Below, piece by piece: positions 1 through 64,000 of a stretch of 64,000 bases of DNA. The stretch is from Blasia pusilla (taxonomy: Eukaryota). Every line of letters starts with the position of its first letter. Position 1 is the first letter of the stretch. The notes beneath the pieces are model-generated. The model was not told the DNA's origin. It searched no databases and worked only from the letters and a program-made list of their open reading frames with translations. The stretch covers positions 34,534,001 through 34,598,000 of the forward strand of contig CM114271.1 of assembly GCA_050084515.1 (NCBI GenBank). The letters are read 5' to 3'. A program made the position numbers and the translations under genes.

Positions 1-3000
1 CATTGGTCTAGTCTTCGAAAGGATTCTAGTGTGTGGTATGTGTGGACATGAGAGACTTATCACCTTAGGGGAGTTTAATCATACTAGAAATAGTGGATGG
101 TTTGGCTTGTTATTTTCCCAATGAGAGTGGATTATCCTTCTTGGAAGAGCATCTTCGCCAAACACCATTCTAGAGGACAGTAGAAGATGTTTGTCAAGTA
201 TGGATAGGGATGGAGCACGAGTTGTGTCCGATCTTCCTTTCCTTAACCCATATCACGTCAAGATTCTCTTTGTAGTTAGGCACTAGTTCACTCGCTATCT
301 AATTTATCACTTTGGGGAGGCGTTCATGAACCAAGTCATGCAATCTCCAACTACGTGATTCTTCCTATAGTCACATAAGGAAGAACATGGGATTGTACTT
401 GGTACCCTTCATAGATCGTGTAACTTTCAAACCTACGACATTCAAATAATGGGCTTGACGAGTGACCAATTAGAGTGACGTCTAGAGGAGGTATTTTGAC
501 GATTGCAGTTACATGGGCTGAAGCTGCATCCAAGCAAGTGCAAGTTCTTCTATAACCAGATTGAGTACTTGGATCATACGATATACCTAGGGGGCCTTGG
601 TGTGCAACAGAAGAAGGTAGAGGCTATTTCATGCATTCCACGCCCTACACATGTGAGTCGAGTTTGTGCATTCATGGGATTGGCGAACTTCTATCAATGG
701 TACGTCAAGGATTTCAGTTCAATTGCGAAGTCGCTAACCTTGCTCACCAAGGTGGATCAGGAGTGGCACTGTGGGGATAAGCACAACACAGCATTTCAAC
801 ATCTCAAGGATACATTGACGTCTGCGCCTATATTGAGGAGACCAATCAAGGGGTGTCCTTTCCAGTTGCATACCGATTGGAGTATATTGGGGCTTGGAGC
901 CGTGCTCACCCAGCATGACGATGATGGTAGAGAGTTCGTGATGGCTTACGCTAGTTGCTCAAACAACGCTGCAAAGGCAAAGTATAGCTTGTATGAGGGT
1001 GAGTGCTTGGCTGTAGTGTGGGTTGTCGTACATTTCAGATGTTATATATTCAGAAATCCCTTTACCATCATTAATGATCATCAACCACTTAAGAGGTTTA
1101 TGGAGTCGGACAAGCTCACATGGAAGCTTGCGAGGTGGGCTCTTTTGTTGCAGGAGTATGACTTCCAGGTGGTGCATAGACTTGGGATGTTCAACCAGGA
1201 TGCAGATGGTTTGAGCCATAATCCATGCCCGAGTTAGCAAGATTCGACTGGAGCTCGTTGGCATGGTGAGAGTGATGAGCAGTTGGTGCCAGGATGGCAC
1301 GCGTTAGCCTTTTTGGGATTGTTGGCTATGGAGAGCTAGATTGTTGAGACTTTGATGGCGAGGTCTGATGGAGAGTCCTTAGATCCAGAGGTCGGTGAGG
1401 AGACGATAGGTGGTCGAGAAATTCACGACGATGGAGTGGTCTTGGAGTACCTGCGTACAAGTAGCGTCGCAAGCACAGTGGGTGCTAGAGAGCAGGATCG
1501 GATCCTACGGCGAGCCAGACGGGTCCGGTGGGAGGGGACACATGTGTTGCAAGTTTAGGAGGATGATAGAGTGCGTGTTGTGCCTCATCCTTTGCAGAGA
1601 GCACATTTGATGGATCATGCCCACGAGGAGTTGGGTCATTTTGGAGTGAAGCGGACGTACAAATCGCTCCAGATACAATATTGGTGGCGAGGCATGCAGA
1701 TTGACGTTCATCAGTTTGTTGCAAGTTGCATGGTGTGTGATCAAGTTTGAGCATAGTTCAATGCTCCAACTCCACAATTGCATCCACTTTCGATCATAGA
1801 TTTAGGTTATAGATGGAGTTTGGATTTTGCAGGACCTTTGCCTTTGACAGAGCGCCATAGTCATTATGTGTTAGTAATAGTCGAGCACTTCTCAAAGTGG
1901 GTAGAGTTGGTTGCATTTCCTGATAAAGCGAGTGAGGGAGTAGCGTATCCCTTCCTAGATTGAGTGCTGAGTCATTACGGTGCATCAGTTGAAGTGTTGA
2001 TAGACCAGGGTACAGAGTTTCACGAGGAGTTTCAGGCCTTGTGTGATCAGGCCCTAATCGACCACCATACCATTTCACGAGATCATCCTGAGGCGGATGG
2101 ACTAACAAAGAGGGTTGTGCAGACGATGAAGAGAGGATTACGCAAGTATGGTCTGCAGAGAGGTCACCTAGGAGATTGAGACCTCTAGTTTCCGTGGTTG
2201 GCGATGAGATACAGATTCAGCTGGCAAGCATCCTTAGCGTCTTTCTCACCGTACTTGTTGCTTTATGGTCGAGAGCCAGATTTACCTGCGGCCATTCGTC
2301 GAGATGTTGGTGAGATATTGAATCTTGATGACCCTGATGTATGGATGCGAGCATGTTCTCAGAGGGCTGAGTTGTTTCGAAGAGTGATGCCCATGGCGTT
2401 TGAGAACTTGGCGATTGCGCAACATCGAGATACGTTGAGGTATGCGACTATTCGGGGAGGTGGTTATCAACCTACTATCCAGAGGTTTCATCAGGGAAAC
2501 TATGTCTACTTATAGTAGACGACACCCACGACATTGGATGTGACTACATGGCGCATTATCTTGAGAGTGCATGAGATTTTGCCATCCGGTGTTCTCTTAT
2601 TGGAGGGACGCGATGGTATGGTTTGGAAGGACCATGTGCGTAACTGTGCGTCATGTCATCTTCCAAACATTGACGGTACAGTTGATCCAAGCTTAGTGTT
2701 AGTTCGTGCAGGCTTGCGATGTATGTTATGTGGTTCTGCCCGTGGTGCAGTCACTATGCAAGTTTGTGATGGATGTTCGAGAGGATGGCATATGGCATGT
2801 CTAACGCCACCTCTCCTGGGGTTCCTCAAGGACGATGGATGTGTCCCAGATGTACATAGAGTAGGTAGTTCTAGATTTCGACTTGTGTCCATGACATGGA
2901 TGACAAGAAGGCGACTAACGATGGGGTCACATGAGCACCCGGCCTTTTTGGTCTTAGCGTTCGAGAGATGTATGTCATGGTAGGTAGGGATAGATGGCTA

Positions 3001-3039
3001 TCTGGAGTTAGAAGGACCTAACCACCAACTAGGGGGACG

Positions 3040-3168
3040 ATTGGAGATATTTTGGTACTTCTTGTCTTGTTGTTTGGATGCCATGAGTTAGCATGGGATC
3101 ATGCATGTTTGTGTGTATGTTTTTTTGACAACGATGTATGTTGTGTAGTGATGTGTATGCGCACGACA
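3040..3168 (+). repeat. Partial terminal repeat (segment B), a direct repeat of the distal part of the adjacent LTR (3681-3794)
   Basis: attggagatattttggtacttcttgtc...gatgccatgagttagcatgggatc...tatgcgcac..gaca occurs at 3040-3168 and again at 3681-3794. The first copy directly follows the G-tract at 3031-3037. Confidence 0.92.
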
Positions 3169-3170
3169 TT

Positions 3171-3794
3171 TGTCATGACTTTTAGGATAGATCGGCGAGA
3201 TCTAGTAGAGCGCCTTCGGAGATACTGGAGGATAGCCTCAGAAGGTTGAGGTTTGACCTGCTAAGGCCACTGGTAACCTGAGAGAGAAGGTTTTCCCCTT
3301 TGTTTTGGCTCATTTGGAGCCATATATAGAAACTTACTATTTTTGGTAAGTTTACATTTAGAATATAGTTGGATTTCTACTTTGGGAAGTAGCCCTTGGC
3401 CCGCTACGGCAGGTAAAGAGCCAAGGAGGTGACTTGTGAGCATAGGTTACCGAGGAGAGAGCTTGGGAGAGGGAACGGGGTATACCTCCAAGAGAGAGAG
3501 AGCTTGAGAGCTCATTCTCTCTTTGTTGAACCTCTTGGCATGAGGCGGCGGAGCTATGGTCCCTTGCCTTGTGAGTGTAACCCAAGCCTTTCATTAGGAG
3601 AGTGGGTTTGGTTTGACATAGAGAGAGAGTGCACACATTTGAGAGCTATGGTATTGAGAGAGATTGGATCTACTAGATTTATTGGAGATATTTTGGTACT
3701 TCTTGTCTCGTTGTTTGGATGCCATGAGTTAGCATGGGATCGTGCGTGTTTGTGTGTATGTTTGTTGATAGCGATGTATATGCGCACACAGACA
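3171..3794 (+). repeat. Putative full-length LTR (~624 bp, TGTCA...GACA)
   Basis: Terminal TGTC/GACA inverted repeat and a TATA-like tatatagaa near 3323. A diverged homologous unit with matching boundaries stands alone at 9641-10156. Confidence 0.75.
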
Positions 3795-6700
3795 TGAACG
3801 GACGACGAGGCGAGTGACCCCCCACCATCTCGGCGTGACGTATCAATCCCAAGGCTTGTGCACATTGTGACGTCATTGAGATGCATTGTCGAAAATAAGT
3901 AGTATCTACATAGAGGGAAGGATTACAAGAAGGGGCAAGGTGATGATTCTCGAGGGAGTGGTGAGCACATGTTGTCAGGAAAGTATCAAAAGACACATGT
4001 AAATGATCGAATACTTCCACTGCAGAAGGAATAAATTCATCAACCACATGTCTCATGATTCGGAGACAATCGTTCAATCCATGTCTTGTGATTCAGAGAA
4101 AATCCATCCTCTTAGTCCCATTCCTGGTTTCTTCCCAAATTTTCATTTAATTTTCCTCTAAATTAAACTTGAAAAATCAAATTTTTAACTAATTACGGCC
4201 TAAACCTTTAAGTAAATAAATTTTGTAGCTAGGAATAAGAATGAATAGGAGGAAGACTCGGGAACATCGCACGATCCTAAGTCTTCTTGATTTGGGTAAA
4301 AGGAAATTCCCCTTTTCCAACTCTCATCTATCCCTAAACCCTAAACAAACGACACACCCCACCACCCCAAACCCAACGTCTCGCCATGTCCATTCCCTTT
4401 CTTTTTCGATGTTCACATGAATGGCTCATTCCCTTTTGTCTCAAAATGAAATTATTATACAAAATTTGATTCCCAAACTATTTATTGATTGCAATGGTGC
4501 GTTCATAATTTAAAATCTCTAGCAAGATGCTCTCTTTTAATGACTTTCATACATGTTTTTCCACACCAAAATGGGTCCCAAGACTCCCAACGTGACAATA
4601 ATTAGTTTTAGAAAGGCACGTGTAGTAGCAAGGGCAAACACCCTAAAGAACAATTATCCCCTGCTGGTATAAGGGCGAACACAAAAGAACAATCCTCCGA
4701 TTATTTTATAAATTGAATGATTGATTTTTCGTCAAAAGATACCGAATAAAGAATAGATAAAATACGCGACATCAATGCAAAATATATGCTATATAGGGGA
4801 GTCATTCCTACGTCCGGAATTTTTATTTGAACCTTTCTCACGATAGGTATCCTGCCATATGTCCCCGTAGCAAATAAGACGAAAATGACAATTGCGAAGT
4901 TGATTTTTTTAAAACTCGCCATTTGTCTACGGCATACATCCGGGTGAGAGGATCCTCCGCGGACGGCCCAGCATTGACACGCCCTATTGCACCCCCGGTG
5001 AGAAAGCGCACAAAGACATGACAGAGGGAGGAAGGAAGGTAAAAGAATAGCACCAATGGCGCAGTTGCCGAGTTCCTTGTGAGCAATCAGTCCGAATTGG
5101 GAGTGATGAACTCGCGTCACCGCCATCCTCTGGCCAGCTGGCTCATCCGCAACTGCGGACAGTTTATTGATTATGACTCTGGTGACAAAGTGCGCCTTCC
5201 GTTGCGAGCAGTACGATCGATTCAGCAGGGAATTGCGATTCTGTGGTCTGACCCGCTGGTCCCATGGAAGCTTTTCAGTCACAGGGACGGGATTACAACT
5301 GCCGGTATGGCGTGGCGTTCGCCGTGTCGGGAAAGTAAAGCTGGAAAGGAAGAATGGCGTGTGCTGTTAACAGATGTGATAACGAAGTGGACGAAGAACT
5401 AGGGGCCAGCTCCTCGAAATGGAACATGCACGTAAGTTCAATGTGTTCGTTGCGCCCCGTCTATGTCAGTACGGGTACTCTCCTACCAGTACGATACCCA
5501 TTCCCGGGACTGCACTTAAGCATACGACATGGTACCAATTGAACGTGAGTTTCCAGAACGCAGAAAAGGATCTCGGGGATTCAAGTTGTCTACACCTTAT
5601 TTAGTACTTTATAAGTTTATAATTGAAAACAAGGTATTTTTTTTATAAGTGGTAATCAGAGTGGGGCTCACCGCAATAAATGCTGCTAGAGCTCGGCTGG
5701 CACAGCTTCGAATCTTCGATGGAGTCGCGCATCCGAAAACAGCTGCTGCACGCTGACGACGCCTGATCCCCGAACGAAGAGAAGTGATGAGTGATCCGTT
5801 GAAGGCACCACTAGTGCGGCGGCATCGCTACCAGGTCACCTCGGACAAACGCTATGGGGTTATATGCATCGGTTTCGGTCGCGACTCGCGAGAAGAGGGA
5901 AGGAATGAATTCTGAGAATCGGGGTAGATGCCGTTGGAACTTGCCATGCTTGGCCGTTGTTGTGGCGTCTTCCAGAAATGGTCTGCGTACCCTGACGTTC
6001 AGCGAATCGGCGCTCAGGCGAGCGTATTCGGCTTGCGCGGCGATGCTGGTGCTACTATTTCGAGACGGTAACTGACCGTAACTCATGAAAGATCCGCTTA
6101 ATCGACCGGCTACTTGCTCTGACGGAGTCCGACCGCGAGGTTTACGTTCTTGACGAAACTCCCGCAAGCTCCTACGACACTTCCTCGTTTTGTTTTGCTT
6201 TGTCTCTCTCTGGTTTTGTTTCGTCATACGGAAGAGTCGCCGGGTGATATTGCATTCGAGTCATCCGAGCTTTGACATTCGTAAATGGCGTAAGGCAGCG
6301 TAGGCCTATGTTCGAATTTCAAAATGCAGCTAGCTTGGCCGCACTTAATCTCCAAAGCACCCGGCGATTTCAGTCTCGCTGCTCGCTCGGCTGTCCCCGT
6401 GGATGCGTTCTGCCGTTGGGAGCTCCGGCGCGCTGCAGCTCACTGTCCGACTGGCCCAGGGTAGTTTTAAATGCACTCTGCTTTTACCGTATCTCTTTCT
6501 TTCTTTCTCTCGACGACGGCCTATGCGGGTCTCTGGTATGCCTCGCGAGCAGCTGGACAGTAGATTCTGTAATATGATGCTGGACTGTACTCTCGCACCA
6601 ACTCCCTTACACGAGTAACGTCATCGGAGCCATGCCAGCCAGGATAGAACTTCGTTCACTGTCGCCTCCCCGGATCAGCGCGTCTCGACAACGTAAGCGT

Positions 6701-7767
6701 GCCCAGCGCTTGCAGGACAACCGATCCACTACTGTACCACAACACCGCATCCTAGCGTTCGCCGCTCTCGACGGATGGCGGCTGTTCTGCTCTCGAGCAA
6801 CAATAAGACTCTCTCATGTCCGTCCCCGCTATCACGCGTCGGCCATAGCCTGGTCTCCTTTCCTCGCGAGGATGATCCATGTCAGGTGAAGAATTGCCTC
6901 ACCGTTTGCCTGTTTTCTTTTTCGTTTCGTTTCGTTTCGTAGCGGCACTCCATCGCGAGTTCGGTAGGGAATTAAACGAAGCCTCGCAAGCTTCCACCTC
7001 CAGTCCCCTCCCATCGCCTCGCGTCGTACCGCAGCCTCCCACGCCATCTGATGAATATCGCGGGATCGCACTGATTCTCCACCTCTGCCACCCAAGAAAT
7101 CCACGGCATAGCTAGTAGCGCACTCATTGCCCGCCCGTGCTCTGATGAGGATCCCCTCCCTCCCCGCACTGCACGGCTGCCACGCCGCGCTGCGCCTCTG
7201 CCATTGCTGCTCTCGCTGTCCGGCTGTTGTGCATCCGGAGTCCGGACGGCCGGGCTGGCTGCCTGGCTGATGCGTCTCCGCCACCTGACCCATCCATCCA
7301 TCCATCCATCCCTCGGCGCCAGCGGCATCGGGAGCAGCAGCAGCAACAAGGAGGAGCGGGATAAACGTGATCGCGGGTCGATATGCTACTGTACGACGGC
7401 GACGGCGGATCTCGGACTGCGCGAGGCCGTCTCCGTACGGCTCATCTGCGACGTCGGCTACGGCGTCGCGATTTCCGTGCCCCTCTTTGTATCTCCTTCC
7501 ATGTATATTTTAGAAGGCCCGTTCAAACACTACTTTGTTGAGCCCACGGAGAAATTAACAGTTCTAATCTATATGTAGTTTATCCTCCTCTCTCTTACAA
7601 GTATGATTCAATTTCCCTCAACGATACTTTTGTCTAAAATTTGGTAAAAAGAGTGAAATTATTGATCGGGGGCCATAGTTATTAATAGGTCGCGTATGGC
7701 TTTCCATTTGGAAAGTGGCTACTAACCCTATATTATTGGAGAGTGGCTTCTTATAATGTCCTTCTCA

Positions 7768-8030
7768 GTAAGAAAATAACGTTTCTCATGCACTTATTAT
7801 TATCGTCCATGGGTCCTGCTAAGAAGATAGCATTTCCGATGCACGTATTATTTTCGTCCATGAGTCTTGGCGAGCGAGTAACATTTCTAATGGTACGTAT
7901 TTTTTTCGTCCGTGGGTCCTACTAAGAAAACTACCATTTCCAATGCAATTATTCTTTTTCGTCCAGGGGCCCAAGTAAGGAAACAAGTTTCTAATGCACG
8001 TGTTATTCTCGTCGCAGTAAGAAAATAACC
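7768..8030. repeat. Minisatellite, ~51-bp unit, about 5 imperfect copies
   Basis: Recurrent unit resembling taagaaaataacatttctaatgcacgtattattttcgtccatgggtcctgc at about 51-bp spacing. Confidence 0.85.
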
Positions 8031-9640
8031 TCTATAATCCTGGCGTGATCCTGGCCTATGAATGGAATCATACTCGGAGGAAGTGAGATCTTCCCTCTCT
8101 CCATTGTTGTCCCACTACTCTACTTAAGAAGACCACAAATGACAATAATCTCTCGAATTTCACTAGGTTTAGGCCATCTATCTAGTGTCGTCATAGGCAC
8201 TTATTGTGCTCTACCCTCAAATATTAGATTTCATGTTCTCCACCCTCAAATATTTTTGTAGGGGGGGGGGGCACGACTTGAGCTAGCTAGTCTCGACAAA
8301 CATTCTTTGGTCAATCCAAAGTTGCCTCCATATGCGTTAAGTAAAGCCAAAACTTAGAAGCGAGTGAGAATATGTCTCTCTTTTCTTTTGGGTTTTCTTT
8401 TGGGTTAAGTAATTTCGAAGGAACGTTTCCTCGAATAACGACCTCAAACGATAGAGTCTAGAGGGGTAAGGGATGCTCCAACGTTCGGATACGAATGAAA
8501 TACGAAGATTGAGTATGGGAAATGTATTTTTTCGCTTGGATTTAATCTCGATGGATTGAATTCTCCCCATCTTTTTTTTCGAAGTTTAGGTGATTTCTTA
8601 CACTTTACAATTTGGGTTTGAGAACGTATCCATCGTTGAACTTTTACATGCAGAATCACAACGAATTTGACCTTGGATGTGTCATGGGGACCTCTTCATT
8701 TTCCATGTCCCCAATTAAATCCACGTCTTCCTATTTTCATTGGCTTTTTTCAAGCTTTTTTCTCCTTGCTTCGTGCTTAATTTTCGATAATTTTTCGAGA
8801 TTTATTTTTTATTGTGATAAAATTTATGAATTTTTGTCTACAAATTTTATCTCCATTTTTCACCATCTTATATGGTATACGCCTAGGTTTGTCCCTCTAA
8901 TTCAAATTAGTTCCTCGCCCGTTTCCCAATTGTTGTGATTCTTGATCCACCATATCCAACCCCTCCACGTGCATGTGCTCTCAATCAATTAACTCCTTAA
9001 TGTAATCCAAGACCCTATAGGTTGTCACATTAGTCAGAACGGCGTCCAACAACTCTTCATCAACTCTCTCATAGTCATCTTAGTGTTGGGCATTCTACAA
9101 AACCTCCTTTCCCTTTGGGAGATTTTTCTCAGGCTTTGTGAGATTTGGAGCTTCTTCAGTTGGTGTCTCGTCATTTTCCTCATTCTATACTTTATCATCC
9201 CCACTGTCACTCAAGCACCTCTTTGGTAATGCTTCTTTGTAGGCTTCCACTAACTCATCATTATTTGCTATAGATCTAGACATTTTCATCTTTTCCCATA
9301 AATGGTCAATTTTCAAGAGTAGCTAGAGAGCATAAGATGAAGAATTATGATTCCTTAATATCATGTACAAAAGAGAAACATTCCCAACATATGTGAGGAG
9401 TTCTCTTCTATTCAAAAATCTTGATACTTTTTCTTGATCCTTAATAAAAACTCTAATCATTTTTGCATTTCAAAATTACTTTTTTCTCTTTTTTTGAGTA
9501 TTGAACATATCTTTGTTGGCCCTAAGCTTTGGAAAAAAATTGTTTCCCATGTAAAATTTATCTCTGAAAGTTTTTTGCACTTAAGATTTGATCAAATTTT
9601 TGTTTAGACCCAAACTCAAGATTCCAATTAGAGAAGTCAC

Positions 9641-10156
9641 TATCACTCTAGTTTAGGCGAGCAACTTGAGGAGATTGGTCAAAGGTTGGAAAGATGCTTC
9701 CTAGGGAGACGGTATGCACTTAGGGAGACTTAAAATGATTAGCGCTTGGTGTTTTTTTGGCTCCCTATGGAATCTGCAACTGGTTGAGTCTTTGGAAATC
9801 AATCTAAGTCCTCCGCTGTCAAAGCTCAAGGTTGAGAACACTTTGGGGCGAAGCAAAGCAAAGTGGAGAACGCACTCTATACTCATATACCTCCAGGTGA
9901 GAGAGAACTTGGGAGCTCATTCTCACTCACTAGAAAAATGGGTTTAGTTTGACATAAGAGAGATTTTTATGATGTGATAGTGTGGTTACATTCAAGATTA
10001 ACAATTTTCAAAGAGAGAATCCCAATAACACACCTTTTGGTTTATGATCGTGTGTGTGTATGGTTTCCATGATTGAGTTGGGATTCCAAGTTGTTAAACT
10101 TGTTGGATGGTGGCAGCAATATATGTTGTGTAATGATATGTACACGTACGATGACA
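9641..10156 (+). mobile_element. Diverged solo LTR of the same Gypsy family
   Basis: Shares ordered blocks with 3171-3794: tatacctcca..gagagag..cttg.gagctcattctc and tgggttt.gtttgacata.agagaga. Its end (tatgttgtgtaatgatatgtacacgtacgatgaca) resembles segment B. It starts tatcac, probably a decayed tgtca. No target-site duplication is recognisable. Confidence 0.7.
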
Positions 10157-12400
10157 AACATTGAGATAAAAATGGTGAAAAAAATATCATAAATAGGAAA
10201 TTTCCAAAATGGAGAAAATTAATGCTTGGATACTCTTCATGAAATATTTCTAGTCATGGAGATGTGATTTGAATATTTTTGTTGGATATTTCTTGCAAGC
10301 CCAACAAATGAAGAGCTATAGTGGAAAGCCCTCAAACACTTGTTGCAATTTTGCATTTTGATATGAAAGAAGATGGTGCAAATAAAAGTAAAGATTGATT
10401 TTTTACATGAAACTCTCTTATTCGAATTCTTTTAAAAATTTTATCCTAAAATTTGAAGAAAAATCCTTGTCTCTTTTCCCTTCTTAATTTGGGAGAAAAA
10501 AAATCCCCATTTCATTCTCCAAAATTGATTTCTGTATTTAATACATTAAATCAGTCTCATTGTTTTGAAAATAACAAATTTTTCCTACCATTCTCTTGTT
10601 TTCTCACCTTGTCTTAAAAAAGAACTTCAATTTGTTCCAAAATAAATGGAAATTTTCCTCACGTCTATTCATCCTCGAGTTAGTGGGACATAGGTTAGAA
10701 GTGGGTTGTAATTCAAGAGGGGCTCATGTAAAAAAAGCTGCACTCCAAGACGTTCGAACTTGGGATATGCATCCCTATAGTTAACATGTCCTCCATGACG
10801 CTTAAACTCAAGACCCGCATCAATGTAGTTAACATGTCCTCCATTCCACCCGAGTCTCCTGCATGTTATGAAGGGTATTAATAAGTTACTTACTCTCTTA
10901 TCATGTGATTTAGGGATCTTGACCTCGAGTTAACTGACCGGAGGTCCGGAGGATAACTAGGCGGTAGGAAAATTTCCACCCAACCAAGTTTGAAAATCCC
11001 ATTATTTTTAAAAATTTTAAAACATATGGGAAAATTAATAAATGAGAGGGGAACTTGGAGAATTTATGGAAGATTGAGGGAAATAATTGAATTAATTAAT
11101 TATGTATAGAAATGAGAACCTATAACTTTTTCTTCTTCTCTTTCTCCCATTATCCCCTAAGCTTAGTGTAGGGAAGCGCTAAGAAAAATTCACTCGAATG
11201 GCTTGACGCACAACATGCATAGAGAACTTGGTAGAAAATTACCGATTCCGTTGATAATATTATTTTAGTTGCCTAGGAAACGTAATTTCCCTATGTAGTT
11301 GAATGAATTGACATTTAGACCCACATTTTGCAATCAATAAGGTGTCTCAAAGCTATCCTTGTGTGGGGCATAAGAGCCACTTTGTTATAGGCTTCATATG
11401 TGGCCTCTCACTAATATGTTTATAGCAAACTTACAAATACCATGAAACCTATTTTGGAAGCTTAAGTCCTCCAACAACATACCCTACCCCATTTTGACTT
11501 AGGGCAAGCCATTCTATCCCAAAGTTATGGGCGTGGGGTTTCTTTGAGCATAGTAGAAAAGAATGACCGTGGATGGTGACTGTTTCCTTTCTGGAGGCAC
11601 ACGAGCCTATGATGTATTCACAAGTCCACATTCATCCCCTTACATATAAGTCAAAATTATTTCGGCATGAAACCATTTATTAACCATAAAATTATTTCGG
11701 CATGAAAACATCGCACACATAGTTGTGAAAGAGTCATTCCCTATGTCCAAAAAAATTAAAGAATTCTATGGGGAAGTGGGTACCGTGTGTGGAAACTTGT
11801 AACCCCTTCTAACTCATTGGGCCCACTATGTATGTGATCTGTTTTTCCAACCATAAATTTGAATGACCCTATCTAAGTGAAGGGTGGATGGGAGCAATTC
11901 CAAATTTTTTTGGGAAAAATGGAAGAAAATGAAGGAAAAAAGTGTAGGGAAAAGAAGCTTAGAAGAGGCTTTTGAATTTCTCAAGCCTTTTTTTATTTAG
12001 TTTTTTATTAAGTAAACTGAATGGACTTAAAATTTGCATTTGTCCTATGACTATGTATCTCCTTTATCATAGCGTGATGGATTCTCTCATCACCTTGTAA
12101 ATTGAAACCTTTCATGGATGTAATTATTTCTTCTTAATTTTTTAAAAGGATTCTACATTACTTCCTATTTAATTATTTCTTTGATTTTTACAATCCCAAC
12201 CACATCCATCAATTTTTCCAAGGACCCACATCCATCCATATAATTGAAATAATCATGTGTACCTCCTGAAATGAGAAATCTATGATCGAGCATGCATATA
12301 AATGCATGCTTCTAAAAATACATAGAAAAAATTCAGAATTTGTTTCTTTTCCACCTTTATAAAAATTACGAATATTTCCATTTTCTTTTTGCATTTGTTG

Positions 12401-12705
12401 CCTCCTCCCCTTGTTGGGATGTCATTGCCTTTCCTTGTCCTCTTATGAGATTTGTTCTTTTAATAAAGGTGACACTTCACTTATTCATCCATATAAACCT
12501 CCTCCCGTTCTTGCAATGATATTACCTTTGCTTGTCCTCTATCTTAGGTTTTTTTTCTTTAATAAAGGTGACACTTCACTTATTCATCCACATAAACATC
12601 CTCCCGTTATTGGGATGATATTACCTTTCCTTGCCCTCTTTCTTAGGTTTGTTTTCTTTAATAAAGGTGATACTTCACTTATTCATCCCCACAAACGTTC
12701 CCGTC
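12401..12705. repeat. Tandem repeat, ~99-bp unit, about 3 copies
   Basis: taataaaggtga(c/t)acttcacttattcatcc recurs at about 12461, 12560 and 12659. This explains the repetitive ORF 12411-12713. Confidence 0.9.
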
Positions 12706-14665
12706 TTTTGTAACCTCAGAACGGATAAATGCGTACTGCAATCATGTTGGAAGACATGGCGAATTTAAAAGCTCTCCATAAGTCCATAACCCCGATACAA
12801 ACTGCGTATATGTATTATTTATGTTAGAGAGTGCCTTCTTATTCGCAAACATGAGACAACAAAGTAAGAAAATATTTTCTATTTCACTAACATCAAGAAA
12901 ATGTTTCTCTTCTCTACGGGGGGATAAACACAAAGATTATATGTTGCACAAAGTGCAACATGATTATTCCCCTTCACTCCCGTCACCCCACTAGTAAATA
13001 CATATCCACCTTACCAGCGAGGCGTCCTTAATGTAGGCCTTCGCTTCGAATCCGGACGGAAATACTGCAGCTCTTTTGAAAGAATCTTCTTGGACAGTCG
13101 TTTTCTTTCCGCTCCGTACCTGGCCACGCCCAGCTTTTTGAAATGGAATGAAAAAAAAAGAAAGGACCCACAACGTAAAATCCATGTCAGTCGGACTCTT
13201 CAGGCACCGCAACGGCTCCTGGGAATGGATGCGAGGGAAGGCGGTGGGGTTCCGGGACGCACCGATTTGAATATGCGGTTTCGGAACACGCAATTTTGCG
13301 CGGTGCGTGGGGTTGGGGCCGGGGAATATGCAAGCGAGCGTGATTGTGGTCTGCGCGGACGTAAGCGGAAGAATGAATCGTATCCGGGGAAGATGGATTC
13401 TTCGTTCTCCGCTGGAAGATGGGGAATTTGAGGAGCTTCGCAGCAGGAGTCCATCTGCGCATCGGGAGAGATTAGAAAGCAGCTCATGCACGCACGAGGA
13501 GAAAAGGAATCGGTAGCATGGGAAGTTGCGTTGTGTGAAAGGTTGGAGGGTAACTCAACGCGTGCGCTCCCGTGTAAAAGAGCGCATTTCGTGGTCATCT
13601 GTGGACTGTTCTCTGCAGAGCTTTCAACGGGGAAAAGGCTGGACATGTTGAGGACGGAAAGGAAAAGAAAACGCTGTGGACCAGTCCACGCATCCGACTC
13701 GTTCGTTCGAGAGATTTTAATCTCCGCTTTTCACGCCTTTTCACATTCTCCTTCAATTCATGCAACTTTTCCAATGCCGAGGGCCGTTTGCACACGATAG
13801 CGTTTTGGACTGTTATGAAACGAGTATTTGCCGATGCATTTACTTCTCTCTCCCTTTCAGAGCACACTACACAACTCGTGGAGTCCTCCAGCTCAAGTCT
13901 TGTCTCCACTCCGTCCCATATATCTCGCTGGATTGAAGCGGCGAGAGTTGGACCTGGACATCAATAAACCAGTGGCTGCCCGGAGGCAACCCTGGTCGGC
14001 AGTAGGCTATGGCGGATTCTATTCGGCGGTGTCACCCGTTGTTTTCTCTTCTCTCACCTCATTTTTCCCTCGGGGTTTCCCTCATCATTACCTAGTAAAA
14101 CTTCAAACAAAAAAGAATATTGAAGAGGAAACATTTATTCTGGGGCACAACGTCCATCACTCCCTTTTACTCCCACATCAAACTCTCGACACGCGACTAA
14201 TTTTTTCCACTCTACACATGAGATAAGGAACGAAAATAAGGATTATCTTTTGACTCGGACGCAAGAAGCAAAAGTACCTGTAGGATGTGGACGAGTACCT
14301 TGAAAATAAGAGAAACATGACAGAATCTCGAATCTACGAACGCATCCGAGGAGAAGGAGAAAGGTGCCGGTCGTTAGTAGTAGTCGTAGTAGTAGTCTCC
14401 AGGAGTACCTTCAACGGCTCATACAATCAATCAATCAGTCGATCGGTCAGTCTCTCTTTCTTTCTGGTGGTAGCCGTTCAAAATCTGGAGCGAGAGGGAT
14501 GCCTACAGCGGCGAATCTGTCTGGCAATGTAGTCGTTGACACGCCGAGACCCGCAAATCTCCTCCCGTCTTCGCACAAGCACAGGCGATGATTGCCGGGA
14601 ACGAGCGAACGGTCTCTTGACGCGCCGACGGCGCTTAACCGTCGCCGTCGCCGTCGCTCCAGCCG

Positions 14666-14750
14666 TATATAGGTCGCCTGCCCCATCACTCTACCGTATC
14701 TACCGTCCCCGTCCCCGACCCCGCCCCCGCCCCCGCCCCCGCCCCCGCGC
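14666..14750 (+). promoter_or_regulatory. Candidate TATA box followed by a (CCCCG(C/T/A))n tract; probable promoter/5' UTR of the phytocyanin gene
   Basis: ccgtatatagg near 14666, then about 7 hexamer units at 14705-14748. A donor-like GTGAGT near 14850 and an acceptor tgcag ending at 16643, just before the ATG at 16653, would define a ~1.8-kb 5' UTR intron (inference). Confidence 0.45.
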
Positions 14751-16652
14751 CTGCCGTCTGTCTCTGGTCAGTACTCTCTGGAACACACCTCCCTTTCGGC
14801 CGCGCCTTGGCGTGGGACCGGATACTGGACGGACGGAAGAAGGGACAGAGTGAGTGAGTGGCTGGCTGACTGGAAGGAAACACGGCTGCTCAGTAGAGAC
14901 ATCGTTTATATCTATCGGTCAGTCTCCACACCTCAAGAGAGCCTGGCTGTTCTGTAATTCCGCTCAATTTCTCTCTTCCTCAGCTCTTGCTTGTGAGGCT
15001 GAGCTCGCGGCTCCCGCGGGGAACAGGCATCAAGCTTCGCACCTCTCCCCTCGTTGTACTCGGCTACCCGTCAGTCGATTCATGTAGCTGCTGAGCATCC
15101 GATCTGGCAGAGCGAGGCGAGGCTGTTGTGTTGCGAGTCTAGTGAGGCGAGCGGAGGTATACTGAGACAGGGAGCAAGTGCACTGCGAACAAGAAGAATC
15201 AAGTAGGTTGCGCAAATGTGATTGATCAATGCTGGTATCCGATCTTCTGGTTTACTGATCGGTTGCAGGAGTCGTAAGAAGCGAGGTGAATGTCTTGTTT
15301 GACAAGCACCACGTGCTCTCTGCACTGTAGCTGTTCCTACAGGGAGGCGGTGGGAAAGAATTCGAGGCTCGCACGATTTAATGGGGAACGTTGTCCTCGG
15401 AGCTGATCGCATTCTGTTTGAGCTTAGGAATGCTGGGCAGTAACGATGGCGGGACAAGTGTGTTGTCCTAGATGTCACTTGGGGGAATTACCTCTCTATT
15501 GGACAGCGGTGTAACTTGTCTGGTAGGATCGACTGCCCTAAGACCTCATACAGATGAGTCTGCTCATTAAATCTGTGTGGGTGAACGAGGTACGCAACGG
15601 TTCTGCAGGCCCTACAAGGGAAATGTAGCATCCAACAACGATGGTGCAGCGGTAGAGTTCCCGAGCTTCCACAGTTCACAATGTTCGTGTGGACTTTTTT
15701 CCTCCAGTGAGTAGGACTAAGTGCTCTCGCCGAGACGCTTGAGTACATCATGTCAACTCAACCCGACTTCCCTCCACAGGTCCTAGTGAACTGGCCCGTT
15801 TTGAACGTCCCAAAGGAATTGGCGATAGTGTATCCCGATACACGCCCACACCCGTCACGAGCTCAAGCAGGTGATGTCTACAGCTCTTGGACCCGCAATG
15901 CATCCAGCTCCCGTCGGTGTCACAAGGTCAGCGTTGCACATTCCAATCGCTGCAGCCGTTTGATGCCCCTATGACGTAACAGAGAGGGTGGGCGCCCTGT
16001 ACGACCATCACCACAGTAGGAAATGCCGATTCTGGTATCGTCTTGGCGTCAGCGTAGTTGTCGTCTCTCCCATCGCTTGTCCCCTTTCGTTTGGTTTTGG
16101 GGACTCATGGGGTCGTCGAAACTCGGAAACCTTTCAGGTTTAATCTACCTGAAAATGATGTGTTCGGTGGTAGAAGCCCGTACTCACTCATTCCAGCGTC
16201 GCATTGCACATGCCGTCAGCATCAGTTGGATGTGTAGGTTTGCATTGCATGTAGATCGTGCAACACTCGGTCACAGTATCTCTTTTTCCACGTATCCTTA
16301 CCTTTTAATGCGGTTCGAGAATAGAGTCTGCTCGTAGGCATTGTGGTCTTCAGCTGGTCTGCGGAAGTCTTGGTTTCTCGATGCTGTAAATTTAGTGCAG
16401 ATCGGGGTTCTCCCTCCGACTTGTCAGTGAAGTAGAAATACTAATGTATAGGGTTGTGCATTGTAAATGCCATTCGAGTTATAGTTCGACAGTATGATGC
16501 ATCCCAAATGATCCAAAATTTTCCGTCGGAATTCGCCGAACTCGCTCCAGAGATGGCGCACTTCGTAGTTGTGCAGTTGCTGCTCCATTTTCATGAGTTA
16601 TAGTCACTTGGATGCTGAGAAAGCGATATTGGCGTGAGTGCAGGTGGCCGCC

Positions 16653-18334
16653 ATGGGTGTCCGCGTGAGCAGTTGCCAATTGTGCTTCCTCTTGGTGATT
16701 CTTGTGGGAGCTCCGTACTTCCATAATGTTGAAGCAAAAACTTTGAGAGTCGGTGGCGTACTCGGATGGACTAACATGGACCTTACCACGGCTAATTCTC
16801 CAAACTACAACACTTGGGCTAATTCACAAACCATCGAGGTCGGCGATGTGTTAGGTAAGTGGGTGTACTGTAACCGATCTGGAATAGATATTAAAAGCAG
16901 AGTCTTGGATTCGAACAGTCAGTGGCGTGTGGTGTCGAGATGCTGGTATTCCTCACAGTGAGAACTGGACATGAGTTTATTTTCCTGGTTGTCGCTCTCC
17001 CGTCTCGCCATGTTTCGTGTAAACGGCAGAGACGTGATTGGATTAAAGGCGGCGCATGGAAGTTGACCATGCGCAATCGTTGTTGCAGTTTTCAACTCCG
17101 TCGCCAACGTTCACAATGTTTATGAATTCCCAACGCAAGCCGCGTACGACACGTGCTCTTTCACTGCCGCGACACTACTCTCCGACGGTTCATCCGGAAC
17201 GTTTTCGGTACGAGTCCTGATTAGTAATTCCATGGATTCTCTTGCATAGTCGGTTTGTAAGGACCGAGTTCTATTGCGTTCTTCGTTCTAATCGCAGTCC
17301 TCTGTATGCTTGCCTATCGCAGTGGACAGCTCCTGCCGCGGGTGAGTACTTCTTCGGTTGCTCTGTTGGAATGGAGGCATCGCATTGCGCGCAGGGACAG
17401 AAGTTCGCAGCTAGAGTGTTTCAGCCGACAGCCGATGCGCCCGCGCCTCCTCCCACTGCCGGAGGACCTGTTCTAGCTCCCACCACCCCACCACCCTCTC
17501 CGCCGCCACCAGCTGTCCTCCCTCCCCCTCCAACTGCAGCCCCCGTCGCTCCCATTCCCGCCCCAACTCCACCACCGGTTCTCCCACCACCCGCTCCAGC
17601 TCCCCTAACAGCACCCCCAACCCCAGCGCCCGTTGCCGCAGTGCCTACTCCAGCACCCGTCGTAACCCCACCAACCCCAGCCCCGGTCGTGGCCCCGCCA
17701 ACTGCAGCCCCAGTTCCAGCTCCAGTCACTACCCCACCAACGCCCGCTCCTTCCACCGCTGTACCCATACCAGCTCCCACTACGGCTGCACCGACGCCAG
17801 CTCCCACCACAGCCACACCCACGCCAGCTCCGACTACGGTCCCAGTAGCGGCTCCGGCACCCAGACCTGTGGCTCCCGCCCCCACCCCCAAGGGCAAGGC
17901 CCCAGCTCCCACCCCTAAGCGTGCCCCGGTTCCAGCTCCGGCCCCATCGCCATTCCTTGGACCTCCTGCGCCTCCGAGCGAGACTACACCCGTCGCCCCC
18001 GCGATCGCACCCTCGGCTGTCCCGACACCACCGGTAAGTGAAAGATCTAGCTTCCTTGTGGATTTCGTCGTTCTCCGCCGTCACTTCCTACCACCGACGG
18101 GATCCTGCACTCTTTGTATTCAGCAGGATGCTGCATTAGGTACTCTCTCGGTGGTGTCCGATTTCACTGAGCGTTTACGGCCTGATTGCTTGGTGTCAGC
18201 GTTTGGATCAGCGTTTCTAACAGTTTATTTGCCTGTGCGACCTGTCACAGAGCGCCGGCATCATCAACACCCCTTACACATGGAGAGCTGTGGTGCTTGC
18301 TGCTGCTCTTTTGGCGGCCCTGACAATGTACTAA
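16653..18334 (+). CDS. Phytocyanin (stellacyanin-type) / arabinogalactan-protein chimera, GPI-anchored, ~371 aa; exons 16653-16854, 17089-17207, 17323-18033, 18251-18334
   Basis: Signal peptide, then VGGVLGW...YNTWANSQTIEVGDVL|VF...HNVYEF...YDTC...|...YFFGCSVGMEASHCAQGQKF. The Cu ligands are H-C-H-Q, the stellacyanin pattern. A ~200-aa AP/TP/PP-rich region follows, then a hydrophobic C-terminal GPI signal (SAGIINTPYTWRAVVLAAALLAALTMY*). All introns are GT-AG and in phase. Confidence 0.93.
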
Positions 18335-18915
18335 GAAACAATGGAGTGACAGTCGTCCGCTACTTATTAAATATGGCTTTTCGTCCATAGCCTTCGAAAG
18401 GACCCGGACATTCTTCCTTCGTCGATTTGGTCCGTTGCTGAACGTAACCTGTAGATGGATGGTACTGGCTGGCATTCCAAGCGCAATCTTCGAAAGCCTG
18501 GCCGCTGAGATGCAGACGCCTCTGTACTAAAAAAACAGTTGGGTGAGGCTATTCTTCACCATGTTAGAAATCCATTCTGTGTGCGCGACTCGCATAAACA
18601 ATTAATTCTTATGTCCTGCGCCGAACCACAGGACTTCTAAAAGTTAATTCTTATGGTCTATGCCCAGCCATAGACAGTTTTGACAGTAGATTTAAAACCA
18701 GAATAGTATCTATGCTACATACTTCTGATGTAACTTTCGCTTCCAACTGGTTTGCTGCTGGGTGATTCTGCCTCACGGCGGTTGAATCGATGCGGAATAT
18801 TTTATATTGTATAGTTTTCTCAAAGATCTCAACAAGTGCATGTGTTACCACAACTCCGAAGTAATGGCCCAGTCGGCTGTTCTGTTTCCCCGTTGGCTTC
18901 CTGGTCTCGACAAAT

Positions 18916-21900
18916 TCATCTGGCACTGTCGTCCTCGCTTTCGTCCGTGCTCGATCTTGGCGATCCAATGTCGTAATGTGTCGACTGTGAGTCCTCACTC
19001 CTGCTCGAGGGGCTGGCTGGGTAAGATGACGATTGCCCCCTGTTTTCCCGAATTGAGTAGTGGGTGGAGTGGGAATCAGTGCTTTCGCCTGTCGCTGTCG
19101 AGGAAGGAGAACGAGGAGAGACGGAACCTGACGCCACTCCACTGCTAGATGTGCGCGTGGATGAATATATGCTGTCCAGGTGTCCTTCACTGGGGTCTCC
19201 TTCACTGGCAGTTGCGTTCATACGGTCTATCATTTTCTCCAGCTTTTCCAATCCTCCTCCATGTAGCCTGCGTAGACCATCCATCCACACGCAAACATCA
19301 GATCACAAAGCTCCATCGGTATTCCAACCCTCCTTTCTAGTGAGCGTAACAATGCACTCACTTTATGATATGCTCAGCTTGACGTTGCTGGAGAAACTTG
19401 GGATTCGGAGTAATCACAAAGATTTCGCGTCCCTGCTCCACCGGTGCGCTCGGGATCCAAACCGGGTTGAAAACCTATCATGCATGTCACGTGAGATTAG
19501 TGAACAGTAACGTCTCCAAAAGGGAATCGGATAGTCGTACCGTAAGACACGATTTAGTGAGGAGCAAGCGCATGAGTACGAACCCTTGTCTCGTCGTACG
19601 CAGCGTTCTCAACCTTCACAAACGCGTGCATTTTATCAAACCTCCTCTGCAACCTGTTTTGTCGACAGACGCACACCCCGAGTGCACAGCAGAGGAGAAT
19701 CATGTAAATCATTGCCGTCGAGAGAATCGTCACAGAACTGTTGTAGAAAGTTTTGGTAAAATCTGCATCCCCCCCGTGGAAGAAAACAACAATCACTCTC
19801 CCTCGCGTCAAGCAGCCTCATCAAATGATGGCATTTCCTGCGTATCACTTGGAGGGTTAAGATGCGACAACCATACACCGAAAATTGAGGTCGACTGATG
19901 AAAAAGAGACCGGAGAGGATCGCAACTCCAGCGACTGAGGAGGAAAACTCACGGAAAAATGCGAACCATGCGCCCGCTCCTTCGATCTTGAAAGTTATCA
20001 TTGCGGTAGCTCGGGCCGCAGTGATGGCTGAACGATCACTGGCGTTGGTGGGGTAAACCAACATGATCATAGTACTTACACTGTCTTTGCCCTGCGCAGT
20101 GACATAGCGTCAGTGCTTTCACGCTTCCAGTCCCGTGGTTTGCTCACGCAGTGAGAAGTTTAGGGTCCTGACGGCGTTCAAGTTATGTAATCTAAACCAC
20201 CGAGATAAACTGTCGAGTGTGAGCATCTTCCGTGACGTGGAGGAGGGCTCTGGAGGGACTCGGGCACTTACAACACCGAATCCTTTCCCAAATTCCAGGG
20301 ATGCGAGAGCAGCATTGACCTCAGAAATCGTTCCTAAGAACTGAATTCCTGCGCCGGGAACCTCCACGTACGCGTAGGTAAGATTCCTTTGGGGCGGCAG
20401 AGAAGCCCAAAAGTCACCTACAGTATCTTGATGCTTCGTGTCATTCTCCAATTTTCGAGGCAGAGTAACCATCAAAGCTCCACTGTCGACCTGGAGAACA
20501 ACTTCAAACCCTGAAGGGAGGCCATAGAGTAAATTGTTAGAGCTGAGGGAGGAGACAATCGGTGCCTGAACGAGCTTCGATTTTGAAAGGCAAGCTTAAT
20601 TTTTGATCGCACTGAACCTACCTCCCACTACAGGGCTAGCAGAAGATGCGGCTGAAGGTTGAACACTGATTCCATGGATTGCAACTCCTGTAAGGTAAAC
20701 AGATACATTCACAATGCTGATATTCTGTGGGGCAATGATCGTAGGCTTCAAGTCGGAATCCGCGGTAGAGTCGAATGGTTGGTCGGGAGAAGGCGGAGCG
20801 TTGGCCGATGGGGTAAGAACCGGGAAAGCAGTTCCATTTACAATGACGGACGACTGTGCTGGCGCGGAAGATGGAATATCGGCCGACGTGGGACTAGGTG
20901 CACTTGAATTCGAAACCACCGGAGTAGGAGGAGAAGGTGAAGTTGCATCAGCTGCTGGGACAACTTCAATATGACTGAGTGTGTCCGCTTTTGTTACGAG
21001 CATCTGACGATCCCTGGAACCGATTTTCAACCATCAACGGTAAGCAATTCGTCAGCCCTTGATACGACGGTATGCGTAGAATAACTGAACTGGAGATGGA
21101 CGACAGTTGCGGCACGCAGTGCGTACAACGTTGTTGCACTAAGCAAGAGTTATCACTTCTTACTAAGAGAAAGAGAAGAAGAAGAAGAATTTCGAGGATA
21201 AATCAATCACCTTCGATTAGATGAGGGCCTCTCATTATGAGGGATAGTCAGTTTTGGGTGGCGTTCTTTAACAAACACTTCGACCTTCCCTATTGCGATG
21301 CGATGAAGAGAATCTTCCATCTTGTAAGACATTCTATCCGTACCAACGAAGCCTTTGAAGGGTGTGTACATGAGCACGCATCCGTAGATCCGAGCAAAAC
21401 CTTGCCGAGGAGCCTGCATCACACAAGTAAGCAAGCCTAAGATCTGACCCGGGATAGAGCTACTTCACTGACGACAGCTTTAATCGGAGTCTAACTTGTT
21501 TACCCAGATGGCATACACAGGGGCGATTTGTAGTCCAGGGATTTGTAGTCTGTTCGCACGACTCAGATTGCAGCGCAGAGCCGTGGTCTGAGGTGGAAAT
21601 CTCATTCCTGTTTGTTTTGATCAATGGACCCCGGGTTTGTCATTTTGGCATGCTGCTGTTTTCGTGATGAGTTCACGGCATTCCCAGAAGATGGGCGACT
21701 GTAAGAAATGTATGGCTAGTCAGACTACACGTATGAAATGTATGGAAATGACAAGCTGGATGTTTCTCTGGATGGTGTGATCAATCAACATCATTTGACA
21801 CTCTTTCCGCATTCGTATCTCTGAGTGTAGATTGAGCTGGAAACTTCAGCAATTATGTTATCTGTCGAATAGCCACTTTGAAGTATACAGCTTAGGGTGG

Positions 21901-22658
21901 TGGTCGGGTAGGTACCTGAGTCAACTCCAGCAAAGTGGGGGATCCGAAAGAGATGTAGTCGTTCTCTAGAACGTTCATACTGACAGCTTTGTCTGTCAAT
22001 GTGTGAGCTACATCATCCGTGGCTACAGGCCAAAAGTCTGCAGTTCAGGTTTGAACATGTTCACGGCTATGTACCACAGGTAGGACTCCTGCAGGTTGTT
22101 GAAATTGGGAGGATTTCAAGCTCTATCAGCTTTACTTGGTTGGAACATTAGTAGGTCCTCAGGCAGAACATTTGGACCAAGATGTTGCAAAGGAAACTAC
22201 GATGCAGGGGGTTACAAAATACACCACCACTACGGCAAAATGCTCTTGCCTCTGTAAAGTGCAAACAAGACTGGGCGGCTAGATTCGCTCCGCAGCGCGT
22301 TGTCAACTTGAAGGCAACTAGCATCGTCTTCCTCCCAGGGCCAATCCAATTTCCGGTGCTTTTTCGCTAGGATGCCATTGGCTTCGTCAGGGCAAGATGG
22401 CAGGAGTGGAGCTCTTCCCGGCTTAAGCACATAAACAGGCCCACGATCTTTCCACATGTTTCCTCTCGTCTGAATTCTGTGGCGGCACACAAATACTGAC
22501 GCTTCTAGCTTGTCCTCGAGCTCGTCATTGTTCTCGTTCTGCCAATGGCAAGCACATTCAACAGAGCCTGCAGCAAACGCAATTATCCTCATCGACAACA
22601 GCCACCGGATCAGCAGTCGTGTCCAAGCAACAAACGGGTTCAGGAGACACCGACCCAT
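18916..22658 (-). CDS. GEX2 (GAMETE EXPRESSED 2)-related single-pass membrane protein with an Ig/cadherin-like (Big_9) module, ~715 aa; exons 22658-22250, 22037-21916, 21413-21211, 21013-20622, 20510-20272, 20091-19953, 19762-19584, 19474-19362, 19267-18916 (5' end uncertain)
   Basis: Nine phase-consistent exons give one open frame. These motifs match the C-terminal half of plant GEX2 in order, by eye: FWPVATDD...SMNVLENDY...GCVLMYTPFKGFVGTDRMSY, PTIIAPQNI, FEVVLQVDSGALMVTLP...GIQFLGTISEVNAAL. A TM helix (VTILSTAMIYMILLCCALGVCVC) and a Ser-rich tail follow. An open exon-like segment at ~23000-22765 could extend or replace the N-terminus. Confidence 0.72.
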
Positions 22659-25600
22659 TCACGCCGGATAGCACAACCGAATCAGGCCCCGAATGTTCTC
22701 ATCTTTAACTACTTGCAGCCCTCTGCGAATTAGGTCATCCGAAAGCAAGCCAATAAAGCTTACTGCCATGGAGAATGCTCAAGATCGTGAGGGAATCGGG
22801 TGGAGCTGTATCAGAAGGTTTGAGTTTATCGACCAAGCGAGTACCTGCTGAGCAAAGCCCGCTCACTTGGGCGGTGACGGAGCGAACGGTTTCACATCTC
22901 TTGTCGTAGAGTGTCATCTCCAATGCGTCCGAATCTCCATCAAGATGTAAAGCGAGTGATGACCCACTTTTGCAAAAGATACTTGTGTTACACGGATAAC
23001 CTACAGGGCACCATGTGGCAAAGTCACTTTCTATATCCCTCTCCGGTGGTTTTAGTACTCATCGAAGGGAAGTAATCGACCTCATAATCATAGGGCAAAG
23101 TGCCCTGTGTTTATGAGCTTGATTACTTCTCGATGAGAAGGCCGTGAATTGTACGTTCCAAGGCAACAACAAGAGACGTCTTTCAAAGAGAGGATCTCAT
23201 CAATCCCATGAGAAGGACAGATCAATCGGACGGACGTCACGTGTGGACAATTTCCAGTTGATCGTTGCGAGAGAAAGAGTTACAATGTCTGCTCCCGCAC
23301 CGCAGTAGAGAAGTAAGAAGGATGGAAGGAACTTGGATTCTAAAATCGCACTCAGGATTTATGCCCGAAGCGACCAACTCAAGCACCAGAGACCAGGATG
23401 GACATCTGAAATCTCTAGAGAGACCCACCGGATGCACACGACACCAAAATCAAACATAGTGTCCAGGCGGTTAGGCTTCGGAAGATTGCCATTCTCCGAA
23501 ATTTCACTCATAGCGTTGCTGGAGAAGTCGGAATCTGAGCGCGTGAAGTCGAAAGAAAACGCTGTTTTTCCACGCGACGCAAACCCTGCACGTCCCTGAG
23601 GTGCTACAATGTGAAATCCCAGGGTCCTCCCCATAGCAACGAGGCGGCTTCGCTAAGCGCTACAACCCGTCCAATTACAACCACCACACGATCCAGGAGC
23701 GTCGGAGACAAGCCGTCATCTCAATCTTCTCCATAAAGCTCGAGTGATGGGAATTCCTAGGACCACGGTAAGAAAGAAGGGCCATCGGCTTCACGAGAAG
23801 CGTGCATTCCACTTCCACGTCCAACAAGAAGTTCCTCCAGCTTCAGCCGGCTTCAAGTCCAGCGGTGCCCTAAGACGATGAAAAGTCGCGCAACAGCTGC
23901 GCGAATTCCAAATGGGTTCATATCGAATTGCAGCAGTTATATCAACCCGCCACGTGCCGGGCATGTTTCAATCGATCCGAGCAGGAGGAGGTAAATAATA
24001 AACATGCCAAAGAAGGACTCGACGAAGCTTGTAACGAGATGCCGCTGTCACTACTCACAACCCATCCTCACGAGTACTAGCTGCTGTGATCTGTCAGTTT
24101 GACAGTTCCCTCTCTGTGCACTTCTCTTGGAACTCATGAGTGGTTTCTCTGGTCCGGAAGGCTTCGTTGGTTTGCAGCAGCGCACGTAAGCGGTAACCAG
24201 TGAGTGCGAAGGTGCACAGTGCTCAAGTTGGAATAGCGAGGAGCTTGCCCCGTGATAGGGGGAACGATTTGTTGAGGTGGAGCCATAGGCCTGTCTGGTG
24301 CCATCACCGAGGGACCGGCCTATCAAGTTGAAGTGCAGACAGAGCTCTGCTCCGATCTCACCTCCATATCTGAGGCATTTCGCGGCTCCCAGGATGCGAT
24401 GTCATCGTGTTGTAAGATATAGCCTCAGACGGGATCCGACGAGAAGGCAATTGCGTCGACGCCCCTCCGTGGTTCATTGAACTGTACTTACGACTTTCGT
24501 AAATTCGCAGGTTTCTCGCGACGCCTCTGATCCAATTTGGCGGTTTCTTTCTCCGCGTCCACGCACTTAACGAACTTCCTCCGGATCCTTCCAGCAGTGA
24601 GGTGTGAATCGACCCTGACTGAGATGAGATTTCCATTTGCTGAAATAGGGGCTGAAACGTGGATATACGCGTGCACAGTGTCGATGTCATGATGTTAGTG
24701 ATCATCCAGGAAGACGAGGTCGAATTATTAAAGCGTAGTCCCGCTCATGAATGCTTCTCGACTGTGGTCATCAGTGGATAGGCAAATAGCGGTGCGCTTT
24801 AGATTCCAGGACACTTGTCCATGAAATTCATTAATGAGAACTGCTCCGGTAACATCCTTCCGTTGCTCAATTTGAGGATGACGATAGATGGCTTTCGGAA
24901 GCGTACCATTCAACCACTCTCAGGTAACATGAAGCCGGGGCACGTGAAATTTCGAAGCGTCAGAAGATTTGCCGCAGTGTTGTGAAAATTCTGCGGTGAG
25001 TCTGCGCTGGGTTTGTCAGGGAATGAAACACCAGTTATCCACAATAGGGCTCTGAGTGAGTCGGGAAGCTCAACGAAGGAACTTGAAGTAAAATTATGAC
25101 TAAAACGGATACGGTACGAACTTTGGGAAATTTCCCGCGGCTGCTCCGAATTCGCGATCACTGTGCGTGCTGATGCACCTCTGTTCTAGATTGAAACAGG
25201 TGGCCTTGATTTCCTGAAGTCAAATATGAACATTTGATGTTCCCGGTGATCAGGATCATGTGTGAAAATGAGTTGAGAAGAAGTGCGTCGCTCATTAAAA
25301 TGCAGGAAAAGTGAGTAGGCGACGTCGTGTTCAACGAGCTGGTGTTTGCTCGCTTCACATGTTCATATGTGCAGGAAAGAGAAGAGCTTGACTGCGTATC
25401 AAGTTGCATGAAGAGATCACGACAGGAGTACCTCGGTGAGGGCTGGTGAGGATAACCACGCGCTGATCAGCAACAGTGAGATGAGATGAGACGATGGCAC
25501 GCGCCCTGTTCATCCCTATGTTGCCTCACCCCAGAAATCGCCACCTCTTTTTTGGTACCAAAAATTTCCATGCTTGTTTTCTCCATGACTCGAGCGATTC

Positions 25601-28600
25601 TAGAATTGCCTGATTGAAGGGAACTGCAATCTTCCACAATGTACCCTAATTGTATGCGCAGCATCAAACAAAGAAAGTATTGTAGTTGGTATGGATCGAT
25701 GACCGTTATGCGACTATATTCCAACATCGCTTTTGTTGGCCATCTTTCCTCAGGTTTTCTGTGTCTCCTTTGTAGTGTCAGTCTTCCAACAACAGCGGCG
25801 ATCTCAGCGCTCAGTACGGTCTGCACTACCTTCGATAATGCAGGGGGAACGGTCATTCTGCAAGAGGGAATGCCTCTCAATTTCTCAATTTCAGCCTTCG
25901 ACGTCGCATGCGAAGATCCTGCGTGCGTCTCTGCGAACACTTCTTGCACCCTGGCCTGCTCTACCTGCGTTGTCTGGACGGGTGCGGTTCCCTTGAAAGT
26001 AAGCACTACTCTTACCACTTGTGTTTTGCTCTCACACTCTCCAGGTTTCTTCCACAGTCAATCAAATCAACTAGGTGAGGTAGATGGTTTTGTAAGGAGA
26101 TTCTTGGATAGTACTTGGAACCTCAGCAGCAACATTCTGTAGGGTTGGTTTTGACACTACCTGAAACAATCTCCATCCTCCTCCCCTCCCTTCAGTTCTC
26201 CAGCACCCAGCCTGGTCTCTCATATCATCCAACGGCGCGAGATGTATGGTTTCAGGGCAACTATGAGCTACGACATTCACCACGCAATAAGTCCAGTTTC
26301 TTTCCCCTAGCGAGGGCCCTTGGTTCGTTGAAAGGAGCCGGATGGGAAAACAATCGAAATCCGGCACATTTTCGATGTCGGCGATGAAACCTCTGGCCAT
26401 TAGGCAATCGATCGCGAGAAATTTTATTTACCGTCGGAGGTGCTTGCGGGTTCCTTGTTTTCTTCGTGCCACGCTGGGTGTGGCCTTGGTGTTTCTCGAA
26501 TCTCTCTAAGTCCCCCTCGTAATACTTCCGATGAGCTCCCAGTTTTTTTTAATTCATTGCCTGTAATCCCTTCTCTTGTAACCTTCTGGAATTTAGTTTT
26601 CCTGCACCGGTTAGAGACCTCTTTTGGAGATCCCGATCAGATAGGTTGCATGTGGAGTTTCATGGTTGATAGTACTTGATACCTCATGAGTTCTTCACAA
26701 AGAAGAGGAAGTAAAACTTAAATAGAAAAATGGCTGGGAAACCCATCAGGATACAAACGAGGGGGGTATACAGACCAAAAAACCCAAAACCTCTTCACAA
26801 CCTCAAGTGTATCGTGAGCATAGCAATTAATGAGAGTTTCCCACCTGTCGTCAGGTAGTTTCTTATCTCTTCTCCCTGCTGCACCATCCCAGTCAACAAC
26901 ACAACTAGCAACTAAACAATTCCCGCCCAACCGCGGCACGGGATCTATGGTCGCAGCGTTATGTCAGGCACCCCTGAATTATTACATTCTCCGTGCCAAT
27001 CTCAACTTACACCAGGGCATGATGGTTGGTCATAGTTGCAATACTACAACCGGCACTCCTTAATGAGGAGTCTCTAAATTTACACAAATACCAAGATCAA
27101 GACTATTGCGGGGGAGAGCAGGAGCTCCCCTAGAGGGTGTTCAATAAGTACGGCTTTTAAATTCACCTACGATTGCATGTGGGATTCTCACATCATGATG
27201 ATTATTAATGAGAAGGGTCAAAGGAAGGGGGATGGGTTTACCAGGTTCCGGCGTGCCTGCGGCAACGCCATGTTGAGATGTTGTGGTGTGCGCCAATCCG
27301 CACACCACCCGACCCTTACTAGAATTAGGTTGCGGTAGTGGGGCATGTAGAGGCTTAACGAAGGAACGGGCTTGAAGGTGTTCAGCTGAAAACAATTTAG
27401 GGATATCACCTTCCTCGTAAAAAAGGTTGGTGTGGGATTCGAATTCGGATAGTCAAGACATCGCCAAGTTGGAATGCCGGAAGTAGCTCCAAGCTTATCC
27501 CCATCACCACCCAACAGTGCCGGTGGCGGCAAGAGACCATTTGGAGCCCAAAAGTGGCGCGGGTGCAACAGGACTCCTAACAAAGCCTGGACTGTGGGAG
27601 CACGAGGAAAATTCCTTTTGGAGACCATCATAGACGCAGTGGGAGAGCTCTCTCAACAACACAACGATGGGAAGCAACAATAACATCGCAACCTTCTCTC
27701 TTGATTGTGAACCCTGACCCCAGCAGAACTCTAGGAGTATTTGCGGCTAACTCCTTGTTTGGGAATTCCGCTCAAGGTCAAGTTCAGGAGGGGCGATTCC
27801 CTTCAGCGAGGAAAAGACAAAATGGGAGCACAATCAAAGTACTGCACATTAAGTAATCGTGCGATGAAACCTCCAGTTTCACATTCAGTACCCTAGATTC
27901 ACTAATCAAAGCTGCTGCACTCGTAAGTAACGTCTTTTGGGGACCCCTGTCAGGTCAGAAAGATAGTGTTGTAATGAGGTTCTTGGCTGCTACCTTGAAG
28001 CTCTAGCAAACACTCACATTCTACGAGAGAAGACGGGCTGATTCATTGAAGCTCCGCTCCAACACTCTGTAGGTGAGTCTCCCTCCTCACATGCATATAG
28101 TACTAACTATCTTCTGTTCTCCCCACCTCTGGACCCATCCCAATCTCTAGCATCATCCAACCAGGACACGATGTCTGTGGTCGCAACACACCGGCAGACT
28201 CTACTTAACGAGTACAGGTCTCACTTTGAAGCCATCTCCGTCAACTAATACTCTTAGTGTAGTCAGCGTTTCCTAATCTCCATCGACAAGAATCGATTTG
28301 CCCTCTACTGCATCCATAAATAGCAACCACGGTATTATAGCTCAAATGCAGCACACGACGAGTTTCACTTTTTACTGGCCTATACTCGACAGTGCATTAC
28401 CAGCAACTCCCTACCTCTGTCGCTAATATCCACGATCCAGACGAGCCATATCTTCGTTGATTTGAGGCCACCATTAAGTAACAAAGAGAAGAGTTATCTA
28501 ACAATCTGTCAATGGCAATTTCGTTTCTCATCCAGTTTCGATGAATTATTGTTTCGACCCTTTGTGTACAACACTCACTCCTCTCACATGCTTCAAAATG

Positions 28601-31600
28601 CACCAATGGACATTGAAAACATATTCACTAGCTCATTTCTTCTCACATGCTAACTAGAAATAGTCACGCGAACATTCTACCACCTAGAGGAAAATATATG
28701 CTCTCGTGTTAACTGCGTACAGTGCGTTACCAGCTTGCTGTACAAGGTGTCAATAGGTCATCGGTGGCTGGAGTAACATGCACGGTCGGCAACCAATCGC
28801 TCGCGGCTCCAGGAAAATGGCCCGCTTCATGTCTTGCGACGAACCAACTAGCGGGCAAGACTGGCTACCACCTCGTTATGAACTTGACAGATGCTTCAAA
28901 TGCTACCCTTGCAACAAAGACTGCTATAGTTTCTTTCACAGCAGGTGTGTGCACTTAGCCTCCACTCTTATGGCAGTGTTCTTATCAGATTATTCTTTAG
29001 TGTTAATATCTTCCTATTTTTTATCCAATTGGAAGACCTGCATCAGAATGGCTGTCTTCGGAACTAACTCCATCCCACCCCTTCCTTACTCACTTCACTG
29101 AAAAACAGATTGGTGAGGCTAGATTCCTTAGTACCTGCAACCAGTTCGCAACACTGCACTATTGAGGACGAGTATGTGCCAGAGGAAGCACAGAAGTCGG
29201 CCCGTAGATGGTGAGTGGAAGCGCTTCCGTGCATGCCTCTAGGCAACACCATGTCCTTCGCAAGATCGCACTTCGTGGTCGTAAAAAAGTCATGTTCAGA
29301 TCGATCAATAACTTCACGTGGTCGTATATCAAGCGTCTATCATTTCTCAGACGGACAGGCCTATTCAGCAGCCAGGCAAGAAAATTTGAATTGCCTAGGT
29401 AATGAGGTTCCATTTCGTACTTATACGCATCGATCCAAAACAGTATTCAGAAGCAAGCCACTTATTCATTAAAGCTTCCGCGCCAGACATTACCAGTACA
29501 GCTACGATATTACCATGTCATACTTTGGTGAATCTCTTCAATCAGGCCGTTTGATAAGAGAAGTTGACACATGCCCAACGCATGCTTGACATCTTCACAG
29601 GCCGGAGCAGATCATGAAGTTTATTTAGCACACCATCATGAAGCTTGTACTTGACCGTTGTTTTGTTAACTAAGGTCTACAGTCCAGACAGATATACAGT
29701 TAACTCCTGCGGCAGACGTTGGCTACTTCAGATTTCTCAGGCTTCAGTCCATACCTGTTTCGTCCATTTCCACAATTTCCCTGCATCGAATCTGACGGTC
29801 GCCCCTCCTTGCAGGAAACGTAGCAGTATCAAGGTGCGTGGGACAGTTCGAAAACGACACAGCCAAAGTTTGGATTGGCTACGATAACATTCTCAAGATC
29901 TGGCTCATGGACCAATACAATAACACTGTTGGAGCCAGGACCGGTCGCACTGGATTGGCTGTCATCCCGTTCACCGTGGCGGTCCTCTCATCTGACCTAC
30001 CCGTCAAAGATTAAAACATTTTGTGTCTTAATGATACTCGAACTAAGTAAAGAAAGCAATATCTCATCAAACCTACCCAAACGAGAATAACAGTAGTTGG
30101 AAAACACACACGAGCTGCTTATCAATCACTCAAAACTCTGTTCCGTATCCGTAAAAGGAAAAGAATCCACTGCACATCAGCATTACTTACCATTCTGTCT
30201 GCCCGTCGAAGCTTTTCCGAACGCTAGATAGGGGAAACGACTTCCCGGATGGCAGAGCCGTCTATGAAAGACTTCTGACATCTGCAGGCTAATGCAAAAA
30301 TGACGGAAACCTCATACAGATTACCTACAACCCGGATGATGGAAGCAAAGTTAGCTTATCAACACCGGCAACAGTCAACACAGGAGCAGACTACGGATAT
30401 TACAGCGTCAATATAGCGCCTACAAAAGTTGGCAACTACTTAGCCAAAGTCACCGTCAACTCCACAAACATTATGAACTCCCCGATGGCGTTTGCGGCTG
30501 TCAAAGGTACCAATATCTCCTCGCAAGCTTTGACACTTCTCAGGCACAATTGCACCGCACAAATCAGAAGCACCTGCGTCGGGCAATCGCGAGAGCGTTG
30601 TTGATTTGCGATTTAGGAACAAGAGGATGATTTCGTAAACTAAAGGTTCTCTTCACTTAACTACGCGGGAACTTACAGATCAACATCATGTGATCCGAGC
30701 AAGTTCGCATTGCGGCAAAAACGTTACTCGGGAAGAAAAAAATTGATGTGATTTTATTATAAGAAGAAAATGTTGTATTGGTATGAAAAATCTATATCAT
30801 TATTTGCGCTAACCCTTTCTCATTGTTAAATTCCTTCATCCTTTGGTTACACATGTGGACAAGAAAATCGTCTATATTATAATCGGACTAGTCGGCAGCC
30901 TCGTGAGTGAAGGATTAATCGATGCCATAAGGGGAAATGTTTTTTTATTGTCCGAAGGACAGAAAACATTTTTTTAACTTTTTAATAGATGTCAGGTATT
31001 TTCAAATCAAGAAGTCAGTTAAATCAAGAAGATGGTATTTCAAGAGATTTTTATTCACAATAAAACAAAATGATAAGATAAAATAATTTCAATTTTTCCT
31101 CTATTCACATTTGATATTTTGGGAATTTTTTTTGAATTTTAATGGAGGAAGGGAATCATGTAAAAAATTCAGATTAACTAATGATTTAATTAATGAGTAT
31201 TATTTTGGTGGGAGGAGCTGTCTAAACTTTCATTAAATTATTTTGGGGAGTGAGGTATTATTTAGATTTTAATTGAGGGGCGGAGTTATTTAGAAGATTC
31301 AACAAAAATAAAATTATACAACATTAACCCTAAACCCTAACATTCAACATTTTGTTAGGGTTTTATTCTTGTTTAATCTTAGATTTGGGGGTTTATAATT
31401 ATTTGCTTCATGGTGACTAGAATTTTGGGAAATGATTTGATTTACAAGAACCAAAAGTATCAAATAAAATCAAACATGAATGGCTGCAAATTGAAGACTT
31501 CACAAATTAATGATATGTGTTATCATCCAATAAGGTAAAAAAACTTGCAAACATCCTACCTCATGCTAGAATCCCACTCCACGCATTCTCTATTTCTCGC

Positions 31601-33131
31601 GTTCGCTTTGGTCGTGAAATCAATTAGAACATGGGTTTCCTCTTTTTCTTTGCTCCAAGAACTAACTACTGTTGTGGAGCTTGATCACTCCACAAATCCC
31701 CCTATTTTTTTGAGTTATATCATCTTCCTTTGTGATTGGAATCTTTTTTGTTAAAATAACACTGAAAGCTTGTGGTCTCTATCCAATCCCATTCATGGTC
31801 TTAACAGCAACAAATCTCTCCTATACTCTATTAAACGAGGATACTACTTGGTTAGGGATACGATGACATTCTAATATCACACCAGTGTAATTCTCGACAA
31901 AGGATCACGTCCTGGAAAGAAAAAGAGAGACATGAATGGCATTCTACTCTGAAAGAAGAAAGATTCATTGAAGTGGACCGACAACTCCTATTCTTTTGAT
32001 AATATAACTGTAAGAAACATGCCACTAATCCATTGGGGTATTGCAGGAAAAAAGAATTCAGCCAATTTCCTGCAGCCCACAATCATTGGAAAAGCTTGGA
32101 GCATCTCCATAATCTACACAGCCATTGTTTGTATCTTGCCTGCAACTCTGGTGTAAAATAGGTGAGTGACAGGTGACATGCTGTTGGGATAAAGTTGAAT
32201 ACAAATGATCTTGTGGCAGTCCACAAGACAAATAGACACTTATAGTTGTTGCACTGCAACGTTTTGTCGAGTTTATATTCATAGACCAATGTTCAAATGA
32301 TTTATAAATTTCCCTCGAATACAGCCAGACGTTCAGAAATGGTCCCCTCGAGTATATTCGTGGACCAATGTTCAAATGATCTATAAATTTCACTCCAATA
32401 CAGATGGACGTTCAGAAACTGTTCTCTCCTACATGTTCTTGGCTCCTATGTCTCGACCGCATCTTCAGTAAGCCTAGTTGCGTGCACATGGACATCTACA
32501 TTCTGCCCCTTCATTTCTACAATCGCTTCAAAAACAAATCATATCCACGACACCAGGAAGACTAAGGCGGTACAGACGATTTCCCGTTCATCTTTTCAGT
32601 CCATGGTAACCAACAACACGAATTCAATTGCATTTGCAGAGCTTCTATTTCCTTTATTTACAATGTGACACAGGTCTTTTTACATCGCCAAATAATTTCA
32701 GTCTGCTGGATCCAGTCAAAAGCATCAACATGCTATGCTTCGCAGTGGCCTCAGATTAAGAGGCTACCAACAGATCTGATGGCACTGGGCCTAGTCTGAA
32801 ATTGGAAGACATCTATACCAGAGTAATTTTTCGGTGAAGAGGCACTAGAGTCTGGTTCTTCTTAAGTAACACTTGGGACTACCGAATTTACATACTCATG
32901 ATTTGTTTCATTTTCACTTATAAAGCGGCAAGTGCGTAGCTTTTGCAAATCATAGATGTCCTGCGCATATAGCGAAGTTTGAGCCTTATTGTTGGATCGA
33001 GAAAAAGAGAAGTTACTTGTTGATTTCTTTCTTCGTAAAGATGACCGACAAGGGCAATAGACAATATAACCCAAGACCTCCACGCATATGACACAACACT
33101 ATGTTTTACGCCGCGTGTCCCTAGTTTACTA

Positions 33132-36100
33132 CTATAATTTTGAGGAAGGAGAAAGCCCCTTCCTAGTCAGGCTTGCCTCAATTGATCCATGTGGCTCATC
33201 CGTAGGCAAGTAGACATCATCTTCAAACTGTGGAAGAACACGATGGTTTTGAAGTTAGGCACAAAAGCTGGGTAAGTTGTATTATGAAAGTCATCATCTC
33301 AAGCATTCAACTAACAATGCAGAAGCCAGATTGAAATGATGCTAGGTACAGTTTCAGCCACTTCAAGAAACGCATCTAAAATAACTCATTTTCTTATTCT
33401 ATACCTCTTCACAGATGTCTGGTAGATCCTCAACATAGATGAGAACTAGCACTTGAGAAAAGTTTTCAAGTTGAAATCCACCATACCTCTAAACCAATGG
33501 AAGGCAATTTAACAGGCAAAAAGTGAATGTTCGGCATGTTCAGATACACTGACTCCACTTCTGGGAACCTGAAAGATGACCCACACAAGGTTTTTACTGG
33601 AGGGCATTACTTGTGCAAGAAGTGTCTGCATAGCAGCACGAGTATTTGACTCATTGCATAGCTATTGCACTCGTATCTACTCTGTACCCAGATGACTCTT
33701 ACCATTTGAGGCTACACTGAGAAAATCCATTTCACTTCTACAGAAGTCAAAGCAGCTAGTAAGGATGTAAGAGCAACAAGGCCCAACGTCAAATCGGAGC
33801 TATGTTGTCAGTAATAAGACAGCAGAGTTCCCTGGGTTCAAGGACACCAACCTCAGCAGCACTTCTTTAGCCATAAGGTATAAGGTGTTTTGCACAGAAG
33901 GACTGTACACTCCACTTTGAGGTGGTCCAAAGAAGGTCTTTATCAGCACAGTAGTGATTTCTGCGTGAAATCGGTCGTAGTCCAGTGGCTTCTTGGTATA
34001 ACTGGACCAACAGAATTATGAGTCTCACACGAACTAGAGATGAACATTCAGAACAATTAACTCAATCCTGAAATGGCCCAGTTGAACAACAATTCCTGAA
34101 CAATTGTGTACTGAAGATTGTGACCATGGTACTCCAAGATGTATGGATCAGGGAACCAGATTCACTTATTTGCCAGCATGCGAAAAAAGATGATCCAATT
34201 ACCTCCACACTGAACGAATTGATGATGCCATCATCCGCTCATTTACTTCGGGAAGGACGGTGTACTTATCACGAATAAAACCTTCAAACCCTGACTGAGG
34301 TACAAGCAACCCAGAGGAATCAGACCGGATGAACACAACAGCAATTGCCCAGTTTATGTGAAATTCCAATGAATACGATTTTACTGTCTCTCAGAAAGCT
34401 CATAGTTTGTTTTATTGTCAGGAAAGCCCAAACGAAAGCGCAACGACTGTGAGAACTTGAGGTATACCTTGGTGGTTTTCAGCAAATTTAATTCACTAAT
34501 GCCTGACTTCACTTCCACGCTGCCATCTGCACTGGCCACAACAACAGCTGTGCGCTTTTCTGATCCCAATTTAAAACCTGGAAAGGACCAATCAGTGCAT
34601 GTTAAAATCCACATGTAAGAGCTACTTACATCTTCCACAGACATATTCGCAGTACATCCCAGAGTATGTTGATTCGTGAAATAGTTATGCTAAGTGCCCA
34701 CAAACTTCTCCCCCCAGCGTTCGTAGGTGAGATGTGAACATACACTACCCTCCGACTGATAGAAAGCAACACTCTAAAGGGGTTTTGAGGAAACTCCAAG
34801 CGTAATATTCTAGACAGGACCTTGCGTACAAACGGTCACAATGACTGGCAAACCCTCAACTTTCCCCTTTCTTAATCAGCTCACAATTGGTAGTGGAAAT
34901 TCCTTATCACAGAATTCCTCATAAATAAAAAGCATCAATTTCTGTGAATATGGTGTGATTCGATCTATTTCTGGAAAATGCACCATGCTGGTGTGGTTCA
35001 CTATCACTGATAACTCGCTCCCATGGCTTTTGAGTGAGATGTATCTCTACCGCAGTCACCTGCAATCATAAGAGGCCTAGAAATGAGATTTCATATCCAA
35101 AATCCACCAGATATTGTCACAGAAATCAGCGTCAATACAATATCGAGGCAACCTCACATACGTCCGATGGCCATCTTAGGTCCCCTGGGACAATAAATCA
35201 GTTCCATCCATTGATTCCTACGCAACAACATGCATACTCACAATCTAGCAGATCACCATTCGGGCACAAGGTTTAACAAAAGACGCCTACATTATGTTGG
35301 TGCTTCATGACAAAAGTGGACCTCAAGAGCTTGACGGCAGTAGCATGGCGCCTAGCTTTAACGAACATTCCATACGAACCTCAGGATACGTTCTGATAAA
35401 GTGCTTTCCCAGAATTATACCAAAATTTTCCACTGAAGTAGCTTCTTTACACTGTTTTGCCAGTGCATAAACCTGCGAAATTTCCAAACGACTTTAGGTC
35501 AGCCAACTGACAACAACGGAGATTACATCGGACTGTTCAGACACGAATGATTTGTTTCAGTCCCTAGTACTTACCCTCAATAGAAGTAGAAAGCGAAGAC
35601 TGAATCCAGAAGGATGACGATTACAATGGAGTTGTGCGTTCACACTGGTCTTGTGTACCCTCTGTATCTGCATCTCTCTCTGTATGACGGGTTTTAAGCG
35701 CATAAAAAATGGTCCTTTGTGGTCTAGAAATCCTTCACACTTAGGACGCAATTCTCGAACCTGTCAAATGTACAAGTCTCCGGTGATGAAGCGAGTAGGA
35801 CTCCTTGAAGAGGAAGCTAAGTCTGCACTTAATTGCTGCAACACTCCGCCTTCTAGTGACGGTGGAGATTTTCCTTCATGAGTTTCAAGGAAACCCCTCC
35901 TCCACAAACTCGGCAACCTCTTCTCAGTGTCTCACTTCGGTATCATTCGAAGTGGCGCAGAGGTGTGGCTAAAAGTTCCTGCCTAGGGCATCGACATGGA
36001 CGATGAACATTTTACTGGATTCTCAGTGTCTAGTATACCGGACTATTTGCCGGTTTATACCAATTCGTCTTCAAATTGGATCGGATACATGTCCACACAG

Positions 36101-37055
36101 GCCCGCTGTAACGGGAGGAGTTGCAAAAACTCCGAAGTCACCGAAACTACTGAACATCCTGATTATAATGAACTGTAGTACGTCAGCGTCCTCTAGCTGG
36201 TGACACACTCTCTGAATGTCGAAGGTGCCTGACGTCTCGCAATATCCTCAGATGTTTGTGGGGGTGTGATGTCTCTAGCTGGGGGATTCAACCACTCTGA
36301 GTTACCCAAACAAACGAACATCCTAATTGTGGTGAATTTCAGTACCTCAGCGTTCTCACGCTGGTGATTCTCTGAACATCAAAGGGTCACGCACATCTCG
36401 AACGATCCTCGGATGTTCATGAGGGTGTTATATGTCTCTAGCTGGAGGATTCAATTGTTGCAAGCACCCACAAAGTGCACTGCATCGAAACTCGGAGGAG
36501 CTGCAATTTTCGTGCCTTCGGTGGGTGCTTGAGCCTCATGGATACCTGGAAGTCTACCAAGAGACCTTCTGCAATCGCGGTTGGGATGTGCTTCACGGTT
36601 AAGTCTCTCTGGCGTTGAAGTCGCTCTCCTCTCCCCATCCCAAAGATCACGGGACGTTTCGACAATCGTGACTAATGGTCCCGAGAACGTAGGGACTTCG
36701 AGAAATCACCCATCGAACTGAATGGAAAAGTAACGACGTCCATTGAAGCCCATGGTACAGGATTGCGAGGGAAGTAGTCAGCAATCACTACGACGAGTCA
36801 GTGCTAGAAATTACTACGCACAGTTCTCTGACGAACAGAATGAAAGCCCACCGTATTTTTCATGGTGTCGGTAGCCACGATGGCACTATTATCTCCCACC
36901 GTGTAAGCTGCCAGACATTTGGAGGTCAAAGTGATGGATATCAACCATTCCACAACCGCATGGCCGTCTTTGCCTTTCCATACACGCGCAACTCGAACGC
37001 GAGCCTTTCCATGCTGATGCCGTAGCTCCAGATTGCCCACCAGATCACCTGCCAT
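33132..37055 (-). CDS. UOX: Urate oxidase (uricase), peroxisomal, 300 aa; exons 37055-36852, 35472-35380, 35059-34984, 34577-34468, 34294-34203, 34001-33852, 33568-33487, 33227-33132
   Basis: Motifs HGKARVRVARVW, GDNSAIVATDTMKNTVY, QKPWERV, LLKTTKSGFEGFIRDKYTVLPE, YSPSVQNTLY, MPNIHFLP and VYLPTDEPHGSIEA. C-terminal SKL is a PTS1 signal. Eight exons, all introns GT-AG and in phase, 903 nt in total. Confidence 0.98.
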
Positions 37056-37675
37056 CCTCGTTTCCCTGTTCCGATCTTCCAGACGATGACGAGGGTTTCT
37101 CCACCCTCTTCTTCCCAATTTCCCCTTTCCTGTCCGGACAAAGCCAAGCCAACCTTGACCCTTCCGAAATGTGCCCGTCAGAATAGTTCCACACAGCGGA
37201 ACTCGACGAAATCGATCCCCAAGAAAGGCCAGCCCTCGCCCCCACCCGACATGCACAGACGAGCGCTTTCTCGCCACTACCCCGCAACCTCCGCAGAAGA
37301 TCTCGCCTCCCTATCCTCGTGATGTTCGAGAAGATGGCGAATTGGGCCCAGCTTTGTGCCCTCCGAACGCACAAATGCCACGGGCCTGCCGCATGGTCAT
37401 TCCCATCTCGCTTTTCTGTCTTCTGCCTTCTCTCGATCTGTGCGCTCCAGGTCCTTTCACGCATTCATGCAGATACACAAAGTCCCCGCAACCACCCCGT
37501 CCGACCAAATACTCGTGACGCCCGCGCAGCCAAGAATCTAGGCTCTGAGCGGTGCATGTGGGCCTCCTTTCTCTCCCCTCATCGCCTCGCCCCCTTCACG
37601 CGTCAGCAGCCTCAACCACAGCTCCACGAAACCTGTTCCGCTTCACAGCCTGATTAACGATGGAAGAAAAAGGAG

Positions 37676-37677
37676 GG

Positions 37678-37713
<36 letters not shown>

Positions 37714-37862
37714 ATGAAATGAAATTGAGAGGGGAGAGTGGACAGGAGAGAGCGAAATGAAATGAAATTGAGCGAGAGAGAGAGAGAGAGAAAATGAAAT
37801 TAAGAGGGAGGGAGTGGACAGGAGAGAATGAAATGAAATGAAATTGTGAGAGAGAGAGAGAG
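37676..37862. repeat. Compound (GA)n/(GAAAT)n microsatellite with a duplicated ~70-bp superunit, upstream of UOX
   Basis: (GA)n runs alternate with tgaaatgaaatt. gagtggacaggagaga occurs twice (about 37736 and 37812). Confidence 0.9.
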
Positions 37863-39419
37863 GCACGGCGCCTCTGGGGTGACGAAGATGCTGTTCATGT
37901 TACCTGTTCGAAAAGATCGCCGCAGCGGAATCTTGGCCACGTGCGCTTCGCTGTGTCCCTTGTTGAGGCTGCTCCCGCGGATTACGAGAACGGATGGATG
38001 AATGACAGGCCGGAACGTCGAGATGAGATGATAGAGAACGGGAACACTATGATTTCCACATTCCACGAGGTTCTGCAGCTGCTGCGGCAGCTCGCTCTGT
38101 GTACATCATGCTTGTGCTTACAGGCTCGCGCTACCAGGGGCATCATCAATCAAATCGACGAGGAAGCACGCGAAGCTTCGGGCCGACGAGGTGGTTGAAT
38201 GGAAGCACGTGCTTCGATCCGATCAAGACTGCGGACGGAGCTTCTGTCTTTGTGATACTGAAACTCCTTCCAAGGATCCAAACCTGGCACGAACTTGGCC
38301 AAGGCTCCGGCCTACTGACTCGACGACAGTTTCCGGGATTCTCCCATCACTCATCCTTCGAAGTCCTTTCTTTCCTACAGCAATCTCGCGCACTGGATGG
38401 AATTTCAGATTTGGAAATCAGACGCCAGTAGAACACGGGAAGAGTACATCATCACTCTGCTGACTTCGAGGCTCAATGGCAAAGTTCTGGAATTCAAGAA
38501 TTCGAAATCAGATGCCAGTGGGAAATGAGAAGATTATCTCATCAAATCTGTCGACTTCCAAGGCTCAGCAGCCAACCTCCACACCATCCCTCGCTTTTGT
38601 CCTCGGCATGGGTTTCTGATCCTCGTCATTGCGAACCTCCTCTTCTTCATTCATACTACTTTCGTGGTTCTCAAAAATCCATACCCTTCATAAATGTCTC
38701 ACTCGTCCATTCCACAAATCCATTCGGAGTAGATTGTCCCGTGCAATCGGGTTACAATTGTGTGTGGGGGCTGGTTTGGACTGCGACAAAGCTCGAGCAT
38801 AAAGGTAGGCATATATTTCAGACCAGTAAGGTGCCATTTTCTATTTCTATCTAGTTACCATACATGAGGATAGTATTAGGAACGAGTAACGACGTTGCAC
38901 ATAAAGTATTAGTGATTTGTAAAAGATATTTTTTTAAAACATGATAATATAGATATATAATGATTTCTGCCAATTCTAAACAAACCTATTGATATATATA
39001 TATATTGTGATCTAGATGACTATGGGGTTTCATTTATTGGGTATTTTTTTCCAAACAATCATAAATTTCATTTGGCACTTTCAAGTAATAAAATTGTTTG
39101 TTTTTTTATTCAATAGGATCAAAGTTAATTTAACATGTCATTTGATAATTTTGAGAGTTGATTAATGGAGGTAATTTAAATTGATGCATGCATGGGCTCA
39201 CTCTAGTTTGTACTTAATCGGGAATGTTCCTAATCCACATTTTTAGGAGATTAAGTATGATACTAAGAATGATTTAATCCATTCTTAAAATTGTGAAATG
39301 ATCTTATTGATCTAGAGATCGAGTTATCCTTTTGGCTGAGAGGGTCAAGTGTTAAGAGGGAATTATAAAACAATAAAATAAATTTTAGTTCTCACTAAAA
39401 TATTCATCACTCCTTGATT

Positions 39420-41400
39420 TTTCAAGAAATATGAAATTTATATTGTTGTTGGATACACCCATTTAACGTCCCAAATATGCCAAAGTTGACATCTCTCATT
39501 TTCGATCAAGACATCCTTTACAGTTTTCCACACTAGAATCTACCTTTCAACTCTAAGGGACAGTTTATATCTGTAGTAGATATCGATTCAAAGAGATACT
39601 AAAGAAACAAAGTATCATATGATGATATGATTAGAAGATACCTTCTTCTAATCATAAGATGTATCATACATGTAATAAACGTATATGTATATTATAGCTC
39701 TCTCTACAACTTAGATTCCAAATTCAGAGAGAAACTCTTAATAGTGACTTTCCTTATTATGCTCTAGTTTTATAACACATACCCAAAGGTTTGATGACTT
39801 TCTCGTTTGTATGGGACGGGATTGTAATCAATTAGTTCTTATTAAACAAGACAATCATGTTTTCATCATCAAATTCTTCATGATTTATAGAATGAATTTT
39901 TTGAGGTCATGTTTCCATTGTAAAAATCTCTCCTACAATTTTTCAATTCCATTTTCAACTGTTTGAAGGTCTTATCCATTTTCTACCTCTAAAGTTTTTC
40001 TTGTTACTTTTTTCGAATCTTTTCCATTGCTCTTGAATTCAAACTCCAACATGATTTCCTTTATTTTTTGTCATTAAATTTTTTTATGAGATTCTCTATA
40101 CCTAGTCTTGAAATATCATACATAATTCTCTATTACCGATTTCTCATGTATGTTTTCCACCATGGAAAAGTTTTCTTCTTACATTCTTTTCAACATTTCA
40201 AACTTGAATGCTCTAAAATAATTTAACTATGAAGAAATGCAATCAAGTGCAACATAAGAGTATTGTGTACGAGCCGGGGATATAATAGTTTATTAAAGAT
40301 TATGATGATAGCCTAGATTCCTAATCATCCATAACTTTCCAATTTACATAGTATCCAACCCTCTTCAATGAATATACTTTCATCTCATTACCATCTCCCC
40401 AAGTTTTGCGTGATAGTAATGTACCTCCAAAAAAAATTTTGATACTTTTATATATTTTCTTACACAAAAGATGAGAATTTATCTTGAAACAATTCTATAT
40501 ATTTACAATGATTAATCATTTCAATTAATAATACAAAATGTGGAGTTCAATTTTAAGGTCCTATTAATAATATTTTATATATATATATATATGTCACATT
40601 AATACGAGAACCTTATCTATATCTCCGAGAAAATCATGTAGCAAATTTTTTTCCTTTCAGTTCATATGAATATTTCATTGATGGCATACACAAATAATGT
40701 TCCAAAAAGGTAATCTCTTCAATTCTTAACAATACTAGTAAATGAGCAAATGCAATGCACTGACATCCCATTCACACATGTTTAGTTTTTGGTGTTGAAC
40801 TTAGTTTTTTATTTCTAAAATAATCTAATCCATTTTATTCTAAAATAAAAATTATTTTTTAAAAACTACTCATAACATGTGATATTCTTTGGAGCCTATA
40901 TTAGATCGATATCTAGCTTAAGACATCCTATAAAGAAAGGTAAATAGCCAACTTATAAGCAAAATACTCATCGTTACCAATAATATATTCTTTCTTTTAC
41001 TAAAAATTGCACTAAATATAAGCTAGTTATCTAGAACTTATGAAATCTAGACAAACCTCTACATAAAGATCTTTGTTGCCAAGATGTTTCATCTAGAGTA
41101 AAGATGTGAAAATAATTTTAGTAATCTAATATGAAAAATCCAAGACTTGACCTTTTATTATTTAAACCAACTTATTATATTTTTTCTTTGGCTTAACTAG
41201 ACTTTAAAATTACCAAAAATTCTTCAGAGTGTTGTTATCACATATGTTCCAAAATCTAAAGGATAAGAAAATTGATGTGGCATTCAGAAGCATTATTCAT
41301 AGAGAAATCAATATAAGATTTGCAAAGGCACCAATTAAGACTCTCGAAGTCCTTATCATACATTTGCAATGGGACAAGAAAAGATAATGTATTTTGATAG
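39420..41400. mobile_element. Highly eroded AT-rich TE debris, possibly Ty1/Copia pol fragments
   Basis: Only faint echoes. On + at ~41225-41305 it resembles the Copia integrase C-terminus (..Y.VPKSK..RKL...SEALFI). On - near 39480-39525 it reads GCLDRK..STLAY, like the start of Copia RNase H. No ORF of 60 aa or more. Confidence 0.3.
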
Positions 41401-43329
41401 AGAGTGAGTATGTGTGATTAGAAGTGAAGAGGCTTGGGATGACTCCTTGGCTTTGCTTGAGTATCTATATCTAACCCTCTTAGGAATTTCTTAGGAATTT
41501 CTTAGGATCTTGCTTCTTGGAAGTTTTGGAGTTGTTAACAACCTACTAAGTGCATCCGAGTTTAATTTTGTGCTCATATCACCTTTTTGGAGCCTTGGGG
41601 ATGATAAGAAGATTTATCCTAAGAAGAGGCTTGGAGATGTTAATTACGGCCCCTACTACCACCCTTTAAATTAAATTCTACAATCTGGTAGCAACACGTA
41701 TCTCTCGCGTGCAGGGAAGAAGTAGCTTCCAAGTGTAGTGGAAGAAGAGCGTATCCATGTTGCATTTTGGGTATGTGGCTCATTAAGGTCCGTTAGATGG
41801 GTCGTGAAAGAGTAATGTAGTTTTGAGATTTGTTGCAGACAGGGGCAAGCTGGATTGGATGGATTGGTCGTTGCTATAGCTTGACAGAGTAGAAATCCTT
41901 CCGGCGTGGCAAACTTCCTGAAGTAGGTTTCTCTTGCAGCCCGGTACCTTTTTTTCCACTTTTATTTGATGGCAATGCACTTCCGCACTTTGATTAGAGT
42001 TGATTGTATAAATATCCTGTAGATTTTTTGTTCAATTAGTGTGTCGTCTTCTAAAGAGTTTAGTAATTGTTGCTTACAACTCGATTGCTAAATAAAAAAT
42101 TCAGGAGCCTTCAAATGAAATCAAAGTCCGCCTACATACACTTGTATAGACATTACATTTAGCCAAATGAATAATCGATCATGTACTGGCAATGATAGAT
42201 TTACATGTTTCAGTAAGACTTCTCTGTGAATCGATTAAGTGTACATAGCACTTTTTTATTGATATATGTGGGACGCTAGGGCTCACAAGGGCCTTCTCTC
42301 GGCCTTCAATACCCTGAAACTAGAAGTAGGAAATTGGCTACATAATGTTCTGCAACCTCGAGACCAAAATAGGATGGATGTATGCATTCATGTATAGCAT
42401 TGTATACACACATGGTGCATAATCTACTTTTCATTGGAAAAGTATCCAGGGACCAGATTCAACACATTAGGTGTCTGATCACAAACCGCCTCGCATTTAT
42501 TTGAAGTTTGTTGTAGTTAACAAGGAGCATCGTTTCATCGGGCATGTAGTTTTTGTTTTGCTTTCACGGTGGTAATGAATAATTTGTGTTCATTCCTCTA
42601 CTTCCTAAATCTATTGCAAGCTCGAAGGCACGACTCTCATATACAAACTTTTTTACTTCATTACTATCACAGTGAATCTGCGAACGGGATGGAGAATCTA
42701 TGGTGTATCAATGGATAAAAAAAGCTACGTAGATAGGATACTTGATCTGAAAATTCTAACTGCATGGAATTTTCAGAAAGAAAGGGCACTACTCTACTGC
42801 CACCCATGCCAATGTCGATAATCGTTGCCACTACTCATAGTGTCACCAGTCCGACTTCATAGCTATGTGAGAAAAACGCTTCATTTCGATTTTCCATATC
42901 ACTTGTATGTGAGTCTAACTGTTGCCTTGCCCGTGCCAAACTTGAATCTTCTGGTTTCCTGAAGAGATTGTATCTCCAGCCTTATAATTCCTACTTTCCA
43001 AGAGCAATTTATTAACTCTGTGCAATTCAATTTTAGAGCCTTGTTTTAGATATGATTTTTTTCTCCGCGGGCTGCCATGTCATCTCAACACCAATCTCTT
43101 GGTTGCAACATGTCTGCATCTTCAACGTGGATTCCTTTAATAGAGGATAGGTTTGGCTCGATTTTTCCTCATTAATTTCAATAATGTGGTGTTTTCCAGC
43201 TGATTTTATTGTGTGGCTTCTTACTTTTATGTACATACGTGTGTTTAGTATTCTTTTCCCCTTTTAGAGGCTAGGGTTCCATATGAACACAAACACAACA
43301 AGCAATGGCAGATGATTTGTTGTTGTTGG

Positions 43330-43600
43330 TGGAAATCCAAGAACATGAAAAAATGAGCTAAGAATCTTATGAAGGATCAACTAGGGCACATAAAGAAAGC
43401 TAACAAAAGTAGATGCCAAGTGAGATTCCAATTGGGAGAAGAGCTATGATTGAGTGTGAATAATTTTATTCTTTTGAAGGAGTTATCTTAAAAGTTTCTA
43501 TCCAGTACGCCAAGCCTTATGTGATCAAGACGTATAAAATCATTCTCGTATGAAGGAATTATGCATAGAAAGGAACAAGTTGAGGGACCCTTATGGCTTC
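43330..43600 (+). mobile_element. Degenerate fragment of a different Ty3/Gypsy integrase C-terminus
   Basis: Translates with stops as KKANKSRCQVRFQLGEEL*LSVNNFIL...KFLS..AKPYVI. This matches the KQANK.RR.V.FQVGD.VWL...KF...YAGPF pattern. Confidence 0.6.
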
Positions 43601-44338
43601 TTTAAGCTAGAAGGGCCCTTCTAGAAGCCATTGGCCAAAATAGTCGAAGTGTATTTATCCCAGCCAAGGGTCCATCATAATACTCAATTACTACCTTTGT
43701 ATGAAGCTTGTCTTAACCGACATAAATTCAGTTTTGCTTAAACCTAAGAAAATCGTGCTACAAACCTATTGGCTACTTTTTCTTCCAAGTTCATAATCCT
43801 TAAGTACTCTCTTAAGTAGGCATCCTTCAAAAATCCAAAAAAAACCTCACTCCAAACTATTTTTTTAAATTGAAATATGGCTCTTAAAACGTGCAACGTC
43901 GATGGCATGTACTTGTGACTCAATGTGTCACCGTGTCACAGATGACATTATCTTTACTGTTGTTCTTGTGGACCAATACCACATTCTTAAGCACTCGGCA
44001 ATTCTCGTTATCGTTTCTAGATAACGCATTGTGAGGAGGTAAACATAGAAAGAAAATCTAAGATGTGCGCTTGGTAAGATTGCCCGCGCAAGCAATCGGA
44101 AATGAACCTCTTAACCCTCATTTAGAGCGTTGGTTGTGAGCGAAAAATGTGCTACGGAATGAGAGATATCGCTGCAGCAGGCGACTGCCTCTGTGCAGAC
44201 ATATGATTGATTGAACTGCGGTAGACTCGGAGGACTTTCTTAGTTCGAGTTATTTGTACAAGCGACTCTGTTGAAAAAGTATTCGGAATTGTGTACACAA
44301 GCGCGGCAATACTAGTGCCGGCAGACAGGAGACGCTCA

Positions 44339-44462
44339 GCACCGATTTCTGTACATATTTCTGGATTCGGCTGGCAGTACTTTTTCTTTGTTTAGGATCT
44401 AGAACTGGATTTGGCACCGATTTCTGTACATATTTCTGGATTCGACTGGCAGTACTTTTTTC
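44339..44462. repeat. Near-perfect ~48-bp direct duplication at 75-bp spacing
   Basis: gcaccgatttctgtacatatttctggattcg(g/a)ctggcagtacttttt at 44339 and 44414. Confidence 0.9.
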
Positions 44463-44977
44463 TAGATGAGGATGCTGAACACGAGTCGACCGAGTCCATC
44501 GCACCACTTTCCGAGGTAGCACGGTAATGAGACTGTGCTATTGCATTCATGTAAATGATCCGCGTCCGATTCTTACTTGCCGTGCTCTCAAACCTCCTTC
44601 TACTTGTAGGAGTGCAATCCTGTCGTAGTTTCCATAGAGCACTGACGCAGTAAAATGGGAAGGGCGCAGACATTTCGAGGAATGAAAAACGTTGCAGAGA
44701 GTATTCAGCGGTCGGGAAGGCCTTTCATGTGAGCGCCGCTGAAGCGGGGATTCGATGCCTTCCACTATGGAAGCGAAATCCTCTTGCTACACCTGAGAGG
44801 AGTTGAGCAAGAAGGCGTGAAAGATATCCGATCACGCACACCTCAGCGCGATACGAGGAGGAGAGAGGAGAGGAAAGAGCAGAAGAGCAACGCTCAGATT
44901 TTGAACTGCCTTTCTCCCATCCAGCGAGCGATAGATACAAAACATGAAACAGACTCGATCCATTGCGGATCTGAAGA

Positions 44978-45616
44978 CTACGCAATCAATGTCCGCTCGG
45001 ATTGCAACGCTGGATCTGGTCTGGTCTGGTCTGGTCTCGACTCTTCGGGTGTGGCAGTGCCTTGGGCTTGAGATCCATCGCCGAAATGCGACGCCGGCAC
45101 GCCTCCCTCGTTGACGAGAACTGCGGCTGGAATTGCAATAAGGCTGCAGCAGCCCTGACGCCTGCGAAAATGGCGATGGTGCCGGTGAAAACGGCGACCG
45201 TGGATGGGGCGAGTGTGAAAAGGCGCACGCGCTGCGGACGATGAAGCTCCCCCTGCCTCACCAACTGCAGCAGCAAGAGCGATTTCAGAATCATCGAGAA
45301 AGGCCCACGAATTATGGCGGCAGTGACCGTCGGCAGGAGCAGACGGTGGAGCCCGGTCGGAACACTCGGAGCTCGAGATCAGAGCACGCATCACCCTCCC
45401 ATGCTTGAAGCTCTTATGGCCGTGGCGACCATGGTGTTTACGCTTGAACAGTTTGGGCAGCTTCCTCTCCCTCCCACCATGCCCACCGTGGTGGTGGTGG
45501 TGGCTGTGGTGCTGAGCCCTGTGCCTGCCGCTGCGGTGACAACCGCAGCAAACAAATTGAGGCATCGAAGCAGAAAACACGAGCTCCGAATCGATCACCA
45601 TGCGATCTTCCGCCAT
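44978..45616 (-). CDS. Hypothetical His/Arg-rich protein (212-aa ORF; C-terminus may be spliced)
   Basis: ATG in good context (gccATGg) in a GC-rich island, with two His/Arg-rich tracts each next to a CC motif. The end of the ORF runs into a (ccaga)n repeat that may be intronic or UTR. No recognisable domain. Confidence 0.5.
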   Translation of the reverse strand: MAEDRMVIDSELVFSASMPQFVCCGCHRSGRHRAQHHSHHHHHGGHGGRERKLPKLFKRKHHGRHGHKSFKHGRVMRALISSSECSDRAPPSAPADGHCRHNSWAFLDDSEIALAAAVGEAGGASSSAARAPFHTRPIHGRRFHRHHRHFRRRQGCCSLIAIPAAVLVNEGGVPASHFGDGSQAQGTATPEESRPDQTRPDPALQSERTLIA

Positions 45617-48600
45617 GGCCCGCCAACAGCCGAAACAACAGAATGCGATCCGCGCAGAGGTTTCACACAGATCTCGCGAAACAGTCGCTTACCACCACCG
45701 ATCGCGAAACAACCGCATGCAGACTCCTCCGAACACAAAGTCGATGCAAATCACGCGCCGCTCGATCGATCGTGCGATTTCCGGAAATGCCGACGCTATC
45801 GAGTGCTGATCGCCTCACAGCAGAAGATTTTTATTTCCGAGAAAGCTTCCGCAACACTGCACCGAAACACAATATCTGTTGTAGCTTCAGTGCGAAGCTC
45901 GAACACGAAACAGGCAGTTGCCGTGAGCTCCACGTTTTCCTGGCCCGCCGCATGAAAGCTCGCGACTCCGCAGCGCCGCCGACATGCCATGATGTTCATT
46001 CATTCATTGCCTCGAGGATTTACTTTCGGAGACCATCGCATCAAAAGAAATCGAACGAAAGAAATGCCAATTGCGTGGAGGACAATTCATTCGCCCAACA
46101 CATGGAGAACATGAATGGGGGCGACTCCAACGGATATGGAGGTAACAAAAGTGAGGCACCACTCTTTTTTTTATGATTTTGTCAGGTTTGTTAAGATTTG
46201 TTTGTTTGTGAGTGTAGTTTGTTGAGTTGGTGTTTGCTTGTTGTAAAAAAAAAAACACCTTTCTTTGCCCCCTTTTTAGGTTTGTCATAAGAATAAAATG
46301 GAAGTATAAGATTTCATTTGTTAGTTTTGTTTTCTAAAATCTTTTTAGGTTTGTCATAGTAATAACATGGAAGTATAAGATTTCATTCGTTAATTTTGTT
46401 TTCTAAAAAAATTGTTAGGAGTGGAGTGGGTGTGGAGTGGATGGAAGAGAGATGGGAAAATTTGCGAAATATTCTACCATGCGCTTCGAAGGACTATATG
46501 GGGAGGGGGGGAGAAAACAAAGTCGTGCAACGAAAATATTTGCACACATATATTTCCATTTTGCAGATCCTCGTTATATTTCTTATTTTTTGTCAATAGG
46601 ATAGTTTTAAATTGATTTAAAATAATATTTGATCATTTTAAAAGTTAATTATCACCAACAAGATGATAAAAACCACCCCACATAAGGATATGAATTGAAT
46701 GAGGATGTTCAAATTGTGCCAAAATTAAGACGTAAATCCAAAAAGATATATTTTTGGCATAATTTATACCATTAAAAGATGATGGGGTTAGAGGAAACCC
46801 TCATAAGGGGTTGACACATGTCTTCTTTGGGTTCTTATGGTGTTAAATCATGACATTTATAGAGGAGACACAGAATAAATAAGAAAGGGAAATGAGGACC
46901 CTAAATCACGCATGCATAGCACGAGCACCAGCCAATAATAAATTCAAAGCCAACATTATAAAACTTTTCAAAGTGAAATACTTCATGATTGCTCCCTCAT
47001 TGACATAAACCTCTCAATAAGTTCTTGAGGGATCTAGGTATTTAGATGTGATTTACATGAACAAGAAGAACAAGAAGTCATTGCAAAACTTAAATGCTAA
47101 GGTGGCACTAACATGGACAAAGCACATTGTGCACGAAAGAACAAGAAGTCCATAAGTTGCTTGAATTGTGGCTAATCTTCTAACATAGCAATTGAATTTC
47201 TAGTGAAGCATTTGAATATTCCCAACAAAAATGTGAATCAATTTTGGATCTTCTAAATTTAACATGGCCAAAGTCGTCAGGGGTAGTCGAAAGTTAAGAG
47301 AATTGGTCAGCCGCGGTAAGATGGGGGGAGGGGCAAGTGTTATTCGGAATGACTAGGTGTAAGGGCACATAGGCGATGAATCCACTTGAAAGTGAAAGTC
47401 GCCAGCTCAATAGGCAGAATGCTTTCAAAACCAATTTGCTAGGCCTTGTTAACCCAAAGTATCTAAGCTTTAGTTGAGTTTTGGGTAGTACAATTATCAT
47501 ACACGCAACTAACTTATTTGGGTCAACGAGCTCTATTTAGTATCCGAAGAAACATTTCAAGCAACACAGAGCGGCCTCCTCGAACTTCCGCATGAAATTA
47601 TTATCATAATTATGTGACAATCAGTTTATTGTGGATTCATGCCATTGATATAGTTCATCTACGATATTAAAATGAAATAGTTTCCTTATTTACTAACACC
47701 TCTCTATTTTACTTGTCATATGGCAATACACTAAAACACACTTTCTTAACACTAGGGTTTAAGGAAAAAAATTGAATTCTTGATCCCTTAAGAGCACAGG
47801 CTATGCACTAGTATGATTTATCGAAGGTGCATCATGGAGATGGCATTCATCTGGCCTGTATATGAAGTGGATTGGAGACCATGAACAAATATCTCTTGTA
47901 AGTGGCATGTGAGGATAAGCCACCATACACATAAAGTGAGATAGCTCAAGATGATGAGGTCCTAATGAGGACAATTGAAACTTTCTAGCCTTGTATATCA
48001 TTTCCACATTGAAACCATTAGATGTACCCCATGTAAAAGCATCTAGCATCATCAATATGCAACGATCCACCTGAAAGAATTGTTTCTACTCCTTTGGATC
48101 AAAGCTCCTCTTAAGTTCGTGCACCAAGGTTACAACCTGCTATTGATCATACCTGAAGTTATCTGCCAGATCGACTGATTTTCCATGGTCAAGAATTTGT
48201 AGAAACCTGAGGCTTGTGACACAATTCAGCTCTTTTGGACTGAATGAACTAATTCTAGATCTTTGTTTAGGAAAAAAGCCACTACAATATCCACTTGAAG
48301 GGCCCCCTAAGACACAAAGTCTATTAACTGATTCCGTGAGCATAATACTTTTCACTGGTGTCCATGTTATAAAGGCTGTCAAGTATTCCAGGTTTACTAT
48401 ACCGAAGACCTCATTGACCATGCCTCCAATAGCATTAAAGCTGTAAGCCCTAAATCCATCAATTGGCCATGCTTAGGAATGAACTCCAGAATCCAAAGAC
48501 ACCTCGATAGCATCTACAGTGGATTTGTCATAATTCCAGTAATTGGGGATGTTCACTCCATGCTAGCCTTCATGGATAGGCAGTGCCTTGATTGAAAAAC

Positions 48601-48668
48601 CTCTGAAGATTTTCCATTTTGTGGAGACAGTTGGTTCACTATGAGGACCATCCAGAAAACAATTAATT

Positions 48669-51410
48669 TTAAAGATTTGCTTCAGCCTGTTTAAAATAGA
48701 GGCCGGCAACCGTGATTAAAACGTTCAACAAATATAGTTCCTCGGTATCTTGTAACTGCTTCAGTGCTCTAATGCCAGCACAATATCTCAGCATTGCACG
48801 AAAGGCAGCACTTGTTTCCGCATTGAGGGGTGTGTCCACCACTGCTGAAAGACCCAGTAGCCACAATGCTCGTTCTGCAGGCAAGCCGTCCACACTGTCT
48901 AACCAAGCAACATGGTACCTGAACAAAGCTGCTCTAGAAACTTCATCAAGGCGTAATAACAGACTCATCACTGGAAGGTGCTGAACTCTATCTACTCTGA
49001 ACACTTTGGTGAGAAGTTCCACCAGTGGTTCACTAATCTCATTATTGAGATCATCCTCAGAATCATCTAGCAAAATATTATTTCTTGAACTGTTGTAAAC
49101 CTCCAATCCAGTCATTGACTCCATGCAAGCTTCAGGTAGATCCAGGTATTCTAAATCCGGCATTCCAACCAATTGTAGGGAGGCTTCACTTGATTTTCCC
49201 AACTCAGCATCTGACACATAATCAGCTTCAGATTCCAGAAGCACAGTACATACTGGTGAGGTCCCACATGATGTCAACCTTGTACTAGTGAGATCCACTT
49301 CATGTTCCACAGGCTCAACATCACAGTCATGTGCTCCTGATATGCACTCAGTTTCTAGGTAATCGGCTTCAGATTCAGATGGGCATACAGGCTGCTCACA
49401 TGAACCTATCAACTCTACATGCTTGACTTCCTCTTCTTGTGTACTTGTCACTGATCCGAAACAGATTGTTTCCCAGGCTGCTCGATTTCGTATGGATGGT
49501 AAATGTTGTTCAGAAGGATCGAGTAGTAGATGAATTTTTGACAACTCCTGCACACCAAGAGGCTTCACATTACAGTTTGCAAGAGCAGATCTCTAATCTC
49601 CATGCAGGTCAATATAGATCAGCATAGCAGGGTGAGACAGGTAGAGAGTACATGGAAACAAATTAACAACTTCTCTATGCCAGCAACAAATATTTGCCAG
49701 CTAACATACCATCCTCAGCTGTGTGAAGTCTGTCAAGATGTTTTGTTCCCAGTCCTTTGATGGGAGCAAATCCGGAGGACAAGGTGCAATAGATGGAATT
49801 TCTGGCATGTATGATGTCTGTTCTGATGATAGCTTCTCTGCGTCAATTTCAGCTACCACCACCTTTGGACACCGAGCAGCTTCCCATCTGTAATGAAGTT
49901 CAACATTAACCACATCACACAGCAAGCATCACCTGTCATTGTCTGCTTCCACAACAGAGGAAAGGTACCTGAAGTTGAAAATTGTAAAAAAAATGTTACA
50001 CGCACTACCTTGCAGCCAACACAAACCCAGGATAACCATGAGACTTTACAACCATCTTTAGCATCAAATGCAGATTACCACATCTTTTCACCTAATTTGA
50101 AACAGCAATTCTGTGAAATAAGTTCTACTGAAGAAATGGGCAAAAAGGTGTGACGCTATCATACATGACACGTCGAAGATATTCCCATCCATCTTGAGGT
50201 GGCCCAGATTCAAAATCAGGTTCTCCTTCCACAGCAAAAGCTTGAGGCTGAAAACTCTCTTTCTCTTCCTCACTTTCTTCATCATAATTTCTGTATTTTG
50301 AAGACCCTTTTTTACGACCATGACTCTTTCCACCATGATAGTCAACGACTTTCTGGGAGTTGGGATTAGATACATCATAATCTCCATAGATATTGTCATT
50401 GATGATGTCACCAAGAGCTTGATCTGCGACCACAGTACATCATCAATGGTTATCTCTAATGGAACAGTTACAAAATTTTAACATCCAAAAACTTAGTAAC
50501 CTCCAATTCCAGAAATTCTCATGTAATTTGAACCCATGGTGACCTTCCGTGAAATATCAAAGACTCCTCATTTATAACAGGGTCCAACTATTCTGCTGCT
50601 GTCAGTTCATCCGTCACAAGGGAGCACTGCTATCATCACCCTTGACTTAAGGCTGTTTGCTTGGAAGGATATTTTACCATTGGCTGGTCATGACCATCTT
50701 CAGAGGGAAAGTGTACAGAATGGCAGAGAACAATTAGTCATCAGCGTGAAGCAGTTCACAGCATCTGCTAAAAGTCCCATTCTACTAGGACAAAGGGTAC
50801 TTATGTGTCCCAATCAAGTATGTTACCAGTAGATATTGAGCTTATTCTTGAAGTATCCTGTTCACTTTAAGGGGACCTAAATGACGTCTTTTGGTCTCAA
50901 TTCCAGAGTTTGCCTATTATATACCAATTTAGCACTCCTTTACTGGTGTTAAAATTCTCATTTGAAAATAACACTTCTCTTAAGTCCTAAAATTATTAAA
51001 TAGGCTGTCTAGGCTGGCATTCAAATTTTCTGGTCACTCTTACATGTCTTACCAGTGCTTAAATAGGTCAAGCCCACTCGAAATAAGTCATTATAAAGTG
51101 ATTGTGATCCCTTACCTGTTGCATTTAGGGAGCTTGCAAACAATGCATCACGCTTCGCCTTACTCCTCTGCTTTCTTTCACTATTCTTAATTCTCCTTCT
51201 TGAAAAACTAGTGTCAGTCAAAGCCTGCATTTCATTGAGCTCCTCCACAAGTTCTGGCCTCATAGCAGCGAGGACCTGACTCCACTGCTCCTCTAAATTA
51301 TCGCACTCCTCCCATATCGACAGTAGCTCTTCTCTACCGTAGCGCAGAATCCTGTATTCCACCTCACCTTGAATGAATTCAAGATTGTCTCTATCTGCCT
51401 CCACATCCAT
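48669..51410 (-). CDS. GEMIN2: GEMIN2 / SIP1 (SMN complex, snRNP assembly), ~551 aa; exons 51410-51116, 50423-50165, 49887-49710, 49592-48669
   Basis: Motifs AFAVEGEPDFESGPPQDGWEYLRRV|IWEAARCPKVVVA, EQTSYMPEIPSIAPCPPDLLPSKDWEQ and WLLGLSAVVDTPLNAETSAAFRAMLRYC...LNVLITVAGLYFKQ. Introns are in phase. The start codon and first donor are the least certain parts. Confidence 0.93.
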
Positions 51411-52970
51411 ATGAGAAAGTTTGAAGGCAGATTGATTAAGACCCTCGACTTCAGTGACTGCACTTTCACCAACCAGGGAGGTTGTTACGACATGAACTTC
51501 CTCGATTTCTCTCAGGCTCAACACACCTCCTACAGATGTGTTGAGTAACCAAGCACACTAGATTAGCAAACAAAGATTAGAGGTTCGACGCCATCGGAAT
51601 AAAGTACAGGCTGGTCTCAAATCATGGGCAACAAATCCAGATAGAATGGCGTATCGACGACCCCTTCAAAAGGACCGCGCAGTTACTATTCTTGTGCGTA
51701 ACTCATGCAACGTACCCGCTGTTGTCGATGGCCTTGGTGGCATACTCTATTTGGTAAACGCGTCCATCAGGAGAAAATGTAGTGACCGACAAATAATGAA
51801 ACAGCCCGATAAATTAGGCAAGAAATTTGCCCGTAAGCAAAGTCGAGTGCGTGGCGAATCTCACCCCCACGCGCAGCTCGATCTGCTATGAAACTGAAAG
51901 CACATCCGCCAGAGCCGATTGGCCAACGCCCGTCAGAATTCGACCGCGTCCAAAATCTCCACAAATCCGGGCCGCCACACTCTCGCGTTCAGACTTCGAC
52001 AAATTGCCTCCGCGTCAGGCGTCACTTTCTGGCCCTTTCAATTCAAGCGATTCTCATGATTTCGCGGTGCGCACAATCGGAACGCATCCGGTTTGAAGAA
52101 AACCTGCGAGGTCCATCACTAGCGCCCAGGCCGTAATTCCTTCACCACGAATAGGCGCTAACTAGGGCTTCTGATTCAAAATGCTGGGCGGATGTGGTCT
52201 TACGGGGGATTCCCGAGTCACCTTCCTTGACCAAATGGAGCCGCCATTCAAACGAGAGCGAAGGAATCCGATTACTATTTACCGTCCGTTTTGTGGATAT
52301 GGATGTAGACCGTCTTACGCACGGAATCAAATATGATCCATGATTAAAAAAGCAAACAAAATATATGCACCCTATCCACAAGGTAGGGTATAGAAGTATA
52401 GGGTGGAGATATGAATATAGAAGAAGAAGAAATATAGAAGGTGGTGGAGATATGGATATAGAAGGTGTTGAATATAATAATATGATTAGTAAGATGACCA
52501 TGTCATGGGAAATAAAAAAGTGTGTGAAAAATTTTTGCTAATGTATAATATGTGAAAAGAAAGATTAATGATGTTGCATGCAAATTTTTAAAAAAATAAA
52601 ATATTTTCTTGTTGTCAACCACCATCTAATAGTTAATTTTGATTAATGATATCATTTTCCTTTTCCATTCAAATTTATTTTCTTTTCCCAAAATATCACA
52701 TTTGAATTATTGTTTTTTTTTAAATAATCATATTATTCAATTCAAATTTTTAATATAAAATTTATTTTCTAAGATCTTAGAAGAGTAATCATATTTCATT
52801 CTTCCAAGTAATTATGCTTTAAATTTTATTTAAAGCTCCTCCATTCATATTTAAATGAAATTCACTCCTTCTTCATTAAAATTTATTATCCTTTTCCATC
52901 AAATATGAATTAAGGCACAAATCATAAAATTTTGGTTATTTATCATTATTATTATTATTTAATAATATTT

Positions 52971-53502
52971 ATAATTACCCATTATAATATTAATAAATGA
53001 TTAATAAAAAATTCTATTCCCTTTTTGTAATCCATATCTATTACTAACCACCTATCTATTACTACCCATCTAAGCTAATGTGGTTAACCTACAAAATTGC
53101 CTATTTTGTTGTATCCTCTCGTTATATTATCGTTTTATGCATATTGGATAGATAATCATCCATTATAATATTAAAAAAGTTATTAATTGATTAATAAAAC
53201 ATTTCTATTCCATTTTTTAATCCCTATCTATTACTACCCATCTAATCTTATGCGATCAACCTACAAAATTTCCTATTTTGTTATATCTTCTCAATATCTT
53301 GCCGTATTATGCATATTGGGTCATCAATTATTTGATAGATAATCACCCATTATAATACTAAAAAATTCTTAATTGATTAAAAATTCTATGCCATTTTTCT
53401 AATCCCTATCTATTACTAACCACCTATTTATTACTACTCGTCTAATCTAATGTGGTTAACCAACAAATTTGCCTATTTTGTGGTATCTTCTCTTTATCTT
53501 AT
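52971..53502. repeat. Tandem repeat, ~185-bp unit, 3 copies, AT-rich
   Basis: ataat.a.ccattataata.taa...tatctattacta...aacc.acaaa.ttgcctattttgt starts at about 52971, 53152 and 53339. Confidence 0.9.
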
Positions 53503-53629
53503 CAACGGAAGTGAATAAATCAGTCGTGCGATGTAGGGACTACAAATAATGGATAATTTTGATAATTTAAAAATGAATTTGAATAACCCTTTTGCCTTGA
53601 GTAACATACGATTTTATTGGCTAGAAAGG

Positions 53630-56600
53630 TGTCGTGCGCATACATATTGCTATACAACATACATCGATGGTCACATCTTCACCACACAACACCAATCTTC
53701 CCCACACACGGGTCGATCCACACATATACAAAAATCAACTCATACATATACATGGAAATCACACAACCACCCCCCTAGTTGGCAGTTGGATCCCCCCAAC
53801 TCCAGATAGAAAATATCACATCTCTCTAACATGACCTACTACCCTATACACATCTCGGACACATCCATCGTTCCGTGGGAACCACATCAAGAGGGGAGAT
53901 CAGACATGACATATGCCATCCTCGAGAACAACCATCACATACCAACATGCTGGTTGCACCCCTCGCGGATCCACACAACATACATCTCAAGTCTGCAGGT
54001 ACCACTGCCAAGCTCGGATCCACCATCCCATCTACGTTCGGAAGATGACATGGCGCACAATTGCGCACATGATCCTTCCAAACCATACCATCTCGTCCCT
54101 CCAACATGAGGACTCCGCTCGGAAATACCTCGCGCACACGTAGGATTGTGCGCCCTACAGTGACATCTAGCGTCGTGGGTGCCGCCTGTTGTAAATACAC
54201 GTAATCTCCATGATGAAACCTCCTAATCCTTGGACGATAACCTCCTCCACGAATGGTCGCGTACCTCAATGTATCTCTATGCTGGGCAATAGCTAAGTTC
54301 TCAAAGGCCATAGGCATAACTCTACGAAAAACTTCTGCCCTCTGAGAACATGCTTGTACCCACACATCTGAATCATCAAGATCTAACACCTCCGCCATGT
54401 CATGTCGAATCGCTGTAGATAAATCTGGCTCTCTCCCAAAGAGCAAAAAGTACGGTGAAAATGATGCCAAGGATGCCTGCCGACTAAACGATTACCCCTT
54501 GCCAACCATGGACACTGTAGATCCCACTCCCTCAACTGTCCCCGCTGCAAGCGATACTTGCGCAATCCTCTTTGCACCGTCTGTACCACTCTCTCCGCCA
54601 ACCCATACGCCTCATGATGATCTCTGGACGTGGTGCAGTGATCTATCGCGCCTCATCACACAAGGCCTGAAACTCTCCCCTGAACTCGGTACCCTGGTCA
54701 GTCAATACCTCCGCCGGTGCACCAAAGTGACTAAGCACACGATCTAGGAACGCATAAGCTGTTCCTTCGCTCGCCTTGTCTGGTAGTGCCACCAACTCTA
54801 TCCACTTGGAGCAATGCTCCACCATGACCAACACGTACCTATGATGACATCCCGTCAATGGCAAAAGTCCCGCAAAGTCTAAACTCCACCAATAACCTAA
54901 ACCCATAATCGGCAAAGGATGTAACTGAGTGGGAGCATTGAAGGATGCTCGCACTCTGTCACATACCATACATCTGGCCACAAATTGCTGTACCCTAGTA
55001 TGCATGCCGCGCCACCGATATTGAACCTGGAGTAAGTTGTAGGTACGCTTTACTCCAAAATGTCCCAACTCCTCATGGGCATGTCGCACTACACGTGCTC
55101 GCTGGGAAGGATGAGGTACCACTCGTATCCTACCATCTCCCTATACCCGCAAAATGTGAGTCCCCTCCCACTTGAACCTCTTGGCTCTTTGTAGGATCCG
55201 ATCCCGCTCCCTAGCACTCACTGCACTCGCAATGACACCAGTGCGCAAGAACTCCACAACCTCCACGTCGTCATGGATATCACGACCATCTGTCGCCTCC
55301 TCACTAACCTCCAGATCCAAAGACTCATCATCCAACCCCACCACTGGAGTCATCACTTGTGGCTGACCTGCCATAGTCAACCAACAAAGATAGGCAGATG
55401 CATGCCAACCGGGCACCATCTCCTCATCACTCTCTCCGTGCCATCGAGCTCCTGTGTCGTCTCTCTGCCTCGGACATGGGTTACGACTCAACCCATCCGC
55501 ATCCAAGTTCAGCCGACCTGGCCTATGAACCACCTCAAACTCATACTCCTATAGTAATAGAGCCCACCTGGCAAGCTTTCCTGTAAGCTTGTCGGACTCC
55601 ATCAACCACCTCAACGGCTGATGATCAGTGATAAGTGTGAAAGGGTTGCCGAATAAATAGCACCTGAAATGTGCCACAGCCCACAGTGCAGCCAAGCACT
55701 CTCCCTCGTAGGAGCTGTACTTTGCCTCTACAATGTTGTTCGATTGGCTCGCGTAAGCCACAACAAACTCCTTCTCCTTGTCATCCCTGTGAGTAGCACT
55801 GCTCCTAGACCCAACATGCTCCAATCCATATGTAGTTGGAATGTGCGACCCCTAACCGGTCTCTGTAAAATGGGTGAGGATGTCAACCTGTCCTTGAGCT
55901 CCTGAAATGCTTGCTCCTGATCATCTCCCCACAACCAAACCAGATCAAGTCTCGTCAACAAGGTCAAAGACTTTGTGATCGCACTAAAACCCTTGACATA
56001 CCGTCGATAGAAGTTCGCCAGTCGAAGAAATGCTCGGACTCGACTCACATCTGTAGGGCGTGGAATCTGCGCAATAGCCTCTACCTTCGTCTGCTGAACG
56101 CCTAACCCACTCGGGTATATGGTGTGTGTCCCAAGTACTCAATATGCTCCTGAAAGAATCTGCACTTGCCTGGATGTAACTTCAGTCCATGTAACTGCAA
56201 TCGCCGAAACACCTCCTCCAAGTGTCGCTCATGCTCCTCAACCGTGGAATTGAAGATAAGAATATCATCTATGTAACATCGTACAAAATCCAAGCTAGCG
56301 AGAATCCTATCCATCACTCTCTAAAACTCTGCGGGCGCATTCTTCAACCCAAATGGTAAGAACCGCCACTGATACAAGCAATCTCTCTCAAACCGATCTA
56401 TCCCCCAGAATGTTGTCTTCTGCCTGTCCTCCAACCTGATAGGAAGCTGATGATAGCCAACACGAAGATCTAAAGTACTAAAGATCTTTGCATGCCCTAC
56501 CGCATCAAAGATCTCCTCAAGAGTAGGCATGGCGTACCGATCTGACCTCGTCTGTCGGTTGATAGGACGGTAATCTCCACACATCCGCCTATCCGTCCAA

Positions 56601-59600
56601 TTGCCATACATATCCTTCTTTGCCGGAATGATTGTGGCAGATGCATACTCCCCATGTGATAACTCCACAAGTCCTTCCTCCAAAAAGTCGTGACTCCTGC
56701 TCGGAATCAAGGCTCGCTCCATATCAGAATACCAGTAGGATCAACGAAAGATCGGTGTATCACTAGCCAACTCAATCCGTATCCCGGGACCCTTCAGCGC
56801 ACCCAAGTCTCTCATACTGAAGGAAAAACAAATTACATGCCCTCTCAGAATCCTATGAACTCTTCGTCGCTCTCCTCCTATCAACTTGAGACCTATCACA
56901 GGCTCCCAAGTCTCCATCGTGACCTCAATTGGAGAGGACGCAACCTCCGGCTTTGGTTGCTATGTAGCAACCCTAGCCACCTCCGCAACAGCCATTCCAC
57001 TCTGACCTCCTACACTATGCTCCACATCCGAAAAATGAACATGTGCTACTCTAGCCGCCTTCGCACTCTCTACTCGAACGACGTCCCGGGAAGTCCATGG
57101 GTGCCTATCTCTCCTCGTCTCGCCCCCAGCCAATGCTTGTACAAACCCTGTAGGCAATGGTCCAACTCGTGGACGTGACGGCATGGATGACACTCGCATC
57201 CGTCTCTGCTCAGCCATACATAGGCTGACTATCCATGTAAGACAGTTGAGGTCCATTTCCTGCCCCAACACCTGTCTACGGGATGCCTCAATCATCCCTG
57301 GCACCGCCGTAGTACCGATAGCGAACCCCATGGCGCGTTCGCGCTCATCTGCTGTAGGCTCCTCCAATGCTCCGGTCACCTCATCCCAAATCATGCCTGG
57401 CCCTCCCTGACAAAAGGCATGGGATGTTGGGAAGCTCACCAACGTAGGTAAGGCTGCCCTCAACTCCCCCATCCTATTGGCCATGGCCAACGGTGGTCTA
57501 TCATCCTGTGTCACCACTTGAGATCGACGCCGTGAGCCCAAAATAGCATCCACTGTGAGATGTCGTGCTCTCTGGACTCCAACGTATGCTTGACTCAATA
57601 CATCTTATGGTATCAAGTTCGTCCACCATAGTCGTGGACGATGGGCAAGTGATCCAACTATGGTTTGCATCTAACAACACAGCAGGTCCCAACCAAGACT
57701 TCACCTGATGTATACTCGTCATCACACGTGCAGGAGTATCTCCCAACAATGGCACGTTCTCCAAAATGTACCTGGAAAACATATCTTACTCTCTTGCAAG
57801 TGTCGTACTACTCGCACCATCTCCCAAAATATCCCTGATCTCGGATTGTGCAATCCAAATCCTCGGCCAGCTGATGAATGACCCTGACATGGCCATCCAA
57901 CAATCACCAAACGAAAGGTGCCAACTTTATCCAGATCCTGCGCCCCCACCAAAGAGATGTCGGCGGGTAGCGTATGTTGATATCCCCGTAGTGCAGATAC
58001 CGACAACAACTCAGGATACCTCTGGACCAATCTCGCCACGTGACGTAATGATACTCGCCGCGCGGTCTCATCTCTCTCCACATAAAGGTATTGATGCACC
58101 CGTATGCCCGCCTGCAATAGTGCAGCCAATTCGGTGCTAATCCCTCCGAAGAGATCTAACACCCTCTTATGGGCACTGCCACACAACGGGTGTGGTATCC
58201 AATGGGGTCAACGTCTCCACTCTAAGAGCCCGATCGCCACGTAACTCTCGCTGCTGTGGGATAAAAGCATGACTCCACGCCTGCCTCACGTCGGCACTCC
58301 TCTATAGCTCTCAAGTCATACCCCACAATGGTGAAGAGGCCTTGCCAACATGGGAAGAGACACCCGCCATGGCCTGTCTCTCCGTGGGACTATCCGCTAC
58401 TGTGACACCCTCCACATGTGCGTTCCCCTCCAATAACTCTTGGGGCCAGCTAACACTACCTGTGAAAGCCGCCAACATGGTCACAGACTCACCTCATGAT
58501 CGACCACCTCGTTCCGCAAACTGCATGGGTAACTGACTCATCGAGCCGTCACCTGACCGCCATCCTCGCCGATAAGCAGCGGTCTCTTCCCATAAGTCAA
58601 GGATGAATCTTAGGGGATATAACACTGTACTCCCCACCAACACATCGTACGACTCAACTGGTGTCGTAATCGCACGTGTGCTTACCATAGCACTATCCGT
58701 CTCATGCTCTGGCTGGACTCTAACAACTATCTCTTGTCGAGTCATATACTGCGTGGGTGACACGCCCCCAATCGAGGTCTGTATCTGGAAGGGAAAAGGC
58801 TCAATGTCGGCCTTCCATAACCCCAACGCTAAACACGCGTCTTCCCTAACATCAAGGGTTGCGCTCCTGAATCAAGTAGGACGCGTTGCGGGTGGCATAA
58901 TGTCCCCGTCGGACTAACCAAGGGAAATACTTAAGCTCGGTTATCGAGTAACACTACTCCATGTGTCACCACTGCTTGCTCTATAGCCGGTCGAGCTGGC
59001 ATATCTACCAACTTCGCCGCCGCCGCATGCCATGACTCTGTGGGGAACGTCCCGAGCACCGGCTTTGAGTGCAAGTCCACCACCTCCTCACCTACCTTTG
59101 AACAAGAAGCAGTCATCTCTCCACGCTCACACAACGTGGCGGCCAACCGAACACCTCAACTGGTCCAACTCCCAACATCGCCAACTCTATGGCGGAAAAT
59201 AGTGGAGTCTGACTCACTCTGGTGGCCACCTCCAACACTATCGTCGACAGTGACTCCGGCATAGGAGTTGTCACTCCAACTCCTCATGACGTCAACGTAG
59301 GTGCCTGAGTTGTAGGCACTGCTGGTCGTCGAGGCACCATCGATGGTGTGTGTAGTGCCTCCCACAATGTGAATGATTATGGAACCCTGGCCTGCCGCCC
59401 ATCGGTCCCCTGTGGTGGGTCAATCTCAACTCCACCTCTCTATGGCTCGGTGCCTCTCGCAGCACCCCGAGTCACCACTGCACCTGCCTCAACCTGGGCT
59501 GCACTACACATAAATCCCATACTGGCAAGATCCTCACCCGGGTCAGGGTAAGAGGTAGAAGCTGGAGTCACACTAGCTGCTCGTAGCTCCGTGCCTTCCC

Positions 59601-59750
59601 TAAGTTGCATCATTGTCATGGCAGCAATCCTCTACTCCAACTAATCGATGCGTGAGAGAAGTGCCGGCTCTGGTGCTCCTGCTCCATCTCCTGTGGCTGG
59701 TGGTGGTCCTCTACCACCACGTCCAGGAAGGACTCCCCGACCTCCTCCAA
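53630..59750 (-). mobile_element. Ty3/Gypsy retrotransposon carrying a C5 DNA methyltransferase and a PHD finger; 5'-truncated within gag, decayed; copy 2
   Basis: Order on the minus strand: Gly/Arg-rich gag-like region (59750-59000), protease RVLLDSGAQP (DSG at 58873-58865), MTase (58165-57215), RT (RMCGDYRPIN, FSTLDLRVGYHQ, LPFGLKNAPAEF, CYIDDILIF), RNase H, integrase (HAHEELGHFG..CMVCDR, DFAG, TDQGTEF), PHD finger (53984-53844), G-tract (53775-53770), and a terminal segment ending gcgcacgaca at 53630. Confidence 0.97.
57215..58165 (-). pseudogene. DNMT3-like cytosine-5 methyltransferase domain embedded in pol between protease and RT (frameshifted)
   Basis: Motif I VLDLFGGIST, motif II YVERD, motif IV IVGWPCQGHS (PCQ at 57892-57884), motif VI YILENV, motif VIII AHRPRLWWTNL (read by hand at ~57615-57648), motif IX ERERAMGF and motif X RRQVLGQEMDL. 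The order is canonical, not permuted as in DRM. Confidence 0.93.
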
Positions 59751-59759
59751 GTTTAATTA

Positions 59760-62700
59760 ATACTTCCGTTGTGTGTCATGTAGATGGTGAGTGTTGGCGG
59801 ATCATCACTAAATAGGGAGAGACGGCCACTTGGTATTATTACAAATATGCCAATTTCGCAACAAAGTTCGGGAAGACATATTGAAGTATTGAAGAATACC
59901 TCCCCGGTGTAAGAACCTTTGCTTAGGATAAGGAAGTAAGCATCTTATTTCCATTTCAACGATGATGCCTTGGGTTTATTGCATGAGAAAAACATATTTT
60001 CAAGAAAATGACGTAAGTTTACTACATCGACGCTCATTTAGCATGTCCAATTTCCCACCTCACAAAATATTCACTTTTCATTTAATTTTGTAAGCTTTTA
60101 ACATTCATGTGTTGTTCCAGACTTCCAATCCCATTGAATCATGTCAATATACTGACCAAGGTTCTAATCGCCCAAAAATAAAATGCTATTCGAAATGATA
60201 GAATGGAAGCTTCAAAGAAAAAAGAGGAATTACTATCGAGAGTATTGTCAAGTTCCTGAGAGTATTGCTCCTATTCCATTGAATAGGTACCTGTATCTAA
60301 CTTTTTATATTTGATTCACTTCATAACTATTTGATTTACTCCGTTTTTTATTTGTATTTATTCTTATCAATATTTTGACATATTTTCTTAGGCCTTCCAA
60401 TGAGGATGGAATAATAGTAGAAGAAAATCAAGAAGTGAGCGAACAATCGACGGAGTATATTTATATATCGCCAAGACTCGAGTTAGTTGACAATGCATTC
60501 CATGAAATTATCGAGAATACATCCACGATTGAGCCATCACAAGTTGAGTTACCTAACACTCCTCATATTCCAATTCAAAATGAAGTTGTCAACAATTTGT
60601 CGACCGCTCTTCCTATTCGAGTTCAAGATGAAGTTGTCGACAATTCGTCGACCACTCTTCCTATTCTTGTTCAAGATGAAGTTTTTGACAATTCGTCCAA
60701 TTTTGCCTAACTCGGGGATGAATCAAGGTCAAGAGTAGATGCCATGTCTCCTAATGGAGTTTTGTTATCTCCACAACGTGCCACTGTACCAAATACTTAT
60801 ATAATTTGTGTGTCGTCTACCCTTGATAGAGTTTTAAGATTAAATACATTACTCAATCTTGCAAGGAGGCCAAATTTTCAAGAAAGTGATATTTGGAAGT
60901 TGCAATTACAAAGGAGTTTGATCGTACCAGCGCTCGTCATACATTAGGTTCTATGACAGAGATATGTCCTTCATGCCGTGCTTTACATTGGAAATGTGAA
61001 GTGGTCAAAGGTACTAAGTTTGGTGACTCACAATATGGTATGTGTTGTGCCCATGGGAGAATATACTTACCTCTCTTGAGATCGTCTCCTCCATTTCTTA
61101 AATCCTTGATTTCGGGTATTGGTCCTAGAAGCGTTCATTTTCTTACACATGCTCAAGCTTATAATTCTGCACTTCAACTTGCATCTATTGGGATCAATGT
61201 AAACGAACGAATTGGTGGCAATGGACACTTTAGGGTCCAAGGCAGGATCTATCATTCCATTGGACCTTTACATCTTGATATAGGGGGACATCCCCAAATT
61301 GTTCAACTATACATCTATGATATTGCAAATGAATTGGAAAATCGTGTTAGAGTTATGTCTACATCTTCTAATCTTAATATGGATATTTTGAAAGGTCTCC
61401 AAGACATGTTACATGAATGCAATCCATATGTGAAGATCTTTCGTCATATGGCATATGAAGCAAGTGATCTTAATATGCGGATTATCCTCAAGGCAAGTAA
61501 GAGAGGTCTTGATGCAAAGCGTTATAACTTACCAATTGCTTCTGAAGTTGCTGCTATTTTTCCGGGTGATGGAAGTGAACACGTTGAGCATCGTGATATA
61601 ATTGTACGACTACATGGAGGAGGAGTCAAACATATATCCGACCTCAACAAAGTATATATTCCCTTACATTTTGTTTTATTATTTATCTATGGTGAAGTAG
61701 GTTGGTATCCTGGAATACCCTTTGGGCAAATCGAAGGCTGTAGAAAATCCTGACGATTGGGCCACATTATTCATGGAGAGGAGGGACATCCTGAACCTTC
61801 AAATGATTGCATGGATGAGGACAGAGTTTATAGTGATATTGTTGAGGAAAGAAGAACAAAATGTATTACGGCCTTGCAAATTGCATGTTTTGGACTTCAA
61901 ATGTGGGTTGGAGGAGATGATGACAATCGCTTATTGCGGCTTTGTCGACTTACTCAAGAATATATGGTTGAACTCTATGTCACTGTGGAAATGCAATGAT
62001 TATCATGGGTGCGCTTAAATCAGAAGGAGTTGAGGGCTGAATTATATCAAGGTGTAAAGGATGCCATGCATCAATAAGATGCGGATAGCCAAAGGCTTAG
62101 GGAGACGCATTATATTACCTTCTTCTTTTACTGGAGGGCCACGTCATATGCATCAATTGTATCAAGATGCAATGGCAATTGTACGACATTTGGGGAAGCC
62201 TGACTACTTCTTAACCATGACATGCAATCCAAAGTGCGAGGAGATTACATCAGCCCTATTATCTGGCCAATCACTGCAGACCGACTAGATTTGGTCGTGC
62301 GGGTTTTTGAGAAGAAAAAGAAGGACTTGTTACGACTTATCATCAAGAAGGAGATATTGGGCTGAGTTGTAGGATGCATCCATGTGGTGGAATTCCAAAA
62401 AAGAGGATTACCGCATATGCATGTCCTTATTATTTTAGGTCATGAGGATAAATCACGTACCATAATTGATTATGATCGTATCATTTTACTTGAAATCCCT
62501 TATCAATCTACCCATCCAAGGTTATATTCTATCGTTGCTAATTGCATGGTTCACGGGCCATGTGGACCATTAAATCCAAATGCTCCGTGTATGGATAAGG
62601 AAACAAAAAAACGTATAAAAGGCTATCCTAAAGCTTTTGCGGCCAACACTACCAAAACAAAAGTTGGTTATCCAATATATCGTAGGTAAGGATCATTTTA

Positions 62701-64000
62701 TTTCTAAGGCATATGTATTCATGATTCCTTCCAATACCTTCATTCATGATTAATTACGATTATTATTGTGTTTTTGTAGATTGGAGAATGGAAGGGCGAT
62801 AAGTAAGAGCAAACATTCATTGGATAATCATTTGGTTTTGCCTTACAATCCGATGTTATGCACCTTATTCGATTGTCACATTAATTTGGAGATTATAAGT
62901 AGTGTTTCTGTTGTCAAGTACTTATACAAATATGTTTATAAAGGAGCTGATGTTGTGTCATTTAAGTTGTCAAAGGATATGGATACATCCAATGTAATTG
63001 AAGTTATTGACGAGACAACGTGATATCTTGATGCGATGTATGATTTTATGGATTGACTTCTATGATGCATTATACTTTATTTCTCAACTTCATGTGATTG
63101 TCCTTACTCAAATACTTGGAATTCTCATTATTCCAAATATATATCTTCTTGGGAGGCATGTTGGGATCTCTTTAAGTTTAGTCTACATGCCGAACTTCCA
63201 AGTATCGTTCGACTGGCAGTCCATCTTCCGACACAACAATTAGTCTACTTCAATGATGTTGACGCTCTTGGAGATATTTTGCAACTAAAAAGAGAGGCAA
63301 CATTGATCCAATGGTTTGCAACCAATCTATCTGACTCTAGTGCTCGACAATATCTATACATAGATTTTCTTGCTTATTATCGTTGAAGTAACAAGAGGTG
63401 GATTCGTAGGGTACAAAAACAAAATGGTTGTGGCCATCCCATTGGTCGCTTATACCTTACTCATCCAAGTAAATGCTCACAACTTCTTTGTATATAATTT
63501 CTTTTATATTCCACCTCTAAAGCGATGTATCTATATGTTGGGATAAACTCATTTAGTTTAATTCCTCGTAGGTGAAGGAGAACATCATTGGTTGAGATGA
63601 CTTCTCCATCATGTTCGAGGAGCAACTACGTATGAATGTTTGAGAACTGTTAATGGGTTATTATGTCCAACATTCAAGGAGGCTTCTATCCAATTGGGAC
63701 TTCTTGAGGATGATAGGGAAGTGTTCTCTTGCTTTGAAGAAGCTTCTACAATTTGTATAGGTTCTTCACTTTGTCGCCTATTTGTAATTATTCTAGCGTA
63801 CAACACATTTGCTCAATCTACAACACTTTGGAGTCAATTATTGGTTCCAATGGTAGAAGATCTCTTATATGAAGGGCGTCTAGTAAGAATTCATTAATAC
63901 CCTTGCATCATTTTTTTTATTCTTAATAGTATCTTCTATTGAGCATTCAACAATCTAACCAATTTTGGGTTATCATCCTATTTTGTAGAAAATTGGAATT
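59760..64000 (+). mobile_element. Helitron, Rep portion of RepHel, intron-containing, decayed; continues beyond the window (5' boundary uncertain)
   Basis: Motifs CPSCRALHW..CCAHG, AYNSALQLASIG, QGRIYHSIG, QLYIYD, HECNPYVK, RYNLP..SEVAAIF, GRRIILPSSFTGGPRHMHQLYQDAMAIVRHLGKPDYFLTMTCNP, HUH motif VEFQKRGLPHMH, VHGPCG, KYLYKYVYKG and LRTVNG..PTFKEASIQLGLLEDD. GT-AG introns at about 62686-62779 and 63469-63571. Multiple stops. Confidence 0.95.

Follow-up and report, generated by a model that had tools for sequence, protein, structure and literature searches.

The classic example of a transposon that selects its landing site by reading chromatin is integration guided by a chromodomain. In chromoviruses the chromodomain occurs at the C-terminus of the integrase and is presumed to steer integration by chromatin state, according to the available text of the sources (10.1101/2021.11.30.470311, PMC6673714, citing Gao et al. 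2008), and among the reader domains fused to transposons, PHD and Chromo are described as the most frequent (10.1101/2021.11.30.470311, available text). The 15.4-kb Chlamydomonas element Gypsy-7a_cRei encodes a PHD finger in Gag-Pol, for which targeted insertion was suggested by the authors, and its intergenic insertions are 2.6 times more frequent than expected; in the same article REM1 (Perez-Alegre 2005) is cited for PHD fingers in Chlamydomonas transposons (PMC9940879, in excerpt). A Dnmt3-type methyltransferase was reported inside the Gypsy pol ORF of KnitGypsy-Dnmt3 from Klebsormidium nitens (de Mendoza et al. 2018, PMC5890265, in part), and chromodomain, DAM and DNMT are combined in the retrotransposons named EpiLTRs (10.64898/2026.05.21.726589, in part). 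The term 'PHD' is absent from the main text and one text supplement of de Mendoza 2018 (PMC5890265), of which the figures may show a finger, and 'PF00628' and 'KnitGypsy' are absent from one text supplement of that article. A literature search with limited full-text coverage retrieved no paper stating that a PHD finger and a DNMT occur in one Gypsy pol, which is a weak basis; as Gypsy pol has been described before with a PHD finger in Chlamydomonas and with a DNMT3 in Klebsormidium, the idea is less new than had been assumed.

This article describes a PHD finger encoded in a window of 64,000 nucleotides from Blasia pusilla (contig CM114271.1, positions 34,534,001 to 34,598,000), its position and conservation, the purifying selection acting on it, and its fold and class. 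We consider it reasonably probable that this finger, kept by selection at the end of a Gypsy integrase and belonging to the cage-less class of H3-tail readers, tethers the integration complex to nucleosomes without K4me3. Histone binding, a preference for K4me0 and an effect on insertion sites are what we infer as most likely, the K4me0 preference with less weight for the liverwort subfamily. The element that carries the finger is a dead Ty3/Gypsy-type retrotransposon with the order protease, DNMT3-like methyltransferase, reverse transcriptase (RT), RNase H, integrase and PHD (Table 1).

Table 1. Coordinates of the element features in the window (copy 2 unless stated).
Feature	Position	Strand	Evidence
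C4HC3 PHD finger (P0001 residues 170-215) and pol stop codon (53846-53844)	53844..53984	-	PF00628, AF2, structure match
SH3/Tudor-like beta-barrel at the integrase C-terminus (P0001 ~86-155), immediately preceding the finger	54027..54236	-	AF2, structure matches
Integrase H2C2 zinc-binding region and catalytic core (rve), frameshift near 54650-54690	54494..55140	-	Pfam, tblastn
RNase H region, two overlapping frames	55549..56138	-	PF17917 E 2.8e-24, PF17919; frame change ~55790-55836
Reverse transcriptase	56126..56896	-	PF00078 E 6.4e-09 on ORF 56321-56740; tblastn P0014 residues 1-262
DNMT3-like C5 cytosine methyltransferase, upstream of RT, in-frame stops	57212..58207	-	PF00145 E 4.2e-07; tblastn P0021 residues 3-712
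Protease-like region upstream of the methyltransferase	58158..58670	-	tblastn Marchantia model P0006 residues 1-172, 44% identity
Copy 1: 5'-truncated RT(part)-RNase H-integrase-PHD, in-frame stops	437..2864	+	blastn, tblastn, Pfam, three-frame reading

The 141 bases under study encode a genuine PHD zinc finger at the very end of a Ty3/Gypsy-type integrase. Read on the minus strand, 53844-54491 is an open frame of 215 aa (P0001) whose C-terminus reads LRCMLCGSARGATSMLVCDGCSRGWHMSCLISPLDVVPTERWMCPRCV before the stop; the first Cys codon of the finger begins at 53984 and the pol stop follows directly after the finger. An earlier interpretation made from the letters alone (hereafter the sequence-only reading) had proposed an intact C4HC3 finger ending pol, and its peptide was reproduced exactly by the translation, with PF00628 matched by residues 170-214 over all 47 positions of the profile (E 5e-10; score 39.7 bits, Pfam cut-off 24). 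The zinc ligands are C170, C173, C185, C188, H193, C196, C211 and C214, in canonical C4HC3 spacing. Structure prediction agreed with the profile: in an AF2 model of P0001 (mean pLDDT 87.6) residues 165-215 adopt a PHD fold (pLDDT 88-96) and are preceded by a barrel at about 86-155 with strands at 97-100, 115-122, 127-131, 137-141 and 145-147.

Structural matches of this barrel (VIA-align) include the PHF19 Tudor domain (Z 8.5) and the C-terminal domain of PFV integrase (4bac_A, Z 6.7), and the barrel in the model of a relative matches the C-terminal domain of MLV integrase (Z 6.1). The finger thus follows an SH3-like barrel in the model, and the proposal that a PHD finger stands where chromoviruses have a chromodomain is upheld in the positional sense only, since the finger is non-terminal, with more than 50 residues after it, in 173 of 242 relatives. 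No chromodomain (PF00385) was detected in the window ORFs, in 120 precomputed Pfam lists of relatives or in the 23 long relatives scanned. As for the tails behind the finger, the ESM Atlas gave no usable match for that of P0054, and assignment of the long tail of P0095 to an N6-adenine methyltransferase family was rejected, the Pfam match (E 0.11) being too weak.

In copy 2 the finger itself is intact, but the surrounding pol is broken by four or more frameshifts and by several in-frame stops. Comparison with intact relatives (tblastn) reads copy 2 in frames -1, -3, -2, -1 and -3 between 58162 and 53850, and in-frame stops separate the ORFs 55549-55851, 55141-55548 and 54643-55140, which abut in one frame. 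The Gypsy-type domains PF00078, PF17917/PF17919, PF17921 and PF00665 occur in the order RT-RNase H-integrase, the last two being found in the integrase ORF 54643-55140 (E 5.1e-16 and 4.3e-13, respectively; tblastn frames -2, -1, -3), and the best solved relative of P0021 is Ty3 Gag-Pol (E 2.2e-94). The putative protease and gag ORFs of the window have no Pfam match; in the intact relative P0338 a weak aspartyl-protease match precedes the methyltransferase (PF13975, E 0.0019, 19.2 bits, cut-off 28.2). No direct repeat (LTR) pair was detected around copy 2, a degraded copy, by repeat search, self-blastn or word-size-7 blastn of the flanks, and the word depth of a genomic run falls off some 200 bases past the stop codon. 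In three RNA runs with the same organism label, 100-133 reads each were found at 95-99% likeness and with the PHD bins covered; the first mate lies nearly always on the + strand, an orientation that would correspond to sense reads of the element in libraries made with the common stranded protocol.

Positions 485-2864 of copy 1 align with 56218-53839 of copy 2 at 73.7% nucleotide identity (self-blastn), the homology breaking off at the stop codon that follows the finger. The same finger had been reported, frameshifted, at 2720-2859 of copy 1, and it is indeed present there with the frameshift in its second half: the first 33 codons are in frame from 2720 (and match the Pfam PHD profile with E 1.8e-05), and a one-base frameshift puts the remainder (VPQGRWMCPRCT, followed by the stop at 2857-2859) into a different frame. 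With copies 1 and 2 both dead, the locus has no working element, and any explanation is about the family.

Relatives were collected by a HMMER search of 1.84 billion representatives, which gave 3576 proteins at E<=1e-3 and at least 300 at E<=1e-30. That the finger is a family trait, as the sequence-only reading held, is confirmed by a PHD match in 242 of the 252 relatives retrieved, with the full C4HC3 pattern in 220; the eight zinc ligands are kept, in order, in 239/240, 237/241, 241/242, 240/242, 242/242, 241/242, 233/234 and 228/228 cases (97-100%). The family spans liverworts, charophyte-like and chlorophyte algae, the volvocine relatives Pleodorina and Tetrabaena being among the matches, and the finger marks a large clade of green-lineage Gypsy elements. 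An intact full-length relative, P0338, has methyltransferase, RT, integrase and PHD in a single ORF of 2811 aa that ends 3 residues past the finger. The finger is under purifying selection: comparison of copies 1 and 2 gives a dN/dS of 0.086 for 199 codons and of 0.054 for the 33 codons of the PHD that are in frame, values that are approximate because dS is saturated (1.4-2.2).

These data also bear on whether the finger could be a host exon, or a chance pattern of zinc ligands, beside a transposon. In its favor, five or more gene models of Marchantia polymorpha that belong to the P0002 cluster (90%) bear no other name than hypothetical or PHD-type domain-containing protein. Against it, finger and integrase C-terminal domain share one reading frame in copies 1 and 2 as well as in 242 of 252 relatives, among them intact polyproteins of 1035-2811 aa. 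The end of the copy homology at the stop behind the finger argues in the same direction, as does DNA word depth in a genomic run, which climbs from ~50-150 to 10^3-10^5 at about 53650 and keeps to high values over the finger, placing the finger within the repeated unit. Together these observations refute a host exon or a chance pattern, either of which is highly improbable. Several of the Marchantia 'PHD-type domain-containing protein' models are fragments of this transposon family, not to be counted as host chromatin readers.

By alignment and predicted fold, the finger is a member of the cage-less PHD class that clamps the free H3 N-terminus. The model superposes on ATXR5 with H3 (Z 9.6, rmsd 1.1 Å, 51 of 54 residues), DPF2 (Z 8.5), UHRF1 (Z 8.0) and ORC1b with unmodified H3 (Z 7.9), and it lies within 0.6-2.1 Å of DPF3 (0.6 Å, 48 columns), BAZ2A and KDM5B PHD1 at 31-48% identity. 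The best PDB sequence match is KDM5A PHD1 (2e-12), and the others include KDM5B PHD1, Lid, DPF3, KMT2D, CHD4, PHF21A/BHC80, ATXR5, UHRF1, AIRE and BAZ2A/B. Residue roles were transferred from KDM5A (10.1101/715474) through a gapless alignment, extended by count at the N-terminal end. In KDM5A PHD1, E305 contacts unmethylated K4 and its change to Lys strongly lowers affinity, D312 is the essential R2 aspartate, the A1 pocket is formed by L309/P331/W335, G333 lies in the loop that anchors the amine, and the K4-pocket residues are V291-Y294, E305 and L308 (10.1101/715474, available text).

The aromatic cage residues of ING2 and BPTF stand at the K4-pocket positions (in part after PMC2261226). The KDM5A pocket residues map here to P165-L168, A179 and M182, none of which is aromatic; the absence of a cage, already suspected in the sequence-only reading, is in agreement with this, and G191 stands at the position of KDM5A S317 and W192 aligns with the core Tyr318. 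The H3R2 aspartate is kept as D186 (D312 of KDM5A and AIRE; Asp in 227 of 242 relatives), and L183/P205/W209 correspond to the A1 pocket. In the amine-anchoring loop, G333 of KDM5A, where the contact is made through the backbone, is replaced by E207, with Gly in 190 of 235 relatives.

The proposal of H3K4me0 binding stands in part: the cage-less class, the retained A1-pocket residues and the R2 aspartate favor it, and the K4 carboxylate is missing in the liverwort subfamily. This opens the alternative that the finger of this subfamily no longer reads H3K4me0 and has turned to another H3 state, to a host protein with an H3-like N-terminus (PAF15 and Stella are such ligands of the UHRF1 PHD), or to nucleic acid or an acidic surface through a basic loop. 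The residues A179, S189 and R190 replace E305 (D297 in AIRE), D315 and D316 of KDM5A, and the loop 174-181, basic or neutral in the nearest relatives, has at least two acidic residues in none of the 21 nearest versus 157 of the 221 others, its net charge being positive in 14 of those 21; at the position of D167, which precedes the first Cys by three residues, 19 of these 21 have Gly. Complexes of the UHRF1 PHD with PAF15 and Stella are also among the structural matches. Set against such a change of ligand, BHC80/PHF21A, an H3K4me0 reader according to the available text of two sources (10.1101/715474, PMC2261226), shares the CDxCSRxxH motif and has a loop, RKSGQ, that is basic, so that a basic loop is compatible with K4me0 reading, and the finger described here retains the A1-pocket residues L183, P205 and W209 as well as the R2 aspartate. 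Another ligand is considered unlikely. From the pattern of loop acidity, a preference for H3K4me0 is plausible in the wider family, and less so in the liverwort subfamily.

The methyltransferase announced by the sequence-only reading was recovered and is a C5-methyltransferase of DNMT3 type, its best solved relatives being DNMT3A/3B/3C (weak, E 5.5e-4 and up), followed by DRM2. A methyltransferase-like region occurs in 52 of the 71 relatives in which 1000 or more residues precede the finger, a count that is an upper bound because the query region included flanking spacer. The finger might then serve the element's own enzyme, ADD-like sensing of H3 guiding or releasing a DNMT3-like methyltransferase, with methylation of the new copy or its surroundings as the outcome. 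Apart from the nature and frequency of the enzyme, this would fit a second architecture, RT-RNase H-MTase-IN-PHD (P0054, P0062, P0066, P0068, P0120, P0144, P0170, P0204 and P0209), where the methyltransferase lies directly before the integrase-PHD part and could stay in one protein with it. However, the window architecture has one of the two domains towards either end of pol and RT, RNase H and integrase in the middle; the finger is joined physically to the barrel of the integrase; and 19 of the 71 long relatives keep the finger and have no methyltransferase-like region in the same ORF, 12 of these being among the closest to the window. Service to the methyltransferase is accordingly rather unlikely. 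The earlier notion of methyltransferase and PHD occurring together is supported by the 52 of 71 relatives, whereas the coupling between them rests on that co-occurrence, with the 19 relatives as exceptions.

A broader scenario, which we regard as quite unlikely, would see in this clade a green-lineage Gypsy lineage with a split DNMT3-like reader and writer, an analogue of ADD-DNMT3: the PHD finger would sense K4-unmethylated H3 and the element's own enzyme would then methylate the new copy or its surroundings, so that the element would pick and then mark silent chromatin, and the shift from an acidic (chlorophyte) to a basic (liverwort) K4 loop would represent retargeting in land plants.

The preferred explanation is tethering through the integrase. 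The finger would hold the integration complex on nucleosomes by way of H3 tails devoid of K4 trimethylation, and this tethering would tend to keep new insertions clear of active promoters; the finger is probably used in the choice of the landing site for new copies. If so, a second and very large clade would have a PHD finger at the chromodomain's place, and the strategy would have arisen more than once with different readers. The clade also offers natural variants, with an acidic or basic K4 loop, with or without the DNMT3-type enzyme and with or without an extra Tudor-like barrel, in which reader specificity can be related to insertion landscapes.

Compared with the described systems, EpiLTRs share with this element a chromatin reader and a DNA methyltransferase in one LTR element; as far as the available text describes them, their reader is a chromodomain and they encode an adenine methyltransferase as well, whereas here the reader is a PHD finger and the DNMT3-like enzyme is the only methyltransferase. 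KnitGypsy-Dnmt3, compared by description only, is likewise a streptophyte LTR Gypsy with a Dnmt3 in pol, but the DIRS-like repeat arrangement reported for it was not found in the window element, and the sole K. nitens relative retrieved (P0103, 48% identity) matches over the integrase only and has no recognisable finger. Gypsy-7a_cRei, also compared by description only, is a green-lineage Gypsy with a PHD finger in pol, as here; its legend, in the portion of the article available, lists PHD among the pol domains, does not place it at the integrase end and mentions no methyltransferase. Chromoviruses such as MAGGY have, like this element, a histone-tail reader fused behind the Gypsy integrase C-terminal barrel, the reader being there a chromodomain and here a PHD finger, and the likely ligand would be H3K9me for the former and the H3 N-terminus (A1-R2-K4) for the latter. 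With KDM5A/B PHD1, BHC80/PHF21A, AIRE PHD1, DPF2/3 PHD2, ATXR5, UHRF1 and BAZ2A the finger has in common the C4HC3 fold, the A1-pocket residues at L183, P205 and W209 and the R2 aspartate, and with cage-less readers small or aliphatic residues at the mappable K4-pocket positions; the CDxCSRxxH motif is common to it and BHC80/PHF21A, and the E305 carboxylate of KDM5A is missing in the window's subfamily. Those cage-less readers are host chromatin proteins, whereas this finger is part of a transposon integrase.

The frame that ends pol in copy 2, the Ty3/Gypsy-type element on the minus strand of the window, is open over 215 residues (P0001; 53844-54491, minus strand) and its translation closes with CMLCGSARGATSMLVCDGCSRGWHMSCLISPLDVVPTERWMCPRCV and a stop. 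The whole PF00628 (PHD) profile matches residues 170-214 (E 5e-10, 39.7 bits; Pfam cut-off, 24 bits), and the AF2 model of the same translation matches the ATXR5 PHD, so that the intact C4HC3 finger perceived in the sequence-only reading is recovered by both HMM and structure prediction. Copy 1 (485-2864, plus strand) aligns with copy 2 (56218-53839) at 73.7% identity by blastn, the homology stopping at the stop codon behind the finger. Its finger is frameshifted, as had been described: 33 leading codons are in frame from 2720, whereas a shift of one base puts the remainder, VPQGRWMCPRCT, into a different frame, with its stop at 2857-2859. Two adjacent stops also interrupt this frame farther upstream.

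The finger was proposed to be a family trait, and the relatives agree. A PHD match to it was obtained in 242 of the 252 relatives retrieved, the full C4HC3 pattern in 220 of them, and each of the eight zinc ligands is conserved in 97-100% of sequences; the ten relatives lacking a match are mostly truncated and include the one Klebsormidium protein. Between the two copies dN/dS is 0.086 (199 codons) and, for the 33 in-frame finger codons, 0.054, values that are approximate since dS is saturated (1.4-2.2), yet clearly far below 1. The finger is genuine and conserved and evolves under purifying selection.

A word-indexed search for longer proteins gave 141 matches; among the 120 listed, the nearest named ones, at 79 and 77% identity in Marchantia polymorpha and 77% in Calypogeia fissa, are from liverworts, and Pleodorina, Tetrabaena, Cymbomonas and Klebsormidium contribute more distant ones. 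In the exhaustive HMMER search 3576 representatives pass E<=1e-3, 921 pass E<=1e-10 and 300 pass E<=1e-30. The nearest match (P0002) falls in a 90% cluster with at least five Marchantia gene models, located on chromosomes 1, 2, 3 and 8 and named only 'PHD-type domain-containing protein', as well as with intact 1035-aa RT-RNase H-integrase-PHD ORFs; Mp_1g16610, Mp_2g01070, Mp_3g25500, Mp_8g07960 and Mp_8g15440 of M. polymorpha derive from this transposon family as pieces of 142-239 aa. An intact 1043-aa ORF of the same composition and of this eukaryotic family, in the cluster of the relative P0011, was deposited as 'uncultured Synechococcales cyanobacterium', probably through a metagenome binning error. 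Three raw-read RNA-seq runs labelled with the same organism as the best-matching DNA run contained 100-133 reads each, with the finger covered. These reads are mostly 95-99% alike to the element and therefore come from close paralogues, not from copy 2; the first mate lies on the plus strand in nearly all of them, which makes them sense to the element if the libraries are of the usual stranded kind.

Parts of the copy 2 element in window coordinates
Feature	Position	Strand	Evidence
PHD finger	first Cys codon 53984 to stop codon 53844-53846	-	translation, PF00628
Integrase (H2C2 + rve)	54643-55140	-	Pfam
RNase H	55549-56138	-	Pfam
RT	56321-56740 (ORF); 56896-56126 (tblastn)	-	Pfam, tblastn with intact relatives
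C5 DNA methyltransferase	57722-58207 (fragment, Pfam); 58162-57212 (tblastn)	-	Pfam, tblastn with intact relatives
Protease-like region	58670-58158	-	tblastn with intact relatives

By tblastn with intact relatives, copy 2 is ordered protease-like region, methyltransferase, RT, RNase H, integrase and PHD, its reading frames changing -1, -3, -2, -1, -3 with in-frame stops besides; it is consequently a dead copy whose finger is intact by chance. Copy 1 is 5'-truncated and broken too, and both window copies are dead. The full architecture persists elsewhere, since the 2811-aa relative P0338 carries in a single ORF a weak protease match, methyltransferase, RT, RNase H, integrase and PHD, with 3 residues between the finger and the end. 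Among solved structures, an intact family member is closest to Ty3 Gag-Pol (E 2.2e-94). The methyltransferase is DNMT3-like by sequence similarity, its best solved relatives being DNMT3A, 3B and 3C (E from 5.5e-4), followed by plant DRM2.

No LTR pair around copy 2 emerged from repeat search, self-blastn or short-word blastn of the flanks. Word depth in a genomic run rises from about 50-150 at 53000-53650 to 10^3-10^5 from about 53651 through 59500, which sets the 3' limit of the repeat ~200 bases past the stop codon; the profile is consistent with a high-copy family, summed contig depth not being equal to copy number. At 52971-53503, outside this high-depth repeat and 340-870 bases downstream of the end of pol, a 130-200-base unit occurs three times in tandem (64-88% identity). 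Directly upstream of the 5' side of copy 2, Helitron-like ORF fragments extend over 60890-63897 (plus strand; Helitron_like_N on 62366-62689, E 1.6e-05, under the Pfam cut-off) and may interrupt or bound the element. A plus-strand ORF contains a 48-base repeat that occurs three times in tandem (60559-60702; 71-83% identity). Host-gene pieces are represented by a SIP1/Gemin2-like exon about 4 kb from copy 2 (48672-49592, minus strand; PF04938, E 6.3e-24) and a uricase-like piece (36807-37310, minus strand; E 2.3e-06); copy 2 hence sits in gene-containing DNA, a single case that carries no inference on targeting.

The AF2 model of P0001 (mean pLDDT 87.6, from a 38-sequence alignment) has, besides a long helix, a barrel of five strands (about 86-155) and the finger (165-215). 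In VIA-align the barrel matches Tudor, KOW and SH3-like barrels (PHF19 Tudor, Z 8.5; PFV integrase C-terminal domain, Z 6.7), and the finger matches the H3-bound ATXR5 PHD (Z 9.6, rmsd 1.1 A, 51 aligned, 37% identity), DPF2 (Z 8.5), UHRF1 (8.0), Arabidopsis ORC1b with unmodified H3 (7.9), Lid PHD1 (7.6) and CHD4 PHD2 (7.2). Foldseek ranks Tudor-PHD tandems first for the whole model (PHF1, MTF2, UHRF1 TTD-PHD) and, for the finger alone, returns DPF3, DPF2, UHRF1, BAZ2A/B, ATXR5 and KDM5B PHD1 at 0.6-2.1 A. This modelled order and these folds put the finger directly behind the integrase C-terminal barrel, the place of the chromodomain in chromoviruses, and no chromodomain occurs in the relatives (120 listed with precomputed Pfam; 23 long proteins scanned). 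The suggested PHD in place of a chromodomain holds as a matter of position, though the finger is not always terminal: at most 10 residues follow the finger in only 41 of 242 relatives, all long window-close ones included, and more than 50 in 173.

By sequence, the best solved match of the finger is KDM5A PHD1 (E 2e-12). KDM5B PHD1, Lid, DPF3, KMT2D, CHD4, KMT2C, DPF2, PHF12 and PHF21A/BHC80 also match, as do ATXR5, UHRF1/2, KAT6A/B, WSTF, BAZ2A/B and AIRE; none of the 60 chains listed is known to read H3K4me3 through a cage in the manner of BPTF, ING or TAF3. A gapless alignment transfers the KDM5A contacts to the finger. In KDM5A the carbonyls of P331 and G333 anchor the H3 amine, H3A1 enters a pocket of L309, P331 and W335, H3R2 is bound by D312 (essential) and D315, and H3K4 is contacted by E305, L308 and the V291-Y294 backbone carbonyls, E305K strongly lowering affinity (10.1101/715474). 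The three A1-pocket residues are kept (L183, P205, W209), as is D312 (D186; D in 227/242 relatives); G333 is changed to E207, L308 is conservatively M182, and D315 (S189) and E305 (A179) are lost. No aromatic residue occupies the K4-pocket positions mappable on KDM5A, and W192 aligns with its core Tyr318, in agreement with the original remark that no H3K4me3 cage is obvious.

In the wider family the consensus loop is acidic (P-D-D-E at 176-179): at least two acidic loop residues occur in 157 of 221 other relatives versus none of the 21 nearest (P0002-P0022), the liverwort subfamily, where the loop is net positive in 14. BHC80/PHF21A, whose CRKSGQLLMCDTCSRVYH aligns with C-GDPRRPATMILCDVCSRGWH of the subfamily and whose loop is also basic, reads H3K4me0 through an acidic residue N-terminal of the first Cys, comparable to AIRE D297 (PMC2261226; 10.1101/715474), and a basic loop is therefore compatible with K4me0 reading. 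In the corresponding region the window finger has D167 three residues ahead of its first Cys, a position held by Gly in 19/21 nearest relatives. On residue conservation, the finger likely binds an H3-like N-terminus and plausibly excludes K4me3, and in the liverwort subfamily it may be selective for K4me0. The H3K4me0 binding originally put forward is favoured by the kept A1-pocket residues and D186 and weakened at A179 and S189, and such specificity is hypothetical.

The METHYLTRANSFERASE link between finger and methyltransferase takes two architectures among the relatives. In one, the methyltransferase precedes RT and the finger is at the very end (window, P0021, P0069, P0175, P0338); in the other, it lies between RNase H and integrase, and another 100-370 residues follow the finger (P0054, P0062, P0066, P0068, P0120, P0144, P0170, P0204, P0209). 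The two positions of a DNMT3-like domain suggest two acquisitions or a rearrangement. When the P0021 and P0054 methyltransferase regions served as queries, a homologous region was found in 52 of the 71 relatives that have 1000 or more residues ahead of the finger, an upper bound because the queries include spacer; Pfam sees PF00145 in only a minority of relatives. The region is missing from 19, 12 of which are among the closest relatives, with ORFs starting just before RT. Co-occurrence is therefore frequent, not obligatory, and the coupling of targeting to methylation envisaged earlier is a hypothesis. A conserved tail follows the finger in relatives of the second architecture (P0054, P0102, P0109, P0087 and others), the P0054 tail matching 58 relatives and that of P0040 54. 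In P0102 AF2 predicts a confident small beta-barrel (residues about 294-365, pLDDT 90-95) weakly matching Spindlin-4 (Z 6.4, rmsd 3.9 A, 72 aligned), and PTM/DIR17 Tudor is weakly detected in P0109 (E 0.049) and as a precomputed match in P0087; the modelled barrel may be a further reader domain, downstream of the PHD.

A finger at the integrase end would tether integration to chromatin in the family, though not in the dead window copies. Its place behind the integrase barrel and its class, that of PHD readers of the H3 N-terminus, fit such a tether at family level, and we consider this reading somewhat better than evenly probable.

Across 172 eukaryote genomes, PHD and Chromo are reported as the reader domains most often fused to transposons (10.1101/2021.11.30.470311), and many retrotransposons are described as encoding PHD fingers able to read histone tails (de Mendoza et al., PMC6673714). 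The Chlamydomonas Gypsy-7a_cRei polyprotein has a PHD finger, targeted insertion being raised by its authors (PMC9940879). In Klebsormidium a DNMT3 was reported inside a Gypsy pol, in a paper whose main text lacks the word PHD (PMC5890265). A 2026 preprint presents LTR elements combining a chromodomain with adenine and cytosine methyltransferases (10.64898/2026.05.21.726589); their reader is a chromodomain, whereas that of the window element is a PHD. The texts searched yielded no statement of a PHD finger with a DNMT3-type enzyme in one Gypsy pol and no description of the family in liverworts. The element is therefore placed with a known kind, as a liverwort addition to the Gypsy elements already described with a PHD or with a DNMT3; the breadth of the PHD and DNMT3 combination and the acidic-to-basic loop switch may be new.

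Follow-up and report, generated by a model that had tools for sequence, protein, structure and literature searches.

The minus strand of the window, a 64,000-nt stretch of liverwort DNA, carries at 59,760-53,630 a decayed retroelement with a gag remnant, protease (PR), C5-cytosine methyltransferase (MTase), reverse transcriptase (RT), RNase H (RH), integrase (IN) and PHD finger. We read this copy, with a probability of about 0.45, as the fossil of an ancient green-lineage Ty3-like clade whose pol would include a DNMT3-type writer and whose integrase would bear a PHD reader of the H3K4me0 type, with split repeats rather than LTRs at the ends. Streptophyte members, ranging from Klebsormidium to liverworts and mosses, would have the order PR-MTase-RT and chlorophyte members the order RT-RH-MTase-IN. 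Selection would have maintained the clade over hundreds of millions of years, and near-intact copies would persist in Marchantia polymorpha. The architecture itself, a Ty3/Gypsy-type family with one gag-pol polyprotein in which a DNMT3-like MTase lies between PR and RT and a PHD finger follows the integrase, is highly probable.

Anatomy of the window copy

The pol order PR-RT-RH-IN of Ty3/Gypsy elements, a Ty3-like RT and a DDE integrase are all present in the window element (Table 1), and the best solved relatives of its RT are the Ty3 RT (4ol8, 5.3e-36) and the Ty3 Gag-Pol (7q5b, 3.7e-35). Pfam scans of the window ORFs and of full-length relatives gave rve and Integrase_H2C2 and no tyrosine recombinase, the hallmark of DIRS elements. 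The active-site motif LLDSGA of the protease is located at 58879-58862; Pfam gave no family for the protease fragments of the window. The PHD finger has its best solved relatives in the PHD1 fingers of KDM5A (1.7e-12) and KDM5B (2.1e-12), followed by DPF3, CHD4, PHF21A, UHRF1 and AIRE. This finger after the integrase is unmentioned in the preliminary description of the locus.

Table 1. Features of the two element copies in the window.
Feature	Position	Strand	Basis or content
gag C-terminal remnant	59149-59760	-	tblastn, Marchantia P0005 residues 395-546 against 59670-59149, 42% identity, 5 stops
Aspartic protease region	58210-59149	-	P0005 residues 547-881 against 59149-58158, two frames, 6 stops
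DNMT3-like C5-MTase and linker to RT	57017-58207	-	Pfam DNA_methylase; three-frame reading; P0005 alignment
MTase motif I	58159-58136	-	LDLFGGIS
MTase motif IV	57898-57875	-	GWPCQGHS (PCQ)
MTase motif VI	57770-57750	-	YILENVP (ENV)
MTase motif VIII	57646-57614	-	AHRPRLWWTNL
MTase motif IX	57346-57323	-	ERERAMGF
MTase motif X	57280-57233	-	
Reverse transcriptase, including YIDDILIF	56102-56869	-	Pfam RVT_1 3.2e-15 and 6.4e-9 (56102-56740)
RNase H	55549-56138	-	Pfam RT_RNaseH_2 1.5e-12; RT_RNaseH 2.8e-24 (55549-55851)
Integrase zinc-binding (H2C2) and DDE core	54643-55140	-	Pfam Integrase_H2C2 5.1e-16, rve 4.3e-13
Integrase C-terminal region with terminal C4HC3 PHD finger (53984-53850)	53844-54491	-	Pfam PHD 5e-10
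3' untranslated end	53630-53843	-	polypurine-like CTAGGGGGG (53778-53770), then single terminal repeat B
Copy 2, 5'-truncated	485-3790	+	RT end, RNase H, integrase, PHD, B1-A2-B2
Copy 2 repeat B1	3040-3168	+	
Copy 2 repeat A2	3171-3680	+	
Copy 2 repeat B2	3681-3790	+	

The copy is truncated at its 5' side within gag and contains approximately nine frame changes and more than 12 stops. It is dead, as the preliminary description had stated, and no protein can come from it. The gag alignment sets in at residue ~395-444 of the Marchantia protein P0005 (tblastn), and the remnant, which has neither a 5' repeat nor CCHC knuckles, is the 5' cut point of the element; the N-terminal part of gag is absent everywhere else in the window. 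Directly upstream of the aligned gag part lies a glycine/arginine-rich stretch, and the GC content falls at ~59,760-59,820. The 3' terminus is at 53,630, ending ...GCGCACGACA; the homology to copy 2 stops exactly there, and the same terminus is seen in metagenome relatives. Of the two boundaries proposed before, the one at 53,630 is the true 3' terminus, and the one near 59,750 marks where gag is truncated and not the start of the element. RNA reads from relatives continue beyond 53,630 into a different sequence that is common to them.

Terminal repeats and the second copy

Copy 2 is 73.7% identical in nucleotides to 53839-56218, and Pfam recognizes its RT_RNaseH (2.3e-30) and PHD (1.8e-5) domains. 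It lacks the MTase part, and the relative P0203 aligns to it from residue 1532 onward only. The repeats B1 and B2 of copy 2 are 93% identical across 100 nt. The full-length relatives L065, L037, L060 and L078 have split direct repeats in the arrangement A1 ... B1-A2-B2, with no B after A1; they open with TGTCATGACC and close with ...CGCACGACA (TG...CA termini). L065 has CATA on both sides, a candidate 4-bp target-site duplication, L037 has AACA/AATA, and the 5' end of L060 is damaged. L078 seems to be the same locus as L065 because the flanks are common to both. Around the window copy, neither LTRs nor flanking direct or inverted repeats were found in 50,000-64,000 or in 53,400-60,300. AT-rich tandem repeats of ~180-200 bp at 52,960-53,503 were considered as a B1-A2-B2 unit and dropped, since the copy 2 homology and the conserved terminus both stop at 53,630.

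The methyltransferase domain

The MTase occupies 58,168-57,232 of the minus strand, with motifs I, IV, VI, VIII, IX and X in canonical, not permuted, order. A 161-aa fragment (57722-58207, minus strand) matches Pfam DNA_methylase (PF00145) at E 4.2e-7 and 30.1 bits, above the curated cut-off of 22 bits. Two 1-nt frame shifts (~57,785 and ~57,660) and one TAA (57607-57605) break the domain, which has no open frame. It aligns to residues 875-1260 of P0005 without intron-like gaps, and its identity to residues 883-1260 is 56%. The preliminary description had placed the MTase motifs between the protease and RT on the pol strand, seen no introns, and regarded the domain as part of the polyprotein. 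The reported features were all recovered, on the minus strand, the alignment to P0005 agrees with an intronless domain, and in the relatives the MTase is in the PR frame at 47 of 50 loci and in the RT frame at 24 of 34.

The best PDB matches of the window MTase are DNMT3A/B. A profile of the family MTase ranks DNMT3A (3.4e-11), DNMT3C (3.3e-9) and DNMT3B (~1e-8) first among solved structures, with weaker matches to NtDRM (1.9e-6), HaeIII (7e-4), DNMT2 (1.8e-3) and DRM2 (8e-3), and DNMT1 gave no match at ≤0.01 in this PDB search. The MTase is thus classified as DNMT3-like, as had been proposed, by HMM ranking against solved structures, the tree described below containing no host DNMT3, DRM or bacterial MTases. 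Neither a PWWP nor an ADD domain was detected by Pfam, whether in the ORFs of the window or in full-length relatives, and the PHD finger after the integrase is the sole reader domain. In the ESM Atlas, a Marchantia homologue matched generic DNA_methylase clusters only.

Relatives fall into two architectures, type I (PR-MTase-RT) and type II (RT-RH-MTase-IN-PHD, in chlorophytes and metagenomes), and catalytic residues were counted from the alignment columns of 104 relatives (27 type I and 77 type II). The cysteine of motif IV is present in 25/27 type I (the other two are gaps) and 77/77 type II sequences, the glutamate of motif VI in 27/27 and 77/77, and the arginines of motif VIII in 23-25/27 and 76-77/77. 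The MTase could have been kept for another role, acting on RNA (m5C in the genomic RNA of the element or in host RNA) or non-catalytically through DNA or chromatin binding, and not on the DNA copy of the element. The surroundings of the active site are unusual in a way that fits such a role, with Glu replacing the proline before the catalytic Cys of motif IV in 45/77 type II and 10/27 type I sequences. In de Mendoza et al. (2018), moreover, the K. nitens and SymbioLINE domains produced no DNA methylation in yeast, a result called inconclusive for K. nitens, and RNA methylation is raised by the authors for the LINE. We regard this alternative as quite unlikely: the residues for C5 transfer are all conserved, the window copy itself has PCQ, and the profile favors DNA enzymes (DNMT3A/B/C, 3e-11 to 1e-8) over the RNA enzyme DNMT2 by the values given above.

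Distribution and relatives

Relatives with 60-72% identity are present in Marchantia, Calypogeia and Sphagnum, as well as in 105 metagenome stretches. The protein search returned 37 proteins at E≤1e-3, and all 16 that bear an organism name are from bryophytes (Marchantia polymorpha 10, Calypogeia fissa 4, Sphagnum 2). The Marchantia protein P0005 reads gag(CCHC)-PR(DSG)-MTase, and P0029 reads MTase-RT-RNase H; such bryophyte gene models of the element are already in public protein sets, unremarked. Among the metagenome candidates, 105 of 197 stretches were confirmed and 80 loci retained, and the order gag-PR-MTase-RT... was seen in 14 of the 14 loci inspected. Uninterrupted ORFs of 2188-2358 aa encode CCHC, PR, MTase, RT, RH and IN, with the PHD finger too in P0217, and the intact relatives match Pfam DNA_methylase at 3e-13 to 1.1e-15. 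In the protein cluster search, in which the best 150 of 4511 matches were listed, 3 of 30 cluster representatives checked bear an organism name: Scenedesmus, Klebsormidium and Closterium.

In DNA of the host species, 39-58 contigs cover the MTase positions. The MTase segment is therefore multi-copy and not a one-off capture: the possibility that it occurs only in this copy, raised in the preliminary description, is contradicted both by the host-species runs and by the other bryophytes. The land-plant host named there is borne out by the neighboring Gemin2-like gene, for which 5/5 matches are from liverworts.

Phylogeny and the Klebsormidium link

The K. nitens protein GAQ93235.1 (P0120) contains zf-CCHC, Asp_protease and DNA_methylase in that order (Pfam) and is a putative copy of KnitGypsy-Dnmt3. 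In the MTase tree, the 16 type II rows are all on one side of a split with an SH-aLRT of 96, and GAQ93235.1 falls with the window copy on the opposite, type I side, so that the comparison with Klebsormidium suggested earlier ends in a clustering with this gag-PR-MTase protein. The window MTase lies inside a bryophyte clade of 18 rows (support 100), and the K. nitens branch is deep compared with that clade. The window element very probably shares its lineage with KnitGypsy-Dnmt3, and this lineage is multi-copy in liverworts and mosses and present also in Closterium.

The land-plant copies need not be vertical survivors from charophytes, and horizontal transfer among bryophytes and/or from algae is an unlikely, though conceivable, origin. 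The Sphagnum (moss) rows adjoin Marchantia and the liverworts Calypogeia and the window copy branch outside, with short branches of 0.05-0.15 changes per site, which would suit transfer. Differently sorted old sub-lineages would give the same picture, however, the two copies in the window are already separated by a dS of ~1.4-1.7, and the tree order of Klebsormidium, Closterium and bryophytes, with few rows bearing names, fits the host relationships in outline.

Selection and transcription

Compared with 39 loci, the window MTase has a dN of 0.30, a dS of 2.2 and a ratio of 0.13 (34 usable pairs, 5 saturated). Over 37 pairs with dS>1, the MTase dN/dS is 0.165, equal to that of RNase H and integrase on deep branches. 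These deep-branch ratios of 0.13-0.17, for which dS is near-saturated and the pairs are non-independent, point to purifying selection on the MTase and speak against the neutral evolution across copies that the preliminary description had considered.

Among young copies the picture is different. In the 39 frame-preserving metagenome copies, the MTase dN/dS is 0.59, as against 0.39 for RT, 0.33 for RNase H and 0.43 for integrase, and it reaches 0.87 in the youngest pairs; the MTase is stop-free at 4 of 80 loci only, the other 76 having stops or shifts. Together with the death of the window copy, these values are what would be expected if the MTase were a passenger captured once, decaying as neutral baggage in all land-plant copies of a family that spread without needing it. 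The protease ratio among young copies is also high (0.72), and the high MTase ratio would accordingly represent decay after insertion, because the protease is equally affected, and not a release specific to the MTase. Furthermore, 410 clusters at E<1e-30, which span both architectures and a number of algal and bryophyte hosts, keep the MTase in frame and its catalytic residues in place, and on deep branches the MTase is as constrained as RNase H and integrase. A neutral passenger is thus very improbable.

No RNA data set is on record for the exact stretch. The RNA depth is 2-22 across the part with gag, protease and MTase versus 15-146 across RT-IN-PHD. Between 2128 and 2262 of 2797-3006 reads are <90% alike to the window and thus derive from relatives, perhaps with families lacking the MTase among them; being mostly from diverged relatives, the RNA reads say little about the window copy. 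The first mate is mostly on the plus strand, the sense orientation in a dUTP-type library. The CpG observed/expected ratio is 0.72 in the copy, 0.28-0.59 in the relatives and 0.34 in a host exon, values that are uninformative on methylation history.

Comparison with known systems

The window element is a land-plant member of the kind of element published by de Mendoza et al. (2018, Nat Commun 9:1341). According to that paper, KnitGypsy-Dnmt3 of K. nitens has an intronless DNMT3-related domain inside Pol, Gypsy domains, the key catalytic residues and evidence of purifying selection, and the legend of Fig. 4c gives its repeats as DIRS-like and its domains as Gypsy-like. The window family is similar in all of these elements of structure (a DNMT3-like domain in pol, intronless, with Gypsy domains and DIRS-like repeats, the repeats being known here from the relatives). 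The host is a liverwort here, unlike in KnitGypsy-Dnmt3, and the family reaches Marchantia, Calypogeia, Sphagnum and Closterium.

Type II elements, such as the Scenedesmus sp. PABB004 'pol' (KAF8056149.1) and MNEG_11595 of Monoraphidium neglectum, share with the window family the Ty3-like RT/RNase H and the DDE integrase with a PHD finger behind it, and they encode a related DNMT3-like domain, but their MTase is located between RNase H and integrase instead of between protease and RT. In a literature search not keyed to their names, no published account of these elements came up. SymbioDIRS-Dnmt3 of Symbiodinium likewise has a DNMT3-type domain inside a retroelement pol, but this element belongs to the DIRS group, has another RT and lacks a DDE integrase or PHD module. 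De Mendoza et al. (2018) showed that its domain performs de novo CG methylation in yeast, and they see an independent acquisition.

Host DNMT3A/B/C (animals) and DRM2 (plants) share the motifs of the catalytic fold, and AHR.R..W.NL and E.ER..GF align to DNMT3A. The motif order is unpermuted in host DNMT3, as in the window MTase, whereas it is permuted in DRM. Unlike these host enzymes, the window MTase has no PWWP/ADD and forms part of a retroelement polyprotein. Chromoviruses also have a histone-tail reader fused to the integrase C-terminus, presumably steering insertion, but the reader there is a chromodomain, and the window family has a PHD finger of the KDM5A-PHD1 / DPF3 / BHC80 / AIRE kind.

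The full-text literature search returned no statement of MTase-bearing retrotransposons in land plants; earlier curation in supplements or in Repbase/Dfam is possible. A 2026 preprint (10.64898/2026.05.21.726589) mentions 'streptophytes (Gypsy-DNMT3)' and a 2025 MBE paper (PMC12344493) has 'as previously reported in streptophytes'. The novelty is lower than the preliminary description implied, because the kind of element is published and the bryophyte gene models are already public.

Proposed mechanism and implications

Transposons are normally targets of DNA methylation, and a transposon with its own methyltransferase reverses this relationship. In active copies, the MTase would be produced as part of Pol, and the protease would either set it free or leave it attached. 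The MTase may then methylate the new DNA copy of the element, or the DNA of the insertion site. PHD fingers of the KDM5A-PHD1 / DPF3 / BHC80 / AIRE kind bind unmethylated H3K4, and that of the integrase could guide insertion to chromatin in which the H3 tail is unmethylated at K4. The element would be writer and reader in one, and the pairing of integrase PHD and MTase suggests, by analogy, a module comparable to the one that host DNMT3 forms with ADD. As worded here, the whole mechanism, from the MTase in Pol and its handling by the protease to the methylation of cDNA or insertion site and the steering by the PHD finger, is tentative and somewhat short of even odds.

For annotation, the family carries a warning that bryophyte 'DNMT3-like' gene models may be transposon genes and inflate the counts of host methyltransferases. 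To our knowledge, work on MTase-carrying elements has so far been confined to dinoflagellates and a single charophyte alga, organisms that are difficult to manipulate. Marchantia polymorpha has long open gag-PR-MTase gene models, and knock-outs, methylomes and chromatin maps are routine in this species; therefore, whether the element methylates its new copies, so as to hide, tame or mark them, is directly testable there. If the present reading is true, a land plant would for the first time allow the function of a transposon-encoded DNA methyltransferase to be tested.

Layout and decay of the element

The window copy of the methyltransferase (MTase)-bearing retroelement (copy 1) forms a GC-rich island (about 0.51-0.53) between AT-rich flanks (0.33-0.37), and its genes, traced by stop-to-stop frames and Pfam scans, all lie on the minus strand. 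Its RT is of the Ty3 type, with Ty3 RT (4ol8, 5.3e-36) and Ty3 Gag-Pol (7q5b, 3.7e-35) as the top solved relatives and a caulimovirus polyprotein and foamy-virus Pol ranking behind them. Copy 1 starts within gag, at about residue 395-444 of the Marchantia relative P0005, and neither an N-terminal gag nor a CCHC knuckle was found in the whole 64-kb window. About nine frame changes (seven between the tblastn segments of P0005 and two within the MTase) and more than a dozen in-frame stops interrupt the coding sequence; no LTR or inverted repeat was found flanking it. Copy 1 is dead, as the preliminary description had stated. Just past its truncated 5' end, a 287-aa open frame with a cysteine-rich start (60890-61753, plus strand) matches no Pfam family at E<=0.01 and may belong to a different mobile element.

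Features of the two family copies in the window
Feature	Position	Strand	Evidence or sequence
Copy 1, end of gag and aspartic protease	59670-58158, upstream of MTase	-	alignment of Marchantia P0005
Copy 1, protease motif	58879-58862	-	LLDSGA
Copy 1, C5 DNA_methylase	57722-58207	-	Pfam E 4.2e-7, 30.1 bits (cut-off 22)
Copy 1, MTase motifs	58159-57233	-	I LDLFGGIS; IV GWPCQGHS; VI YILENVP; VIII AHRPRLWWTNL; IX ERERAMGF; X RRQVLGQEMDLNCLTW
Copy 1, RVT_1	56102-56740	-	Pfam
Copy 1, RT_RNaseH and RT_RNaseH_2	55549-56138	-	Pfam
Copy 1, Integrase_H2C2 and rve	54643-55140	-	Pfam
Copy 1, PHD finger	end of 53844-54491	-	Pfam E 5e-10
Copy 2, polypurine-like word	after PHD finger, before B1	+	CTAGGGGG
Copy 2, B1	3040-3168	+	then two bases before A2
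Copy 2, A2	3171-3680	+	begins TGTCATGAC
Copy 2, B2	3681-3790	+	

The methyltransferase domain

A three-frame reading recovers motifs I, IV, VI, VIII, IX and X of the C5-MTases in canonical order, and the proposed DNA_methylase search scores above its cut-off. Two 1-nt frame shifts, at about 57,785 and about 57,660, and a TAA stop (57607-57605) disrupt the domain. Since P0005 residues 883-1260 align with the domain end to end at 56% identity, there is no sign of introns; the motif reading and this alignment bear out the earlier placement of the MTase between protease and RT, on the pol strand and with no visible introns. A profile built from eleven family members was compared with all solved structures and matched DNMT3A (3.4e-11), DNMT3C (3.3e-9) and DNMT3B (about 1e-8), followed by tobacco DRM (1.9e-6), HaeIII (7e-4), DNMT2 (1.8e-3) and Arabidopsis DRM2 (8e-3), with no DNMT1 structure at 0.01 or better. 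The signatures AHRxRxxWxNL and E.ER..GF, previously taken to indicate the DNMT3 family, have visible DNMT3A counterparts in the profile alignment, and the motif order of copy 1 is unpermuted, whereas that of DRM is permuted. The family MTase is probably DNMT3-like, a class that rests on the ranking against solved structures rather than on a tree with host DNMT3 or DRM.

Relatives and polyprotein organization

A word-indexed search with a 161-aa MTase fragment returned 37 proteins at E<=1e-3 (48-76% identity), and all 16 that carry an organism name are from bryophytes (Marchantia polymorpha 10, Calypogeia fissa 4, Sphagnum 2). The Marchantia models (1159-1333 aa) contain gag with two CCHC knuckles, PR (DSG) and then the MTase; a further relative, P0029, runs MTase, RT, RNase H. 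Scanning of metagenome contigs confirmed 105/197 candidates, and 80 loci were kept. In each of the 14 loci inspected, gag-PR-MTase-RT-RH-IN-PHD lie on one strand. The MTase shares the frame of the protease in 47/50 loci and that of RT in 24/34, in agreement with the earlier view of it as part of the polyprotein, and unbroken ORFs of 2188-2358 aa hold CCHC, PR, MTase, RT, RH and IN, with the PHD finger in relative P0217. DNA contigs from a run of the host species number 39, 57 and 58 at the three MTase positions listed. With many copies in the host, bryophyte homologues and 80 metagenome loci, the MTase is not the one-off capture that had been considered as an alternative.

Two architectures

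Domain order was surveyed in 88 proteins of at least 900 aa. Type II, with RT/RNase H ahead of the MTase (55/88) or MTase-IN-PHD (13/88), includes 'pol' of Scenedesmus sp. PABB004 and MNEG_11595 of Monoraphidium; type I, with the order gag/PR-MTase(-RT...), accounts for 18/88 and includes Marchantia, Calypogeia, Sphagnum and three Closterium strains (2/88 were uninformative). Both types separate in a FastTree of 140 MTase segments and in a quick IQ-TREE tree of 69 rows from 215 segments (47 type I, 16 type II and 9 further, namely 6 unlabelled from the FastTree type I clade plus 3 bryophyte-clade rows; identical sequences collapsed to one). In the latter, the 16 type II rows form one side of a branch with an SH-aLRT of 96. 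For the suggested comparison with Klebsormidium elements, the K. nitens protein (P0120, GAQ93235.1; zf-CCHC, Asp_protease, DNA_methylase) branches deeply on the type I side, where copy 1 also lies; Closterium falls within a 99* clade, and copy 1 groups with all named bryophytes in an 18-row clade (100*). Because only nine organisms are named, the streptophyte/chlorophyte split of architectures is a pattern, not proof. The Sphagnum (moss) MTases adjoin Marchantia, with liverworts (Calypogeia, copy 1) on the outer branches; the branches are short, and the placement could stem either from ancient lineage sorting or from transfer among bryophytes.

Catalytic residues, selection and expression

An exhaustive profile search gave 4511 matches at E<=1e-3 (410 at E<=1e-30). 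Catalytic columns were read in an alignment of 139 proteins covering at least 270 domain residues, using 27 type I and 77 type II rows and excluding 35 without an architecture label. The motif IV Cys is present in 25/27 type I (2 gaps) and 77/77 type II rows, the motif VI Glu in 27/27 and 77/77, the motif VI Asn in 24/27 and 77/77, and the motif VIII arginines in 23/27 and 25/27 of type I and 77/77 and 76/77 of type II. The proline of the motif IV 'PC' is replaced by glutamate (EC-Q) in 45/77 type II and 10/27 type I rows, which is unusual among C5-MTases; copy 1 keeps PCQ.

The dN/dS comparison among copies, as had been proposed, used the 39/80 loci whose MTase match stays in a single frame throughout; the remaining 41 are shifted or cut. 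Median values were 0.59 for MTase, 0.72 for PR, 0.39 for RT, 0.33 for RH and 0.43 for IN. The MTase ratio drops with depth, from 0.87 at dS 0.02-0.1 to 0.165 for 37 pairs with dS>1, and copy 1 against the 39 loci has a ratio of 0.13 (dN 0.30, dS 2.2; 34 pairs usable, 5 saturated), similar to copy 1 versus copy 2 (the second family copy) in RNase H (0.13), IN (0.10) and IN-C/PHD (0.085). Our reading is that the young branches reflect decay following insertion and that the active lineage has been under purifying selection; the deep pairs are non-independent and their dS is near saturation. A stop-free MTase occurs in only 4/80 loci, and the 39 frame-preserving copies, with the MTase frame kept over 310 codons, average 3.6 in-frame stops each. 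Point substitutions far exceed indels in the metagenome copies, a pattern that methylated repeats undergoing deamination should show.

Three RNA-seq runs of the host species yielded 2797, 3006 and 2966 reads aligned at >=80% likeness, with the first mate overwhelmingly on the plus strand, i.e., sense under usual stranded libraries. Most are less than 90% alike (2128, 2262 and 2257), and only 3, 13 and 9 reach at least 99%. Reads cover RT-IN-PHD to a depth of 15-146 and the MTase, PR and gag to one of 2-22. Relatives of copy 1 are transcribed; copy 1 itself hardly is.

Termini and split direct repeats

Copy 2 (485-3790, plus strand) is likewise 5'-truncated and shares 73.7% nucleotide identity with 53839-56218; it begins late in RT and is therefore uninformative on the MTase. 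Its tail is a complete B1-A2-B2 portion of split direct repeats (A1 ... B1-A2-B2), in which 100 nt of B1 and B2 align at 93% identity. The polypurine word of copy 2 recurs in copy 1 (53778-53770), which contains one B and closes with ...GCGCACGACA at 53,630. Homology to B1 of copy 2 stops exactly there, so the lower boundary proposed earlier is a true terminus. Because their dS is about 1.4-1.7, the two copies represent old, separate sub-lineages.

In the metagenome locus L065, A1 (5997-6336) and A2 (14753-15089) are 91% identical and B1 (14634-14748) and B2 (15089-15203) 94%, with no B after A1; L037, L060 and L078 show the same pattern, and in L006 and L048 the A pair is visible before the locus ends. 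The B1/A2 junction in full-length relatives consists of the element 3' end, four bases and the 5' end, the elements starting TGTCATGACC... and closing ...CGCACGACA. Flanks are CATA on both sides in L065 and AACA/AATA in L037. L043 and L035 finish after a single B, without A2-B2, like copy 1, which fits deletion through B1 x B2 recombination, a small-scale analogue of solo-LTR formation. KnitGypsy-Dnmt3 of Klebsormidium nitens was described as a Gypsy element whose Pol ORF includes intronless DNMT3-related domains, with Ka/Ks under 0.2 and, alongside its Gypsy domains, repeats 'the same as that of a DIRS retrotransposon' (de Mendoza et al. 2018, Nat Commun 9:1341); the full-length relatives here bear exactly such split direct repeats.

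Two short matches to A2 of copy 2 (84-88% over 38-42 nt) at 9886-9963 may be a further family fragment. An AT-rich tandem array (52960-53503; three units of about 170-200 bp, 64-88% alike) adjoins the 3' terminus of copy 1. Both copies keep the 3' terminus and have no 5' part. Summed contig depth in the host DNA run peaks at 84,112 at the non-coding 3' end and falls 5- to 30-fold, to 2,467-17,906, across MTase, PR and gag; this could reflect frequent 5' truncation or merely better conservation of RT-IN.

Host gene neighborhood

A host Gemin2/SIP1-like gene (48669-49592 and 51021-51557, both minus strand) lies about 2-5 kb from the 3' end of copy 1. The ORF at 48669-49592 is a Gemin2/SIP1 exon (Pfam SIP1 6.3e-24), and its five matches (52-63% identity) are all liverworts (Calypogeia, Marchantia paleacea, two Riccia and M. 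polymorpha); the land-plant host named earlier is therefore right, and more exactly a liverwort. A 389-aa open frame at 17221-18390 (plus strand), with proline/alanine/threonine-rich repeats (PPxPAP...), matched no Pfam family.

Possible function and significance

The family combines a single polyprotein frame, conserved catalytic residues, deep-branch selection and an integrase of the DDE class that bears a PHD finger. The nearest solved relatives of this finger are those of KDM5A/5B PHD1, DPF3, CHD4, PHF21A/BHC80, UHRF1 and AIRE, which read the H3 tail unmethylated at K4. The MTase would travel with Pol and methylate either the element's fresh DNA copy or the site of insertion, and the PHD finger would steer integration; the element would then be writer and reader together, comparable to a host DNMT3 with its ADD domain. 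We give this mechanism as a whole a probability of roughly 0.4. An RNA role or a non-catalytic role of the MTase is improbable in our estimation. The K. nitens domain was inactive in yeast, a result its authors called inconclusive (de Mendoza et al. 2018).

Retroelements of this kind are already known. Searches of full-text literature yielded no land-plant report, and in the passages of later papers that mention such elements ('streptophytes') the 2018 work alone is cited. The bryophyte family adds value because Marchantia is a tractable model.
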